In this document: positions 1 through 64,000 of the stretch, piece by piece | Position numbering within the stretch: the stretch's first letter is position 1 | Layout: every line of letters starts with the position of its first letter | Source of the DNA: Hellea sp. | GTDB lineage: Bacteria; Pseudomonadota; Alphaproteobacteria; Caulobacterales; Maricaulaceae | Direction of reading: 5' to 3' | DNA: 64,000 nt | Assembly: GCA_020629135.1 (NCBI GenBank) | Contig: JAHDDX010000003.1 | Coordinates: 19,581-83,580, forward strand | Notes under the pieces: model-generated | What the model was told of the DNA's origin: nothing | Databases searched by the model: none | Seen by the model: the letters and a program-made list of their open reading frames with translations, nothing else | Made by a program: the position numbers and the translations under genes

Positions 1-628
1 TCAATCACGACGGCCAGGGGATCCAGATCAACGATTAAGCCGCAAGGCTGGCCTGGGCTTAAAAAGTCCCCAATATGGGCGATTTGAGTTTCAAAAATAC
101 CCGAAAAAGGGGCCCGGATATTGATATTATCAATTTCAATTTCCGCCTGTTTGACAGAGGCTCTCGCCCCATCCAACGCCGCAAGCGCCGTCGCGGCTTG
201 GGTTTCAGATCTATACCCCTTTTCAACCAGCGTTTTCGTTGCTTTATACTCTAACTCGCGGGTTCTGAGCATTGCTCGGGCCTGGTCCAGATTGGCCTGT
301 CGCGCGTTTATATCCTGTTTGCAGATCAATTGTCCTTTGGATACCCGCTGGCCTTCGCGCAGGGGCGCCGACACGACAAGTCCGGTTGTTTCTGCCTTGA
401 CCATTACTTCTCGAATAGCTTCGGTTCGTCCGTAAATACTGATTTTTTGCAAATGTTCTTCGGCAGTACGGTGGGCTATGACGACTTCAGGCAAAGCGGT
501 TTCGGCGACCTCTGTTGCTGCCGTGCTTGTAGATTGGGTTGGCTCACTGGAAAGTGAATTCACGCCAAACCAGGCGGCCACGAGTAAAATGGCGACCAAT
601 GCAATAATCTGTGAACGATTGGGTTTCA
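1..628 (-). CDS. Efflux RND transporter periplasmic adaptor subunit (HlyD/MFP family), N-terminal part; C-terminus lies outside the window
   Basis: Own translation of the minus strand from the ATG at 628: MKPNRSQIIALVAILLVAAWF... (N-terminal membrane anchor). It continues with KAETTGLV..GQRVSKGQLI and a coiled-coil stretch, then INIRAPFSGIF, which is typical of membrane fusion proteins. The ORF runs off the window edge, so it is not in the supplied track. Confidence 0.75.
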
Positions 629-767
629 TAATGTTTCCAAGTCGCGATCTACGCGATATTTTTCGTGCAAATAAGGTCGCAAGAGTTGATTTTCAATCCA
701 CATTTCATCATAGCATACCGTCAATTTTGCATAATCCAGACAGAAGTTTCGTCCGTTTAATACCACA

Positions 768-1763
768 ATGTCCTTAATAAGCTCTAGCGACATATCGTAC
801 TCTGACTTCAAACCGCCCTGGCGTTATCGTCCGGCTATGGTGCAAACCATTATGGCCAGCCTAAAGTTTCGCAATCGGGGGCCAAATCCGGTCGAGGATA
901 TTCGGGAAAATCATATTCTGGATTGCGGGGATGGCGTGCGTCTCGCGGGCGCCTTATCGCCGCATGCTGACCCGCAGGCGATGGTGATCTTTCTGCATGG
1001 CTGGGAAGGTAGTGAAAACTCGACCTATGTAAAATGTTGTGCCCGATTTTTATTCCAACACCACTGTTCAGTATTCCGTCTGAATTTAAGGGATCATGGT
1101 GACACCCATCACTTGAACAAAGAGCCGTTTCATTCGGTTAGATTGGACGAAGTCTTTAATGGTGTCAAAGCCGCGGCAAAACTAGCGAATGGCCTGCCGG
1201 TTTATTTGGTTGGGTTTTCGCTCGGTGGGAATTTTGCGCTGCGGATTGTACGTGAAATTGGCGATACCGATAAAAGCTGGCTGCACCATGTTTTTGCCAT
1301 CAGTCCGGTCATTCATCCGCGAAAAGCGTCGCCGCTGGTTGATGAAAATATTTTGATCCAACGCTATTTTATTAAAAAGTTTCGGGCCAGCCTGCAAAAA
1401 AAGACTGAGGCCTTCCCCGAGCTTTATAACTTTGATCATATCCTAAACGAAAAGACGGTCATGGGGATGAGCGAATTGTTCTTAAAGGATCACAGTGGAT
1501 TTGAATCCAAAGAGGCTTATTTTGACGGCTATCGGATATGGCCGGATGATCTAGCGAACATGAACACGCCAACGACGCTGATAATGTCAGAAGATGATCC
1601 GGTCATTCCCGCCGAAGATCTTGAAGAATTAGAGTTAAGTCCTTGTGTCAGACGCATAATGTTGAGATATGGGGGGCATAACGGTTTTTTTCAGTCACTC
1701 ACCGGGCCGACTTGGTATGATGAGTATATTGCCAAAGTGATATTAAGGGATAGGGAAGCCTAA
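768..1763 (+). CDS. Alpha/beta-fold hydrolase (YheT/ABHD-like)
   Basis: 331 aa. HGWEGS oxyanion-type motif, nucleophile elbow GFSLGGN, and C-terminal DDPVIP...GGHNGF typical of the Asp/His region of alpha/beta hydrolases. Confidence 0.7.
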   Translation: MSLISSSDISYSDFKPPWRYRPAMVQTIMASLKFRNRGPNPVEDIRENHILDCGDGVRLAGALSPHADPQAMVIFLHGWEGSENSTYVKCCARFLFQHHCSVFRLNLRDHGDTHHLNKEPFHSVRLDEVFNGVKAAAKLANGLPVYLVGFSLGGNFALRIVREIGDTDKSWLHHVFAISPVIHPRKASPLVDENILIQRYFIKKFRASLQKKTEAFPELYNFDHILNEKTVMGMSELFLKDHSGFESKEAYFDGYRIWPDDLANMNTPTTLIMSEDDPVIPAEDLEELELSPCVRRIMLRYGGHNGFFQSLTGPTWYDEYIAKVILRDREA

Positions 1764-2194
1764 TGCTGGTTTTAAAATATTTAGTCGGGTTTTTATTGTT
1801 TATGTCGGTGACTTTTTTTCTTCTGGGTTTGAAATCACAAAAAGGTAAAGCACCTGGCCTGGTGAAGGGGAAACTAGCCGGGTGTCCGGCTAAGCCGAAC
1901 TGTGTTTCCAGCGAAGAGGGCGTTCAACCAGAAAAACAGGTTAAACCCTTGTCTGGAACGCTAAAGGCAGCAAAGGATGCCGTGATTGCCACTGGCGGGA
2001 CGATAACATCCGAAACTGACGACTATGTTTCGGCGACATATATGTCGAAAATATATAAATTCGTAGATGATCTGGAATTGCGCGAAGCCGGAAACGGAAC
2101 AGTTCACATCAGGTCGGCGTCACGGGTCGGATATTCTGATCGTGGGGTCAACCGGCGTCGCGTGGCCGAAATTCGTGCTGCTATGAAAGGGTAA
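1763..2194 (+). CDS. DUF1499 family membrane-anchored protein
   Basis: 143 aa. N-terminal TM helix, CPAKPNCVSS motif and C-terminal RSASRVGYSDRGVNRRRVAEIR, characteristic of DUF1499. The start overlaps the upstream stop (TAATG). Confidence 0.65.
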   Translation: MLVLKYLVGFLLFMSVTFFLLGLKSQKGKAPGLVKGKLAGCPAKPNCVSSEEGVQPEKQVKPLSGTLKAAKDAVIATGGTITSETDDYVSATYMSKIYKFVDDLELREAGNGTVHIRSASRVGYSDRGVNRRRVAEIRAAMKG

Positions 2195-2200
2195 CCAGTC

Positions 2201-2773
2201 ATGACTGATAAAAAAATAGATCACGCCAAAGTCAAATCTTTGGTTCGAGACTTGCTTGAAGCTTTGGGGGAGGATCCCGATCGGGAAGGCCTTAAGGAAA
2301 CGCCCCGTCGCATAGCTAACTTCTGGAAAGAATTTGTTGAATATGACGCCGGCAAAATTGATACTACATTTTCGGCCGTTAAACACAACCAAATGGTTTG
2401 TGTCACAGGTATGCGCGTGTGGTCCATGTGCGAACACCATATGTTGCCGTTCTGGTGCGATGTTGCGATCGCCTATATCGCCGATGACAAAGTCCTGGGC
2501 TTGTCAAAATTCGCGCGCATCGCGCACAAACACGCTCACAAGCTTACGTTACAGGAACAGCTAGTGGCCGATATCGCCCACGAAGTTCGGGATATTCTTG
2601 GCACAGAAGACGTTGCAGTTCTGGCTAAGGGCGAGCATTTATGCATGACGATGCGAGGAATTCGCACACCCCATCTAATGATTTCAAGTGCATTGAACGG
2701 ACAATTCCACAAGCCCGAGCAAAGACAGGAATTTTTGCAGTTGGTAGAGGCCGCCAAACCTGTCTCTCTATAA
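2201..2773 (+). CDS. folE: GTP cyclohydrolase I (FolE)
   Basis: 190 aa. GLKETPRR, CEHHMLPF and LTLQEQL motifs of type I GTP cyclohydrolase. Confidence 0.92.
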   Translation: MTDKKIDHAKVKSLVRDLLEALGEDPDREGLKETPRRIANFWKEFVEYDAGKIDTTFSAVKHNQMVCVTGMRVWSMCEHHMLPFWCDVAIAYIADDKVLGLSKFARIAHKHAHKLTLQEQLVADIAHEVRDILGTEDVAVLAKGEHLCMTMRGIRTPHLMISSALNGQFHKPEQRQEFLQLVEAAKPVSL

Positions 2774-2881
2774 TTTTACCTAAAACTATATAAAGAATGA
2801 TTGTTTTTTATATAGAACATTGATAAAGGCCGCTCGCATAACTATGTGAGTGCCAGAATAGTCCTGTTTGAGGTTTAAGTC

Positions 2882-3670
2882 ATGTCCACCAATCCTAATG
2901 CGCCAACACGAGAAACGGTTCTGGATGTTGAACATTATACGGATCGCCTGTTTTCATTTTCAATAACCCGTCCGCCGAGCTTTCGGTTTCGGTCTGGGGA
3001 GTTTGTCATGATAGGTTTACATCCGGAAGGAGCGAAAAAACCGATTATGCGCGCCTATTCTATTGCCAGCCCGGCATGGGATGACAAGCTGGAATTTTAT
3101 TCAATTAAAGTTCCGGATGGACCTTTGACCTCTCATCTTCAGAAAATTCGACCCGGTGATCAAGTCATTTTGGCGAAGAAGTCTGTAGGAACTTTGGTGC
3201 TGGATGCTTTGCTGCCTGGCAAACGCCTTTACATGTTTTCCACGGGTACGGGGATTGCGCCTTTTGCGAGCCTAATTCGTGATCCTGAGACCTATGAACG
3301 ATACGAAAAAATTATTCTCACCCATACCTGCCGCCAGCGCGCGGAATTGTCTTACGGTTTAAACCTGAGCAATAGTCTGAAGGATGATCCATTGGTGGGA
3401 GAGATGATCGGCGATAGGTTACTGCATGTGACCAGCCTGACGCGAGAGGACTATCCGCTCAAAGGTCGGATTACGACATTGATTGAATCCGGCGATTTGT
3501 TCAAAAACAGTGGCACGCCGAAACTCAATCCCGAAGAAGACCGGGTAATGATTTGCGGATCTATGGATATGATCAATGATACCAAAGCTATCGTTGAAAC
3601 ATTCGGGCTGACCGAAGGCTCAAATTCCGCCCCAGCAGAGTTTGTGGTTGAAAAGGCCTTTGTCGGCTAG
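2882..3670 (+). CDS. fpr: Ferredoxin--NADP(+) reductase (bacterial subclass I)
   Basis: 262 aa. RAYSIAS FAD-binding motif, MFSTGTGIAPF NADP-binding motif, C-terminal FVVEKAFVG. Confidence 0.85.
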   Translation: MSTNPNAPTRETVLDVEHYTDRLFSFSITRPPSFRFRSGEFVMIGLHPEGAKKPIMRAYSIASPAWDDKLEFYSIKVPDGPLTSHLQKIRPGDQVILAKKSVGTLVLDALLPGKRLYMFSTGTGIAPFASLIRDPETYERYEKIILTHTCRQRAELSYGLNLSNSLKDDPLVGEMIGDRLLHVTSLTREDYPLKGRITTLIESGDLFKNSGTPKLNPEEDRVMICGSMDMINDTKAIVETFGLTEGSNSAPAEFVVEKAFVG

Positions 3671-3671
3671 A

Positions 3672-6005
3672 TTAATCGGTGCGGGTTTCGCCAAGGGTCA
3701 GCAGAGATATTCTAAACCCAATACCTTCTGAATCCCGAATTACATCGCCATTGAAATTGCGTTTGTTATAGAACACATCAATCCGGGTGCAGTCATCGAA
3801 ATAGGAGAGCCCAAGTTGCTGACGGCGCGTCAGGCTGTTGTCTATATCGTGGGATATCGAATAATTGGCGCTCCAGTTTTTTGTGATTTTCAAGCCAATC
3901 CGGCCTGAAATCTCTTCAGACGGAGATGACGGATCATCCAGAAGTCCTCGTATGGAGTTGTCGATTTTATAATATCGGACATTTCCGTTAAATCGCCCCT
4001 GATTAAAGGTTGCCGACGTATCGATTCGTGTAAATTTATCTATTTGATCATTATAACGCGTGCGGGCGTTCAATCGAAGTTTGCTGCCAAGTTCAAAGTT
4101 GAGTTGACCTACATAGTCTGAATTATCGCTGTCCAGTCCTGAGGTTAAAGCAAATTCGTCATCAATATCCGATCCAAAAGATCGACCGACAAACAGGCTG
4201 GCGCGATTATTGCCCCAAAGCGCCGTCGCCGAACCTCCAACATCTGCCCGAAAGCCTTTTTGCCAAAAGTCATAGCCGTAACTTTTATTGGACGACCAAA
4301 GTAAGCCTTGGTCGAGATCTTGCCCAATTCCGTCTTGGCGCACGTCAATTGTTGCGCCCTGATTGTTCACGACAGAAAAATTACTTATTTTGCCATCGCC
4401 AAAGCTTTGAGTGATTTGTGCGCGGGGTTCTAAAATGAAATCAACTTCGCCTGGGCGAATAAATGGCCAGCGAATATCCGCGCCGACCTGTCCAGCCGTC
4501 CTGTTGAAATCGACACCGTCAGAATCTTCCGGACGGATATTAAAATAATCATGTCGGCCCATGGCAAAAGCGCTGGCTTCAATGCCAAGCGGAAGGATTT
4601 CTGTTTTATTCCAATCCAGACCCGCCGTCGCTCGAGCGTAATTTGTGCCTTCTTTTCGGGTCAATGAGGTAATATCTGCAAATGTTTGCAGGCGTCCATT
4701 CAGAAGTGGGTCTTTGAAAAATTTATCGATCTCAATTTTTGGCGCAATAATTGGTAAGGTGCTGTCATCTTCCCTGGAGATCGTAAATCTATTGGGATCA
4801 CCGGCAACTTCTCGGACTTGGGTGCGAAGGCTCTGATAGCCATAGGAGCTAACGGAAACTCTAAAATCATCATCTTGGCCGACCGCAAAAATTTGGGATG
4901 TCAAACGTCCATTATCATAGAGGCGAAGTGAGCGTGGGCGATCCAGGTCATATCGGTCAAGATATAGGTCGTCAGACGCGCCTTGTATGTCAAAGCCCCA
5001 ATCCCAATCATCGGAAATTTTGAACTTACCGGATGCAAAAGTATGTGATCTCAACCGTTTTCCAAGAGGCGCGTGGTCAGGTTGGGAAAAAATGTCTGTC
5101 GCGGAAAACGGATTTCCGTCCCGATCGAATATGCTGGCATAGGTAAAGCTGCCATCAATTGTTATCTCGCCCGAATAAAATTTTCGCGTAAACTGATACT
5201 CCATCAACGGGTTCACATTTGTATATGCGCGCGGCGTTAATGTGAGTTCGGTATAATCGTCAATAACCACATAATAGGGTAAGCCGACATTAAAACCTTT
5301 GCTGCTGGATACTCCGATATAAGGGCTGAGCCAGCCACTTGTCCGTCCCGCGGTTGGGTCGGGGTGAGCGAGATAGGGCGTATATAAAATCGGAATACCT
5401 AAAAACTGAAATACGGCATCCTTATAAAGGACCATATTTCGGTCTTTATCCTGGCTCACCTGTCGGGCTTTGATCTTCCAGGTTGGCTTGTCTTTTTCGT
5501 TACAAGGAATACAGGCCGTATAATAAGCGTTATAAAGATCAACGCCTTCATCCGTTCGGCGGGTCGCAAATTTCGCGCCTGTTATGCCGCCCCCGGCAAA
5601 TCGTGACGTAAAGTTGGAGGCCGTCCCGGCTTCCAATTCGTTGGAAAGCTCGAGGATGTCCGCATATTGAGAAGATCCGCTGGCATCGATTAGAACCACA
5701 TTACCGGTTGCAACGACCCGGCCGGTTTCAAGATTGTAAACAACACGGTCTGCCCGAAGGGTTTTATCTTCATAGCGACCTTCGACTTCGCCAATTGCCG
5801 TTAAAACCTTATTGGTTTCATCATTTATCAACTCATCCGCTTCGAGATAAATAATATCGGGATCGTGAAACGGACTATCGCTGGCAAGTTTCAGATTTTT
5901 TGCGTCCTGCGCCATTGCCGGCACGGTCAAGCCGATGAGGGCGGTTGAGGCGAATAAAACGCTCAACGATTTCATCGGGCTAGGTAATGGCATGGAAACA
6001 TCCAT
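3672..6005 (-). CDS. lptD: LPS assembly outer-membrane protein LptD (OstA)
   Basis: 777 aa, beta-rich, with an OstA-like N-terminal domain (RADRVVYNLETGRVVATGNVVL). The signal peptide MKSLSVLFASTALIGLTVPAMAQD suggests the real start may be the ATG at 5975. Confidence 0.85.
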   Translation of the reverse strand: MDVSMPLPSPMKSLSVLFASTALIGLTVPAMAQDAKNLKLASDSPFHDPDIIYLEADELINDETNKVLTAIGEVEGRYEDKTLRADRVVYNLETGRVVATGNVVLIDASGSSQYADILELSNELEAGTASNFTSRFAGGGITGAKFATRRTDEGVDLYNAYYTACIPCNEKDKPTWKIKARQVSQDKDRNMVLYKDAVFQFLGIPILYTPYLAHPDPTAGRTSGWLSPYIGVSSSKGFNVGLPYYVVIDDYTELTLTPRAYTNVNPLMEYQFTRKFYSGEITIDGSFTYASIFDRDGNPFSATDIFSQPDHAPLGKRLRSHTFASGKFKISDDWDWGFDIQGASDDLYLDRYDLDRPRSLRLYDNGRLTSQIFAVGQDDDFRVSVSSYGYQSLRTQVREVAGDPNRFTISREDDSTLPIIAPKIEIDKFFKDPLLNGRLQTFADITSLTRKEGTNYARATAGLDWNKTEILPLGIEASAFAMGRHDYFNIRPEDSDGVDFNRTAGQVGADIRWPFIRPGEVDFILEPRAQITQSFGDGKISNFSVVNNQGATIDVRQDGIGQDLDQGLLWSSNKSYGYDFWQKGFRADVGGSATALWGNNRASLFVGRSFGSDIDDEFALTSGLDSDNSDYVGQLNFELGSKLRLNARTRYNDQIDKFTRIDTSATFNQGRFNGNVRYYKIDNSIRGLLDDPSSPSEEISGRIGLKITKNWSANYSISHDIDNSLTRRQQLGLSYFDDCTRIDVFYNKRNFNGDVIRDSEGIGFRISLLTLGETRTD

Positions 6006-6113
6006 AAGAGATTAGAGATAACGGTTTCAATAGCTAATGCACTTGGATACGTCTATGGATTAGGTGCGAAAAACCCCGCAATTTCATGAATATTCAGATA
6101 GGAATAGCTATTA

Positions 6114-6578
6114 TTAGATGGTTTTGGCTGGGTAGCCGTTCCATCGCTTAATCGTTTTCATGACCAGAGATGATTTTATCCGACTCACATGAGGCAGGGC
6201 GGCGATTACCCTTCGGTAAATTCGCTCATAGTCACGCGTGTTGGGGGCGGCGACTTTAATCAGGTAATCCGAATCGCCGGTCATGAGGTGACATTCCAGC
6301 ACTTCGGGTCTGGCTAAGGCTGCTTTTTCAAACTTGGATAAAATTTCGTCTGACTGCTCTTCCAGGGAGACTTCAACATAAAAGGTCATCAGAAACCCCA
6401 GGGCTTCCCCATTTAAACGGGCCGCATAACGCTCGATAAAGCCTTTGTCCTCCAGAATTCCAATACGCCGGTGACATGCGGATGTGGACAGATTGACCTT
6501 ACCGGCAATCTCGGAAACAGATTGGCGGCAATCTAATTGCAGTTCGTCAAGTATTTTTCGGTCTTTATCGTCAATCAT
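6114..6578 (-). CDS. Lrp/AsnC family transcriptional regulator (AldR-like, divergent from ald)
   Basis: 154 aa. N-terminal HTH (DRKILDELQLDCRQSVSEIAGKVNLSTSACHRRI) plus a C-terminal RAM/AsnC domain. Divergently arranged with alanine dehydrogenase. Confidence 0.9.
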   Translation of the reverse strand: MIDDKDRKILDELQLDCRQSVSEIAGKVNLSTSACHRRIGILEDKGFIERYAARLNGEALGFLMTFYVEVSLEEQSDEILSKFEKAALARPEVLECHLMTGDSDYLIKVAAPNTRDYERIYRRVIAALPHVSRIKSSLVMKTIKRWNGYPAKTI

Positions 6579-6707
6579 GGTATAGCATTCGAATAAATTA
6601 TAATTTAGCGAGAAAATTTACAAAAAAATATCGTTTTAGCAAGAGATTATCGAATTAATTTTTTTGATTTTTATTTTACAAAACCCGAAACACATTTGGA
6701 GGAAATC

Positions 6708-7820
6708 ATGTTGATCGGTGTGCCAAAGGAAATCAAGAACCACGAATATCGCGTTGGGTTGACGCCTGAAAGCGTTGCTGAGCTAATCCATGCAGGTCAT
6801 TCTGTTATTGTTGAGGCTTCGGCAGGTGCCGGCATTGGGGCCTCTGACGCATCTTACGAAACTGCAGGGGCGACGATCCGGTCAACAGCAGCCGAAATTT
6901 TCGCTGAGGCCGAAATGATCGTCAAAGTGAAAGAGCCGCAGGCGGTTGAACGGGCAATGCTTCGCGAAGGTCAGATACTTTACACATATCTACATTTGGC
7001 CCCGGATCCGGAACAAACCAAAGATCTTATTCGGTCTGGTGCCGTCTGCATCGCTTATGAGACAGTGACAGACGATAACGGCGATCTGCCATTATTAAAG
7101 CCGATGAGCCAAGTCGCCGGACGTCTTTCCATTCAAGTCGGCGCGGCTGCGCTTCAAAAAAACAGTGGCGGACGTGGGGTTCTACTCGGCGGCGTTCCAG
7201 GTGTTGCGCCAGCCAAGGTCGTGATCATTGGGGGTGGCGACGTCGGTTTCAATGCGGCCCAGATGGCCGTAGGTCTTCAGGCTGACGTGACTATTCTGGA
7301 GCGTTCCAATGTCGTGATGGAGAGATTGTCCGCCTATTTTGGAGCCTCAGCCAAGGTCGTGCGATCGACGCCTTCAGTATTGGCGGATCTGGTCAAAGAG
7401 GCAGATATGATCGTCGGGGCTGTCCTTATTCCTGGGGCTGCAGCACCAAAACTGATTACGCGAGAAATGTTGCCGGATATGCTTGACGGCAGTGTGCTGG
7501 TTGACGTCGCGATTGATCAAGGCGGATGTTTTGAGACCTCCAAGGCAACCACCCATGCCGATCCGACCTATATCATCGACGGGGTCGTTCATTATTGCGT
7601 CGCGAATATGCCGGGCGCCGTGGCCCGCACCTCGACCTATGCCTTGAATGCGGCGACTTTAGGCCATGCCAAAAACATAGCGTCCAAAGGTTGGAAAAAA
7701 GCGCTGTCTGATGATCCCCACCTTCTGAATGGTCTGAATGTTTGTGAAGGCAAATTGACCTATGCCGCGGTTGGAGAAGCCTTAAATATCGACACGGTTG
7801 ATCCGACGACCTGCCTGTAA
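6708..7820 (+). CDS. ald: Alanine dehydrogenase
   Basis: [21 protein letters not shown]-terminus and [13 protein letters not shown] Rossmann motif. GGAGGA RBS 5 nt upstream of the ATG at 6708. The track ORF begins at an upstream TTG at 6696. Confidence 0.93.
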
Positions 7821-7836
7821 AATTGCTAATCAATCA

Positions 7837-7869
7837 TTGTCGCCGCAAATTTTTGAGATGCGGCGACAA
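7837..7869 (+). terminator. Hairpin downstream of ald (possible terminator)
   Basis: TTGTCGCCGC (7837-7846) pairs with GCGGCGACAA (7860-7869) around a 13-nt loop. The downstream T-tract is weak. Confidence 0.4.
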
Positions 7870-7920
7870 AATGCTTGTTCTTAGACCTCTATCGGTATAG
7901 CTAGCCCATTCAATTTCGTC

Positions 7921-8007
7921 GCGGGCGTGGTGGAATTGGTAGACACGCAAGACTTAAAATCTTGTTTCCGAATGGAAGTGCCGGTTCAAGTCCGGCCGCC
8001 CGCACCA
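7921..8007 (+). tRNA. tRNA-Leu (anticodon UAA), class II with long variable arm, CCA encoded
   Basis: Acceptor stem GCGGGCG/CGCCCGC, anticodon stem CAAGA/TCTTG with loop CTTAAAA (TAA), T-arm CCGGTTCAAGTCCGG, long variable arm, 3' ACCA. Confidence 0.9.
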
Positions 8008-8009
8008 CT

Positions 8010-9677
8010 TCATAAAATTCCCGGCAGGTTGAGCGCATGTGCTTTGGCGCAGGCTCTGGCTATGTCATATCCGGCGTCGGCATGACGCATCACACCTGTG
8101 GCCGGATCGTTCCACAAAACCCGTTCAAGTCGTCTGGCGGCATCGTCTGTGCCGTCCGCGCAAATCACCATGCCGGAGTGTTGCGAATACCCCATTCCAA
8201 CGCCGCCGCCATGATGCAGCGATACCCAGGTCGCCCCGGATGCCGTATTGAGCAGCGCATTTAATAAGGGCCAGTCCGAGACCGCGTCAGACCCGTCTTT
8301 CATAGCTTCGGTTTCTCGGTTGGGGGAAGCCACCGATCCGCTGTCCAGGTGGTCACGTCCGATGACAACAGGCGCAGAAAGCTCGCCAGAGCGAACCATC
8401 TCATTAAAGGCAAGGCCAAGCTTGTGCCGCAGGCCCAGGCCGACCCAGCAAATTCGTGCCGGCAGGCCTTGAAAGGCGATGCGGTCGCGGGCCATATCCA
8501 GCCAGTTATGCAGGTGAGGGTCGTTTGGAATGATTTCTTTCACCTTGGCGTCGGTTTTGTAAATATCCTCGGGATCTCCGGACAAAGCGGCCCATCGAAA
8601 CGGTCCGATGCCTTTGCAAAATAAGGGGCGGATATAGGCGGGGACGAATCCCGGGAATGAAAACGCGTCTCTAAATCCGGCGTCATAAGCGACCTGGCGG
8701 ATATTATTGCCGTAATCAAAGGTCGGAACGCCAGCCTCGGCGAATTTGACCATGGCTTCGACGTGAATGCGCATGGATTTTCGGGCTTCCTCTTCGACCC
8801 ATTTCGGATCCAGGTCCCGGCGTTCCATCCATTGGGTCACATTCCAACCTATAGGCAAATAACCATTGACCGGATCATGGGCACTGGTTTGATCGGTCAC
8901 CATATCCGGGCGCACGCCACGTTCAAACAGATCCGGAAGAATTTCAGCGGCATTGCCAATCAAGGCGACTGATTTGGCTTCACCTGCTGTGGTCCATTTT
9001 TCAATCATGGCCAGAGCTTCATCAATGGAGTGGGTTTTTTCGTCCACATAGCGTGTGCGCAAGCGGAAATCCGCCCGGCTTTCATCGCATTCAATGGCCA
9101 GGCATGAGGCCCCGGCCATGACGGCAGCGAGGGGTTGCGCGCCGCCCATACCGCCAAGTCCGGCGGTCAGGACCCAGCGCCCGGTGAGGTCGCCGTCATA
9201 ATGTTGACGGCCCGCTTCGACAAAGGTTTCATAAGTTCCCTGAACAATGCCCTGGGTCCCGATATAAATCCACGACCCGGCGGTCATCTGGCCATACATC
9301 ATCAGGCCCTTTTTATCGAGTTCATTAAAGTGATCCCAATTGGCCCAGTTCGGGACCAGGTTTGAATTGGCAATCAAGACACGCGGGGCGTCTGAATGGG
9401 TTTTAAAAACGCCGACGGGCTTGCCGGATTGAACCAGTAAGGTCTCATCCGTTTCCAGCTCTTTGAGGCTTTTCAAAATGTTATCATAGGCCTCCCAATC
9501 TCGCGCCGCGCGTCCTATCCCGCCGTAAACCACGAGTTCATGCGGGCTTTCGGCGACATCTGGATGCAGATTGTTCATCAACATGCGCATGGGGGCTTCG
9601 GTGACCCAGCTCTTGCAATTCAGTTCCGGCCCTGTTGGTGGATAGACATTGCGGATGTTTTTGCGATTATCGGTCAT
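8010..9677 (-). CDS. hutU: Urocanate hydratase
   Basis: 555 aa. [13 protein letters not shown]-binding motif with full-length similarity to urocanase. Its start abuts the hutH stop. Confidence 0.95.
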
Positions 9678-11207
9678 TTAAGTCTCCAATTGCGGAAATG
9701 GAATATCGGTTGCTTTTAACAGCGTGTCGCCGCGGGCCAGAATTCCGGCCTGTGTTAAATCATCGGCGATGTAGCGATCCTTGTCGACGGGAGCGACTGA
9801 TTTATAAAATAATTGGCAAACATTTTTCAAAGCCGGGCTGGTTTCAATCGGGGCCCGAAAACGAACGCCCTCTGCGCCGCAAAAAAGTTCAATTCCCAAA
9901 ATGTGAAACAGATTGTCATTCATTCGGGATAGACGTCTGGCACCATGGGCGGCCATGGAGACATGGTCTTCTTGATTGGCGCTGGTAGGTGTGCTGTCAG
10001 TGGAACATGGATTGGCGAGATGCTTGTTCTCGCTCATCAGGGCGGCGCTGGTGACCTCTGCGATCATCATGCCGGAGTTCAGGCCGGGATCAGCTGCCAG
10101 GAAGGGCGGCAGGTCAAAAGATAAGGTCGGATCGACTAATAAGGCAATACGTCGTTGAGCAATGGCGCCGACCTCAGCAATGGCCAGTGCAATCATATCA
10201 GCCGCAAAAGCCACCGGTTCGGCGTGAAAATTACCGCCGGAAATGATTTGGCCGTCAAACATGACCAATGGATTGTCAGTGGCCGCATTGGCTTCGATTT
10301 CAAGGGTTTTGGCCGCTTGCCTGAGCAGCCCCATCGCTGCGCCAACGACTTGCGGTTGACATCGCATACAATACGGATCCTGGACACGGGGGTCGTCTTC
10401 GCGGTGGCTGTCGCGAATTTCTGATCCGTCCAGCAAAGCCCGCAGGGTTGAGGCCGCTTCAATCTGGCCCAAATGGCCGCGCAGGCTGTGAATGCCTGAA
10501 TGAAGTGGCGCGGTTGAGGCCATAGCCGCGTCGATCGACAGGGCTGATGAAAGCAATGAAATTTGAGCTGCACGCCAGGCTTCGAATAGGCCTGCCAAGG
10601 CCTGAGCCGTCGAAAACTGCGTGCCGTTGATCAGAGCGAGCCCTTCTTTGGGGCCGAGCACAATTTGTTCAATGCCGGCGGCCTTAAGGGCGCTGGCGCC
10701 GGCCATAATCTCACCATTAAACTCGGCCTGACCTTCTCCGATCATCACGGCTGCCATATGGGCGAGGGGGGCAAGGTCGCCGGACGCCCCCACAGAGCCC
10801 TGAGACGGTACGATCGGGGTGACATTATTAGATAACATGGCCTCAATCTGGTCGATGATCTCTAATCTGACCCCGGATGCCCCGCGCCCGAGCGAGATTA
10901 GCTTTAGAACCATCATTAATCGGGTTATGGATTTTGGGGTTGGCTCACCAACACCCGCACAATGAGACAGGATTAAATTACGTTGCAGCGTCGCTGTATC
11001 TTTGGGGGGAATGCGTATTGAAGCCAGTTTGCCAAATCCGGTGTTTACCCCGTAGACAGCCTCATCGCCTTGAGCGGCCGCTTGAATTAGCTTAGCTGAC
11101 GCGGCGATTTGATCTCGAGCCTTTTGATCCAGGCAAACGCTTAATCCTTCTCGCCAAATGGTTTCAAAGGTCGATAAATGGACAGCGCCTGGAGAAAGCT
11201 CGAGCAT
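9678..11207 (-). CDS. hutH: Histidine ammonia-lyase
   Basis: MIO-forming [13 protein letters not shown] motif. Homology begins at MLELSPGAV (ATG 11207). The track ORF extends to a TTG at 11273, which adds a hydrophobic 22-aa N-terminus. Confidence 0.92.
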
Positions 11208-11356
11208 GATGGGGCCATATATTGTTGCGAGTATTAGAACTGTGAGCGCAATAATACAGAGCCTGAGGCGCAATTACCTTGTTAATGTCGTGGAGAAGCG
11301 AGAATTATAGCAATAATACGCTAATTTATTGGGTTGATAGCGAATTAAATTGCAAA

Positions 11357-13993
11357 TTACCTGGCTTCGAGCGTGATAAGTCGTCCGGCTCGATTGCCAT
11401 TTGCGGAGCGGGCTCGGATTTCAACTATACCGGATACGGGGGTTGGGCCCGCATAAGATTGCCAGGGGCCATTGCCTGAACGGTATTCGATCGGCAATCC
11501 GGGAAAGGCGATATTGGCCTTCAGGAGGCCATCTTCGATCTTAGCGCCCGGTGTGGGGATGCGGTAGAAAACGTTTAGTGCGTCGAGTTTTGCAAATTCT
11601 TTTTGTCCCAATGTTTGCGCAAATAATTCCCAATCTGCATCGCGCTCGGTTTTTCCCGCGGCAGTAACGTCGCTATTAGGGCCGTAAATACCGCCTTCAA
11701 GATTATAGGCCGGTTCCCAATCCGCCTTATGCCAGGCCCGTTCGGCCAAAGCCAATAAACGCGGGAACACTTGATATTCAAGCTGATCGGCCGAATGGAT
11801 GGTCTCTGACCAGATTTGTCCCTGAATACCTTTGATATTTTGTCCTGCCTCGCGGGGATGGGTATCATTGATTTCAAAGGGATTGCCTTCTCGGTCGAGT
11901 GAAATTTCGGCATTAACCGGCAGATTATTCGGCATGAAATCAAAAACCTTGCGCGTATTTGTTTTACGAGCGGCCCAGTAATAGCCGCCTTCTTTGGGGT
12001 CGACTTCATGCGGCATGTCGAAATAAAGGACGTCCGGTAAAGACAGAACCACATCCCAATCGTGATTAAGGTGCTTATGGGTGACCTCGACCGCATTCCA
12101 AAATAGCGTGCCCCATACATTTGAATGGATATTTTTCGGTAGCTTTTCGGGGTCATTATTCTCTAACCCGTCATTCCAGGCGCCAGTCGTCAGACCTTTA
12201 GAATTGATGATGGCTGAAACGCGCCGGATAAAATATGGACCAAGGTCTTCGGGTTTAGTGACGCCGTGTTCATTGGATTTGAAAAATGCCACGCACGCTG
12301 GAGAACTGGTCCAGGCGCCAGCCGTCTCATCCGCGCCGATATGATAAACCTCGAGAACCTGGCCGGCCTGATCATGCATTTTGATCAGTTCATCCAACAC
12401 TTTTTCAAAAAAGCGGTAAGGGGATTCCAGACAAGGATTGATCGTATTGTCCTTGTAATATTGAATGCTGGAATATTCGGACGTGTCAGCAAGGTCGTGC
12501 AGTAAATATTCCTCTGCCTGTAACAAATTTCCGATGGAAGCCAAGCGATTATATCGCGCTTCCATGGATGTTACGGCGGCGCGCGCATGTCCCGGCATGT
12601 CAAGCGATGGGATAACTTCTATGTGCCGTGCTTCGGCATATCTTAGAATTTCTTGATAGTCAGCCACCGTATAATAGCCATTGACACGGGCCTCTTTGAA
12701 AGGCCCCGCCCCAAGTTGTGGCAATAGGCACGATTTTTCTTCCGGGTCGTGACACCTATATGCGCCCACTTGAGTGAGTTCATCTAACCCTGGAATTTCC
12801 AGGCGCCAACCCTCATCGTCAGCCAAGTGTAAATGCAATTTGTTCAGCTTATAGGCAGCCATCTGATCGAGTATTTTCAACACTTCCGATTTAGGTTGGA
12901 AGTTTCGAGCGACATCCACATGCAGACCGCGAAATTCGAATTGTGGCCGGTCTTGGATTTTTACTTGAGGAAGGCTTTGATCTTCTGGATTGATGAGGCC
13001 TGCTATGGACATAAAGGCATAAAGAACACCGGTCTTGTCAGCGGCGCTGATCGTAATTTGATCATCGGCGATGCTCAGTTCATAGCCTTCCGGTGAAATA
13101 TCACTTTGCGGATCAAGTCTGGCGTTGATGGCAATCCCCGAGGTGCTGGCATTGAAGCCTAAGGCGCCTAATCGATTAAGCGCAGGCGCAACGTCTGCTT
13201 TGACAAGGTTTTCAAAGACGAGCCTATACCCATTTTTTATCTGAATATCCGGCGCGGATTGAGGGGCCTCAATTAAATAGGGCGAGGGAATAAGGTGACG
13301 ACGAAATCCATAATTTACAGGCGATGTGGGGCGCTCATTTGCAGCAAATATGGATTCCGCCGTCGAAAAGCGAATATTATCGCTTTTGTTCTTTTTGAAA
13401 AATCGGTCCTCATGGCCGAAAGGTGTGACATAGGGGCGAATAGTTAGACCCGTATCCGGGTCTGTCTCTAGGCGCGTTGAGTTAATTATTTTTGGTTCCA
13501 AATTTGGTGCCGTTAAGAAGTAATTCGGCATAAGCTTTGCTTCGACAAAGACTTGCCCGGCCACGATAAACGGAATTTCAACGGGCGCGTTCGCTTTAAA
13601 CCCGGTAAATGCTGGTTTAGGTGAGATAACGTGCAGATCCCCATTAAGATGCTGAACGTCAAAGGTCTCTGAACTGGCAGCGTGGGTTGGCTCGACCTGA
13701 GAGAAAAATATCTGAAAATCAGACCTGGGAATATCAATGTCCGAAGTCAGGGTTATTTTGGCTTCAAAACAAGGGTCTTCTTTGATCGTTACAGATGAAT
13801 TGGGGAGCGTGCACGCCTCGCCCCAGCGATTAGCGAGCAGTGTGTATTTTACGTCTAAATGCTCGGCGATTTGATCAAGGTTTGATGGCGTTGTTAGTTC
13901 CAGGTTTTCGCTGGACTGGCAGGCCGAAAATGCCAATGTCGAGGCTAAGACGGCTGATACGAAATGGCTGTTTTGGGTTAGAACATTATTCAT
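11357..13993 (-). CDS. GH20 beta-N-acetylhexosaminidase (chitobiase type), probable lipoprotein
   Basis: 878 aa. Lipobox-like LAFSAC, GH20 motifs HLHLADDEGWRLEIPG and YHIGADETAG (Asp-Glu catalytic pair). Size and architecture resemble the Serratia/Vibrio chitobiases. Confidence 0.9.
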   Translation of the reverse strand: MNNVLTQNSHFVSAVLASTLAFSACQSSENLELTTPSNLDQIAEHLDVKYTLLANRWGEACTLPNSSVTIKEDPCFEAKITLTSDIDIPRSDFQIFFSQVEPTHAASSETFDVQHLNGDLHVISPKPAFTGFKANAPVEIPFIVAGQVFVEAKLMPNYFLTAPNLEPKIINSTRLETDPDTGLTIRPYVTPFGHEDRFFKKNKSDNIRFSTAESIFAANERPTSPVNYGFRRHLIPSPYLIEAPQSAPDIQIKNGYRLVFENLVKADVAPALNRLGALGFNASTSGIAINARLDPQSDISPEGYELSIADDQITISAADKTGVLYAFMSIAGLINPEDQSLPQVKIQDRPQFEFRGLHVDVARNFQPKSEVLKILDQMAAYKLNKLHLHLADDEGWRLEIPGLDELTQVGAYRCHDPEEKSCLLPQLGAGPFKEARVNGYYTVADYQEILRYAEARHIEVIPSLDMPGHARAAVTSMEARYNRLASIGNLLQAEEYLLHDLADTSEYSSIQYYKDNTINPCLESPYRFFEKVLDELIKMHDQAGQVLEVYHIGADETAGAWTSSPACVAFFKSNEHGVTKPEDLGPYFIRRVSAIINSKGLTTGAWNDGLENNDPEKLPKNIHSNVWGTLFWNAVEVTHKHLNHDWDVVLSLPDVLYFDMPHEVDPKEGGYYWAARKTNTRKVFDFMPNNLPVNAEISLDREGNPFEINDTHPREAGQNIKGIQGQIWSETIHSADQLEYQVFPRLLALAERAWHKADWEPAYNLEGGIYGPNSDVTAAGKTERDADWELFAQTLGQKEFAKLDALNVFYRIPTPGAKIEDGLLKANIAFPGLPIEYRSGNGPWQSYAGPTPVSGIVEIRARSANGNRAGRLITLEAR

Positions 13994-14703
13994 GATGTCG
14001 GAACCTCACGAGACCAGTAGATTGTTACCGGTATTTCCGTGTTTTGTAAAATGGCTGCGCCAGGATATTGGCTGATGTCATCCGTCAACATTCCTGTCTT
14101 AAACGCCTTAAGTTTTTCTGGTCCGGCCAGCATGACGTAGACTTGTCGAGAGGTCAGCATGGCCTCAAGCGTTAGGGATATCCGCCAGTCATTAGATCGA
14201 TCATTGGCCGGAACATCCAGGGTGCAAACCCATTGATTGTCACTTGGCTTTAATTTTACGGCATCAGGAATTAAGGAGCCTACATGTAGATCAAGGCCCA
14301 TCCCCAAAAGCATCACGTCAAAAGGTTTGGAGATCAGTTCAATGTTTTCGTTTGCGATATTGGCAGATTTTTCGATCGATAAATTCGAATGTTTCAAAGG
14401 CAAAAATCGTGCGCTTTGAGCGCGGTCAACCAGCAAATTTGCGCGAATGATCGAATGGTTTGTGCGGTCAGGGTCTGCACTTTCCCACCGGTCATCTGTC
14501 AAAGAGATATCAACGTTTTGCCATTCCAGGTCTCGACGTGATAGCTCGCTTAGGAGAGGGGGGGCTGTCCGGCCACCGGTAGCCACAAAACTTGCTCGGC
14601 CATTTGTATTGATGGCATCTTTGAGTGTGTGTTCAATGTCATCCGCTAGGGCGAGTTTCATTTCCGAAAAGTTAGCGAATGTTCGTAATACGGCCCCCAC
14701 CAT
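13990..14703 (-). CDS. 6-phosphogluconolactonase-like protein (NagB/Pgl sugar-phosphate isomerase superfamily), divergent
   Basis: 237 aa. FVATGGRTAPP (compare SGGSTP), LTDDRW (compare DERxVP) and MLLGMGLDLHVGSLIP (compare LLGMGxDGHTASLFP). Abuts the nagA stop (TAGATG) and overlaps the hex start (ATGA). Confidence 0.6.
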   Translation of the reverse strand: MVGAVLRTFANFSEMKLALADDIEHTLKDAINTNGRASFVATGGRTAPPLLSELSRRDLEWQNVDISLTDDRWESADPDRTNHSIIRANLLVDRAQSARFLPLKHSNLSIEKSANIANENIELISKPFDVMLLGMGLDLHVGSLIPDAVKLKPSDNQWVCTLDVPANDRSNDWRISLTLEAMLTSRQVYVMLAGPEKLKAFKTGMLTDDISQYPGAAILQNTEIPVTIYWSREVPTS

Positions 14704-15870
14704 CTATGCCTCTTGAAGGCCTGAATTGTCTTTGTTCGAAATTCCGTCAATCCAGCTATTTAGTACTGTGCAATCTTTGTCTAAAACGACAAATGTCGCG
14801 GGATTGCCGGGACTAATCTCCCCAATTTTATGATCTAAGCCTAAAAATTCCGCCGGATATAATGAGGCCATATTCAGGGCGGCGGTTAATTTTACGTCGA
14901 GTCGATTAACGGTATTGTGTACGGCAGCGGCCATGTTCAAATCGGAACCAGCAAGGGTACCCTGTTCATCAACACAAACGCCGTTCCTCACCGTGATTTT
15001 CTTGGTTTGCAATTTGAAATTGTCCGTTGGACTTCCAACTGTTGGCATGGCGTCCGTCACAAGGATAAACTTATTCTCGGGTTTGCATCTCATAGCTATT
15101 TTTAGTGCTGTATCTGATACATGATGGCCATCAACGATAATGCCACACCAGCTTTCCTGATTTTCAAGGGCAGCCCCGACAACGCCCGGTTCGCGATTGA
15201 TGAATTGAGACATGGCGTTAAACAAATGGGTAAAGCCGGTGACGCCAGCTTCTAAGGCATCGAACATTCTGTCATAACAAGCGTTGGAGTGTCCTGCCGA
15301 TACCGTTACACCATTCTTGACCAATTTGGTAATTAGGTCATGCGTCGTGTTCTCAGGCGCAAGCGTAACCAGAGTTTTGCCATTCTTAAGAGACGACAAC
15401 AAAGAAACATGTTCCTCATCCAAACGTAGAAATTTGTTGGAATCGTGAACTCCTTTTCGATCTGTGTTTAAAAATGGACCTTCAATGTGAATGCCCAACA
15501 CGCCGGGAACGCCAGCTTCTATCGCTTGATCAACGGCCTTAATGGCTTGCTTAACAACTTCTAAGTCATCACTGATAAGGGTTGGAAGAAATCCGCAAGT
15601 GCCGAACTGACGATGAGCCTGTCCAATCGTTCGGATCGTTTCAACGGTTGGCGCATCGTTAAATAAAACGCCTCCGCCCCCATTCACCTGGATGTCAAAG
15701 AAGCCTGGCGCAACTAAATTTCCCTTTAAGTCAATGATTTCATCTGAAGCGCGCGTGTGCTCTTGAGATTCAAATGAAGAGACAACACCGTTTTCGACAA
15801 CCAGATTTACCCCAGTTTCTAAAAATTTGCGTCCTGTAAAAATACGACCCTTTCCGAAAACTGTACGCAT
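14704..15870 (-). CDS. nagA: N-acetylglucosamine-6-phosphate deacetylase
   Basis: 388 aa. DIQVNGGGG, HIEGPFL, SAGHSNA and THLFNAM motifs. Confidence 0.92.
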   Translation of the reverse strand: MRTVFGKGRIFTGRKFLETGVNLVVENGVVSSFESQEHTRASDEIIDLKGNLVAPGFFDIQVNGGGGVLFNDAPTVETIRTIGQAHRQFGTCGFLPTLISDDLEVVKQAIKAVDQAIEAGVPGVLGIHIEGPFLNTDRKGVHDSNKFLRLDEEHVSLLSSLKNGKTLVTLAPENTTHDLITKLVKNGVTVSAGHSNACYDRMFDALEAGVTGFTHLFNAMSQFINREPGVVGAALENQESWCGIIVDGHHVSDTALKIAMRCKPENKFILVTDAMPTVGSPTDNFKLQTKKITVRNGVCVDEQGTLAGSDLNMAAAVHNTVNRLDVKLTAALNMASLYPAEFLGLDHKIGEISPGNPATFVVLDKDCTVLNSWIDGISNKDNSGLQEA

Positions 15871-16922
15871 TAGAAAGTTTCCGTTACTTTTGACAGATGA
15901 GGCGGTTTGTCAGGGTTGAAACCCCGGGCAACGGATACGCCGTTGACCAGCTTATAGAAGCTCTGAATCATCAATATCGGCTGGATTAATGGATGGGCTT
16001 CCAGTGTTGGCAACGAGGTGCAATCGGGATGATCTACGCCCGCCGTAAAAATATTTGCTCCCATTCTTGCAAGTTTATTGAGGGTCGCTTCGACGCTTCC
16101 GCGGGTTTCATCATTCTGAGAAAATGCCAGAATTGGAAATCCGGGCTCAATAATAGCGGAGGGGCCGTGTAAAACTTCTGCGGCGGAATAGGCCTCTGCA
16201 TGTATACCGCTCGTCTCTTTGAATTTTAGCGCGGCTTCACGGGTGATTCCATACCCGACGCCACGCCCCAAGATGAAAGCGTTAGAAGCTTGTTCAAATG
16301 CGCCAGAAGCCGCACTCCAATCAAGGCTCCATGCTTTTTCCAAACGGTCGGGTAGGGTATTTACGGCATTTAGCAGGTCAAAGTCATTTGTCCAATGTGC
16401 AATGATGAGCACAAGAGCTGCCATCGAGGTAATAAAGGACTTGGTCGCTGCGACACTTTCTTCCGGTCCGGCGCAAAGGTCAATGGTCGCATCTGCGCCA
16501 GCGCCTAAAGCGGAATTTACAGTATTCGTTAGGGCGATTGTATATCCGCCATGCGCCCGTATATTTTTTACCGACGAAACAAGATCCGGGCTTTGCCCGG
16601 ATTGAGAAATAGCGAAGCTGACGATATTTTGTGTATGAAGAGGTGCTTTATAAAGAGAGCTGACAGATAGTCCTGATGGGCTGGTTATTACGCCTTGTAA
16701 TATTTCAATAAGATATCGTCCATATACGCCGGCATGATCTGAACTGCCGCGCCCGACCATCACAGCCACATTTGGGGTCTTTTTTCTGAGTATGGATCCG
16801 ATTCGCGCAAAATCATCACTATGCTTCGCGATTTGTCGGCGGACCGCTTCGGCAGATTCCTTAGCCTCTTGGAACATAAGCGTTTTTTCGGCGATGATCG
16901 CTTTATCTGCGGTGGCCTGCAT
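15870..16922 (-). CDS. SIS-domain glucosamine-6-phosphate deaminase/isomerase (NagB-II type, GlmS C-terminal-like)
   Basis: Two SIS domains (GRGSSDHA, SQSGQSPD). Start placed at ATG 16922, which has an AGGGAG RBS 6 nt upstream. The track start at 16943 has no RBS and overlaps a TATAAT box. Confidence 0.8.
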   Translation of the reverse strand: MQATADKAIIAEKTLMFQEAKESAEAVRRQIAKHSDDFARIGSILRKKTPNVAVMVGRGSSDHAGVYGRYLIEILQGVITSPSGLSVSSLYKAPLHTQNIVSFAISQSGQSPDLVSSVKNIRAHGGYTIALTNTVNSALGAGADATIDLCAGPEESVAATKSFITSMAALVLIIAHWTNDFDLLNAVNTLPDRLEKAWSLDWSAASGAFEQASNAFILGRGVGYGITREAALKFKETSGIHAEAYSAAEVLHGPSAIIEPGFPILAFSQNDETRGSVEATLNKLARMGANIFTAGVDHPDCTSLPTLEAHPLIQPILMIQSFYKLVNGVSVARGFNPDKPPHLSKVTETF

Positions 16923-16941
16923 CGGACGCTCCCTATAATTC

Positions 16942-16947
16942 ATTATA
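16942..16947 (-). promoter_or_regulatory. Candidate -10 box (TATAAT) of the nagB-II/nagA/pgl-like/hex operon, inside the palindrome CCCTATAAT-N2-ATTATAGGG (16931-16950)
   Basis: Consensus TATAAT read on the minus strand, 20 nt upstream of the ATG at 16922. A TGGTATT heptamer (16958-16964, minus strand) sits in the predicted spacer. Confidence 0.35.
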
Positions 16948-16995
16948 GGGCTTATATAATACCAATATTCAAAAATAAAGAGAAAAAACCATAAT

Positions 16996-17013
16996 TGGTA
17001 TTAATATGGTATT
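16996..17013 (+). promoter_or_regulatory. NagQ box: TGGTATT-AATA-TGGTATT
   Basis: Perfect direct repeat of TGGTATT separated by 4 bp, as described for GntR-type NagQ operators. It lies 74-91 bp upstream of the nagB-II start. Confidence 0.65.
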
Positions 17014-17058
17014 ATCCTTTGGTTTAATTGGGTTTTTTAGTTTTAGTCTTCGATGTGG

Positions 17059-17796
17059 TTATCCACTAAGCTCAGCGACGAAGTCATAAGTGTCGCCGCG
17101 ATAAAAAGATTGGGCTATCTCAATAATTCGCCCGTCTGTTGCAAACCCTCTTCGCTCTACTAATAGGCCGGGGTCGTTGACGGAGGCATTTAGTAATTCG
17201 GCCTGGTCAGCTGAGAGTAGGACAGCCCTTAATCTTTGTAATGCGCGTGCCGGCCTCAATCCTTCATTGTGTAGAGATTCATAAAGAGAGTCTCCAATGC
17301 TATCGATATTGGGAATGCAATATGCGGGGACGATTGTGTATTCAACAGACATGGGTTCGTCATTGGCATATCTCAAGCGGCTCAGGCGGTAGACTTTAAG
17401 GCCAGGGCTTAGGCCGTAACTCATAACTTCTTCAGGGGTTACGACGCTTTCGGCCTTTTCAAGCCATTTTGAGCTGGGAGTCAGTCCGCGAGAACGCATA
17501 TCCTCTGAAAATGACGTTAAATGAGAGAAGTTTTTTTCAACTCTATTGGCGATGAAGGTTCCTGACCCCTGTCTCCGAGATAGAAGGCCTTCGCGAACCA
17601 GCTCCTCAAGGGCTTTTCGAATTGTTATTCTGGATACGCCAAATAGTTCAGCCATTTCCCGCTCGGCGGGAAGGGGCTTCTCTGGGCTTAGTTGTTCATT
17701 GTCGATCGCACCGCGCAGCTTGCGCTGTAATTGTTTATAGAGTGGTTCACGGCTCGATTCATCAAGCTTGCCTATCACGTCGGCTAGATTATCCAT
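17059..17796 (-). CDS. nagQ: GntR-family (HutC subfamily, UTRA domain) transcriptional regulator of GlcNAc utilisation, NagQ type
   Basis: wHTH region PLYKQLQRKL...LPAEREMAELFGVSRITIRKALEEL plus a C-terminal UTRA-like domain. Start chosen at MDNL (17796, GGGGAA RBS). The track ORF extends to 17844. Confidence 0.82.
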   Translation of the reverse strand: MDNLADVIGKLDESSREPLYKQLQRKLRGAIDNEQLSPEKPLPAEREMAELFGVSRITIRKALEELVREGLLSRRQGSGTFIANRVEKNFSHLTSFSEDMRSRGLTPSSKWLEKAESVVTPEEVMSYGLSPGLKVYRLSRLRYANDEPMSVEYTIVPAYCIPNIDSIGDSLYESLHNEGLRPARALQRLRAVLLSADQAELLNASVNDPGLLVERRGFATDGRIIEIAQSFYRGDTYDFVAELSG

Positions 17797-17986
17797 AAAT
17801 TTCCCCATTTTTGACAATACCAATTTAGTTTCGGCTGTTTTCACTGTCGAATCGATTGGGAAAATGTCTCACTTCAATACCAATGCATATCATTTCCTCT
17901 ATCCATAAGGCCCAAAAGGGTTAAAAACAAGTGTAAATCCAATATTTGTAAGGAAATCGGATCAATATTGGCTTGACATCGGCAAT

Positions 17987-18004
17987 TGGTTCGCTATTGG
18001 TACT
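17987..18004 (+). promoter_or_regulatory. Degenerate NagQ-box-like repeat TGGTTCG-CTAT-TGGTACT upstream of the TonB-dependent receptor
   Basis: Same 7-4-7 architecture with a conserved TGGT core, 88 bp upstream of the ATG at 18092. Single ATTGGTATT heptamers lie on the minus strand at 17816-17822 and 17876-17882. Confidence 0.35.
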
Positions 18005-18091
18005 ATAAACACTGGTAAATGGTGTCTGTTTGGGATGTCGCGACTGAGCGGATATCTGGTATTAAAGGTTACTTTTGAAAGGGGAACTCAA

Positions 18092-20647
18092 ATGAGGTCA
18101 TTTAAGTTTATTTTGGGGGGCACTGTCAGCCTCGCAGCCATTGCGCTAAGCGCGCCGGCCCATGCGCAAGATGCAACCGAAGACGAGGTTATCGTAACAG
18201 GTATTCGCAGCTCGATCGAAAAGGCAGTGGATATCAAGCGTGAAGCGAATTCCATTGTTGATGCGATCACGGCCGAGGATATCGGAAAATTTCCAGATAA
18301 GAACGTTGCCGAATCTTTGCAGCGCGTGCCTGGTATTACTGTGCAGCGTCAATTCGGTGAAGGTGCCGCAGTCGGTATACGCGGTGCAGGGCCAGACCTA
18401 ACACTGACAAATCTGAACGGCCAAAACGTAGCTTCAACCGGTTGGTTTGTTCTTGAGCCAGCCCGTCGCAGCTTCAACTATGAATTGTTGCCGTCTGAGC
18501 TGGTTGGCAGCGTTGAGGTGTTTAAGAGTTCTCAGGCTGATCTGTCCGAAGGTGGCGTTGGCGGTACAGTTATCGTGAACACCCGTCGTCCGCTTGATAT
18601 GGCGAGTAAAAGCATTTTCGCTTCGATTGAGGGTCAGTACCAGGACGATTCAGATAAAATTGATCCGCAGGCTTCTGGTCTTGTGAGCTGGAAGAATGAA
18701 AATGAAACCGTAGGTCTTCTGCTTTCAGGTGTTTATCAAAAACGCCATTTGCAGCGCCAGGGTAACGAGGCGTTTTGGGAGTGGGGTGCAGGTCCTGTTG
18801 CATTTGAACAAGAGCGCGTTCGTACAGCAATTACCGGTGCGCTTCAGTTCAAGCCAAGTGAAAATCTTGATATCCTAATCAACGCCATGAATATGGAAAT
18901 GGAAGCGGACAATACAAATTATGCGCTATGGTTGACACAGGGTAATACCTCTTGGAGCGGCCTGCCGCGTCCGGCAGGAGATTTGCTGAACGGTGAAACA
19001 GCTGTTCGTGGTCCATTAAACGTAGCTTTCTACCAGGCTCGTCCACGCGAAGCGACGATGAAGTCTCGTGTTTTTGATGTGGATGTAAACTACTCCGGTG
19101 ACGATTACGATATCCATCTTCAAGCTGGTCGAACTGAATCAACTGGCGGAACGGATTTCGAAATGGTTCTGGACGATGGTTTGGTGCCAAGCATCAGCGC
19201 GGGATCTTATGACTTTTCTGGCGGTGAGCAAACTTGGAGCCTGCCGTCTGGGTTTAATCCTGCGACCTATGATCCGGGTAGTCTGAACATGGGAACCGGT
19301 CCAAACTTCAACCGGACACCAAAGGAAGACAACGAAACTTACGCTCAGTTCGATATCACCAAAAATGTTGACTATGGTGTGGTGGATTCAATCAAAGCCG
19401 GTGTAAAATACGCCGACCACGAGTCCTCAAGCCGTCGCTATGAATTTACGCAAGCTGCTGGCTTTAATGCCAATACGCCTACAGCAGGTCTGACGGACGG
19501 CACGATTGAGGCCGGTACCGGTAGTGGCAGCTACGATCTTCTGCGTCTCAATGCGGATGCGATTAAAGATTGGGCGCGGGCCAGTATTACGGGTGAAACC
19601 GAAGATCTGGGCTCATTCAGCAATATTGAAGAGAAAAACTTCGCAGCCTATGTAATGGCGAATTTTGATGGAGACGGTTTCCGGGGTAATCTGGGTCTGC
19701 GTTACATTAATACAGACGCGACTTCTAATTACTTCGTAAATGGCGCACCAACGGCAACATCTGCCAGCTATGACGAATGGTTGCCAAGTGCGAACCTGGT
19801 CGTGGATTTGGGTGAAGATTTGATCTTGCGCTCAAGTGCAGCCAGAGCGATTGCGCGTCCACAATATATCGATATGTATGTTAACCCGGATGTTCGCGGT
19901 ACATTTGATGATCTGGCTAATAACCAGTTCTGGATCGTGGGTAATGTCGGACTAAAGCCGTTTATTTCAAATCAGTTTGACATGGGTGTTGAATATTACT
20001 TCAAAGAACGTTCATTGTTCTCGCTGACTGGCTTTATCAAAGACGTCAAAAACTTCGTGAACTTTACAGAATATCAGGCCGCAGCTGCTGATATTCCGTT
20101 CACCCTGCCAACCACACCTGTCAATGAACAGGCCGGCGGTTGGACTGTGCAAGAGAAGTTCAATGGTAAAGATGCTGAAATTTTCGGTTTTGAAGCTCAA
20201 TTGATGTATGATTTTGGAAATGGCTTCGGTACGTTGTTCAACTATACCTACACCGATACCACAACTGACGATGATACATTTGTCGATGGAAACCCAATCC
20301 TTTCTGATAGTTCCAAGCACTCACTGAATGCGTCGGTTTACTATGAGAATGACCGGTTCCAAACACGCGCGTCATATAACTACCGCAGCAAATATATGCT
20401 TCGTGAAGTTGGTGCCTATGGCAACCGTATCCATGACGACTACGGCGTGATTGATCTTTCGGCGAGTTATAACGTGACAGATAATGTCTCTTTGGACCTG
20501 GATGTGAATAATCTGTTGCCAGAAAACTCACGTCAGTTCGGTTATAATGTTAATCCTTCGCCGGAAAGCGGGTTTACCCGCGGTTTCCCACTCTATGAGT
20601 ATGAAACGGCCCGTCGGATTACTTTGGGTGTGTCAGCTAAGTTCTAA
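18092..20647 (+). CDS. TonB-dependent outer-membrane receptor (carbohydrate/chitooligosaccharide type)
   Basis: Signal peptide ending AHAQD, TonB box DEVIVTG, plug-domain motifs (ITAEDIGKFPDKNVAESLQRVPGITV) and a C-terminal ...GVSAKF. Start at ATG 18092 with a GAAAGGGGA RBS. The track ORF starts upstream at 18035. Confidence 0.92.
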   Translation: MRSFKFILGGTVSLAAIALSAPAHAQDATEDEVIVTGIRSSIEKAVDIKREANSIVDAITAEDIGKFPDKNVAESLQRVPGITVQRQFGEGAAVGIRGAGPDLTLTNLNGQNVASTGWFVLEPARRSFNYELLPSELVGSVEVFKSSQADLSEGGVGGTVIVNTRRPLDMASKSIFASIEGQYQDDSDKIDPQASGLVSWKNENETVGLLLSGVYQKRHLQRQGNEAFWEWGAGPVAFEQERVRTAITGALQFKPSENLDILINAMNMEMEADNTNYALWLTQGNTSWSGLPRPAGDLLNGETAVRGPLNVAFYQARPREATMKSRVFDVDVNYSGDDYDIHLQAGRTESTGGTDFEMVLDDGLVPSISAGSYDFSGGEQTWSLPSGFNPATYDPGSLNMGTGPNFNRTPKEDNETYAQFDITKNVDYGVVDSIKAGVKYADHESSSRRYEFTQAAGFNANTPTAGLTDGTIEAGTGSGSYDLLRLNADAIKDWARASITGETEDLGSFSNIEEKNFAAYVMANFDGDGFRGNLGLRYINTDATSNYFVNGAPTATSASYDEWLPSANLVVDLGEDLILRSSAARAIARPQYIDMYVNPDVRGTFDDLANNQFWIVGNVGLKPFISNQFDMGVEYYFKERSLFSLTGFIKDVKNFVNFTEYQAAAADIPFTLPTTPVNEQAGGWTVQEKFNGKDAEIFGFEAQLMYDFGNGFGTLFNYTYTDTTTDDDTFVDGNPILSDSSKHSLNASVYYENDRFQTRASYNYRSKYMLREVGAYGNRIHDDYGVIDLSASYNVTDNVSLDLDVNNLLPENSRQFGYNVNPSPESGFTRGFPLYEYETARRITLGVSAKF

Positions 20648-20675
20648 ACACACTCGGTAAAAAGTGCCCTTGATG

Positions 20676-20708
20676 CGGAACCCCATCTTTTTGGTGGGGT
20701 TCCGTTTG
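20676..20708 (+). terminator. Rho-independent terminator after the TonB-dependent receptor
   Basis: CGGAACCCCA (20676-20685) pairs with TGGGGTTCCG (20695-20704), GC-rich, followed by TTTGT. Confidence 0.75.
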
Positions 20709-20764
20709 TCATTTTAGAATAAGCTGATAAACCCTGTGCGAATTAACCAGATTAGAGAATCCAC

Positions 20765-21460
20765 ATGGCTTTTGTTCCTTTAAATTTTGACGCTCATAAA
20801 TCGCTCAAAGTGAATGAAATTGACGATTACAGTTTTGTTGACACCTCCCATTTATTTCCGTTGACCCTATTTGAGGTCGGGACGCTTGGCCTCGCTTTTC
20901 CTTTGATATTTGTGAAACATGCGGAAACGGGACAGTTCCAGTTTGTCGCCATGACCGGATTGGAACCTGGCAAAAATCTATTTGTAAAAGACGGTAAGTG
21001 GATCGGCGAATATGTTCCAAAAATTTTGGAATGCCGACCATTTCGATTGATGGCAGATCAAAACGATAGCGAATTAATGCATATTGGTATCGATACCGAT
21101 AGCGAGATAGTTTCCCAGAAAAAGGGTGAAGCTATTTTTTCCAAAGATGGTTCGCATACGGAATGGTTTGCCGGCAAAAAAGAGCTACTTTCTGGATATT
21201 ACGAACAGACGCTTCAAACTCAGATGTTTTGCAAGGAACTCGTTAATCTGGATTTATTGAAGGAAAACAGCCTCAGCCTGAATTCCGCTGGCACTCAAAG
21301 AGTTTTAAATTCCATATATCTGATCGATCGCGATAAGCTCGCCGGATTGTCCAATGAAGATTTCTTAGCGCTTAGGGACCGGGGTTTATTGCCTCTGATA
21401 TTTGGTCAAATTGCGTCGCTCGGTAATATCAAAAAACTGGTAGAGCGGGACTATCAATAA
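20765..21460 (+). CDS. SapC-family protein
   Basis: 231 aa with no signal peptide. The N-terminal pattern (FVPLN..H..L...F....H..PL...E......FPLIF..........VAMTGLEPGKNLFV..G.W...YVP...RPF) matches my recollection of the SapC family. Its position downstream of a TBDR is typical for that family. Confidence 0.65.
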   Translation: MAFVPLNFDAHKSLKVNEIDDYSFVDTSHLFPLTLFEVGTLGLAFPLIFVKHAETGQFQFVAMTGLEPGKNLFVKDGKWIGEYVPKILECRPFRLMADQNDSELMHIGIDTDSEIVSQKKGEAIFSKDGSHTEWFAGKKELLSGYYEQTLQTQMFCKELVNLDLLKENSLSLNSAGTQRVLNSIYLIDRDKLAGLSNEDFLALRDRGLLPLIFGQIASLGNIKKLVERDYQ

Positions 21461-21486
21461 ATAAGGTGACGGAAACCACTGCAAAC

Positions 21487-23040
21487 ATGAAGGCATCGAT
21501 AGATAGCATCATAATTGTTGGTGGCGGGACGTCCGGATGGTTGGCGGCCTCACATTTAGCCCGGGTTCTGCGCAAAGACGTAGGCTCTGGTCTTTCTATT
21601 ACCCTCATTGAATCACCCAACATACCAACCATAGGGGTCGGCGAGGGGACGGTTCCGGCCATTCGGAAGACATTGCGGGAATTTGGAATTTCAGAAGATC
21701 GGTTTATCCGCGACTGCGAAGCCACGTTTAAGCAAAGCGTGAAATTTATAGACTGGAAGAATAATCCAGAACCCGACAAACCGGACTATTATCATCATGT
21801 ATTTGACTATCCGGAGTTTAATGGGCTCGATCTGACCCCTTATTGGACCCTGGGAGTTTTGGGGCCAAAATCTTATGCCCACAGTGTGTCTTTGCAGGCG
21901 CATCTTTGTGATGCTGGGATTGGCCCAAAGCGTCCGGATCACAATGATTATGAGGGCTTTGCGAGCTATGCTTATCATTTGGATGCTGCAAAATTTGCGA
22001 ACCTCCTGGCGCAAAATGCCAAGGACAATTTAGGGGTCAAGCATATCCTGGCCGATGTCGATAGCGCTCATATAGATGATAATGGGCATATTAAATCTGT
22101 CTCCCTGTCGGGTGGTCGGCAATTAGAGGCGGACTTTTTCATCGATTGTACCGGATTTCGGTCAATGCTGCTGGGCGATGCTTTAGGCACTGGGTTCATT
22201 TCTAAGAGTGACGAATTACTGACAGATCATGCTGTGGCAATTCAGTTGCCTTATGAAGCTGAAAACACTCCAATACATTGTAACACCATAGCCGCCGCGC
22301 AATCTGCGGGTTGGATCTGGGATATTGGTCTGCAATCACGCCGGGGGTTAGGATATGTATATTCTTCCAATCATATCAGTCATGGTCGGGCTGAAGACGA
22401 ACTTCGGACTTATGTGTCAACGCTTCCCAAACATTTGATGAGAGATGTGCAACCCCGCCGGATTAAAATGCAGATTGGTTACCGGGAGCAGTTCTGGGTT
22501 GGGAATTGCGTTGGCATTGGCTTGTCGCAAGGTTTCGTAGAGCCATTGGAGGCAACGGGTCTTTTAATGTATGATGCAATGTCACGCTTTTTGGCGGATA
22601 TTTTTCCGTCTAGTCGTGAAGAAATTCCATCCGCGCAAAAGCAGTTTAATAATATTGTCCGTGCCAGTTGGGACCGCGTCATCGATTTTATTAAATTGCA
22701 TTATGTAATTACTCAAAGAGACGACACACCGTTTTGGCGCGACAACCAAAATCGGGACACAGTTTCAGATCGTCTTAATGATTGTTTGGAGCGCTGGAGT
22801 TATCGACCACCAAGTGACTATGATTTCGACAGTAAATTCGACGTCTTTAATCAGTATAACTATGCCTATGTGTTATACGGCATGGGGTATGAAACTGATC
22901 TGAATAAGAAGGCGACTAGATTTGATCATGTGCGGCAAGCGCAAAAGCAATCTAAGGATTTTGCTGAGGCAGTTCAAATTGCCGGAGGTAGTTTGTTGAA
23001 ACACAGAGATCTGATTTCTAAGATTACAGCCAGAGTGTAA
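21487..23040 (+). CDS. Flavin-dependent (tryptophan-type) halogenase family protein, paralog 1
   Basis: IIIVGGGTSGW (GxGxxG), GVGEGTVP, TFK (Lys equivalent to PrnA/RebH K79), WIWDIG (WxWxIP with Pro replaced by Gly) and GFVEPLEATG. Homology starts at MKASID (21487). The ORF is open from a GTG at 21466. Confidence 0.85.
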   Translation: MKASIDSIIIVGGGTSGWLAASHLARVLRKDVGSGLSITLIESPNIPTIGVGEGTVPAIRKTLREFGISEDRFIRDCEATFKQSVKFIDWKNNPEPDKPDYYHHVFDYPEFNGLDLTPYWTLGVLGPKSYAHSVSLQAHLCDAGIGPKRPDHNDYEGFASYAYHLDAAKFANLLAQNAKDNLGVKHILADVDSAHIDDNGHIKSVSLSGGRQLEADFFIDCTGFRSMLLGDALGTGFISKSDELLTDHAVAIQLPYEAENTPIHCNTIAAAQSAGWIWDIGLQSRRGLGYVYSSNHISHGRAEDELRTYVSTLPKHLMRDVQPRRIKMQIGYREQFWVGNCVGIGLSQGFVEPLEATGLLMYDAMSRFLADIFPSSREEIPSAQKQFNNIVRASWDRVIDFIKLHYVITQRDDTPFWRDNQNRDTVSDRLNDCLERWSYRPPSDYDFDSKFDVFNQYNYAYVLYGMGYETDLNKKATRFDHVRQAQKQSKDFAEAVQIAGGSLLKHRDLISKITARV

Positions 23041-23044
23041 CCAA

Positions 23045-24553
23045 ATGACCGATAATAAACAGCGATTAATGATTGTGGGCGGTGGATCGGCCGGCTGGAT
23101 GACGGCTGTATATCTCAATCGCGTTTTCAATCATTCCCGACAGAATTTTGAGATCACCGTCATAGAAAGCCCGGATATCGGCGTCATTGGTGTCGGGGAG
23201 TCGACCGTGCACAGTGTCCGGTTTTTCTTTGCCGGAATGGGATTGAATGAACATGAGCTGCTTAAGGCAACCAATGGCAGCTACAAGTTGGGGATCATGT
23301 TTGACAATTGGTGCAAACCGGAAAACGGTCAAATGCACCGCTATTTTCACCCGTTTGAACAAATGCAGTTGGGGGTCGAGCAGGACCTGGCCTCTCGTTG
23401 GATTTTACAAAAATCAACTGACCCCAAACGATATGACCAATGGGTGAGCGCCAGCGAAGCGGTCCTTGCGGCCGGACATGGCCCCAAGGCGGACCAATCG
23501 CCGCAATATCACGGTATCGTCCCTTATGGTTATCACATTGATGCGCTTTTACTCGGACGCTATTTGCGCGAAAAAGGTGTTGAGGCTGGCATAACTCATA
23601 TCGAAGCCACCGTGTCAGATGTCAAAGTTGAGGCTGGTCAAATCAAAGGCGTAGTGACCGATAAAGGTGATTATGATGCCGATTTCTATATTGATTGCAC
23701 CGGGTTTCGAGGCATTTTGATCGAAGCTCTCGGCAAAGATAACTGGCAGAGTTTCAAAGACGCCTTGCCGTGTGATGCAGCCGTTGCCATGCAAAGCCCA
23801 TTGCAATCGGATGAAGTCCCGAAAGCCTGTACAACAGCGACGGCGCTGGATTATGGCTGGGCTTGGAAAATTGATCTGATTAATCGGCGTGGGTTTGGCT
23901 ATGTTTATGACAGTCAATATGTTTCTTCCGATGAGGCGGAACAAGAACTTCGCAAACATGTCGGAGAAGATCGAGAGTTTACCAAAACGGTGCATATGAA
24001 ATTCCGCACCGGGTGCCGAAAGGAATTCTGGGTCGGGAATTGTATCGCAACGGGTTTAGCCGGCGGCTTTATCGAACCGCTCGAATCAACCGGTCTGCAT
24101 TTGATTAATCTGGCCGCGGGTTTAATGGCGACACATTTGACAAGCGGTGACGATATGGAGCCGTCCCGGGCTTCGTTTAACCGATTGATGAATGGCTTCT
24201 ATCAGGATTTGAAACAATTCATCGTCCTTCACTATTGTTTGTCCAACCGCGATGACACCCCGTTTTGGAAGAATGCGCCTAATACGCTGAATGAATGCGA
24301 TTGGTTGAAAAATCAGCTCGAGGTCTGGCGTCACAAAATCTGTGAGTTTCACGATTTGGCGGGCAGTTTCTCAACCACATTTTCGGACGAAAATTACCGC
24401 TATGTCCTTTATGGCATGCAGCATATTCCCGAACTATCTTTGGCGTTAAACCCGGATGACCAGAAGATATTTGAGCAAGCCCAAAAGATACGCGAAACGG
24501 CAGTGTCCCGAACGGAGCCACTTCAATCTTATTTGAAGACTTTGCAATTGTAG
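23045..24553 (+). CDS. Flavin-dependent (tryptophan-type) halogenase family protein, paralog 2
   Basis: LMIVGGGSAGW, GVGESTV, SYK (K79 equivalent), WAWKID (Pro replaced by Asp) and GFIEPLESTG. It starts 4 nt after paralog 1. Confidence 0.85.
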   Translation: MTDNKQRLMIVGGGSAGWMTAVYLNRVFNHSRQNFEITVIESPDIGVIGVGESTVHSVRFFFAGMGLNEHELLKATNGSYKLGIMFDNWCKPENGQMHRYFHPFEQMQLGVEQDLASRWILQKSTDPKRYDQWVSASEAVLAAGHGPKADQSPQYHGIVPYGYHIDALLLGRYLREKGVEAGITHIEATVSDVKVEAGQIKGVVTDKGDYDADFYIDCTGFRGILIEALGKDNWQSFKDALPCDAAVAMQSPLQSDEVPKACTTATALDYGWAWKIDLINRRGFGYVYDSQYVSSDEAEQELRKHVGEDREFTKTVHMKFRTGCRKEFWVGNCIATGLAGGFIEPLESTGLHLINLAAGLMATHLTSGDDMEPSRASFNRLMNGFYQDLKQFIVLHYCLSNRDDTPFWKNAPNTLNECDWLKNQLEVWRHKICEFHDLAGSFSTTFSDENYRYVLYGMQHIPELSLALNPDDQKIFEQAQKIRETAVSRTEPLQSYLKTLQL

Positions 24554-24555
24554 AT

Positions 24556-25686
24556 TTATAACTTGATGAAAATGCGTTTGCGGTAGAGATATAATCCGAC
24601 CGCCCAACTCACGATGACAAAAAGAATTGCATAGGACAGGGATCCCCAAAGAGGGCCGAAGACCGGACTTAGCACAGCGCTATAGATCCAGTTTTGAAGA
24701 GATAGGTCGGGGCCTCCAATCCAGTTCAAATTTATCACCTGTCCGAATAACACCGCCAGGACCCAAGCAAATACATATAGAAATAAAGGATTTGTGCCGT
24801 AAACGATGAAGGGATGAAAGGCTTTCTTGAATTGAAACTTGTCGGCAAAAATCGTAATTGCCGCCAAAGTTACAGCGGCCCAACCTGCGCTGTAGAGAAC
24901 ATATGAGCTGGTCCACAGAGATTTGTTGATTGGGAAAAACATATTCCAGGCCAGGCCGATACCGATCAACACGACGCCTGATGTCAATAGTCTTAAAATC
25001 AAACTGTTCGTCGATGTCTTATGTTTAAATGTCAGGCCAAAACAATAACCAATCAGTACGCTGGCCGTAGCACTGATCGATCCCAAAAGACCTTCAGGGT
25101 CAAACGGAAAACCGAGACCGCCATAGATGTGATTTTCGCCCAGAACCGTCCGGTCAATTGATCCGGCTATATTGGTCGAAGGATCAAAGGGAAGCGAACC
25201 TCCAAATCCCAAAAATATTCCCCAGTATAAAATCAAAATCGTAGCGATGACCGAATATATAATACGACCGCGCCAAAACAGGATTAAAAGGCCGGCCAAA
25301 GCAAAGCATATTCCGATACGTTGCAACACGCCCATTATTCTGAAATTGGCAAGATCCAGATTGTAAAACGGGAAGGCATGCAGCAGCAGGCCGACGAGAA
25401 AAATCAATGCCGCACGTTTCAAAATGGCGCGCCCAGCCAAAAGCTTTGACGTATTCTGATATTTGTCAAAAGAGAAGGACATAGAAATACCCACGGCAAT
25501 CAAAAAGAACGGGAAAATCAGGTCCGTTGGCGTGCATCCATTCCAGGTCGCGTGACGCAGGGGGGCAAGCACATGGTCCCAGCTCCCGGGATTATTAACG
25601 AGAATCATTGCTGCCACGGCGAAACCCCGAAAAATATCCAATGATACAAGACGGGTCTTTTGCGAAACAGCGGAATTCATATTCAA
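24556..25686 (-). CDS. nagX: NagX-type integral membrane protein (heparan-alpha-glucosaminide N-acetyltransferase-like, COG4299/DUF5009)
   Basis: 376 aa with about 10 TM segments. N-terminal RLVSLDIFRGFAVAAMILVNNPGSW...PLRHATWNGCTPTDLIFPFFLIAVG is typical of the family. 4-nt overlap with the upstream kinase gene. Confidence 0.72.
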   Translation of the reverse strand: MNMNSAVSQKTRLVSLDIFRGFAVAAMILVNNPGSWDHVLAPLRHATWNGCTPTDLIFPFFLIAVGISMSFSFDKYQNTSKLLAGRAILKRAALIFLVGLLLHAFPFYNLDLANFRIMGVLQRIGICFALAGLLILFWRGRIIYSVIATILILYWGIFLGFGGSLPFDPSTNIAGSIDRTVLGENHIYGGLGFPFDPEGLLGSISATASVLIGYCFGLTFKHKTSTNSLILRLLTSGVVLIGIGLAWNMFFPINKSLWTSSYVLYSAGWAAVTLAAITIFADKFQFKKAFHPFIVYGTNPLFLYVFAWVLAVLFGQVINLNWIGGPDLSLQNWIYSAVLSPVFGPLWGSLSYAILFVIVSWAVGLYLYRKRIFIKL

Positions 25687-26654
25687 CCGAACTTATCTTG
25701 AAACAAAAATCCGGCCCCGATGAGGGGGGCTTCTTGTCGCGTTAACACCTTAATCGGGACATCCTGGATATAATCTGAAAGTCTATCGCGATTATAAAAC
25801 CGGTTCATCGCTGTTTCCGCCTTAAGAAAGTCAAGCAAACGTTCGCTCACACCGCCTGCGAGAACCGCGCCGCCGCGAGCGCCATGTACCGCGGTAAGGT
25901 CACCGATCGCGCCCATTATGGCGCGGCTTCTGACGCGGCAAAGTTCTTGTGCGATTGGATCGCCGTTATGAGCGCGGGCAATTAACTCGCCCGGCTCAGC
26001 TTTCTGATAGGGAACGTCATTACGTTCACAAATGGCTTCATGCACGTCGTCCATTCCGCGTCCGGAAGCAATTAATTCTAAGGACACAAAGGCATGCTTT
26101 CGATGAAGAATATCAAATAGGGCAAATTCTTCAGGTGTCTGCGGCGGATAGGCCATATATCCACCTTCACCGCTGACAACCTCCCAGCCTTGGCGTGTCG
26201 GGAACAATATGGCTGTACCAAAACCTGTTCCAGGGCCCGCACACAAGACCGGGTGATCGGCCATCGGTTTGCCTTCGGCTATGACGGCGAAATCATCGCC
26301 CGACAAAGCTGGGATAGAGCGGGTCATGGCTCCAAAGTCATGACTGACCAAAACGTTTTCAAAATCGAATCGGGATTTCAGCTCAGATTGTGAAATCCGC
26401 CAGCCTCGACTGTGAACATGAATAGTGTCACCGGTTTTCGGTCCGGCAAAGCCAAAGCTGGCCAGTCGAGGGCGGAATTTCAGTTGAGCAATATACTGGT
26501 CCAGGAGGCCTTCAAAATTCACATTGTGGCTGTCCGAAAACTTAATGAAATCAGTAAGGTGATATGAATAGTCGTCTTTAACCGAGACGAGTCCAAAGCG
26601 CACATTCGTGCCACCAACATCGCAGACGATAATATTGTCAAAGGCGCTTTGCAT
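25683..26654 (-). CDS. Glucokinase-family (Glk/PF02685-like) sugar kinase, probable GlcNAc kinase (NagK-II type)
   Basis: 323 aa with a CDVGGTNVRFGLV phosphate-1 motif and glucokinase-like length. The GlcNAc assignment comes from locus context only. Confidence 0.72.
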   Translation of the reverse strand: MQSAFDNIIVCDVGGTNVRFGLVSVKDDYSYHLTDFIKFSDSHNVNFEGLLDQYIAQLKFRPRLASFGFAGPKTGDTIHVHSRGWRISQSELKSRFDFENVLVSHDFGAMTRSIPALSGDDFAVIAEGKPMADHPVLCAGPGTGFGTAILFPTRQGWEVVSGEGGYMAYPPQTPEEFALFDILHRKHAFVSLELIASGRGMDDVHEAICERNDVPYQKAEPGELIARAHNGDPIAQELCRVRSRAIMGAIGDLTAVHGARGGAVLAGGVSERLLDFLKAETAMNRFYNRDRLSDYIQDVPIKVLTRQEAPLIGAGFLFQDKFG

Positions 26655-26739
26655 ATTTAAACCCTGTCGTTCACTCTGTAGTTTACACTGAAAAACTTTC
26701 TACGTCTAAATACAGAAATGGTATTGAAATAGGTTATAT

Positions 26740-26757
26740 TGGTATTATAATGGTATG
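26740..26757 (+). promoter_or_regulatory. NagQ box: TGGTATT-ATAA-TGGTATG, plus an extra TGGTATT at 26719-26725
   Basis: 7-4-7 direct repeat in the divergent promoter region between the kinase/nagX operon and the SSF/acs genes. Heptamer starts are spaced 21 and 11 bp apart, which keeps them in helical phase. Confidence 0.6.
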
Positions 26758-26809
26758 TAAATATTATTCAGGCCAAAAACACATTTTCAAGCGCCGGGGG
26801 AAGTAAGTC

Positions 26810-28516
26810 ATGTCATTTTCAACATTAGATTGGGCGATCATCGCTATTGTATTATTGGGGATTGTCGGGGTTGGACTGGCGTTGAGTAATCGGGCGTCAA
26901 AAGATAGCGTGTCTTTCTTCTTGGGCGGTCGGAATATGCCATGGTGGTTACTTGGGACCTCCATGGTTGCCACCACCTTTGCTGCGGACACGCCTAACCT
27001 GGTTACTGGGCTGGTTCGTGAAAACGGGGTCGCGGGCAATTGGGGCTGGTGGGCCTTTTTAATTACCGGCATGTTGACGGCTTTTATTTATGCCAAGCTT
27101 TGGCGGCGCATGGGGGTTGTCACCGATATCGAATTCTATGAAAAACGCTATTCAGGCAAACCGGCAGCCTTTTTAAGGGGGTTTCGTGCCGTTTATATTG
27201 GCGTGTTTTTCAACGTCATGGTTATGGCTAATGTTACGCTGGCTTTGATCAAATACAGCAATGTTCTGTTCGGGATTTCGCCGGAAGTGATCGTCATGAT
27301 GGCGGGCGTTGTTGTCGTGATCCTCAGCTTTGCGGGTGGGTTGATCGGCGTTCTTGTAACGGATTTCTTCCTGTTTATTTTGTCGATGATCGGCGCTGTC
27401 GCGATCGCGATCATCGCGATTAATCTCCCGGATGTTGGCGGATTACAGGCTATGTTGGAGTCGCCGGCCCTTGAAGGTAAAACGTCCTTTTTCCCGGATT
27501 TTTCAGATCCTAATCAATATGTACCCATTTTTATGATCCCGCTTTTGATTCAATGGTGGAGTGCCTGGTATCCCGGGTCTGAGCCGGGCGGCGGCGGCCA
27601 TATTGCCCAGCGCATGTTGGCGGCTAAAGACGAAAACCATGCGACCGGGGCGGCTGTCTTCTTTAACTTTGCACACTATGCCTTACGTCCCTGGCCGTGG
27701 ATTTTAGTGGCATTCGCGTCGTTGATTGTTTTCCCTAGCTTTGAGAGCATCAAAACGGCTTTGCCACACGTGGATGAAAGTCTGATCGATCATGATATGG
27801 CTTATCCTGCGATGATGACCTTCTTGCCAAAGGGCTTGTTGGGCATAGCGGTGGCCTCAATCTTCGCTGCCTATGTGTCGACGATGTCGACCTTGCTCAA
27901 TCTGGGATCGTCTTATGTGGTCAATGACGTTTATGCCCGATTTGTGAAAACCGACGCGTCGGAAAAAGATAAGGTGCGCATGGGCCGGATCATGACGATC
28001 GTAATCATGGTGGCTACTGGGTTGCTGGCCTTGGTTCTGCAAAGCGCGACCCAGGCCTTCCATTTATTGCTCGCAGTAGGGGCGGGAACCGGCCTTCTTT
28101 TCTTCCTGCGTTGGTTCTGGTTGCGCATTAACGCCTGGAGCGAAATCAGCGCGATGATTTTATCGGTTTTGGTTGCGGGATATTTCGAGTTTTTCGGCCC
28201 GGAATCACTGGAAACTTGGGAGAAGTTCACTCTGGGCGTCTTGGTCACGACTTTGGGCTGGGTCATTGTTACATTACTTACTCCAAAGACAGAAGCTTCT
28301 AAACTGGAGAGCTTCAAGGCCTCGATTAAAGGCGCTGATACGAAATCAATCCGTCCTGGTCTTTTTGCGGCGGTGTTGGCGAGTTTGGCTGTCTATGGTC
28401 TGTTATTTGCGACCGGTAGCGTGATTTATGCTGAATTTACGATGGCGGCTGTTTACGGAGGCGTGGCAATTATTTGCGGGCTTCTTTGTAGAAAAATATA
28501 TCAGGCTGTCTTATAG
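26810..28516 (+). CDS. Sodium:solute symporter family (SSF) transporter
   Basis: 568 aa with about 13-14 TM segments. N-terminal FFLGGRNMPWWLLGTSMVATTFAADTP is typical of SSF. GGGGGAAG RBS. Confidence 0.85.
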   Translation: MSFSTLDWAIIAIVLLGIVGVGLALSNRASKDSVSFFLGGRNMPWWLLGTSMVATTFAADTPNLVTGLVRENGVAGNWGWWAFLITGMLTAFIYAKLWRRMGVVTDIEFYEKRYSGKPAAFLRGFRAVYIGVFFNVMVMANVTLALIKYSNVLFGISPEVIVMMAGVVVVILSFAGGLIGVLVTDFFLFILSMIGAVAIAIIAINLPDVGGLQAMLESPALEGKTSFFPDFSDPNQYVPIFMIPLLIQWWSAWYPGSEPGGGGHIAQRMLAAKDENHATGAAVFFNFAHYALRPWPWILVAFASLIVFPSFESIKTALPHVDESLIDHDMAYPAMMTFLPKGLLGIAVASIFAAYVSTMSTLLNLGSSYVVNDVYARFVKTDASEKDKVRMGRIMTIVIMVATGLLALVLQSATQAFHLLLAVGAGTGLLFFLRWFWLRINAWSEISAMILSVLVAGYFEFFGPESLETWEKFTLGVLVTTLGWVIVTLLTPKTEASKLESFKASIKGADTKSIRPGLFAAVLASLAVYGLLFATGSVIYAEFTMAAVYGGVAIICGLLCRKIYQAVL

Positions 28517-28552
28517 CTCCCCGATCACCAAGCGACGTATAAGGATATAAGA

Positions 28553-30505
28553 ATGAGTGACGCTTCAGATCATAGTAAAGTCTATCCCGTTCCGGCGGCA
28601 TTTGCAGCAAAGTCCAATCTTGATGCGGCGGCCTACAAAGAAATGTATGCCCGTTCGATTGCAGACCCTGAAGGATTTTGGGGTGAACAAGGCCGGCGCC
28701 TTAACTGGATGACAGATTATAGCGTTGTCAAAGATGTCAGTTGGGACAAAAATAATCTGTCTGTTAAATGGTATTCGGACGGCGTTTTGAATGTCACGGA
28801 AAATTGCCTGGACCGCCATTTAGAGGCGAGGGGAGATAAACCTGCTATTATCTGGGAAGGCAATGATCCCTCCGTTTCGAAAACTCTGACTTATCGCGAG
28901 CTTCATTCTGAGGTTTGTCGTTTTGCCAATGTGATGAAAAATCTTGGCGTCAAGAAAGGAGATCGGGTCACTATTTATATGCCAATGGTCATTGAAGCGG
29001 CCTTGGCGATGCTCGCTTGCGCACGTATTGGTGCAGTTCATTCGGTCGTTTTTGGCGGGTTTAGCCCGGAAGCGTTAGCCGGGCGGATCACCGATTGTGA
29101 CAGTACATTCGTAATTACCGCTGATGAGGGCCTGCGCGGCAATAAAACGGTCCCGCTTAAGGCAGCTTGTGATGCGGCTTGTGATATCGCCGGGATCGTC
29201 AAAACCGTTCTTGTTGTCAAAGCTACGGGCGGCGATGTCGAGATGAAGAATGGTCGAGATGTTTGGTTGCATGACGCGCTAGAGGGTGTTTCGGATGATT
29301 GTCCGCCCGAGCCGATGAATGCTGAAGATCCGCTTTTCATACTTTATACCTCCGGGTCTACCGGTAAGCCAAAGGGAGTGCTGCACACCACTGGGGGTTA
29401 TCTGGTCTGGGCTTCTATGACCCATGAATATGTGTTCGATCTGAAAGAAGATGACGTATATTGGTGTTCGGCTGATGTCGGTTGGGTGACCGGACATACC
29501 TATATTGTTTATGGCCCGCTCGCCAATGGTGCGACGACGGTTATGTTCGAGGGTGTCCCGACATGGCCGGATGCGTCACGGTTTTGGCGGGTCTGCGATA
29601 AACATAAAGTCAGTTTATTTTATACCGCGCCAACAGCTATTCGGGCGCTAATGCGGGAAGGCGAGGATTTCGTGAAAGCCACGGACAGGTCTTCAATCCG
29701 AATTTTGGGAACGGTAGGCGAGCCGATTAATCCTGAGGCATGGGAATGGTATTTCCATGTGGTCGGCGATGGTCGCTGCCCAATCGTTGATACCTGGTGG
29801 CAGACCGAAACCGGCGGCGCGATGATCGTGCCTTTGCCGGGAACAACCGATATGAAGCCCGGCGCAGGCTCTCATCCTTTTTTTGGTATAGAGCCGGCAT
29901 TGGTCGATGCAGATGGTCAAGAATTAGACGGTGAAACAGAAGGTAATCTTATCATCAAAAACTCTTGGCCAGGCCAAATGCGGACGGTTTACGGTGATCA
30001 TCAGCGTTTCATTGATACCTATTTCAGTGCTTACCCGGGCAATTACTTCACAGGAGACGGTTGTAGGCGGGACGCGGACGGATTTTATTGGATTACCGGC
30101 CGGGTCGATGACGTGATCAACGTTTCGGGTCACAGAATGGGCACTGCCGAAGTTGAAAGCGCTTTGGTTTCTCACGCCGCCGTTGCCGAATCTGCCGTGG
30201 TTGGCTATCCACACGATATCAAAGGCCAGGGCATTTACGCTTATGTGACGGTCACAGCAGGAACGGAAGTTTCTGAAGAATTACGCAAAGATTTGGTGAA
30301 GCATGTTCGAACGGAAATAGGGCCGATCGCAACGCCGGACCTCATCCAATTTTCGGATGGTTTACCTAAAACGCGCTCTGGGAAAATCATGCGCCGTATC
30401 CTCAGAAAGATTGCTGAGAACAATTACGCCAATCTTGGCGATATTTCGACTTTGGCAGAACCGGGTGTGGTTGACGACCTGATCGAAAACCGGATGAACC
30501 GATAG
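28553..30505 (+). CDS. acs: Acetyl-CoA synthetase (AMP-forming)
   Basis: 650 aa. [15 protein letters not shown]-binding motif, WWQTETGG, and [12 protein letters not shown] containing the acetylatable Lys. Confidence 0.95.
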
Positions 30506-30595
30506 TCTTAAGATAATTCTCAAGGCCTGGCCAAAATTCATATTGATCATGGCAGAAATTCAAACCATGTATGGGTTTGAATGGACGAGGTGATT

Positions 30596-31822
30596 ATGTC
30601 GAAGACCTGTATCATTATTGGCGCGTCTCATACGGGCGCGCAATTAGCGGTCAGCCTGCGCCAAAGCGGTTGGGATGACCAAATAATTTTGATTGGGGAT
30701 GAGGCAGACCTTCCATATCATCGGCCACCATTATCAAAAGACTTTATGTCGGGAGATAAGGCAATTGATGACATCTTAATTCGTCCCGCCAAGGTGTATG
30801 AAGATGCGAACATTGAATTGCGCCTTAATTCCCGCGTCATCGAAATTAATCGAGACGCCAAACAAGTTGTCACAAAGGGTGGAGATGTCCTGACATATGA
30901 TAAACTTGTGCTGGCAACTGGCGCGCGGGTCAGGCATCTGCCTATACCGGGAGCTGACTTAGAGAATGTATTTTATCTGCGAGATACGAATGACGTTCGC
31001 GCCATTAAATCACAAGTCAAACCGGGACGCCGCGCGGTTATAATTGGCGGCGGTTATATTGGATTGGAAACGGCCGCCTCTTTGCGAAAGCAGGGCATGG
31101 ACGTGACGGTTTTGGAGGCCATGGACCGCATTCTTCAGCGGGTGACCGCCCCTGTAATGTCAGATTTCTATCGCCGTATTCATACCGAAGAGGGCGTGCA
31201 AATCATTGAAAATGAAATGGCGTCCGAGATCAAAACAGAAAACAACGCACTTTCTGTGGTGACAAAATCAGAGGCAAACTACAGAGCTGATATGGTCATT
31301 ATTGGGATTGGCGTGATCCCAAATACTGAATTGGCGGAGCAATCCGGATTGGAAGTCGGTAATGGTATTATCGTCAATGAGTTCGCCCAAACCTCGGATC
31401 CGGATATTTATGCCGCAGGGGACGTAACCTGGCACTATAACCCAATCTATGACACACATTTGCGCTTGGAGAGTGTGCCCAATGCCACGGAACAGGCCAA
31501 AACGGTTGCTTTACATATCAATGGCAAGCCCAAACCTTATAACTCATTACCCTGGTTCTGGTCAGATCAGTTTGATCTTAAATTGCAAATCGCCGGATTA
31601 TCTCAGGGTTTTGACGACATCATTTTACGCGGCAATCCCGAGAGCGGCCGCGTGTTGGCCGCGTTTTATTTTAAAGGCGATCAATTCCTCGCGGTAGATG
31701 CGGTTAATGCCCCGCGTGAATTTATGTTTTCGCGCATGGCCCTGACTAAAGGCCATAAATTGGATAAATCCATTTTATCGGATTTGGACGCGGATCTAAA
31801 ATCCGCAATCATCACGGGTTAA
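30596..31822 (+). CDS. FAD-dependent NAD(P)H:ferredoxin/rubredoxin reductase-family oxidoreductase
   Basis: Two dinucleotide-binding motifs (CIIIGASHTGAQLA, VIIGGGYIGLE), AAGDV, and a C-terminal Reductase_C-like domain (PWFWSDQFDLKLQIAG). No partner oxygenase or ferredoxin gene is adjacent. Confidence 0.8.
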   Translation: MSKTCIIIGASHTGAQLAVSLRQSGWDDQIILIGDEADLPYHRPPLSKDFMSGDKAIDDILIRPAKVYEDANIELRLNSRVIEINRDAKQVVTKGGDVLTYDKLVLATGARVRHLPIPGADLENVFYLRDTNDVRAIKSQVKPGRRAVIIGGGYIGLETAASLRKQGMDVTVLEAMDRILQRVTAPVMSDFYRRIHTEEGVQIIENEMASEIKTENNALSVVTKSEANYRADMVIIGIGVIPNTELAEQSGLEVGNGIIVNEFAQTSDPDIYAAGDVTWHYNPIYDTHLRLESVPNATEQAKTVALHINGKPKPYNSLPWFWSDQFDLKLQIAGLSQGFDDIILRGNPESGRVLAAFYFKGDQFLAVDAVNAPREFMFSRMALTKGHKLDKSILSDLDADLKSAIITG

Positions 31823-31892
31823 ACTTAAAAAAGTAGAATCGCGCAGAGATCGGTTAACATTATACTAACCCTGATTGCCGATAGCATCCGAT

Positions 31893-32201
31893 ATGGAGCG
31901 TTTACTTAAATTGCGTCGGGAATGGCCTATCATGGCGATTTGCGCATTTTATATTTATCTGGCCTTTCACGCCTTGAGTGGCAGTCAGGGCCTGATGCGC
32001 TGGGTTGATTATGAAAAAGATATCGTAAGATATGAAAAGCAACTGGCGGCTATGACCGAAGAACGGGCGCAACTGACCAGGCGCGCCAATGCACTTCGAA
32101 CGGACCAATTGGACCTGGATGCGTTGGAAATTAAGGCCAGAGAATATTTATTTGTTGCCAGACCCGAGGAATTGACGATTTGGCTTGACCAGACCCCCTA
32201 A
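31893..32201 (+). CDS. ftsB: Septum formation initiator family protein (FtsB/DivIC-like)
   Basis: About 102 aa with one TM helix followed by a coiled coil (YEKQLAAMTEERAQLTRRANALR). It sits in the conserved alphaproteobacterial position upstream of pdhA. Confidence 0.7.
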   Translation: MERLLKLRREWPIMAICAFYIYLAFHALSGSQGLMRWVDYEKDIVRYEKQLAAMTEERAQLTRRANALRTDQLDLDALEIKAREYLFVARPEELTIWLDQTP

Positions 32202-32244
32202 AAGCCGCCATTAGACCCCGCAAACCAAAGCGAGGTTTTCCTTC

Positions 32245-33252
32245 ATGGCCCCCCAAAAGAAACGCGCCGCGTCCACAAAAAAACTTAAAACGACCAAAAA
32301 GGAACTTACGGAACTTTACCGTGAAATGCTCCTCATCCGCCGTTTCGAGGAAAAGGCGGGTCAGCTTTACGGTATGGGGCAGATCGCCGGATTTTGTCAC
32401 CTTTACATCGGACAGGAAGCTGTCGTTGTCGGCATGCGTTCAGCCATGAAAGACGGGGATCAGATGATCACTTCTTATAGGGATCACGGCCATATGCTGG
32501 CTTGTGGAATGACCCCGCGAGGCGTGATGGCGGAGCTAACCGGACGTATCGGTGGATATTCGCGGGGCAAGGGCGGATCCATGCATATGTTTTCCGTCGA
32601 GAAAAAATTCTATGGCGGGCACGGTATTGTCGGCGCTCAAGTGCCGATTGGCGCAGGTTTGGGCTTTGCCAATAAATATCTGGATAACGGGTCAGTCAGC
32701 GTTGCCTTTTTCGGAGACGGCGCGGCCAATCAAGGACAGGTCTATGAGACTTTTAACATGGCCGAACTTTGGGATCTTCCAGTCATTTTCGTAATTGAAA
32801 ATAACCAATATGCCATGGGAACTTCGGTTGAACGATCTTCTTCTGAAACTGAACTTTACAAAAGAGGGATTAGCTTCGGCATTGAAGGCGTACAGGTCGA
32901 TGGTATGAATGTTCTTGCCGTTCGGGATGCTGGCGCCAAGGCCTTAAAACATGCCCGCAGTGGCAAGGGGCCTATGATCCTTGAGATGAAGACCTATCGC
33001 TATCGCGGCCATTCAATGTCTGATCCGGCGAAATACCGCACACGTGATGAAGTCAAAGAAGTTCGCGGTGAACGCGACCCGATTGATTCCGTCAAAGACA
33101 GACTAATTGATGAAGGCTGGGCCGACCTCGATAGCCTGAAAGAAATCGATAAAGAGATTAAAGCCATTGTGGCCGACTCGGCCGAATTTGCACAAACATC
33201 GCCTGAGCCAGATCCGAGCGAGCTTTATACGGATGTATTGTTGGAGGTTTAA
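32245..33252 (+). CDS. pdhA: Pyruvate dehydrogenase E1 component, alpha subunit
   Basis: 335 aa with the TPP-binding motif GDGAANQGQVYETFNMA...NNQYAMGT. Confidence 0.95.
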   Translation: MAPQKKRAASTKKLKTTKKELTELYREMLLIRRFEEKAGQLYGMGQIAGFCHLYIGQEAVVVGMRSAMKDGDQMITSYRDHGHMLACGMTPRGVMAELTGRIGGYSRGKGGSMHMFSVEKKFYGGHGIVGAQVPIGAGLGFANKYLDNGSVSVAFFGDGAANQGQVYETFNMAELWDLPVIFVIENNQYAMGTSVERSSSETELYKRGISFGIEGVQVDGMNVLAVRDAGAKALKHARSGKGPMILEMKTYRYRGHSMSDPAKYRTRDEVKEVRGERDPIDSVKDRLIDEGWADLDSLKEIDKEIKAIVADSAEFAQTSPEPDPSELYTDVLLEV

Positions 33253-33254
33253 TC

Positions 33255-33647
33255 ATGTCTGCTGAAATTTGTTATCTGATCGCCAGCTTGACCTTGTTCG
33301 TAGTGATGGTCATCTGTCAGGCGCTGTTTTCAGTTAAAGAACATGGGCTGGTTCCACTAGCTGGTGCCCGCGATGGTATTGACGATCAAAAAATACTGAC
33401 TCAGCGCGCTAAGCGGGCCAACCAGAACATGATCGAAAGTCTGATCCTGTTTGCGCCAGTGGTTTTGATCGCCGCGCATCTGGGAGTTTCAAATTCCATG
33501 ACCATTCTAGGCGCAAAAATGTTTTTCTTTGGTCGTTTGCTTTATGCTCCGATCTACTGGTTTGGCGTTCCATGGCTCAGAACCGTTGTCTGGGGCGTCG
33601 CTTTGGCCGGTATTCTGCTGATCCTGTTCCAAGCCTTGCCGCTCTAA
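33255..33647 (+). CDS. MAPEG-family membrane protein
   Basis: 130 aa with 3-4 TM helices. The RAKRANQNMIESLILFAP motif resembles the MAPEG RAxxNxxEnxxxF signature. Confidence 0.6.
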   Translation: MSAEICYLIASLTLFVVMVICQALFSVKEHGLVPLAGARDGIDDQKILTQRAKRANQNMIESLILFAPVVLIAAHLGVSNSMTILGAKMFFFGRLLYAPIYWFGVPWLRTVVWGVALAGILLILFQALPL

Positions 33648-33661
33648 GGAGTTTATTCTGA

Positions 33662-33910
33662 ATGGCTATTGATATTAAAATGCCGGCGCTCTCGCCAACG
33701 ATGGAAGAGGGCACATTGGCCAAATGGCTCGTCAAAGAAGGCGACAGCGTCGCCTCCGGTGATGTGCTGGCGGAAATCGAAACCGATAAAGCGACCATGG
33801 AAGTCGAATCTATCGACGAGGGCGTGGTCGGGAAAATCCTGATTTCTGAGGGTACGGATAATGTGAAAGTGGGCGAAGTCATCTTGCAATTGCTCGAAGA
33901 CGGCGAAGAC
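33662..33910 (+). repeat. Lipoyl-domain coding repeat, copy 1 (in pdhB)
   Basis: 83 codons from [20 protein letters not shown] to LLEDGED, paralogous at both protein and DNA level to 35045-35293. Confidence 0.8.
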
Positions 33911-35041
33911 AGCAGTGCATTATCAGCGCCAGTCAGCGCACCTGGGGCAGCCCCTGTTCCGGCTGCGGCTCCGGTAGTTGAAACTCCGCAAGTTTCACCG
34001 TCTGATGCTACACCCGCCAATGTACCGTCAGATCCGGACGTGCCCACAAATATCAAAATGATGGATATTACGGTTCGCGATGCCCTTCGGGATGCCATGG
34101 CTGAAGAAATGCGTCGTGATCCGACCGTGTTCGTTATGGGTGAAGAGGTGGCTGAGTATCAGGGCGCCTATAAGGTCACGCGCGAACTCTTGCAGGAATT
34201 TGGCGATAAGCGCGTTGTCGATACGCCGATTACCGAACATGGTTTTGCCGGTATTGGCGTGGGGGCGGCCATGGGTGGGCTTAAGCCGATTGTCGAATTC
34301 ATGACTTTCAACTTCGCCATGCAAGCCATTGATCATATTATAAATTCTGCCGCTAAGACGCTTTATATGTCGGGCGGTCAAATGCGTTGTCCGATTGTGT
34401 TCCGCGGACCAAATGGGGCAGCGTCGCGTGTGGGTGCGCAACACTCACAAGATTACTCGAGCTGGTATGCCCATGTGCCGGGCCTGAAGGTTATCGCCCC
34501 TTACGACGCGGCCGATGCCAAGGGCCTTCTAAAAGCGGCCATTCGCGATCCTAATCCGATCGTCTTCCTTGAACATGAGCTATTATACGGCGAAAATTTC
34601 CAGCTGCCGGATATGGATGATTTCGTTATTCCAATCGGCAAGGCCAAAATTCGCCGCGAAGGATCAGACGTCACTATTGTGGCTCATTCACGCATGGTCA
34701 AATGGGCGCTTGAAGCCGCAGATATTCTCTCTGGAGAAGGCATTGACGCCGAAGTGATTGATCTTCGAACGCTCCGTCCGCTGGATACTGCGACTGTGAT
34801 AGAGTCCGTCAAGAAGACTAACCGTCTGGTTTGCGCCGAAGAAGGCTGGGGCCAGCACGGCGTCGGCGCTGAAATCGCTGCGGTTGTGACCGATCAGGCT
34901 TTTGATTATCTGGATGCGCCACCCGCGCGTGTGCACCAGGTCGATGTGCCGCTACCTTACGCGGCCAATCTCGAAGCTCTGAGCCTGCCCGGGACGGACG
35001 ACGTTATCGCTGCGGCTAAGAAGGTATGTTACAAGGATTAG
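33662..35041 (+). CDS. pdhB: Pyruvate dehydrogenase E1 component, beta subunit, with N-terminal lipoyl domain
   Basis: 459 aa. Lipoyl domain ([12 protein letters not shown]), Ala/Pro linker, then the transketolase-like E1-beta body. Confidence 0.95.
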
Positions 35042-35044
35042 GTC

Positions 35045-35293
35045 ATGCCCATTGAAATTCTAATGCCTGCACTAAGCCCGACCATGGAAGAGGGCACCCT
35101 GGCTAAATGGTTGGTCGCCGAAGGTGATACAGTCAATTCGGGTGATGTTTTGGCAGAAATCGAAACCGACAAAGCGACCATGGAGGTCGAGGCCGTCGAA
35201 GAAGGTGTTATCGCGAAATTATTGGTTTCTGACGGATCGGAGGGCGTGAAAGTCAATGCGCCGATTGCGATCCTGCTTGAAGATGGCGAAGAT
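35045..35293 (+). repeat. Lipoyl-domain coding repeat, copy 2 (in pdhC)
   Basis: See 33662-33910. Long identical runs are visible, for example GAAATCGAAACCGA.AAAGCGACCATGGA.GTCGA. Confidence 0.8.
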
Positions 35294-36373
35294 CAATCTT
35301 CTTTAGAGGGATATTCACCCGGTGCACCTAAGGCGGCGCCTGCTATTGAACCTGCACCCGCTCCAGCGCCAATAAAAGCGCCGAAGGCCCAGCCGGCCCC
35401 TCAGGCCGCAAAATCTCCATCTTCTAATGGCAGCCGGATTAAAGCCTCTCCATTGGCCAAACGCATGGCTGCGGATAAAGGCATTGATTTAAGTGCAGTT
35501 GCTGGCAGTGGTCCAAATGGACGAATTGTTAAGCGTGATGTCGAAGACTTTAAAGCCCAACCGGAGGCGGCACCTGTTCAAGCTCAGCAACAGACAATGG
35601 ATGCAACACCTTCTGTAAGCACGACTGAAGTTGGCATGCCTTTGGGCGGAGGCGCGGAATATCTAACCAGATTGGGCGTGGAACCCGGATCATATGATCT
35701 TATTCCAATGAATAATATTCAGCGCGTTGTCGCAAAACGACTTCTTGAAAGTCATATCAATGTCCCAGATTTTCCGCTGACAATTGATTGCGAAATTGAT
35801 GAGCTTTTGAAAATGCGAAAAGAGCTCAATGCGCAAGCCCCCGAAGGTGTTAAAATCTCGGTCAATGATATGTTGATCCGGGCAAGTGCCTTGGCGCTAA
35901 AACATGTTCCAGATGCAAATGCCAGTTTTACGCCGGACGGCATAGCCGTGCACAAGCATGCGGATGTGGCGGTTGCCGTGGCGATTGACGGCGGCCTTAT
36001 TACGCCGATTGTCCGGCACGCTGAAAATAAGGGTCTTTCGACCATTTCGACAGAAATGAAAGATCTGGCCGGGCGGGCGCGGGACCGCAAACTCAAGCCG
36101 CAGGAATATCAAGGCGGAACTTTCAGTATTTCTAATTTGGGTATGTTTGGCATTCGTGAGTTTGGGTCAATTATCAACGAACCTCATGGCATGATCCTGT
36201 CTGTCGGGGCAGGCGCGCCAAAGCCCGTCGTCAAAGATGGCGCTATAGCGATTGCTACGGTCATGACTGTGACTTTGACCTGCGATCACCGCGTCGTTGA
36301 TGGTGCGCTCGGAGCTAAATGGCTGCAACATTTCAAGCGCTATGTCGAGCAACCCATTACCATGATGCTTTAA
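35045..36373 (+). CDS. pdhC: Dihydrolipoamide acetyltransferase (pyruvate dehydrogenase E2)
   Basis: 442 aa. Lipoyl domain, E3-binding domain ([16 protein letters not shown]) and catalytic domain with DHRVVDG. Confidence 0.93.
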
Positions 36374-36438
36374 AGACTGTCTAAATCGGCTGACTTGGCC
36401 CGATTATTGCATTATTTTGGCCAAGAAATGGGTCGAAT

Positions 36439-37209
36439 ATGGATCAGTCAATGTTCATAAAAGCGTCTATTACGACAATTATCGCGGCGATGTTGGCAGG
36501 TGGCGTCGTTTATTACGGCATGCCAAATGGTGAGAGCGGATCGGTTCCGATTAATCAGGTGGATGCGGGTGAGCCGGTCAAGAAGAAGTGGATGGATAAG
36601 TATCTCAAGCCAGGTTCTGAGGCGGAAAAGCCAGTAAAACCGGTTGACGAAACGCCGACGCAAGCTCCGACAAATAATGAAACTTCAGAACAGGACGCCG
36701 CGACTGACATGGCAGTTCCGACCGAATTTGACGGTCTCAATATTGTCGATAATGGCGAAGCAGGTGCTCGCTATTTTCTCTATGAAAACGGCGAATTACG
36801 CGAAATCGAAGAGCTCCCGACGCAGGTTGTCGAAGTCGAAGTCCCGGGTGAGAGCGGCGCAGTCAATGTTTCAAAATCGGCGCGGGAAAAATTCTTAGTC
36901 GCTTCAAGGCAGTCCAAACTCATTGAACAGCCAGAGCTTAAAGATCAGGCGGTAATTGATATGATCGACTTCGCTTTGGCAAATGGATTGTTTCGGGAGG
37001 CTGAATCCGCCGTCAAAGGCATAAATCAGGCGGAACTGCGCGATACGGCCCGCTCCCGGATTGCCAATACCTATGCTTTGCAGGGGCGTTCCAAAGACGC
37101 TTTTCGCATGATCGAAAAAGTCGAGGTGGAGGCTTTGCGCGATGTTATGCGGTTGCAGGCTATTCAGGCGCTGATTGTTCCGGAGCGCTTACCCCAGCCT
37201 ATGCAATAA
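36439..37209 (+). CDS. Hypothetical membrane-anchored protein (N-terminal TM, acidic/Pro-rich linker, helical C-terminal domain)
   Basis: 256-aa ORF filling the pdhC-lpd gap. I recognise no family. Coding status is inferred from ORF length and same-strand operon context. Confidence 0.45.
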   Translation: MDQSMFIKASITTIIAAMLAGGVVYYGMPNGESGSVPINQVDAGEPVKKKWMDKYLKPGSEAEKPVKPVDETPTQAPTNNETSEQDAATDMAVPTEFDGLNIVDNGEAGARYFLYENGELREIEELPTQVVEVEVPGESGAVNVSKSAREKFLVASRQSKLIEQPELKDQAVIDMIDFALANGLFREAESAVKGINQAELRDTARSRIANTYALQGRSKDAFRMIEKVEVEALRDVMRLQAIQALIVPERLPQPMQ

Positions 37210-37292
37210 GACATATCTGACCTGATCCTTTCATTTTTCAGTTAACCTCTTAAAACAACTCGCTATAACGTCCTTTCACAAGAGAGAGCATT

Positions 37293-38687
37293 ATGGCTGA
37301 GACGAATTTTGATGTTGTTATCGTTGGCTCTGGGCCGGGCGGTTATGTGACCGCGATCCGGGCCTCACAATTAGGGTTTAAAACCGCGATTGTCGAAAAA
37401 GAAGCCCTGGGGGGCGTTTGCTTGAATTGGGGCTGTATTCCAACGAAAGCCTTGCTCAGATCGGCTGAAATCTACACACAAATGCAACATGCCGAGAATT
37501 ATGGACTGACTGCCGAAGCGGGATTCGAACTCGGTGCAATCGTCAAACGATCACGTAATATTGCGGGTCAACTTTCGGGCGGTGTGAAGTTTCTAATGAA
37601 GAAACATAAAGTCACGGTCATTGAAGGCTTTGCTCGATTGAAACCCGGAAAACCTGCCCCTATCGTCGCCGTGGACGGCAAAGACTATTCAGCCAAACAC
37701 GTCATTTTGGCGACCGGTGCGCGCGCGCGAACTATTCCGCAAGCGGGACTTGAACCGGACGGTAAATATATCTGGACGGCCAAAGAGGCGATGGTACCGG
37801 ACGGTATGCCCAAAAAGCTTTTGGTCATCGGGTCTGGTGCAATCGGAATGGAGTTTGCGTCTTTTTACAATGCTTTTGGCTCAGACGTTACGGTTGTTGA
37901 AATGGTCGATCGCATCCTGCCCGCAGAAGATGCTGAAATTTCCGCCATGGCGCAAAAGGCCTTCGAAAAACAGGGCATGTCAATCCGAACCTCCACTATG
38001 GTTCAATCTGTCAAAGCGGGCGCAAATTCCATTGCAGCGACACTGACCAAGAACGACAAATCAGAGAATTTGGAATTTGACCGCATTATCCTGGCCATCG
38101 GAATCGTCGGCAATGTCGAAGATATGGGGCTCGAGGCGCTGGGCGTAAAAGTTGATCGTACCCATATTGATGTGGACGCCTATTCGTTTACCGGCGTGCC
38201 GGGACTTTATGCGATTGGAGATGTCACAACGCCGCCCTGGCTGGCCCACAAAGCCTCCCATGAGGGGGTGATCTGTATTGAAAAGATTGCTGGTCAGAAC
38301 CCGCACCCGCTAGACGCCAATTCTATTCCGGGCTGTACATATTGTCATCCGCAAATCGCCAGTGTTGGATTTACAGAAGCCCAGGCGAAAGAGCAGGGGC
38401 ATGACATCAAAGTTGGACGCTTCCCATTTATTGGAAATGGAAAAGCCATCGCATTGGGTGAGCCTGAAGGTCTTATCAAAACCGTTTTTGATGCCAAGAC
38501 TGGCGAATTACTTGGGGCGCACATGATTGGTGCTGAGGTGACCGAGTTGATCCAGGGGTACACAGTCGCGCGTCAGCTTGAGACAACTGAGCATGAATTG
38601 ATGGAAACCGTATTCCCGCATCCGACCCTGTCAGAGATGATGCATGAAGCGGTTCTGGCGGCCTATGACCGGGCGATGCATATTTAG
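37293..38687 (+). CDS. lpdA: Dihydrolipoyl dehydrogenase (E3)
   Basis: 464 aa. VVIVGSGPGGY, redox-active disulfide GGVCLNWGCIPTK, and C-terminal HPTLSE. Confidence 0.95.
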   Translation: MAETNFDVVIVGSGPGGYVTAIRASQLGFKTAIVEKEALGGVCLNWGCIPTKALLRSAEIYTQMQHAENYGLTAEAGFELGAIVKRSRNIAGQLSGGVKFLMKKHKVTVIEGFARLKPGKPAPIVAVDGKDYSAKHVILATGARARTIPQAGLEPDGKYIWTAKEAMVPDGMPKKLLVIGSGAIGMEFASFYNAFGSDVTVVEMVDRILPAEDAEISAMAQKAFEKQGMSIRTSTMVQSVKAGANSIAATLTKNDKSENLEFDRIILAIGIVGNVEDMGLEALGVKVDRTHIDVDAYSFTGVPGLYAIGDVTTPPWLAHKASHEGVICIEKIAGQNPHPLDANSIPGCTYCHPQIASVGFTEAQAKEQGHDIKVGRFPFIGNGKAIALGEPEGLIKTVFDAKTGELLGAHMIGAEVTELIQGYTVARQLETTEHELMETVFPHPTLSEMMHEAVLAAYDRAMHI

Positions 38688-38688
38688 A

Positions 38689-39819
38689 TTATTCGGCCGG
38701 GCTTTCGACGATCGGTTTCGTCTTACGCCCCAAGGATTTAAGCGTTTGTGCAAATGATTTCTTGCGAGAGAGCATAGGCTTTTCGATCAGGCGCCAGGAT
38801 GCAAATGCAATTACCATGGTCACAGGAAGCGCGATGAGCGTGAGTTGCAAGATTGACAGCCCTGGCCAAAAGAATATCCCCGTTTGTAAAATCACCCAGT
38901 GATAAATATATATCCCGTAAGACGTATCATCCAGTTTCTTGAGTGGATCGAGTGTCGGGATTTTGACATATGCCATCCAGAACACGATATATCCTAGCCA
39001 TAGGCTAAGCATAACTTCGAAAAGGACCGTATTGTAGAACAGGGCTGTGACAAGGCCGAGCAATGGAATGCCGGCAATGTGAAATTTCAGCTTGTCGCTA
39101 TATGCATAAATGGCTGCGCCAAGACCATAACAAATACCAAAGCGCAAGATCGCTTGAATGGTTGCCGGTGCTTTTTCAAAAAGGCCCGTAACGTGGGCGA
39201 GGGGCCACAGCAAAGCAAAACCGATAAATTGCGCGAGCAACATCCATTTGCGTTTGAGTAAACCTAGGGAAAAAGCGATGGCCGTGCCGATATAGGCCAG
39301 TATTTCATATCTTAAGGTCCATAGAGCGCCGGATCCAATTTGCTCGTGGTTTGTTTCAAAGGCTCCCGGCAAGACCATATCCGTATCTGCGAAACTCAAT
39401 ACTTGAAGGGGTTGAGACCAAAAGCTCCCGCTCGTGAAGAATTCTTTTAACGGCAGATTTGTTACCATTGGCCCGATGATAAACATGACAAATAGAACAT
39501 GGGCGATCAGGGCCGGATAGATTCTGAGCAATCTTGCGGATGAATATTCGGGGATATCCTCCCGATATAACATACTTTTTGTGACCAAAAACCCGGAGGC
39601 AATAAAGAACAAGTTTACCGCTATATAGCTGGGTTTATAGTCAAAAAACAGGCTCGGCTCGGCGGCTGTATCCCCGATTTTGACCACGAAAGCATGTCCG
39701 ACAAGCACCATAAGCGCGAATAACAGGCGCATCGGCGTGAAGAAATTGTCGTGGCCTTCGCGAATTTTGACCCAAGAGAACATGGCTTTCCCCAATTCTT
39801 TCTTTGGCCCCGCTATCAC
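38689..39819 (-). CDS. Acyltransferase family 3 (OafA-like) integral membrane protein
   Basis: 376 aa with about 10 TM segments and the N-terminal pattern F.PMRLLFALMVLVGHAF. The start may be the M at 39783. Confidence 0.68.
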   Translation of the reverse strand: MIAGPKKELGKAMFSWVKIREGHDNFFTPMRLLFALMVLVGHAFVVKIGDTAAEPSLFFDYKPSYIAVNLFFIASGFLVTKSMLYREDIPEYSSARLLRIYPALIAHVLFVMFIIGPMVTNLPLKEFFTSGSFWSQPLQVLSFADTDMVLPGAFETNHEQIGSGALWTLRYEILAYIGTAIAFSLGLLKRKWMLLAQFIGFALLWPLAHVTGLFEKAPATIQAILRFGICYGLGAAIYAYSDKLKFHIAGIPLLGLVTALFYNTVLFEVMLSLWLGYIVFWMAYVKIPTLDPLKKLDDTSYGIYIYHWVILQTGIFFWPGLSILQLTLIALPVTMVIAFASWRLIEKPMLSRKKSFAQTLKSLGRKTKPIVESPAE

Positions 39820-39902
39820 AATGGGGTTAATTCAAAGCAAAAATCGCGCCGTTTATGGCGATTTAGGTTGTTTTTATTGATGAAACCGCCCATTTAGCCG
39901 CC

Positions 39903-40856
39903 ATGACCGTGTTAATCGACAAATCAAAGGACGCTCGTCCGCGTCACCCTGAAAAGGCTCATCGGCCAGATACCGAAGTGCTGCGTAAGCCCAAATGGAT
40001 ACGGGTTAAGGCGCCGACGTCTCGTGGATATGCCGAAACCCGTAAGATCGTTCACGATAAAGGATTAGTCACAGTCTGTGAGGAAGCGGCTTGTCCGAAT
40101 ATCGGCGAGTGTTGGGAAAAATCTCATGCAACCTTTATGATCTTAGGCGATACCTGCACTAGGGCGTGTTCCTTTTGCAATGTAAAAACCGGATTGCCTG
40201 AAGCTGTGGATGCTGAGGAAGCTGGAAAAATCGCGACCGCCGTGCGCGAGATGAATTTGCGTCACGTTGTTATCACTTCGGTAGATCGAGATGATTTGGC
40301 CGATGGTGGGGCACAGCACTTTGTGGATGTGATCAAGGCCATTCGTCATGAGTCACCGAAAACAACCATAGAAATCTTAACACCTGACTTTTTGCGTAAA
40401 GACGGTGCAACGGAAACCGTTATTGATGCTAAGCCAGACGTGTTTAATCACAATCTGGAAACCGTGCCGCGGCTCTATTTGAAGATCCGTCCAGGGGCGC
40501 GCTACTATCACAGCCTGCGCCTTCTTGAGAAAGTCAAAGAGCGTGATCCTAACCAGTTTACAAAATCCGGTTTGATGGTTGGTTTAGGTGAAACCAAAGA
40601 AGAAGTCATGCAGGTCATGGATGATATGCGATCGGCCGGGATAGATTTTCTGACCATCGGGCAGTATTTGCAGCCGACTCGAAAACATGCGGCGGTTGAT
40701 CGTTTTGTAACGCCAGAAGAATTCAAGGCCTATGAAACGATTGCCAAGGCTAAGGGGTTCTTACTTGTTAGTGCCACCCCGCTGACCCGTTCAAGCTATC
40801 ACGCCGATTCCGATTTCGAGAAATTACAATCTGCGCGTCGGGCCAAACATGGCTGA
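39903..40856 (+). CDS. lipA: Lipoyl synthase
   Basis: [13 protein letters not shown] auxiliary cluster and [10 protein letters not shown] radical-SAM cluster. Confidence 0.95.
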
Positions 40857-41373
40857 AGCACAAATGTACCGGCGCATAATGCATGCGCCTGCAGATTTGA
40901 TAGAATTCGTTTCCGACGTCGAAAAATATCCGGACTTCATAAATTTATTGTCCGCAGTTCGGGTTTCAAATCGTAAGAAGGTGTCGGAACATATCGAAAC
41001 ATTTGAAGCTGAAGCCAATGTATCGTTCAAATTTGTTAGCGAGCGGTTTAGATCAAAAGTCGAAGTCGACCGGGCCAGACATTTGATCAATGTGTCTAAG
41101 GCGGATCGTTCAGGGGCTGTTCGGTCGCTCAAAAATAATTGGGTGTTTCATCCCTTGTCTGACGGTTCAACCCTGGTGGACTTTTATGTATCGGTGAAGC
41201 TTAAGGCTTTTCCGCTTGAGATTTTACTCCGAGAAAAGTTTGATAAAGCCGGGCAGCACATCATGAACCTGTTCGAGGTCAAAGCGGGGCAGCAGCTTGA
41301 TACCGTCGGCGATGCAAATTTGGATTTAGAAGCGGAGCTTTCGCGGCTCGGATTAAATCAGGTAAAAGTTTAA
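40849..41373 (+). CDS. SRPBCC-fold protein of the RatA/COQ10 (polyketide cyclase-like) family
   Basis: 174 aa. Conserved position after lipA in alphaproteobacteria, with an 8-nt overlap with lipA. Confidence 0.65.
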
Positions 41374-41850
41374 AATCTTCAGGGCTTCATTGGCCGACTT
41401 TTCGCGGATAGCAACGCGCCCTAACGGACCAAATTCAAATTCCTTGACGATCGTATCTCCGTCAGGCTTGGCAAAGCCGATATATACAAGGCCAACAGGC
41501 TTTTGAGGTGAACCACCGGTTGGGCCCGCTATACCGGTCACGGAAATGGCCAGGTCAGTTTGTAGAATTTGTCGGGTGTTTACAGCCATGGACTTAGCCA
41601 CAGCAGAGCTTACGGCGCCGCGTTCAAAAATGAGCGTCCGATCGACGTTCAAAACGCCGGTCTTTATTGTGTTGGAATAGGCGATGATCCCGCCATAAAA
41701 GACCTGAGAAGATCCTGGTACGTCAGTAAAGTATTTTCCGATTAGTCCGCCCGTACAGCTTTCAGCTGTCCCAATGCTCAGCTGTTTTGCTTTGGCCAAC
41801 TCCAGGACTTTGGCCGAGAGTTGGGCATTTGAGCTTTGCAGATCAAACAT
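41353..41850 (-). CDS. CinA-family protein (PncC-type nicotinamide-nucleotide amidohydrolase domain)
   Basis: 165 aa. TAESCTGGL and SVTGIAGPTGG motifs. Confidence 0.85.
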   Translation of the reverse strand: MFDLQSSNAQLSAKVLELAKAKQLSIGTAESCTGGLIGKYFTDVPGSSQVFYGGIIAYSNTIKTGVLNVDRTLIFERGAVSSAVAKSMAVNTRQILQTDLAISVTGIAGPTGGSPQKPVGLVYIGFAKPDGDTIVKEFEFGPLGRVAIREKSANEALKILNFYLI

Positions 41851-42997
41851 CCGGTAAAACTATGCTTGCAATCGCGTGGGCAGAAATGCCTTCACCACGC
41901 CCCGTATAGCCAAGCTTTTCGGTTGTCGTCGCTTTCACGCTGACCCGATTAATTGATATGCCTAAAATTTCAGCGATACGTTGTCTCATTGATTCTCGGT
42001 ATGGTTTAACCTTAGGTTTTTCACAAATCAAGGTTAAGTCAATATGGGCCAGTTTGCCATTGCGATCAATAACCCGGTCCCTGGCAAAGGATAGAAACTG
42101 ATCGGACCGGGCGCCTTTCCATTTCGGATCCGTTGGCGGGAAGTGATCGCCAATATCGCCTTCGGCCAGGGCACCCAAAATAGCGTCTGTAATCGCATGC
42201 AATCCTACGTCAGCATCGCTATGACCTTTTAGAGAAAAGCCTGCAGGGATTTCAATGCCAGCGAGCCATAAACTCTTGCCGGGCTCGATCCTGTGAACAT
42301 CGAAACCATGCCCTGTGGCCGTGTAGAATGAAGATGTCATAAGCCTTTCCGCTTTTAAAAGGTCGTCTTTGTGGGTAATTTTAAAATTGTTTTCATTGCC
42401 CATCACGGTATGAATGCTCAATCCGGCATGTTCCGCGAGTGCAATGTCATCCGCAAAATGCTCTTGGTCGGACAGGTTTTGATAAAGCGGCCAAAAATCA
42501 CTAAAGCGAAACCCTTGCGGAGTCTGAACCCTGAGCATGGATTGACGATCCAGATCCGCCCCGACTTGTCCATCGCTAAAGGATTTTACGGCATCAATCA
42601 TAGGGAGGATCGGTACAACCGCCTGGGAGTCTGAAAGGGTGTTTATAACGGCGCTCATCAAATCAGTTGAGACAAAAGGGCGGGCCGCGTCGTGGATCAA
42701 TACCAGGTCCGGTGGATTTGAGGCCAAGGCCTCCAGCCCGGCCTTTACCGACGCGGTTCTAGTCTTGCCGCCTGTGACGATTACCGGTGCCGGAGAAAAT
42801 GACGCCACTATGTCTGTGATAAAGGTATCACCGTCGGCAACAACGACCACAATTTGATCAAAAAGATTGCTCTCATAGACCTTTGATAAAGTATGTTCGA
42901 TGACTGTTTTTGATCCAAGACGATGATATTGCTTGGGTAAACTGCCACCAAAACGTGCGCTTTTGCCTGCGGCGACCAAAATTTGTGCAATTTTCAT
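41843..42997 (-). CDS. ispDF: Bifunctional 2-C-methyl-D-erythritol 4-phosphate cytidylyltransferase / 2-C-methyl-D-erythritol 2,4-cyclodiphosphate synthase
   Basis: N-terminal IspD (VAAGKSARFGG) fused to C-terminal IspF (GHSDADVGLHAITDAILGA). Confidence 0.93.
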   Translation of the reverse strand: MKIAQILVAAGKSARFGGSLPKQYHRLGSKTVIEHTLSKVYESNLFDQIVVVVADGDTFITDIVASFSPAPVIVTGGKTRTASVKAGLEALASNPPDLVLIHDAARPFVSTDLMSAVINTLSDSQAVVPILPMIDAVKSFSDGQVGADLDRQSMLRVQTPQGFRFSDFWPLYQNLSDQEHFADDIALAEHAGLSIHTVMGNENNFKITHKDDLLKAERLMTSSFYTATGHGFDVHRIEPGKSLWLAGIEIPAGFSLKGHSDADVGLHAITDAILGALAEGDIGDHFPPTDPKWKGARSDQFLSFARDRVIDRNGKLAHIDLTLICEKPKVKPYRESMRQRIAEILGISINRVSVKATTTEKLGYTGRGEGISAHAIASIVLPDV

Positions 42998-43062
42998 AAA
43001 AATTACCCGGTTTGGGGTGATGAAATATTGTGCAAATGTTTATTTGCGCCTAAAGGCCCATC

Positions 43063-44073
43063 ATGGCAACGGATATCCATATCGGCAAGTATAGATTGAC
43101 ATCGCGCGTTTTAGCCGCGCCCATGTCTGGGGTGACAGACCTGCCTTTTCGCAAAGTTCTGCAAAAATTTGAACCAGGCCTGGTTGTGTCTGAAATGGTT
43201 GCGAGTGAGACCCTTTTAAAAGGTGATCCTGATACAGCTGCGAGAGCGGCCGGAAAGGGTGAAGTCGATCCGCTTGTTATTCAACTTGTCGGGCGTGAGG
43301 CGTCCTGGATGGCCCGTGGTGCGGCACTGGCCGAGAATGCTGGCGCCGATATTATTGATATTAATATGGGATGTCCGGCCCGAAAAGTGACCAGCGGCTT
43401 ATCTGGCTCTGCGCTGATGCGCGATCTGAACCATGCCATGGATATTATTGAGGCCATTATTGAGGCGACCAGTAAGCCTGTGACTTTGAAGATGCGTTTG
43501 GGGTGGGATGATAAAACACTCAATGCGCCAGAACTCGCCTTTCGGGCTGAACAAGCTGGTATCAAATTGGTTACGGTTCACGGACGAACAAGGTGCCAAT
43601 TTTATAAAGGAGAGGCGGATTGGGCCGCCGTAAAGGCGGTCAAAGATGCCGTGGACATACCCGTATTTGTCAATGGGGATATTGACTCACCTTCAACGGC
43701 TGAATTGGCTATGGGACAATCTCGTTGCGATGGCGTCATGCTAGGGCGAAGCCTTATTGGTCGGCCTTGGCTTATTTCGGAAGTTCGGGCGACAATTGAT
43801 CAAGCGGAGCCAGAGTTTATTCCACTCTCGCCTCTCCAGAAGTCAGATATTGCTATTGCTCACTATCAGGACATTTTAGCCTTTTACGGAGAAGGTAAGG
43901 GCGTGCGTGTCGCGCGAAAACATCTTGCGGGCTATGTCGAAGAGGCTCTGACTGACAAAGATGTTTCTGAAAGAGATCGGCATAAATCTCTTATTTGTCG
44001 GTCGTTTGATCCAAGCGAGGTCATTGAGCTTTTACGCTTAGCGTATGAAGTAGGCCAAGAAGTTGCGGCATGA
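43063..44073 (+). CDS. dusB: tRNA-dihydrouridine synthase B (NifR3 family)
   Basis: 336 aa. LAPMSGVTDLPFR and DINMGCPARKV motifs. Conserved position upstream of ntrBC. Confidence 0.9.
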   Translation: MATDIHIGKYRLTSRVLAAPMSGVTDLPFRKVLQKFEPGLVVSEMVASETLLKGDPDTAARAAGKGEVDPLVIQLVGREASWMARGAALAENAGADIIDINMGCPARKVTSGLSGSALMRDLNHAMDIIEAIIEATSKPVTLKMRLGWDDKTLNAPELAFRAEQAGIKLVTVHGRTRCQFYKGEADWAAVKAVKDAVDIPVFVNGDIDSPSTAELAMGQSRCDGVMLGRSLIGRPWLISEVRATIDQAEPEFIPLSPLQKSDIAIAHYQDILAFYGEGKGVRVARKHLAGYVEEALTDKDVSERDRHKSLICRSFDPSEVIELLRLAYEVGQEVAA

Positions 44074-45146
44074 TTTCGTCGGCCCAATCCATTTTAGAAG
44101 ATATGCCGATCGCAGTATTGGAGGCTTGTCCTGATAGCTTAGAAATCCAATGGGCCAATGTGGCGGCGCAAGGATATCTTGGGCAGTCGTTGAACGCTTT
44201 GCGAGGCAAATTGCTGGCCGATCTGTTTGACGATGGAGAAAGTTTGTTTGATGTCAGCGCAAAAGTTCGCGAAAGCTTATCGTCGATCAAGATCCACGGG
44301 TTGACCGTAACTCATAGGCTTGGCGGCACTGAAGATTGTGATGTTCAAATGTTTCCATCCCAGAATGCGATCGGTGTTTGCCTGATGACGTCTGAAAAGC
44401 CTCGTTCAGTGGGGGATTCAGGCGGCGAAGCCATGGCGGCAATGGGGCGTATGCTGGCCCATGAAATTAAAAATCCACTGGCCGGGATAAATGGTGCCGC
44501 GCAACTGCTGGGACTGGATATAGACAGCGAGGACGGAAAAGATCTCATCCGTCTTATTCAATCTGAAATAGGGCGTATAGGGCGACTGACTGATCGGATG
44601 GAAAGGCTGGGTGATGTAGATACCGGCGAATTAACACCGGTCAATATCCATGCTGTGCTTCAACAGGCGCGGGCGGTTTTAGTCAATTCCCTAAAGTCTG
44701 ACATTAAAATCACGGAACATTACGACCCATCTGTTCCGGCTGCGAGCGGTCATGTTGACGGACTGATTCAAGCCGTCATCAACCTGATAAAAAACGGAAT
44801 AGAATCTATTGAAAATTCGGGGCATGGAAATGAAATTAGACTGGAAACTTCCTTTCGTAGGGGGATACGGCAAAAATTAGACGATGACGATGGTTATCGG
44901 GACTTACCCATTGTTATCAAAGTCTCTGACAATGGGCCGGGTATTTCACCCGATGTTAGAGATAAATTGTTTCAACCCTTCGTTTCCAGCAAGCCCATGG
45001 GGCAGGGGTTAGGTCTGTCACTCGTGTCTAAAGTGGTGTCAGCCCATCACGGTCAAATCTCGGTCCATCATGAAAATGGCTGGACCAGCTTCTCAATATA
45101 TCTGCCTCTATCTCAGGCTAATCCTTCGCCGGAGTCGAAACGATGA
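44070..45146 (+). CDS. ntrB: Nitrogen regulation sensor histidine kinase NtrB
   Basis: PAS-like N-terminus, H-box LAHEIKNPLAGI, and N/G boxes in the C-terminal ATPase domain. Overlaps both dusB and ntrC. Confidence 0.85.
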   Translation: MISSAQSILEDMPIAVLEACPDSLEIQWANVAAQGYLGQSLNALRGKLLADLFDDGESLFDVSAKVRESLSSIKIHGLTVTHRLGGTEDCDVQMFPSQNAIGVCLMTSEKPRSVGDSGGEAMAAMGRMLAHEIKNPLAGINGAAQLLGLDIDSEDGKDLIRLIQSEIGRIGRLTDRMERLGDVDTGELTPVNIHAVLQQARAVLVNSLKSDIKITEHYDPSVPAASGHVDGLIQAVINLIKNGIESIENSGHGNEIRLETSFRRGIRQKLDDDDGYRDLPIVIKVSDNGPGISPDVRDKLFQPFVSSKPMGQGLGLSLVSKVVSAHHGQISVHHENGWTSFSIYLPLSQANPSPESKR

Positions 45147-46462
45147 AATATGAAATTTTACTCGCAGATGATGACGATAGCATTCGCCTTGTTCTCAGTA
45201 AAACCCTGACGAGGGCCGGGCACACGGTCAAGGCGACGGATAATGCACAAACGCTTGCAAAATGGGCCAGTTCCGGGATCGGAGATATCATCCTTACGGA
45301 CGTAATGATGGGCGGGAGTGAAGTTTTTGAGACGCTGCCCGAAATCGTACAAGACCGTCCGGATATTCCGATCATCATCATTAGCGCCAATAACACCGTC
45401 AATACGGCACTTAAATCCGGGCAACACAAAGTGTTTGAATATGTGCCTAAGCCTTTTGATCTGGAAGAGGTTACACAAGCCGTTGCCCGCGCCGGTAAAA
45501 GCGTAAATCCAAGCAAGAAAAAGGTTAAACCCTCAAATTTGAAACTACCAATGATAGGGCGAAGTTCGGCAATGCAGCCGGTATATCGGGCAGTTTCCAG
45601 GTTTGCCTCAGGAGACCTACCCGTTCTCATCCAAGGCGAAGTCGGGACCGGTAAAGATCTTGTCGCGCGTTTGTTACATGATGGAGGTCACCGATCGAAC
45701 CGGCCTTTTTTAAGGACGAATGAATTCAGCAATACCTCCCTGACCTTGCAAAAAGTCAATGGGGGCGATCTCTATATAGATGAAATAGCCCATCTAAACT
45801 TTGATCAACAGGAAGCCTTATTATCGTTTTTAACGGAGTCGGAATATATTCCAGCATTTGATCGGCCACGGGTCATATCTTCGACTCGCAAGAATTTGCG
45901 AGCTCTAGTGGATGATGGGGTTTTTCGTGACGACCTTCTGTTCCGCATCAATGTTGCTGAAATCAGGGTGCCGGCACTTAGCGATCGCGACCAAGATGTA
46001 TTGGAACTCGCGGAAAGTTTCCTGGCGCTGCAATCCGGATCAGGAGCGTCCAGGCGTTTTTCCTCCGAAGCGTTGGATGTCTTGGCGCGGCACAATTGGC
46101 CGGGGAATGTGCGTGAATTAGAGAATATGGTTCGACGTCTTTCGCTTCTTTATTCGGATGATGTCATTACGGCGGATATGGTTCTTGAAGAATTTAATAA
46201 AGAGCTGGGCGGGAAATTAGGAGATCGGCAAGTTGGTAAGTTTGAAGACTTGCTTGAACTGGCTTGTGCCAGATTGTTTAATCTGAGCTCAAACGAACTT
46301 GATTGTGAAACTCCTTATCAGGAGGCCATTAGCTGGATTGAAAAACCGCTTTTACTCGAAGCCTTAAAGAGGACAGGTGGAAATCGTGTGAAGGCAGCTG
46401 AATTGCTGGGCATTCACAGAAATACTTTGCGAACCCGTATTAAGTCTTTGAAAATAAGCTGA
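45143..46462 (+). CDS. ntrC: NtrC-family response regulator (receiver + AAA+ + Fis-type HTH) lacking the GAFTGA loop region
   Basis: Receiver domain (DDDD..., LTDVMM, KPF), Walker A GEVGTGKD, Walker B LYIDEI and WPGNVRELEN, with a C-terminal HTH (AAELLGIHRNTLRTRIK). The segment [13 protein letters not shown] is absent. Confidence 0.85.
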   Translation: MKYEILLADDDDSIRLVLSKTLTRAGHTVKATDNAQTLAKWASSGIGDIILTDVMMGGSEVFETLPEIVQDRPDIPIIIISANNTVNTALKSGQHKVFEYVPKPFDLEEVTQAVARAGKSVNPSKKKVKPSNLKLPMIGRSSAMQPVYRAVSRFASGDLPVLIQGEVGTGKDLVARLLHDGGHRSNRPFLRTNEFSNTSLTLQKVNGGDLYIDEIAHLNFDQQEALLSFLTESEYIPAFDRPRVISSTRKNLRALVDDGVFRDDLLFRINVAEIRVPALSDRDQDVLELAESFLALQSGSGASRRFSSEALDVLARHNWPGNVRELENMVRRLSLLYSDDVITADMVLEEFNKELGGKLGDRQVGKFEDLLELACARLFNLSSNELDCETPYQEAISWIEKPLLLEALKRTGGNRVKAAELLGIHRNTLRTRIKSLKIS

Positions 46463-46549
46463 AATTTCGAATGATTTAAGGCGTTGATAAAATGCAACAC
46501 TGATGTAAAATGGTAACAGTTTTTAACAAAGTTGCTTTAATATATTCGG

Positions 46550-48814
46550 ATGGTCAATTCCAGTCCAAATTCATCAGGACGCAATTCGTCAGCTAATAAC
46601 ACTTATGCTGCGCCGCGCATCATACGATCTACGCTGTTCGGGATTTTGTTTGTAACAGCGGCATTCCTGACAGTTTTTGCGAGTTTGCAATCTTTATCAG
46701 AAGATCCGGCCCGCTCAGCGCAAGCCTATCCGGTATTATTATTTAATCTGGTGTTGATTCTACTGCTCGGTATTTATTTGATCACACGCGTATGGAATTT
46801 GTTATTCGCCAAGAAATTCAGGCGATCCGCGCCATTATTACATCGACGTTTTGTTCTTATTTTTAGTTTGGCTGCCTTGCTGCCTGCGATCTTAGTTGGT
46901 GGCTTTTCTTCCTCATTGATTTCTAAAAATATCAACGATCTGTTCGGTAAAGATGTCCGATCTACCTTAAATGATGCCAATGAATTTTTGGGGAATTATC
47001 TAACCCAGGAATTGGGTGAGCTTTTGCCTCAAGTCGTTGCGACGCAGAGTTTTCTTGAAAACAACAGGTCGCTTTTTGAAAACAGAATAACCTATACGGC
47101 CTATCTTCAAAGATTTTCACGCAGTTTAGATGTCGATGCTATTTATGTCCTAAACCGCGAAGGGCAAATATATTCACGGGTTGTCGGGCCCCGATCACCT
47201 GAACTTAAAATCCCGGATCCATTCGTTTTCGACTATCTTGAAAATGAAGGTAAACCTGGTGTTCAAACCCGCGATGATATCGATTATCTGGTCGGATTTT
47301 CCAAGTTGAAAGGCTATGACAACACCTTTTTGATTGTTGGTCAATATTTGAAATCCAATGTCGGAATATTATCGAGTATGTCGGATATTGAAGACTCGAG
47401 CTTGGCGCTTGATCGGTATGACGAAAATCAAGATGTGTTTCGAAAAATATTTTTCCTGATTTTCTTCGAGACCGCGCTTCTGGTTTTATTTGCCGCAATT
47501 TGGTTGGGCTTGTTGCTCGCTAATCGGGTTATTCAACCCTTAGGAACTTTGGTGGATGCGGCTGAAAAAGTGCGTCAGGGTGATTTGAGTGCCCGGGTCG
47601 CCGTGCGCGGTGAATGGGGGGAAATTTCTGATCTGGGTAGTGCGTTTAACCGAATGACCCGGCAATTGAACACACAAAGAGACGATCTTGTGCGTGAGCA
47701 CGGCATTTCAGAACGTCGCCGCCAGTTTTCAGAGGCGGTACTTTCGGGGGTTCGCGCGGGTGTTATCGGTTTGTCGGAAGACGGACGTATTACGTTGATG
47801 AATTCGTCGGCGGAATTAATGTTGAATGTTACAATGCTGGATCTTCTTGATCGGCCAATCGCCACCGTATTCCCGGAATTCGCGCACGCATTTAACTCAG
47901 CACGTGAAAATGTATTTGGTCGTTTTGAAGATCAAATTGAGCTTGATACGGATGATGGCGTACGGGTTTTTGATCTTAGAGTTTCGGGATATGAAGACGG
48001 CGAGGCCCAAACAGGATGGGTGATAACCTTTGACGACATGACTCGTTTGGTTGCGGCGCAACGTCAATCCGCCTGGCGCGAAGTTGCGAGACGAATTGCG
48101 CATGAAATTAAAAACCCGCTGACACCGATTCTGTTGTCAACTGAACGGCTTCGCCGGAAATATCGCAAAGAAATTTCCTCAGATCCGGAGACGTTTGACA
48201 ATTGTACCGAAACAATTATCCGTCAGGTCGGCAGTTTGGAAGATATGGTCAACGAGTTTTCGACTTTCGCCAGAATGCCTAAGCCGGAATTTAAAATGCG
48301 CCAGATTGGACCAATCCTTGATGACGTCTTGTTCGCTCAAGGCGTGGCATTCCCAGATATTAGATTTGAATTGCATCAGAATTCAAATGCCCCAATCTCG
48401 TTTAAATGCGATGAACGCCTGTTGTCGCAAGCTTTCACCAATATTTATAAAAACGCGGCGGAAGCAGTAACGGCTCGCGTTGATCAGTCCGGTCTCGATG
48501 AGCCGGATGGCGTTGTTGTGACAAATGTCTCAATTCAAAATGACAATATTGAAATTTGCATAGATGATAATGGCAAAGGATGGCCATTTCCAGATGTCGA
48601 GCGGGTTTTAGAACCTTACGTAACCACCCGCGATAGCGGCACAGGATTGGGTCTGGCGATCGTCAAGCGTATTATAGAAGATCACAGCGGTTCCATAATT
48701 TTATCAGCCAGGCCCGATGACCTTCCGGGTGCTCGAATCCGAGTGTTATTCCCATTGCCGGAACAGATAACGAATTTATCTGTCCAGGACGATTTCTTAG
48801 AAGAAAGACTATGA
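46550..48814 (+). CDS. ntrY: Sensor histidine kinase NtrY
   Basis: 754 aa. N-terminal TM segments, HAMP, PAS, H-box AHEIKNPLTPI and an HATPase domain. Confidence 0.87.
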   Translation: MVNSSPNSSGRNSSANNTYAAPRIIRSTLFGILFVTAAFLTVFASLQSLSEDPARSAQAYPVLLFNLVLILLLGIYLITRVWNLLFAKKFRRSAPLLHRRFVLIFSLAALLPAILVGGFSSSLISKNINDLFGKDVRSTLNDANEFLGNYLTQELGELLPQVVATQSFLENNRSLFENRITYTAYLQRFSRSLDVDAIYVLNREGQIYSRVVGPRSPELKIPDPFVFDYLENEGKPGVQTRDDIDYLVGFSKLKGYDNTFLIVGQYLKSNVGILSSMSDIEDSSLALDRYDENQDVFRKIFFLIFFETALLVLFAAIWLGLLLANRVIQPLGTLVDAAEKVRQGDLSARVAVRGEWGEISDLGSAFNRMTRQLNTQRDDLVREHGISERRRQFSEAVLSGVRAGVIGLSEDGRITLMNSSAELMLNVTMLDLLDRPIATVFPEFAHAFNSARENVFGRFEDQIELDTDDGVRVFDLRVSGYEDGEAQTGWVITFDDMTRLVAAQRQSAWREVARRIAHEIKNPLTPILLSTERLRRKYRKEISSDPETFDNCTETIIRQVGSLEDMVNEFSTFARMPKPEFKMRQIGPILDDVLFAQGVAFPDIRFELHQNSNAPISFKCDERLLSQAFTNIYKNAAEAVTARVDQSGLDEPDGVVVTNVSIQNDNIEICIDDNGKGWPFPDVERVLEPYVTTRDSGTGLGLAIVKRIIEDHSGSIILSARPDDLPGARIRVLFPLPEQITNLSVQDDFLEERL

Positions 48815-48817
48815 CGC

Positions 48818-50212
48818 ATGAAACATGACATTTTGATTGTCGAAGACGAAGACGATATTCGAGAAATGATTGCCGGTATTTTGGCTGATGAGGGCTATGG
48901 GGTCCGAACGGCTGGAACCAGTGATGCGGCCTTGGATGAGGTCAAAGCCCGGGTGCCTTCGCTTATTGTTCTGGATGTCTGGTTGAAAGGAAGTTCAATG
49001 GATGGGATTGAACTTTTGGACGTTTTGAAACGGGACCATGCTGACTTACCTGTTATCGTTATTAGCGGCCATGGAACGGTGGAAACAGCCGTCTCTGCTA
49101 TTCGCAAAGGGGCATTTGATTATATTGTTAAGCCTTTCAAATCGGAAAAGCTTTTGGTGACCGTCAGTCGGGCTCTTGAAAATGCCCGATTACGCCGTGA
49201 AAATGCTGAGCTAAAGGGCCGAACTGTCGCGGATGATTCCTTAATCGGGCATTCTCCCGTCATTTCGCAGATCAGGGCTAAGTTAGCGCGTATTGCCCCT
49301 ACCAATAGCCGGGTCATGATATACGGGCCGTCAGGGTCAGGAAAAGAACTCGTTGCCCGATTGATACATGGTCATTCGGGCCGCTCAGGCGGGCCGTTCA
49401 TCGCAGTAAATGCAGCATCGATGGTGCCAGAGCGCGTTGAGCAGGAGTTGTTTGGAGTTGTTTCTGAGGATGGCCAGAGCATCAAGCCGGGCCTTTTGGA
49501 AATGGCGCATAATGGGACGCTTTATTTAGACGAAGTCGGTGATATGCCGCTTGAAACGCAGGGGAAATTGCTCCGATTATTACTAGAACAGAAATTTCAA
49601 CGGGTGGGCGGCGTGGACCATGTGCAGGTTGACGTTCGAGTTATCACATCAACGTCGCGTGATTTAGAGGCCGAGTCGCGGATTGGAAATTTCAGAGAAG
49701 ATTTGTTTCACAGGCTAAATGTGATGCCATTGGCAGTGCCGTCCTTGAAAGAGCGCCGGGAAGATATTCCGGATCTTGTGAACCACTTTATCACTCGTCT
49801 TTCCGCATCGACCGGTTTGCCGCCACGTTCAATCGGCCCGGACGCTATGGCTGCTCTGCAGGCCCATGGGTGGCCAGGTAATGTGAGGCAGCTCCGTAAC
49901 AATGTTGAACGGCTTCTTATTCTGGCGACCGGGGATCCCGCAGACCCTATTACCCTGGATACTTTGCCGCCTGAGGTATCGGTTGTCCGGACCGGAGCCC
50001 GGCAGGATTCGAACGATAAAATAATAGCTATGCCGCTGCGAGATGCCCGGGAACATTTTGAGCGCGACTATCTTGAAGCGCAGATTGAGCGCTTTGGCGG
50101 CAATATTTCCAAGACTGCCAGTTTTGTCGGTATGGAAAGATCAGCCTTGCACCGAAAACTAAAATCATTAGGAGTGACCCCATCAAAACGAGCTGATGGG
50201 GAAGGTCAGTGA
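48818..50212 (+). CDS. ntrX: Response regulator NtrX
   Basis: Receiver domain, AAA+ domain (GPSGSGKE, LYLDEVG, WPGNVRQLRN) and a C-terminal HTH. It lacks a GAFTGA motif, as I recall is usual for NtrX (from memory). Confidence 0.87.
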   Translation: MKHDILIVEDEDDIREMIAGILADEGYGVRTAGTSDAALDEVKARVPSLIVLDVWLKGSSMDGIELLDVLKRDHADLPVIVISGHGTVETAVSAIRKGAFDYIVKPFKSEKLLVTVSRALENARLRRENAELKGRTVADDSLIGHSPVISQIRAKLARIAPTNSRVMIYGPSGSGKELVARLIHGHSGRSGGPFIAVNAASMVPERVEQELFGVVSEDGQSIKPGLLEMAHNGTLYLDEVGDMPLETQGKLLRLLLEQKFQRVGGVDHVQVDVRVITSTSRDLEAESRIGNFREDLFHRLNVMPLAVPSLKERREDIPDLVNHFITRLSASTGLPPRSIGPDAMAALQAHGWPGNVRQLRNNVERLLILATGDPADPITLDTLPPEVSVVRTGARQDSNDKIIAMPLRDAREHFERDYLEAQIERFGGNISKTASFVGMERSALHRKLKSLGVTPSKRADGEGQ

Positions 50213-51582
50213 AAGTTATAATCTGCGGGGCAGGGCGTGTTGGACATGGTATCGCAACACGTTTGTCGGTTGAAAACAACACGGTTACCGTGGTTGATCT
50301 GGCGCCTGACTTAATAAGGAATATTACAACAGAACTCGACGTGCGCGGTGTGGTTGGGCACGGCGCCTATCCAGACGTTTTAAAAGCAGCCGGTGTTGAA
50401 ACAGCCGACATGGTCATTGCCGTGACCCATTCGGACGAAGTCAATATGGTGGCCTGTCAGGTTGCGCATTCACTATTTAACGTGCCGACTAAGGTTGCTC
50501 GAATTCGGTCGCAATCTTATTTGGGCAATGAATGGAATGATTTGTATAGTCGTGCAAATATGCCAATCGACATCATCATTTCGCCAGAGGTCGAAATCGG
50601 CAAGTCGATTTTAAGGCGTCTGAATACACCTGGCGCATTTAACGTGGTTCCCTTTGCAGAGGGACGGGTTAAATTACTGGCATTGGAAATCGAAGAAGAT
50701 TGCCCCATTATTAATATGCCGATCCGGCAAATTCCGGATTTGTTTCCAGACCTTCATGCAAAAATTGTCGGGGTCCGGCGCGAAAGCCGTATTTTTGCTC
50801 CGTCACCAGATGATCCTTTATATGTGGGTGATTCCGCCTATTTTATTGTTCGGACCGAAGATGCGACGCGCCTGCTTGATATTATTGGGAATAATACCGA
50901 CCGTGCGCGCCATATCGTTATTATCGGGGGTGGCAATATTGGGGCTTATGTTGCCAATGAACTCGAAGACGTTTCAGGCATACGGACGCGAATTATCGAA
51001 CAGAATAAGAAAAAGGCCGAACGGGCCGCCGTCAATCTCAAGCAAACCGTTATCCTAAACGGTGACGCTATGAATGCAGAGATACAGGAAGAAGCCGGTG
51101 TTCAGAATGCGGAATTGGTTTTGTGTCTGACCAATGATGATAAAACGAATATATTGGCCGGCGTATTAGCTAAGAAATTAGGGGCTAAAAATACGATTAG
51201 CTTGATCAATGAAGTCTCAATGCAGGACCTTCAGTCGGAACTGGGAATTGATATGGTTATTGATCCACGTGCAACGACAGTTTCGTCTATTTTACGACAT
51301 GTCAGACGAGGCCGAATTTTAGATGTTTATACGCTGATGGATGGTAGCGCCGAAGTCATAGAAGGCGAAGTTTTAGAATCGTCGCCATTAGCTGGAAAGC
51401 GTCTTGACGAAGCCGGTGATTTTGAAGGCATTTCAATTGGCGCCATTATTAGTGATGGCAAAGTTATCTATCCTACGGGTAGCTATGTCGCCAAAGTAGG
51501 TGATCACGTCGTCCTTTTGGCTGAAAAATCCAGTTTGCGTGATGTTGAGCAGTTATTCCGAGTCAATCTGGATTACTTTTAA
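50209..51582 (+). CDS. trkA: Trk system potassium uptake protein TrkA
   Basis: 457 aa with two RCK/NAD-binding modules (IICGAGRVG, IIGGGNIG). The GTG start overlaps the ntrX stop (GTGA). Confidence 0.92.
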   Translation: MKVIICGAGRVGHGIATRLSVENNTVTVVDLAPDLIRNITTELDVRGVVGHGAYPDVLKAAGVETADMVIAVTHSDEVNMVACQVAHSLFNVPTKVARIRSQSYLGNEWNDLYSRANMPIDIIISPEVEIGKSILRRLNTPGAFNVVPFAEGRVKLLALEIEEDCPIINMPIRQIPDLFPDLHAKIVGVRRESRIFAPSPDDPLYVGDSAYFIVRTEDATRLLDIIGNNTDRARHIVIIGGGNIGAYVANELEDVSGIRTRIIEQNKKKAERAAVNLKQTVILNGDAMNAEIQEEAGVQNAELVLCLTNDDKTNILAGVLAKKLGAKNTISLINEVSMQDLQSELGIDMVIDPRATTVSSILRHVRRGRILDVYTLMDGSAEVIEGEVLESSPLAGKRLDEAGDFEGISIGAIISDGKVIYPTGSYVAKVGDHVVLLAEKSSLRDVEQLFRVNLDYF

Positions 51583-51584
51583 AT

Positions 51585-53018
51585 ATGGCCATTAACCGGC
51601 TATTTTTGTGGCTCGGGCAATGCCTTGCAATAATTGCTGTCTTTATGGCCATTACGGCTCTTTCCGGGCTTCTGTTTCAAGATGTCAGCCTCGCAATATT
51701 GTTTGCGGTTTTGTCTATCGTCATTGGCTTGCTGGGTTCGATATTTATTTTCGCAACGCGAAACATTCCGGCCAAAGAAACTAAGACGGATGCATTGGCA
51801 TTCCTCTTAGTGTTCTGGGTCGTTATACCGTTATTTGTTGCAATTCCATTTCGATTAAGCGGGGCCGCGCCCACAATCACGATCGCCTTTTTTGAAGCCG
51901 TATCTGCGATCACGACGACCGGGGCGTCGACCCTAGATGCAGATAATTTAGCGCGAACATTACACATTTGGCGAAGTCTCATCCAATGGGCTGGTGGGGT
52001 TGTAGTTGCGACTTTTGCGGTGGTTATTTTGGCTGCCTTGAATTTGAAAGGCACGGGTATTCACAGGTCGATGCTATTTACCTTCAAAAAAGGTGAATTG
52101 TTTTCGCGAATCTCAGGGATCGGGAAAGCAATTGCCGGGGTATACGGCGTAATTTCCTTTACGACCTTTGTTTTCTTAGTCGTGTCCGGAACCCCTGTTT
52201 TTGAAGCGTTTTGCTTATCGTTGACCTCTGTATCAACGGGCGGTCTCATGCCCAGCGAAGGAATGTTAAATAGCTATGTAAATCCGATTGGGATTTTTGC
52301 TCTGTGTATGGCCTGCTTATTGGGCGCTTTTAACGTTTCAATTTTGTGGGATTTCGTAAGAATTCGAACAGGACAAAACCTGTTTGCGATTATTCGCAAT
52401 GTCGAACATCGCACTTTGTTGGGAATAATCGCATTTTTGTTTTTATTGGGCGTATTATATACGGATCTAGGCCAATTAGGGACTTTGTTACCTGAGGCCG
52501 TTTTTTTCGCCACGACCACGGGTTATGACTACCACGTGATCGGCTTGGAAATGGTTCCTCCGATTATATTGATTATGTTCGCCTTAGTTGGAGGCTCGGC
52601 CTTGTCGACAGCCGGTGGTGTTAAGCTGATCAGAATATTGCTTTTGTTCAGGCATTTTGAAACCGATCTCAGCCGGCTGACACATCCATCTCGCGTTGTG
52701 CCTGTTCGGTTCAGGGGCCAAATTATTCCGGACGAAGCATTTCTGTCGATTTGGATGTATTTCTTTGGCTATACATTTGTTTTTGCAATGGGAATTTTAT
52801 CTTTGAGTGCGGTTGGGATGACCTTCCCTACAGCCGTTACCGCGAGTGCGGCGACCCTTAGTAATATGGGGCCATTATTGGATTACACTTTGCCGGTAGC
52901 CGGATACGAATCGTTCTCCAATAGCCAACTCTTTATAACCTGCGTCCTTATGTTGATTGGCCGGGTTGAGGTTCTGGCCTTTTTATCGATATTGTCCCCT
53001 AAAATGTGGAAAAATTAG
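51585..53018 (+). CDS. trkH: Trk system potassium transporter TrkH
   Basis: 477 aa, polytopic, with repeated selectivity-filter-like TTTG/STGG motifs. Confidence 0.9.
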
Positions 53019-53112
53019 GTTTTTGATGCAGTTAAGTCTATCGAAGGCTCTTGCAAAACCACCCAAACGACACTTAAATATGGATAACAATAATAATATT
53101 GAAGGTGTTACC

Positions 53113-53364
53113 ATGTCGGGTGAACGAAAACAAAACTTACAAGACGCATTCCTGAATTCGGTTCGCAAATCAAAATTACCCCTGACAATCTTTTTGATGA
53201 ATGGTGTTAAACTGCAAGGTGTGGTGACCTGGTTTGACAATTTTTGTGTCCTGCTCCGACGTGATGGACAGGTTCAATTGGTTTATAAGCATGCGATTTC
53301 GACAATTATGCCGTCTGGTCCGGTTCAATTGTTTGACCCAGAAGTGGTAGACGACGCAGATTGA
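53113..53364 (+). CDS. hfq: RNA chaperone Hfq
   Basis: 83 aa, [15 protein letters not shown]...[17 protein letters not shown]...[11 protein letters not shown] (Sm1/Sm2 motifs), with a GAAGGTG RBS. The track ORF (52957) is an in-frame upstream extension that overlaps trkH. Confidence 0.95.
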
Positions 53365-54689
53365 GTTCGTCCTTGATTTCACAGGAAGCGAAGCCTGACC
53401 GCGCGATTGTTTTACATCCGCGCGTGCATCAAAGCGCAGCGATTGCAGAATATGACTTAGAAGAGGCGTCGGGTCTTGCTGAGGCACTTGGGGTTGAGTT
53501 AGCCCATGCCGAAATCATCCCGATCCGTTCCATTCATGTCGGCAATTATTTGGGCGGTGGTAAGATCGCGGAAATCAAAGCGCGAATTGGTGAGAGTAAA
53601 GCCAATATAATCGTGCTCAATTCAGATTTGTCACCTATTCAGCAAAGAAATTTAGAAAAAATCTGGAACGTCAAAGTCATTGATCGTACTGGACTAATCC
53701 TTGAGATATTTGGCTTACGCGCCGCAACGAAAGAGGGGCGATTGCAGGTCGAATTGGCGCGTCTGTCCTATGAACGCTCTCGTCTGGTCAGGACTTGGAC
53801 CCATTTGGAACGTCAACGAGGCGGTCAGGGGTTCCTGGCGGGACCCGGTGAAACTCAGATTGAGGCCGACCGTCGGGTACTTAACGATAAAATGACCAAG
53901 ATCCGGCGTCAGCTCGAACAGGTCCGCCGAACACGTGGTTTGCAGCGCCGCCAACGTAAGCGTGCGCCAGAGAAGGTTGTGGCTTTGGTCGGCTACACAA
54001 ATGCCGGTAAGTCGACAATATTCAACCGCCTGACAGAGGGTGATGTTCTGGCCAAAGACATGTTGTTTGCGACGCTGGACACCACGCACCGTATACTCCC
54101 ATTGCCAAATGGGCGCCCGGCAATTTTATCAGACACAGTTGGATTTATTGCCAACTTGCCGACGGATTTGATTTCCGCCTTTCGCGCAACCTTGGAAGAA
54201 GTCAAGGAAGCGGATTTGATCTTACATGTGCGGGATATCTCTGACCCACTCAGCGAGCGACGCTGTGAAGAGGTGCTTGAAGTCTTGGCGCAAATTGAAG
54301 CCGGTCCTGAATTTGAACAACCGATTATTGAGATCTGGAATAAATCCGACGCGTTAAGTGAGGTTGAAAGACAGGCTTTAACTGAGCGTGCCGATGCAAC
54401 GCAACAATTTGACGATATGACATCGGCCTTTTTAGTCAGCGCGATTACAGGAGAGGGTGTTCAAGAAATGCTTCACGGCATTCAAAGTCATCTCAGTGCT
54501 CAGGACGACGTGATCAAAGTTCAAATTAGTCCCAAAGATTTCGAAGTCAGGGCCTGGTTACATAGACATGGACATGTCATTGATGAGCAGATGGATGAAA
54601 AGGGGACCTATCTGATTCACGTGCAATTAGACGATGCCGAGGTCGGAAAGCTAAAAGCACGTCATCCGAAACTGGTGGTTGCCGCTTAA
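53361..54689 (+). CDS. hflX: GTPase HflX
   Basis: 442 aa. HflX N-domain, G1 [10 protein letters not shown]3 DTVGF, G4 NKSD. The start is uncertain: the TTG at 53361 overlaps the hfq stop. Confidence 0.92.
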
Positions 54690-55502
54690 TTATTTTCGTT
54701 TAGCGGCCTGCCAAAGCGCTTCCATCTCGTCCAAACTCATGGCGTTGATATCTTTTTCGGATTTCCTGGCTTCCCGTTCAATATGATGAAAGCGGTCTGT
54801 GAATTTCTGGTTGGTTTTGCGCAGGGCCTCTTCGGGGTCGACGCCCAATTTTCTGGCCAGATTAGTAACCGCAAATAAAAGATCTCCCATTTCTTCTTCG
54901 ATTTGTTCTTGCGAGCCGTCAGCGGACGCGTCCGCCAATTCTTGCGCCTCTTCAACAATTTTGTCGGTCACACCTTCAAGCGATGGCCAGTCAAAGCCGA
55001 CCAGGGCCGCCCGTTTTTGAAGTTTTTCCGCCCGCATTAATGCGGGTAAAGCCAAAGCAACACCATCCAGGACACTTGAAGTTTCGTCGGTCTTTTTTGC
55101 AGCGCGCTCTTCGGCTTTTGCCTGCTCCCAGGCAATGGTCTGAACTTCGGCACTCTCCCGTTGGCCCTCGGCGCCAAAAACATGAGGATGCCGCCGAACC
55201 ATTTTCTGGGTCAGTCCATCACAAACATCATCAAGGTCAAAGGCTCCGATTTCTTCGGCCATCCGAGCATGAAAAACGACCTGAAATACAAGGTCTCCCA
55301 ATTCCTCTTTGAGAGATACCATATCGTTCTGGCGTATGGCTTCGCTGACCTCATAGGCCTCTTCAATGGTATAGGGGGCGATGGTTTCAAACGTTTGTTC
55401 AACGTCCCAAGGACAGCCTGTATTTGGCGTTCGCAGGCGTTTCATCAATTCGCGCATACGGTCATAAGGGGTTGGCCCGAGATCGTCGATTTCGTTGCTC
55501 AC
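54690..55502 (-). CDS. mazG: Nucleoside triphosphate pyrophosphohydrolase MazG
   Basis: 270 aa with two MazG repeats (EEAYEVSEAI...EELGDLVFQ and EEAQELAD...EEMGDLLFA). The GTG start overlaps the ccmD stop. Confidence 0.9.
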   Translation of the reverse strand: MSNEIDDLGPTPYDRMRELMKRLRTPNTGCPWDVEQTFETIAPYTIEEAYEVSEAIRQNDMVSLKEELGDLVFQVVFHARMAEEIGAFDLDDVCDGLTQKMVRRHPHVFGAEGQRESAEVQTIAWEQAKAEERAAKKTDETSSVLDGVALALPALMRAEKLQKRAALVGFDWPSLEGVTDKIVEEAQELADASADGSQEQIEEEMGDLLFAVTNLARKLGVDPEEALRKTNQKFTDRFHHIEREARKSEKDINAMSLDEMEALWQAAKRK

Positions 55503-55603
55503 TTTCGGTTTCTAACCGTATGCCAGATCAATCCGCCTAACGCAGTAACAGATATGCCGTAGGCGGCAAGAATAAAGACCGTATGATGCCCGAAATCCAA
55601 CAT
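55499..55603 (-). CDS. ccmD: Heme exporter protein CcmD (small membrane protein, absent from the ORF track)
   Basis: Own translation: MLDFGHHTVFILAAYGISVTALGGLIWHTVRNRK (34 aa), with one TM helix and a basic tail. The ATG overlaps the ccmC stop (TAATG) and the stop overlaps the mazG GTG (GTGA). This is the canonical position after ccmC. Confidence 0.7.
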   Translation of the reverse strand: MLDFGHHTVFILAAYGISVTALGGLIWHTVRNRK

Positions 55604-56343
55604 TACAAGGTCTCCAATTTGATCTTGGAGGCTGGTTTTTGCGAAGCCCGCTTGGCCTGCCGTCGTAATATATCTGTTTTAATCTGGGTGAGCGAGAGCC
55701 AGGCAAACAACATGGTATAGGCGAGGGTCATCACGGCTAAGGGCCAGGCCATTTCGGCAGGTAAACCCGGCGCGCCAATATTGGAAATAGTGGCCGGTTG
55801 ATGAAGGCTGTTCCACCATTCGACTGAAAACTTTATAATCGGGAGATTGATTGCGCCAACCATGGCGAAAATGGCCGCTATACGGCGGGTGCGGGTTTCG
55901 TCTTCCATAAAGGACCACAAACACAAATAGGCTAAATAGATAAATAATAAGACTAGAACTGAGGTCATTCGGCCATCCCATTGCCACCATGTCCCCCAGG
56001 TTGGTTTGCCCCAAAGACTGCCTGTGGCCAGCGCCAAAAACGTAAACACTGCGCCGTTTAAGGCAAATGCCTTTGCCGCACTATCTGCTAGTGAATGGCG
56101 CCAGACAAAACTGACAAAGCTAGCGATCGCTAAAGCTGCATAGGCCATCATTGCCGACCATGCGGCGGGGACGTGAACATACATGATCCGAACAGATTCC
56201 CCTTGGACTTCATCCGCAGGCGAGTTGAACAAGCCCAGCCAGATGCCTATGACAAAACAAAGGGCCGCGACAGTTCCGAAGATAGGCGCGGCAATGCGTT
56301 CGAAATTTAGAAAACGCTTTGGGTTGGCCAGGTAATTGATCAT
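55603..56343 (-). CDS. ccmC: Heme exporter protein CcmC
   Basis: 246 aa with the Trp-rich motif WGKPTWGTWWQWDGRMT. Confidence 0.93.
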   Translation of the reverse strand: MINYLANPKRFLNFERIAAPIFGTVAALCFVIGIWLGLFNSPADEVQGESVRIMYVHVPAAWSAMMAYAALAIASFVSFVWRHSLADSAAKAFALNGAVFTFLALATGSLWGKPTWGTWWQWDGRMTSVLVLLFIYLAYLCLWSFMEDETRTRRIAAIFAMVGAINLPIIKFSVEWWNSLHQPATISNIGAPGLPAEMAWPLAVMTLAYTMLFAWLSLTQIKTDILRRQAKRASQKPASKIKLETL

Positions 56344-56345
56344 GA

Positions 56346-57002
56346 TTATTCCAAATTGGCTTTCAGTGCCGCTGCTGCCGCCGGTAATCCGATGGCAAGT
56401 GCGATGAGGTTTATACCGAGCAGGGCTTTAAACTCAACGGCTCTTAGGCCTTCCATCATATAAGAGTTGATTGCAGCCGTCCCAAAAATGAGCACCGGAA
56501 TTACGAGTGGCGCGATAACTAAAATGACAAGGAAACTGGCTGAATTCATTCTTCCCAAGAGTGCACCTGACAAAACGCCATAGGCGATAAGGGCCGGCGC
56601 GGAAACTAAAAGCGATATCCCAATCGCGGAAATCAATCCCGTCGATAGTGACATGATCAAGCCCGCAATTGGTAAAATAACCAGAAAGGGCAAGAAAGAG
56701 GTCAGGAAAAATGTAACAGCCTTAGCCGAGACAATGTTCAAATTGCCAACTCCGGACAATTGTAGAGCTTCAAGAGTTCCGTCCTGGAAATCCGTTTGAA
56801 AAAGCGAGGTGAAATTTAAAAACAAGCTGAACAAGACGCCAATCCAAATCAATGGACCCGCAATTTCCGTTTGCAAAGTGCCGCCCGGGTTAAGGGCGAG
56901 TACACAAAGGGTGATAAATAGGATGAAGAAAAACGGGCCCTGCCACCATGAAAATTTATTCCGCCAGGCCAGCTTTAAATCTCGAATGATTATATCGCCC
57001 AT
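56346..57002 (-). CDS. ccmB: Heme exporter protein CcmB
   Basis: 218 aa, 6 TM segments, positioned between ccmA and ccmC. Confidence 0.9.
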   Translation of the reverse strand: MGDIIIRDLKLAWRNKFSWWQGPFFFILFITLCVLALNPGGTLQTEIAGPLIWIGVLFSLFLNFTSLFQTDFQDGTLEALQLSGVGNLNIVSAKAVTFFLTSFLPFLVILPIAGLIMSLSTGLISAIGISLLVSAPALIAYGVLSGALLGRMNSASFLVILVIAPLVIPVLIFGTAAINSYMMEGLRAVEFKALLGINLIALAIGLPAAAAALKANLE

Positions 57003-57622
57003 CAGCTAAGCTCCAATGACAGGCTTTGGGCTGAAATACCGAGTGAGCGTAAAAGACGATGTGTGGCCAGCAATACAGCTCCGCCCGAACGAACATGTTC
57101 GGTGATCAGGTTCAAAATCAAATCTTGGCCAGATTTGTCAATTGCCGCCATTGGTTCATCCATGATCCAAACCGGTTTTTCGCTGATGATCAGTCTGGCA
57201 ATTGAAAGGCGGCGTTTTTGGCCCGCGGATAATTGTCCGCAACGTAAATCTCGTCGTTCGGTCAACTGAACAAGGCTTAAAATGTCTGAGAGTTTTTGTT
57301 CGGAATTATAGGTATCAATCCAAAACTCTAAATCTTCGGAAACCGTAAGGTCAGATTTCAAGGCGTCCTGGTGGCCCTGATAGACCACAATGTCTTCCGG
57401 GGCACAAAACTCGTCGGTCTCAGACCAGGTGACTTCACCGCTTGTGGGGACGCGAAATCCTGTGGCCAATGTCAAAATTGTCGTTTTACCCGATCCATTG
57501 GCGCCGTGCAGCCAGATGAGCTGTCCTGGGCATAGTTCAAAAGACAAACCGTCAAAAAGGGTCAAGTCACCCCGTGACGCCGCTACTTGGTCGAATTTAA
57601 GTTTATAGTCGAAAAACGTCAT
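57002..57622 (-). CDS. ccmA: Cytochrome c biogenesis heme ABC exporter, ATP-binding protein CcmA
   Basis: Walker A GANGSGKTT, signature LSAGQKRRLSIA, Walker B VWIMDEP. Confidence 0.9.
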   Translation of the reverse strand: MTFFDYKLKFDQVAASRGDLTLFDGLSFELCPGQLIWLHGANGSGKTTILTLATGFRVPTSGEVTWSETDEFCAPEDIVVYQGHQDALKSDLTVSEDLEFWIDTYNSEQKLSDILSLVQLTERRDLRCGQLSAGQKRRLSIARLIISEKPVWIMDEPMAAIDKSGQDLILNLITEHVRSGGAVLLATHRLLRSLGISAQSLSLELS

Positions 57623-57726
57623 ATTGAATCAGAACTATTGTTCAGGTTCACAGTGACGCAGGCGATTTGAATTTACAAGTGCGCGATATCGCGCCATTTT
57701 CATGTCAATTGAATAAGGAAAAGGTC

Positions 57727-58158
57727 ATGAGGCCCCGTCATAGAAATAAGCGCATATTATTAGTCCTAGCCATTGGATCGGCGTTGGTCGCCGGGACCGG
57801 GTTTTTAATGAGCGCACTAAACGACAATACCCAGTTTTTTTATAATCCCTCAGAGGTTGTTGCTTCAGATTTTATTCCCGAGTCAGATGAATTTCGAATT
57901 GGCGGCATCGTCAACCCCGGGACGGTCACCCAAACAGGCGATTTAACGATCGCATTTGAAGTGATCGATTTCGTAGAAGATTTTGATGGCTCACCACTAA
58001 ATGATGCGGTCGTGCCAGTCAGATATACGGGTGTCGTCCCTGATCTATTTCAGGAAGGGAAGGGCGTCGTTGTGGGCGGATCGCTGGAGGCTGGGTTGTT
58101 TGTGGCAAATGAAGTGCTCGCCAAGCACGACGAAAATTATCAACCGAAAAAAGATTAA
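57727..58158 (+). CDS. ccmE: Cytochrome c-type biogenesis heme chaperone CcmE
   Basis: N-terminal anchor RHRNKRILLVLAIGSALVA, an OB-fold body and the heme-binding AKHDENYQP motif. Start at ATG 57727 (AAGGAAAAGG RBS). The track ORF begins at 57667. Confidence 0.92.
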   Translation: MRPRHRNKRILLVLAIGSALVAGTGFLMSALNDNTQFFYNPSEVVASDFIPESDEFRIGGIVNPGTVTQTGDLTIAFEVIDFVEDFDGSPLNDAVVPVRYTGVVPDLFQEGKGVVVGGSLEAGLFVANEVLAKHDENYQPKKD

Positions 58159-58360
58159 GTGCTGAAAAAACTATCAGCAGGTGGCTCAATCGATGTGGGG
58201 CAACCAAACCACCTGCCTTAGTCCTCAAAATGAGAACAGATGGCGTTATGGCAAGCTTTCATAGAAAAACAAATCAAAAAGTCTGGATTTCTCAAAATAT
58301 TGAGAAATTGTACAATATATTGTAAATTCTTGGCCGAACGAGACTGCCTTTTCAACGGAC

Positions 58361-58930
58361 TTACTCGGTTGACCCAGCCTTCGATTCGCTGCGCCGAGCT
58401 TTCCAATAATTGTAACAGAGAAAAAGTATAACGATCGGAATACCAATCGCGGGCAAGGCCCATTTGAGATGCTCACCTAATATTGTACCCAGCAAATGAC
58501 AAATGCCAAAAGCCAGAGCGACGTAAACCAGCGCCGTTATCGCGATATATAGACAATATTTGATATAGTTGACGTGGAAGTAACCGCAAGCGACATAGGC
58601 CGGAATACGGGTCAGCGGAATAAATCTGGCAGCAAACAAGGTTGCCAGCAGGTTTGTCTGAACTTTATCTTTAAGGTCGGTGACGTGTTTTTTCTCGGCA
58701 TAATGAGCAAAGCGTTTGACCTTGAGCGCGTAATAGCCAGGCCAGTATTTCCAGATATCTGATAAAAACAGACCAACATAAATTGCGATAAACAATGGAA
58801 GAGGGCGCCCCATACCACTTGCTGATGCTGTCGCGGCAAAGGCAACTGCAGCGTCTTCTTGCCAAAATGGACCTAGAAAAGCGAACCAATAAACCCAATA
58901 AGGTGTCGATTCGCGTAGAAAATCTAACAA
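58361..58930 (-). CDS. DedA/VTT-domain family membrane protein
   Basis: 189 aa, polytopic. GLFLSDIWKYWPGYY and ARFIPLTRIPAYVACG resemble the DedA family signatures. Confidence 0.55.
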   Translation of the reverse strand: MLDFLRESTPYWVYWFAFLGPFWQEDAAVAFAATASASGMGRPLPLFIAIYVGLFLSDIWKYWPGYYALKVKRFAHYAEKKHVTDLKDKVQTNLLATLFAARFIPLTRIPAYVACGYFHVNYIKYCLYIAITALVYVALAFGICHLLGTILGEHLKWALPAIGIPIVILFLCYNYWKARRSESKAGSTE

Positions 58931-59153
58931 GACCTTGGCCTTTCCGGGCTAAAAATTTCGGCGAACATGCAAATATTGGACGTTTATGCAAGCCCCGACT
59001 GAAAATTAAGGTATTTTCCTTAATCTCGCATGTTGCCTATTGCCAGACAAAGTGACATAAGGCGCTCCAAATTTTACCTGCACAGCCCAAGTTATGCAGA
59101 GCGTACAACTGAGACGTTCGTTTAACTGGATTATAAATTGGATGGAAGTCGAC

Positions 59154-60494
59154 ATGCAGATTAAAGAAGTTGAAGCAGAAGGTTTAAAGCGGACCTACGC
59201 GGTGACAGTTCCCAAAGAAGAGCTGTCTGAAAAGCTGGACGCCAAGATCAAGGAAATGCAGCCACAGGTTAGCTTGAAAGGGTTTCGTCCCGGCAAAGTC
59301 CCAACAAGCCATATCCGGAAAATGTTTGGTCAATCCATTATGAAAGATGTGGTTGAGGACGTTGTTAACGAATCCAGCCAGCAAGCAATCAACGACAATA
59401 AAATCCGTCCGGCGGGTCAGCCCAAAATTGACCTGCGCGCGAACGGCGAAGAAGTTACAAATGGCGAAGCGGATTTGGAATATCAACTGACTGTTGAAAT
59501 GATCCCTGAATTTGAACCGGCTGATCCTGAGAAACTTAAGTTCACGCGTTTGACATCTGAAATCACAGACGATGTTGTAACCGAACGCCTGGGCACTTTG
59601 GCTGAAGGGCAAAAGACTTATAAAAAGAAAGCCAAAACGGCTAAAGCCAAAAATGAGGATGCTGTACTCATCAATTTTGTTGGACGTATTGACGGCGAAG
59701 CTTTTGAAGGCGGCTCACTCGACGAGCATGAGCTGGTTCTCGGATCAGGGTCTTTCATTCCAGGGTTTGAAGATCAACTGGTTGGGGCTAAAGCCGGCGA
59801 TAAGTTGGATGTTACAGTGACATTCCCTGAAAACTATCAGGCAGCTGACTTAGCCGGAAAAGAAGCCGTGTTTGAAACAGAAGTTATCGAAGTTCGCGGG
59901 GCGAAGCCTGCTGAAGTCGATGATGCACTGGCTGAGCGGTTTGGGTTCGAGAACCTGGAAAAATTGACTGAAACCGTCAAAGAGCAGGTTGAAAACGAAT
60001 ACACCATGCAAAGCCGCATGAAGCTAAAGCGTGCGATTTTGGATGAGCTGGACAAAAAGCACAAATTTGATTTGCCGCCAGGCATGGTCGAAGCTGAGTT
60101 CTCCGCTATCTGGCAACAGGTTCAGGCTGAGAAAGAAGCCGGTAATCTTGACGAAGAAGATGCCAAGAAAACGGACAAACAGCTTGAAAAAGACTATCGC
60201 AAGATCGCCGAGCGCCGAGTGCGTTTGGGATTGGTTTTGGCTGAGATGGGTCAAAAAGCTGATGTTCAAATTTCAAATGAAGAATTACAGCAAGCCATGG
60301 TCGCCGAGGCGCGTCAATTCCCAGGGCAGGAACAGCAGGTTTTTGAGTTTTACCAAAAGAACCCGCAAGCTGTCGCTCAACTCCGAGCCCCTATCTATGA
60401 AGAGAAGGTCGTTGATTTGATTATCGAGAAGGCCAAAGTCACAGATAAAAAAGTTGAGAAAGACGTTTTGTTTGAAGAAGACGAGATGATTTAA
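59154..60494 (+). CDS. tig: Trigger factor
   Basis: MQIKEVEAEGLKRTY..., the ribosome-binding GFRPGKVP motif and a central FKBP-type PPIase domain. The track ORF starts upstream at 59094. Confidence 0.95.
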   Translation: MQIKEVEAEGLKRTYAVTVPKEELSEKLDAKIKEMQPQVSLKGFRPGKVPTSHIRKMFGQSIMKDVVEDVVNESSQQAINDNKIRPAGQPKIDLRANGEEVTNGEADLEYQLTVEMIPEFEPADPEKLKFTRLTSEITDDVVTERLGTLAEGQKTYKKKAKTAKAKNEDAVLINFVGRIDGEAFEGGSLDEHELVLGSGSFIPGFEDQLVGAKAGDKLDVTVTFPENYQAADLAGKEAVFETEVIEVRGAKPAEVDDALAERFGFENLEKLTETVKEQVENEYTMQSRMKLKRAILDELDKKHKFDLPPGMVEAEFSAIWQQVQAEKEAGNLDEEDAKKTDKQLEKDYRKIAERRVRLGLVLAEMGQKADVQISNEELQQAMVAEARQFPGQEQQVFEFYQKNPQAVAQLRAPIYEEKVVDLIIEKAKVTDKKVEKDVLFEEDEMI

Positions 60495-60516
60495 GCTTGA
60501 TCACGATGATTTTACT

Positions 60517-60545
60517 AAGCCCGGCCTATTGGTCGGGTTTTTTTA
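60517..60545 (+). terminator. Rho-independent terminator after tig
   Basis: GCCCGGCC-TATT-GGTCGGGT hairpin followed by a T7 run. Confidence 0.75.
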
Positions 60546-60657
60546 TGAAAAACTGGCACGCATCTTGAACAATTTTCAATTGTGTCAATATACAGGTAAT
60601 ACTTTCGTTTAACAGTCACCCTTAGAAGTGATTCTTTTCTAGATTAGGACCGAACCC

Positions 60658-61275
60658 ATGCAAGATCCCATCGACCAATATATGAACCTTGTTCCCACCG
60701 TGGTGGAGCAGTCTAGCCGGGGCGAACGGGCCTTCGATATTTTCTCCAGACTATTACGGGACAGAGTAATCTTTTTGACCGGCCCGGTCGAAGACGGGAT
60801 GGCAAGCGTCGTCACAGCGCAATTGCTGTTTCTGGAGTCAGAAAATCCGAAAAAAGAAATTTCAATGTATATCAATTCGCCCGGCGGCGTCGTGACGTCC
60901 GGCATGGCGATCTATGACACGATGCAATATATTAAGTGTCCAGTATCAACAGTTTGCATCGGGCAGGCGGCCTCAATGGGATCTCTATTATTATCGGCCG
61001 GTGAGCCGGGCATGCGGGTCGCATTGCCAAACGCACGGATTATGGTTCACCAGCCATCTGGTGGGTTCCGTGGTCAGGCTTCGGATATCGAACGTCATGC
61101 GCAGGACATTCTGGCCATGAAGAAACGCCTCAATCAAATTTATGTGAAACATACGGGGCAGAAGCTCGCAACAATTGAAAAGACATTGGATCGGGATCAC
61201 TTTATGACCGCAAAAGAAGCCCATGATTTCGGAATTGTTGACCATGTTTACACGCATAGGGATGAAGATTCTTAA
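60658..61275 (+). CDS. clpP: ATP-dependent Clp protease proteolytic subunit
   Basis: 205 aa with catalytic-triad contexts GQAASMGS and MVHQPSGG. Confidence 0.97.
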
Positions 61276-61437
61276 TTTTGGGTCATAATATTGGACTTGC
61301 GAAGCGTATAAAAAACGTGTCGAATAAGGATAAGTAAGGCATTTGTAAGGAAACTGTCGTAAATTGAACCAGATAATTGGGGAAATTGCGGCATCGAAAT
61401 TGCAAATCCGACCGCAAACACAACGGGTTGAAATAAA

Positions 61438-62700
61438 ATGAGTAAATCAGGTAGCGACGCTAAAAATACGCTTTACTGCTCTTTTTGCGGCAAAAGTCAG
61501 CATGAAGTCAGAAAGCTGATTGCGGGTCCAACAGTCTTTATATGTGATGAATGTGTCGAGCTCTGCATGGATATTATCCGTGAAGAGGGTAAAGGCTCAA
61601 TCGCTAAATCGCAGGAAGGCGTGCCAACCCCGCAGGAAATTTGTGAAATTCTCGATGATTATGTCATTGGACAAGCCTTCGCAAAACGTGTTCTCTCAGT
61701 CGCTGTTCACAACCATTATAAACGCCTCAATCACGCCACCGCCGAGCCTGAGGTGGAATTGGCGAAATCCAATATTCTTCTGATCGGTCCAACGGGCTGT
61801 GGTAAAACGCTTTTGGCACAAACGCTGGCGCGTATTCTGGATGTACCATTTACTATGGCGGACGCCACAACCTTGACCGAAGCCGGATATGTCGGTGAAG
61901 ACGTTGAAAATATTATTCTGAAACTACTGCAATCGGCGGATTACAATGTTGAACGTGCGCAACGCGGCATCGTCTATATTGACGAAGTCGACAAAATCAG
62001 TCGCAAGTCAGATAACCCGTCGATTACGCGTGATGTTTCAGGTGAGGGTGTTCAGCAGGCCTTGCTGAAAATTATGGAAGGCACGGTTGCCTCCGTTCCA
62101 CCGCAAGGCGGACGCAAACATCCGCAGCAGGAATTCCTACAGGTCGACACAACCAATATTTTATTTGTCGTTGGCGGCGCATTTGCGGGCCTGGATAAGG
62201 TTATCTCCAATCGCGGCGAAGGTTCAACGATTGGCTTTGGCGCTCAGATCAAAAATATTGATGAGCGTCGCGTCGGTGAAATCCTGCGTGAAGTTGAACC
62301 AGATGATTTGTTGAAGTTTGGTCTAATTCCGGAATTTGTTGGTCGTCTGCCGGTTATTGCAACCCTCGAAGATCTCGATGAAGACGCCTTGATCAAGATT
62401 TTGACTGAGCCGAAAAACGCATTAGTCAAACAATATCAGACCTTGTTTGGCATGGAAGAGGTGAAGCTGAGCTTTTCCGACGACGCCTTAAGTGAAATTG
62501 CTAAAAAGGCGATTGCACGTAAGACAGGCGCTCGTGGTTTGCGCTCTATCATGGAAGGCATTTTGCTGGATACGATGTTTAATCTGCCGACATATGATGG
62601 TGTCGAAGAAGTCGTGATCAATGGCGAAGTTGTCAGTGGCACGGCGCAACCGCTTCTGATTTATACGGACAGAAAACAATCGTCAGAAAAAGCGTCGTAA
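61438..62700 (+). CDS. clpX: ATP-dependent Clp protease ATP-binding subunit ClpX
   Basis: Zinc-binding CSFCGK...CDEC, Walker A GPTGCGKT, Walker B VYIDEVDK. Confidence 0.97.
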
Positions 62701-62779
62701 ACGCTGTAAAAAAACAGGTGAATGTGTGACTTTTTGCGTGGCAAAGGGTTGAATTCATCGGCGCTTGATCCCACGTAAT

Positions 62780-62809
62780 CTTGAATAAGCATGGCACGGC
62801 CATTGCATA
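62780..62809 (+). promoter_or_regulatory. Possible sigma-32-type heat-shock promoter upstream of lon
   Basis: CTTGAA (62780-62785), then 14 nt, then GCCATTGCA. This resembles CTTGAA-N13-17-CCCCATnT only partially. Confidence 0.3.
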
Positions 62810-62827
62810 TAAAGATTGAGGATGACT

Positions 62828-64000
62828 ATGTCTGAGACGCTCACATTACCGGTTTTACCTTTACGCGATATCGTGGTCTTCCCACATATGGTGGTGCCTC
62901 TTTTTGTGGGTCGTGATAAGTCGATTAAAGCGCTCGAAGCGGTTATGCAGCAGGAAAAACAGATTTTTCTGCTCACACAGAAAGATCCTTCATTAGATGA
63001 GCCGACAACGGATGATGTTCATCAGCAGGGCTGTGTTGCCAAAATCATGCAATTGCTGAAACTGCCCGATGGTACCGTACGTGTGCTGGTTGAGGGTCAG
63101 GCGCGCGGTGCCGTATCCTCCTTCACATCTACGGAAGAGTATTTCGAAGCGGTATTGGTTTTGTCCCAAGATCAATCAGGTGATGCGACTGAGATCGATG
63201 CATTGGCCAAGACTGTTTTGAAGAAATTCGGTAATTACACCAAGCTCAATAAAAAAATCGCTGAAGAAGTTGAAACAACTGTCAGCGAGACCAGCGATCC
63301 AGGCAAGCTGAGTGATATCATTGCTGTGCATCTTAATGCCAAACTGGATGAAAAACAGGCGCTTTTATCAGAGCTGAAAGTTGCTGGGCGTCTGGAGAAA
63401 ATTCTCGACCTGATAGAAGCCGAATTAAGTGTCCTCAAAGTCGAAAAGAAAATCCGGGGGCGTGTCAAACGCCAGATGGAAAAGACACAACGCGAATATT
63501 ATCTCAATGAACAAATGAAAGCCATTCAGTCGGAACTGGGGGATGGTGATGCACCTGACGAGATTGCCGAGTTAAAACAAAAAATTGACGATACGAAGTT
63601 TTCAAAGGAAGCCCGTGAAAAGGCAGAAGCAGAGCTTAAAAAACTCAAGCAGATGAGCCCGATGTCGGCAGAGGCTAATGTCTCCCGCAACTATATTGAT
63701 TGGATGTTATCCGTTCCTTGGGGCAAGAAGAAACGTCTGCGTAAAGATCTCAAGCAAGCTCAGGATATTCTGGACGCGGATCATTACGGGCTTGAGAAAG
63801 TCAAAGATCGGATTATTGAACATCTGGCTGTTCAGACCCGTACTAAAAAAGTCAAAGGCCCGATTTTGTGCCTGGTTGGGCCTCCTGGTGTTGGTAAAAC
63901 CTCACTCGGAAGGTCAATCGCCCGCGCAACGGGACGCGAATTTGTGCGCGTATCGCTTGGCGGCGTTCGGGACGAATCTGAAATACGGGGCCACCGACGC
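62828..64000 (+). CDS. lon: ATP-dependent protease Lon (N-terminal 391 codons; continues beyond the window)
   Basis: Own translation from ATG 62828: MSETLTLPVLPLRDIVVFPHMVVPLFVGRDKS... It continues through the LON N-domain and coiled coil to Walker A GPPGVGKTS near the window end. It has no stop codon in the window, so it is absent from the track. Confidence 0.95.
   Translation, partial: MSETLTLPVLPLRDIVVFPHMVVPLFVGRDKSIKALEAVMQQEKQIFLLTQKDPSLDEPTTDDVHQQGCVAKIMQLLKLPDGTVRVLVEGQARGAVSSFTSTEEYFEAVLVLSQDQSGDATEIDALAKTVLKKFGNYTKLNKKIAEEVETTVSETSDPGKLSDIIAVHLNAKLDEKQALLSELKVAGRLEKILDLIEAELSVLKVEKKIRGRVKRQMEKTQREYYLNEQMKAIQSELGDGDAPDEIAELKQKIDDTKFSKEAREKAEAELKKLKQMSPMSAEANVSRNYIDWMLSVPWGKKKRLRKDLKQAQDILDADHYGLEKVKDRIIEHLAVQTRTKKVKGPILCLVGPPGVGKTSLGRSIARATGREFVRVSLGGVRDESEIRGHRR

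Follow-up and report, generated by a model that had tools for sequence, protein, structure and literature searches.

A candidate chitooligosaccharide-uptake operon encoding SapC and two flavin-dependent halogenase paralogs in Hellea sp.

Introduction

Iyer et al. 2010 (PMC2938197) described the neighborhood of a TonB-dependent receptor, SapC, and a halogenase. The recurrence of this triplet, noted in the initial annotation of the present locus, is real and has been known since 2010, and the unit described here is a further member. Omp(Nag) was predicted in Shewanella (PMC2996990), and the motifs of NagQ are tandem repeats (PMC5343134). Among the flavin-dependent halogenases (FDHs), BrvH and the Xcc enzymes of Xanthomonas halogenate indole, not tryptophan, in vitro, and the gene encoding BrvH adjoins a second FDH gene.

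Results

Gene content of the locus

In the window (the whole stretch of 64 kb that was analyzed), four genes encoding the receptor, SapC, Hal1, and Hal2 were found in this order on the forward strand, inside a GlcNAc/chitin locus (Table 1). The intergenic gaps were 117 nt (receptor/SapC), 5 nt (SapC/Hal1), and 4 nt (Hal1/Hal2). The Pfam/TIGR matches and ORF coordinates confirmed that SapC and two halogenase-family paralogs lie downstream of a sugar-type receptor, and the initial annotation held in every detail of genes, motifs, spacing, and context that was checked. The domain scan covered all larger ORFs (about 130 aa or more) at 8010–41373, the stretch 41843–42997, and three ORFs selected elsewhere. 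None of the scanned ORFs, most of which lie within the first 43 kb or so, contained a Flavin_Reduct, NRPS, or PKS domain (Pfam), in agreement with the reported lack of a flavin reductase and NRPS/PKS genes nearby. SapC, Hal1, and Hal2 were said to carry no signal peptide; judged by eye, an N-terminal hydrophobic stretch was absent from all three, and the FAD motif begins at residue 12–19 in the halogenases.

Table 1. Coordinates of genes and candidate regulatory elements in the window
Feature	Position	Strand	Evidence or location
GH20 beta-N-acetylhexosaminidase/chitobiase	11357..13993	-	Glyco_hydro_20 1.3e-94, CHB_HEX, CHB_HEX_C, Glyco_hydro_20b
6-phosphogluconolactonase-like, Glucosamine_iso family, within nag operon	13990..14703	-	PF01182 3.9e-38
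NagA, GlcNAc-6-phosphate deacetylase	14704..15870	-	TIGR00221, 334 bits (cut-off 225.65)
NagB-II-like SIS-domain GlcN-6-phosphate deaminase	15870..16943	-	SIS domain (Pfam); NF046059
Perfect tandem repeat TGGTATT-N4-TGGTAT, candidate NagQ operator	16996..17012	+	upstream of nagB-II operon
GntR/UTRA regulator (NagQ-like), divergent from receptor gene	17059..17844	-	GntR 5.2e-21, UTRA 1e-33
Receptor promoter region, TTGACA then degenerate TGGT(A/T) repeats	17965..18036	+	block conserved with L001
TonB-dependent receptor, carbohydrate type, predicted chitooligosaccharide importer	18092..20647	+	TIGR01782, signal peptide, orthologs
Stem-loop, 13 pairs (8 G-C), T-rich tail, terminator-like attenuator	20675..20715	+	receptor/SapC gap
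SapC-family protein, predicted cytoplasmic	20765..21460	+	PF07277 3.4e-60
Hal1, flavin-dependent halogenase, WxWDIG clade	21466..23040	+	PF04820 (Trp_halogenase) 3.9e-129
Hal2, flavin-dependent halogenase, WxWxID clade	23045..24553	+	PF04820 1.8e-119
NagX-like transmembrane acetyltransferase	24556..25686	-	HGSNAT_cat (Pfam)
Glucokinase-family kinase, presumed GlcNAc kinase	25683..26654	-	PF02685 2.4e-64
Second perfect TGGTATT-N4-TGGTAT repeat	26740..26756	+	between kinase/nagX and SSF/acs operons
Sodium:solute symporter and acetyl-CoA synthetase	26810..30505	+	SSF, AMP-binding/ACAS_N (Pfam)

The surrounding GlcNAc genes were found as annotated (GH20, NagA, NagB-II-like, GntR/UTRA, kinase, and NagX-like), with two of the proteins scoring below their cut-offs: the NagB-II-like protein (314.8 bits against NF046059, equivalog cut-off of 430) and the NagX-like protein (131 bits against NF046061, cut-off of 480). 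The role proposed for NagX was taken from PMC9007349, and the kinase is presumed from its gene position to act on GlcNAc. The 6-phosphogluconolactonase-like gene (125.2 bits against TIGR01198, cut-off of 124.45) occupies the same position in a syntenic locus (L001), and the symporter/acetyl-CoA synthetase pair is also syntenic there. Judged by the candidate operator, this pair probably belongs to the same regulon.

The receptor comprises Plug and TonB_dep_Rec_b-barrel domains (Pfam) and scored 613 bits against TIGR01782 'TonB-Xanth-Caul' (cut-off of 310). A siderophore or haem receptor type was rejected, as those models reached at most 108 bits, under their cut-offs. The receptor ORF opens at 18035, and the start at 18092 yields MRSFKFILGGTVSLAAIALSAPAHA|QD, a classical signal peptide. 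Orthologs of 56–68% identity adjoin GH20/nagA/nagB-II in other genera, including Shewanella, where the predicted Omp(Nag) is the ortholog of this receptor. Conserved synteny and this orthology suggest that the receptor imports chitooligosaccharides across the outer membrane. The AF2 model of SapC was of high score (pLDDT of 96.5 and pTM of 0.89); Foldseek searches of PDB and BFVD gave no match (best E of about 0.1 and TM of at most 0.19 among the matches listed), and a profile search of PDB gave none.

Catalytic motifs of Hal1 and Hal2

Hal1 (517 aa in its database form, with the start probably at the ATG at 21487) shares 36.6% identity with Hal2 across 486 aa. The best solved relatives of Hal1 were 9lu2 (1.5e-145), 2pyx, and 9ltb, none of which carries a named function; those of Hal2 were the Trp 5/6-halogenases 6nsd (3.3e-91), 8fov, 5lv9, and PyrH. 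Both proteins contain GxGxxG, a Lys motif (TFK at 21724–21732 in Hal1 and SYK at 23279–23287 in Hal2), and EPLEATG or EPLESTG, both of which were found in the pair. The Lys/Glu assignments, originally made by eye, were borne out: in a HMMER alignment counted by hand, the Hal1 Lys aligns with RebH K79 and, within EPLE, the second Glu aligns with E357, and in an alignment of Hal2 to Tar14 (6nsd), SYK aligns with TYK and EPLESTG is identical. The catalytic Lys was kept in 93/95 Hal1-type and 65/65 Hal2-type sequences. EPLE was invariant; the next three residues were ATG in 80 of the 95 Hal1-type and STG in 64 of the 65 Hal2-type sequences. The FAD motif was likewise retained by both halogenases throughout the relatives.

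The proline of WxWxIP, described as lost, is absent from both paralogs (WIWDIG at 22312–22329 and WAWKID at 23858–23875), but it was found in 0/95 Hal1-type and 0/65 Hal2-type sequences; its absence is a fixed clade signature (WxWDIG and WxWxID), not decay. For the same 34 genomes, the mean protein divergence was 0.42 (Hal1), 0.39 (Hal2), and 0.50 (NagA). Divergence below that of NagA, with the kept Lys and EPLE, points to purifying selection on both halogenases.

Conservation and pairing

Conservation of the four-gene unit extends to dozens of marine bacteria, and its recurrence in 80 species-level genomes places the arrangement beyond chance. For Hal1 relatives from 80 other species, a receptor was upstream in 73/77 loci, SapC was adjacent in 72/77, a second halogenase was adjacent on the same strand in 57/74, and at least one GlcNAc gene lay within 10 kb in 49/64, counts that are biased toward orthologs since the loci were picked by Hal1 similarity. 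Sister cassettes add genes for a TPR-sulfotransferase (18/80), TauE (12/80), or Cupin_8/JmjC (4/80).

The Hal1 and Hal2 orthogroups are retained together. Their distance matrices gave the highest correlation of ten gene pairs (r = 0.86, bootstrap 0.78–0.91; 0 of 2000 Mantel permutations as high), compared with r = 0.79 for SapC and Hal1; shared ancestry and linkage within the operon act as confounders of these values. Joint retention and the best-correlated matrices make a Hal1–Hal2 partnership plausible.

Promoters and the receptor/SapC stem-loop

A TGGTATT consensus for NagQ reportedly goes back to Yang et al. in 2006. Only two perfect TGGTATT-N4-TGGTAT repeats occur in the 64 kb window, one at the promoter of nagB-II and one at that of kinase/SSF, and L001 has a site identical to the latter at the homologous place. 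At the receptor promoter, the best site has three mismatches to the repeat pattern (two at the homologous place in L001), and the spacer outside the conserved block is mostly poorly conserved.

No promoter-like site was found on the forward strand of the receptor/SapC gap. Across 59 loci, this spacer folded more stably than its shuffles (z < −2) in 93% (median z of −3.35), and 27 of them have a T-rich tail.

Discussion

The best reading, to which we assign a probability of roughly 0.5, is that the unit serves chitooligosaccharide uptake as an operon whose attenuated tail encodes a cytoplasmic halogenase pair and SapC. At the same even odds, the whole explanation places the region as one operon of a GlcNAc/chitin regulon under a NagQ-type GntR repressor. 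Among the points against it, the candidate operator at the receptor promoter is degenerate, with its three mismatches, and the missing WxWxIP proline could change the flavin chemistry. The promoter would drive the receptor gene, and chitooligosaccharides would enter across the outer membrane. The conserved stem-loop may pass only part of the transcription into sapC-hal1-hal2, and SapC, Hal1, and Hal2 would therefore be made in smaller, catalytic amounts. Hal1 and Hal2 appear to be paralogs that diverged long ago and to be catalytically intact two-component FDHs. They would be supplied with FADH2 by a housekeeping flavin reductase and would use it together with O2 and Cl− or Br− to form hypohalous acid, as expected from family chemistry. 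The conserved Lys/Glu pair would guide it to the substrate. The two enzymes are most likely paired, probably as a hetero-oligomer together with SapC, as suggested by co-retention and co-variation.

The acceptor was weighed from the pocket residues. The equivalents of RebH H109 and F111 were kept in 95/95 and 94/95 Hal1-type and in 65/65 and 65/65 Hal2-type sequences, and the position of W466 was Phe in 95/95 Hal1-type sequences. We take the His/Phe pair, with the aromatic at the W466 position in Hal1, to be the residues that sandwich the indole ring in the PrnA/RebH structures. E461 is replaced by K/R/G and F465 by I/V in Hal1, whose loop is shorter by about 11 residues; the roles of RebH Y455, E461, and F465 are given in PMC5945002. 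Hal2 has neither the Trp3 nor the Trp4 motif of Trp-FDHs (PMC8269204). A free-tryptophan halogenase was thus rejected, as Hal1 is without the RebH residues holding the amino acid and Hal2 is without Trp3/Trp4. This supports the earlier view that tryptophan is not halogenated, as far as the free amino acid is concerned, and the orthologs examined lie in receptor-SapC cassettes in glycan loci, none of them in a biosynthetic cluster. No support was obtained for the accompanying proposal of an imported amino sugar as the substrate of the module: the His/Phe pair is invariant, and in a GH2/GH89 locus a close Hal1 relative (50% identity) accompanies a receptor that is not orthologous. Sugars are not known to present an electron-rich site for the HOX chemistry established for FDHs.

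The acceptor is most likely a planar aromatic with an indole-like ring, neither free L-tryptophan nor an imported sugar. Our preference, a tentative one, is for a small indole or phenol-type metabolite, by analogy to the in vitro activity of BrvH and the Xanthomonas enzymes. Hal1 and Hal2 scored 207–245 bits with BrvH/Xcc4156 and 230–310 with true Trp halogenases and are thus no closer to the former, so that it is the pocket residues, rather than membership in a clade, that carry the analogy. A less likely alternative places the aromatic ring on a peptide or protein, as the side chain of a Trp or Tyr residue. With a small indole or phenol-type acceptor preferred, the product in the sister cassettes would be further sulfated or hydroxylated.

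Neither this locus nor any ortholog had a halogenated product, a substrate, a complex, or expression data on record in the literature searched. Among the genes important in S. oneidensis MR-1 on monomeric GlcNAc, those labelled were nagP/A/B/K/R with edd and zwf; SO3512–3514 were not mentioned, so growth on the monomer, at least, may not require the accessory genes. Transposon mutants already exist for these Shewanella oneidensis MR-1 counterparts (SO3512–SO3514), which makes the role of the unit directly testable.

Cassette genes and their surroundings

The four open reading frames (ORFs) described in the initial annotation were found at the same positions, and Pfam confirmed their families as a TonB-dependent receptor, SapC, and two flavin-dependent halogenase (FDH) paralogs, referred to as Hal1 and Hal2. 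Both halogenases matched PF04820 over their full length (431.9 bits for Hal1 and 400 bits for Hal2; cut-off 21), and PF07277 covered residues 6-225 of the 231 residues of SapC with 203.8 bits against a cut-off of 28.9. The receptor belongs to TIGR01782 ("TonB-Xanth-Caul"; 613 bits against a cut-off of 310), and the haem and siderophore receptor models scored at most 108 bits on it, far under their cut-offs. Hal1 and Hal2 are 36.6% identical to each other. The coding gaps are 117 nt (receptor-SapC), 5 nt (SapC-Hal1), and 4 nt (Hal1-Hal2). Read from the ATG at 18092, the receptor has a classical N-terminal signal peptide that ends in APAHA and is followed by QD. The N-termini of SapC, Hal1, and Hal2 were inspected and show no signal peptide, in line with the initial annotation, and the FAD motif of the halogenases begins at residue 12-19. 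No small precursor-peptide ORF fits in the window cassette; the receptor-SapC gap was ruled out as a site for one, as a hairpin fills its 117 nt.

The FAD motif GxGxxG is GGGTSG in Hal1 and GGGSAG in Hal2 and was kept in all 95 Hal1-type and 65 Hal2-type members of the two orthogroups. In a HMMER alignment counted by hand, K89 of Hal1 (TFK) fell on K79 of RebH and the second glutamate of EPLEATG on E357, while the alignment of Hal2 with Tar14 (6nsd) placed SYK on TYK and EPLESTG on EPLESTG. The lysine and glutamate residues that had been assigned by eye were thus upheld, and the reported motif coordinates were all exact. Neither protein carries the WxWxIP motif, which is replaced by WIWDIG in Hal1 and WAWKID in Hal2, both with the tryptophan and isoleucine residues retained.

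The cassette lies within a locus for the use of N-acetylglucosamine (GlcNAc) and chitin. Upstream and divergent are genes for a GntR/UTRA regulator, a NagB-II-like SIS protein, NagA, a 6-phosphogluconolactonase-like protein, and a GH20 chitobiase; downstream are those for a NagX-like protein, a glucokinase-family kinase, a sodium:solute symporter, and an acetyl-CoA synthetase. The NagB-II-like protein scored 315 bits, which is under its equivalog cut-off, and NagA scored over its own. The 6-phosphogluconolactonase-like gene stands between the GH20 gene and nagA, reached 125.2 bits on TIGR01198 (cut-off 124.45), and occupies the same place in L001, a syntenic metagenome scaffold. The symporter and acetyl-CoA synthetase genes stand beside nagX and the kinase gene, after a perfect NagQ-type repeat, and are syntenic in L001. 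It has been speculated that Acs supplies acetyl-CoA to the NagX transacetylase (PMC9007349); this locus would fit that idea or a recycling of the acetate released by NagA.

No Flavin_Reduct, NRPS, PKS, or tryptophan-pathway gene was found among the larger ORFs of 8010-41373 and 41843-42997, and three other selected window ORFs had no Flavin_Reduct, NRPS, or PKS domain either, so that the earlier statement on the absence of a flavin reductase and of NRPS and PKS genes stands among the genes scanned. The loci examined around related cassettes likewise had no flanking NRPS, precursor-supply, or exporter genes by Pfam and similarity labels. A ferredoxin-reductase-type flavoprotein is encoded after acs; it was considered as a linked reductase of the halogenases and rejected, being probably unrelated to them because it is missing from the syntenic scaffold. 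The other scanned window genes are housekeeping genes (LptD, IspDF, lipoyl synthase, an acetoin/2-oxoacid dehydrogenase complex, and NtrY). The hutU and hutH genes, which are unrelated to the cassette, flank the nag locus upstream. A single tRNA was the sole Rfam match in the window, and no second cassette was found within its 64 kb.

Features of the window and of related loci (positions in related loci carry the locus name)
Feature	Position	Strand	Family or match
TonB-dependent receptor	18035/18092-20647	+	Pfam Plug 6.1e-17; TonB-dependent barrel 1.2e-42
SapC	20765-21460	+	PF07277 3.4e-60
Hal1	21466-23040	+	Trp_halogenase PF04820 3.9e-129
Hal2	23045-24553	+	Trp_halogenase PF04820 1.8e-119
tRNA	7921-8004		Rfam
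hutU and hutH	within 7921-11273	-	urocanase; histidine ammonia-lyase
6-phosphogluconolactonase-like gene	13990-14703		Glucosamine_iso family
Perfect repeat before nagB-II operon	16996-17012		TGGTATT-N4-TGGTAT
Stem-loop 3' of receptor gene	20675-20715		
nagX and kinase genes	24556-26654		
Perfect repeat before symporter/acs operon	26740-26756		TGGTATT-N4-TGGTAT
Symporter and acetyl-CoA synthetase genes	26810-30505		
Ferredoxin-reductase-type flavoprotein	30581-31822		Pyr_redox_2 + Reductase_C
Accessory-gene site	L064:13071-15589		
Accessory-gene site	L057:13103-14494		
Accessory-gene site	L054:11500-12927		
Accessory-gene site	L074:12301-14433		
Accessory-gene site	L083:12343-13362		
Accessory-gene site	L072:13120-14040		
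Asparaginase gene after SapC	L054:15457-16554		Asparaginase_2
Asparaginase gene after SapC	L068:13446-14483		Asparaginase_2
Single-halogenase cassette, Thalassotalea sp. ND16A	L049:408-12532		

Conservation of the cassette across species

The cassette is an ancient, strongly constrained orthologous unit of a chitin-sugar uptake locus in at least 70 species. A similarity search with Hal1 returned at least 7957 significant relatives, and a pattern scan of one genome per species gave 516 Hal1 relatives, of which the best 80 were used. Neighborhoods were counted by tblastn with the window proteins on these loci. The survey was anchored on Hal1, as the SapC family is too divergent, and orthologs are over-represented in the counts because the loci were chosen by Hal1 similarity. 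The 80 loci span Colwelliaceae, Thalassotalea, Microbulbifer, Cellvibrionaceae, Rheinheimera, Shewanella, Ferrimonas, Alteromonas, Pseudoalteromonas, Paraglaciecola, Woeseiaceae, and the alphaproteobacterial Kordiimonadales.

Neighborhood counts for loci chosen by Hal1 similarity
Element	Loci
Receptor at most 5.5 kb upstream, same strand	73/77
SapC adjacent	72/77
Second halogenase adjacent, same strand	57/74
Hal2 orthogroup present	52/64
At least one of GH20/nagA/nagB-II/nagX within 10 kb	49/64
At least two of GH20/nagA/nagB-II/nagX within 10 kb	42/64
TPR-containing Sulfotransfer_3/1 gene	18/80
TauE-family permease	at least 12/80
Cupin_8/JmjC gene and second sulfotransferase	4/80

These neighborhood statistics bore out the recurrence of the receptor-SapC-halogenase triplet that the initial annotation had described. 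Most loci have a receptor that is orthologous too (56-68% identity). Genes are arranged as receptor-SapC-Hal1-Hal2, except in Colwelliaceae and Thalassotalea, where the two halogenases are swapped (receptor-SapC-Hal2-Hal1). The closest Hal1 relative (63% identity) is on the fully syntenic L001, an ENA metagenome scaffold on which protein identity to the window ranges from 39 to 85% along the locus. No species-representative genome had a Hal1 with more than 55% identity in the best 80 of the 516 loci, and the source organism seems to have no sequenced close relative in the collections searched. The contexts of the orthologs examined are receptor cassettes, mostly beside glycan-utilization genes, which agrees with the earlier view that the halogenases do not belong to biosynthetic clusters.

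Sister cassettes differ in the optional genes they have next to the halogenases and in their neighbors. The optional partners are tailoring enzymes (sulfation and hydroxylation) needing cytoplasmic cofactors, and some loci of the Rheinheimera type have a second, stand-alone SapC. In Thalassotalea sp. ND16A, a cassette with a single halogenase combines SapC, a non-orthologous receptor of 989 aa (29% identity), and a Hal1 relative of 50% identity with neighboring genes for a GH2 beta-galactosidase and a GH89 alpha-N-acetylglucosaminidase. Other cassettes adjoin PGI/pgl and Asparaginase_2 genes or Entner-Doudoroff genes. Since cassettes also stand beside such other glycan and sugar genes, the module is not confined to nag operons. 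The Asparaginase_2 gene directly follows SapC in Pseudoalteromonas cassettes; the Asparaginase_2 family takes in glycosylasparaginases, which hints at N-glycan or GlcNAc-Asn substrates for the Pseudoalteromonas type of receptor.

Candidate operators and possible read-through

Perfect copies of TGGTATT-N4-TGGTAT occur at only two sites in the 64 kb, one of which precedes the nagB-II operon, while the other separates the kinase and nagX genes from the symporter/acs operon and has an identical copy in L001. In the spacer between the regulator and receptor genes, a block of the form TTGACA … TTGGT-N4-ATTGGTA … GGTAAATGGT is conserved with L001, and most of the remaining spacer is poorly conserved. 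This block is a degenerate version of the repeat, with three mismatches to the pattern in the window and two in L001. Yang and colleagues reportedly gave TGGTATT as the NagQ consensus in 2006. NagQ operators are tandem repeats (PMC5343134), and the receptor cassette is likely co-regulated with the nag genes through these candidate NagQ-type operators.

The stem-loop 3' of the receptor gene has 13 pairs and a T-rich tail, and no promoter-like site was found after it. The receptor-SapC spacer (median 117 nt) was more stable than its shuffles (z < -2) in 93% of 59 related loci, and a T-rich tail was present in 27 of these 59 spacers. The conserved stem-loop and the lack of a promoter after it suggest that the accessory genes are transcribed by reduced read-through.

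Constraint and catalytic residues of the halogenases

Mean protein divergence over the same 34 genomes was 0.35 for the receptor, 0.39 for Hal2, 0.42 for Hal1, 0.50 for NagA, and 0.58 for SapC. The catalytic lysine was retained in 93 of 95 Hal1-type and all 65 Hal2-type sequences, and EPLE was invariant in both groups. The segment after EPLE is ATG in 80 of the 95 Hal1-type sequences (ATA, ASA, or SCA in the rest) and STG in 64 of the 65 Hal2-type sequences. Judged by these divergences and residues, Hal1 and Hal2 look catalytically competent and under strong constraint. Two of the 95 Hal1-type sequences have asparagine for the catalytic lysine (TFNQ), and 15 have alanine for the halide-site glycine; such proteins may be inactive or altered partners.

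The proline of WxWxIP was found in none of the 95 Hal1-type and none of the 65 Hal2-type sequences, which instead read WxWDI(G/A/S) and, in 63 of 65, WxW(Q/E/K)ID, respectively. The proline reported earlier as lost is indeed absent, but its absence is a fixed clade signature, because it is missing from every member of both groups. It is also missing from the best PDB matches to Hal1 (9LU2, 1.5e-145; 2PYX, 6.1e-116; 9LTB, 3.1e-112). The best solved relatives of Hal2 are the tryptophan 5/6-halogenases Tar14 (6nsd), 8fov, Th-Hal, and PyrH, with E-values from 1e-87 to 1e-91.

A proposed aromatic acceptor other than free tryptophan

In the PrnA and RebH structures, residues of the H109/F111/W466 type are taken here to sandwich the indole ring. 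The Hal1 equivalents of RebH H109 and F111 were kept in 95 and 94 of the 95 orthologs, the W466 position was phenylalanine in all 95 Hal1-type sequences, and H-x-F was retained in all 65 Hal2-type sequences. RebH contacts the amino and carboxylate groups of tryptophan through hydrogen bonds from Y455, E461, and F465 (PMC5945002). Tyrosine was found at the Y455 position in the window Hal1 and in 79 of 95 relatives, and the E461 position was K in the window Hal1 and K, R, G, or T in the orthologs, with F465 replaced by I or V. The tryptophan-binding loop of Hal1 is approximately 11 residues shorter than that of RebH. Hal2 has neither of the Trp3 and Trp4 motifs, QG(A/K)Q being HGI and YYHGLPPYS being SFSTTFSDE, and these motifs distinguish Trp-FDHs from non-Trp FDHs (PMC8269204). 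The stacking residues were thus kept and the residues holding tryptophan changed, which points to a planar aromatic acceptor other than free L-tryptophan and counts against a sugar. The earlier proposal that these proteins do not halogenate tryptophan agrees with this, as neither the amino/carboxylate-binding positions in Hal1 nor Trp3/Trp4 in Hal2 are conserved.

Possible pairing of the halogenases, and the SapC fold

Protein distance matrices of the cassette proteins from 34 genomes were compared by a mirror-tree analysis, in which the correlations are confounded by linkage. The highest correlation was that between Hal1 and Hal2 (r 0.86; bootstrap 0.78-0.91; Mantel 0/2000), followed by SapC-Hal1 (r 0.79), and the weakest within the cassette was receptor-Hal1 (r 0.65). 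The Hal1-Hal2 value exceeded that of receptor-Hal1 in 99.9% of bootstraps and that of SapC-Hal1 in 91.5%. When NagA was controlled for, the partial correlations were 0.78 (Hal1-Hal2) and 0.63 (SapC-Hal1). These values are consistent with a Hal1/Hal2 pair acting with SapC, and the suggestion that the halogenases form a pair stands as a possibility.

An AlphaFold2 model of SapC, built from an alignment of 64 sequences, reached a pLDDT of 96.5 and a pTM of 0.89 and shows an alpha/beta fold with a long central helix. Foldseek found nothing like it in the PDB (best E 0.1 and TM at most 0.16 among the matches listed) and no match in BFVD, and a profile search of PDB sequences with SapC gave no match. 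SapC is a member of a large family (PF07277; 3692 representatives at 50% clustering), and its fold is confidently predicted and has no solved relative in these searches. Its invariant or nearly invariant polar residues include H11, E37, K51, N71, T152, Y213, and S218. A cupin/JmjC-like enzyme was rejected as an identity for SapC on the basis of the modelled fold and of the Foldseek searches. SapC may act as an enzyme, an adaptor, or a substrate.

Comparison with known systems

Iyer, Abhiman, de Souza, and Aravind described this neighborhood in 2010 and proposed a halogenated siderophore-like product (NAR; PMC2938197). The cassette is a well-conserved new instance of that neighborhood. As in their description, the receptor, SapC, and tryptophan-halogenase homologs with an intact lysine are adjacent and co-directional in the window. 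The described neighborhoods have the same gene set; their halogenases, one to three in number, retain the Rossmann fold and the chloramine lysine. The neighborhoods occur sporadically among alpha- and gammaproteobacteria and come in variants with or without a JmjC/2OG dioxygenase. The window cassette differs in that it has no JmjC or 2OG gene, its receptor is of the TIGR01782 type and not siderophore-like, and the unit is an orthologous part of a GlcNAc/chitin locus under NagQ-type repeats.

Hal1 shares WxWDI(G/A) and EPLEAT/S with 9LU2 ("L11-2 putative tryptophan halogenase"), 2PYX (structural genomics), and 9LTB. The literature searched yielded no description of 9LU2, 9LTB, or 9LUQ, and it mentions 2PYX only as an unpublished entry. 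Hal1 and Hal2 share with PrnA, RebH, PyrH, Tar14, and Th-Hal the PF04820 domain, GxGxxG, K79, E346/E357, and the His/Phe pair that stacks on indole; unlike in these enzymes, the WxWxIP proline is replaced and the positions binding the amino and carboxylate groups of tryptophan are not conserved. Unlike bona fide tryptophan halogenases, they have no biosynthetic cluster or dedicated reductase gene among the scanned genes.

BrvH and the Xanthomonas campestris enzymes Xcc4156, Xcc1333, and Xcc4345 were also annotated as tryptophan halogenases but are inactive on tryptophan and halogenate indole (indole-brominating), and they resemble Hal1 and Hal2 in missing the residues for the amino-acid part of tryptophan. 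A second FDH gene, 42.7% identical, lies immediately upstream of brvH. BrvH keeps WxWxIP, and its halide-site glycine is replaced, as it is in the Xcc enzymes; Hal1 and Hal2 show the reverse. BrvH and Xcc4156 scored 207-245 bits against Hal1 and Hal2, more distant than true tryptophan halogenases, so that membership of the BrvH/Xcc "group C" clade was rejected for both proteins and only the likeness of the pockets was retained. MibH, the tryptophan chlorinase of the lanthipeptide NAI-107, is an FDH of the tryptophan-halogenase family that accepts only peptide-bound tryptophan, and the authors of the BrvH study use it as a structural analogue for open pockets. It is encoded in a RiPP cluster with a precursor peptide, whereas the window cassette has no precursor gene.

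TonB-dependent transporters for GlcNAc and chitooligosaccharides of the Omp(Nag)/NagA/Nix type occur in Shewanella, Caulobacter, and Xanthomonas, and those of Caulobacter and Xanthomonas have experimental transport data; the studies on them left the SapC and halogenase genes undiscussed. The window receptor is 59-62% identical to Shewanella nag-locus receptors of the Omp(Nag) type, the outer-membrane transporter predicted for the Nag pathway in the Shewanella sugar-pathway reconstruction (PMC2996990), a paper in which "halogenase" occurs 0 times. In S. oneidensis MR-1, SO3513 ("tryptophan halogenase, putative") comes after the receptor gene SO3514, and transposon mutants of SO3512-SO3514 exist. 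The genes labelled among those important on monomeric GlcNAc in the MR-1 fitness paper are nagP/A/B/K/R, edd, and zwf, and not SO3512-SO3514. Colwellia CPS_3734 (halogenase) and CPS_3737 (receptor) were reported to be co-upregulated in one metatranscriptome. No assignment of a function to these genes and no report of their induction by chitin or GlcNAc were found in the literature.

Proposed model and alternative explanations

The anatomy of the cassette is shown by the results above, and the chemistry, the acceptor, and the purpose are inferred. In the model proposed here, the receptor would take up chitooligosaccharides, the tail of its operon would be attenuated, and Hal1 and Hal2, with SapC, would form a cytoplasmic halogenase whose acceptor is aromatic but neither tryptophan nor a sugar.

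The acceptor could be a protein. SapC, Hal1, and Hal2 would then halogenate a tryptophan or tyrosine side chain of a cytoplasmic protein (most obviously the receptor precursor before Sec export, or SapC) and thereby tune the transporter, with the JmjC-type hydroxylase and the TPST-like sulfotransferase of sister cassettes adding further modifications. This is possible but unlikely. The receptor and SapC are the only proteins always co-encoded with the halogenases, the window cassette has no room for a precursor peptide, and the pocket retains the indole-stacking residues and has lost those gripping a free amino acid. The Cupin_8/JmjC and TPR Sulfotransfer_3 genes of sister cassettes point the same way, the JmjC branch being treated as peptide modifiers by Iyer et al. 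(PMC2938197), as does the open pocket of BrvH, likened by its authors to MibH. On the other side, the receptor and Hal1 are the most weakly coupled pair of the cassette, and the sub-stoichiometric enzymes implied by the attenuator are compatible with protein tailoring without being specific to it. Many TIGR01782 receptors also have no cassette, the family description giving approximately 20 paralogs per Xanthomonas genome against three named halogenases of X. campestris. No halogenated outer-membrane protein is known to have been reported, which also counts against a protein acceptor. A defined form of this idea, in which the three proteins make up a cytoplasmic complex for post-translational halogenation of an aromatic protein side chain (most simply one of the receptor precursor or SapC), are joined in sister cassettes by JmjC-type hydroxylases and TPR-sulfotransferases, and include SapC as a specificity or scaffold subunit with a new fold, seems to us quite unlikely.

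The initial annotation had the module act on an imported amino sugar or oligosaccharide-derived compound. Such a compound would be modified in its catabolism, with N-chlorination of GlcN or its oxidative deamination as examples. The tight placement of the module in the GlcNAc locus and regulon, the GH20, nagA, or nagB-II genes near most close Hal1 relatives (49/64 loci), and the replacement of a proline said to prevent mono-oxygenase activity would all suit this reading. We nevertheless consider it improbable, as the NagA/NagB-II/kinase route is already complete in the locus, the invariant His/Phe sandwich indicates an aromatic ligand, and cassettes occur outside nag loci, including that of the 50%-identical Hal1 relative with its non-orthologous receptor in a GH2/GH89 locus and those beside PGI, Asparaginase_2, or Entner-Doudoroff genes. 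FDH chemistry is directed at electron-rich carbons, and SO3512-SO3514 are missing from the genes labelled important on GlcNAc in MR-1. Little credence is likewise given to the view that Hal1 and Hal2 have given up halogenation and work as flavin mono-oxygenases or oxidases, or else serve uptake as non-catalytic partners or regulators. The WxWxIP proline, a proposed block on mono-oxygenase chemistry, is replaced throughout both clades, the scanned genes include no flavin reductase gene, and two Hal1-type sequences have lost the lysine; but the lysine and glutamate needed only for halogenation are otherwise kept, together with the halide-site S/A-T-G segment, and both proteins are more conserved than NagA. 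In addition, FDHs are normally supplied in vitro by housekeeping flavin reductases (for example, PMC9801302). The reading of Iyer and Aravind from 2010, a halogenated siderophore-like metabolite derived from an amino acid and imported by the adjacent receptor, was given for exactly this combination of a TonB receptor, SapC, and one to three tryptophan halogenases with or without JmjC (PMC2938197), and the catalytic residues are intact. It is very improbable for this locus, since the receptor type and its place among nag genes under NagQ-type repeats count against it, and no NRPS, precursor-supply, or exporter gene was found in the scanned window genes or the cassette flanks examined.

Implications

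Marine Gamma- and Alphaproteobacteria have very large numbers of genes annotated "tryptophan halogenase" next to TonB-dependent receptors, and ocean surveys count them as halogenation or natural-product potential, although none has a known substrate. The pocket of Hal1 and Hal2 still appears to be built for an aromatic ring. Together with the conservation of the cassette in the chitin-sugar uptake locus, this makes a loose association directly testable in the tractable S. oneidensis MR-1 (SO3512-SO3514). If the acceptor is a protein or an uptake-linked metabolite, the halogenases would represent a new layer of glycan acquisition biology, and if a small metabolite is halogenated instead, polymer feeding would be linked to chemical defence or signalling. 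For marine and plant-associated Proteobacteria, a tailoring complex, if true, would be a previously unknown post-translational halogenation coupled to glycan uptake.
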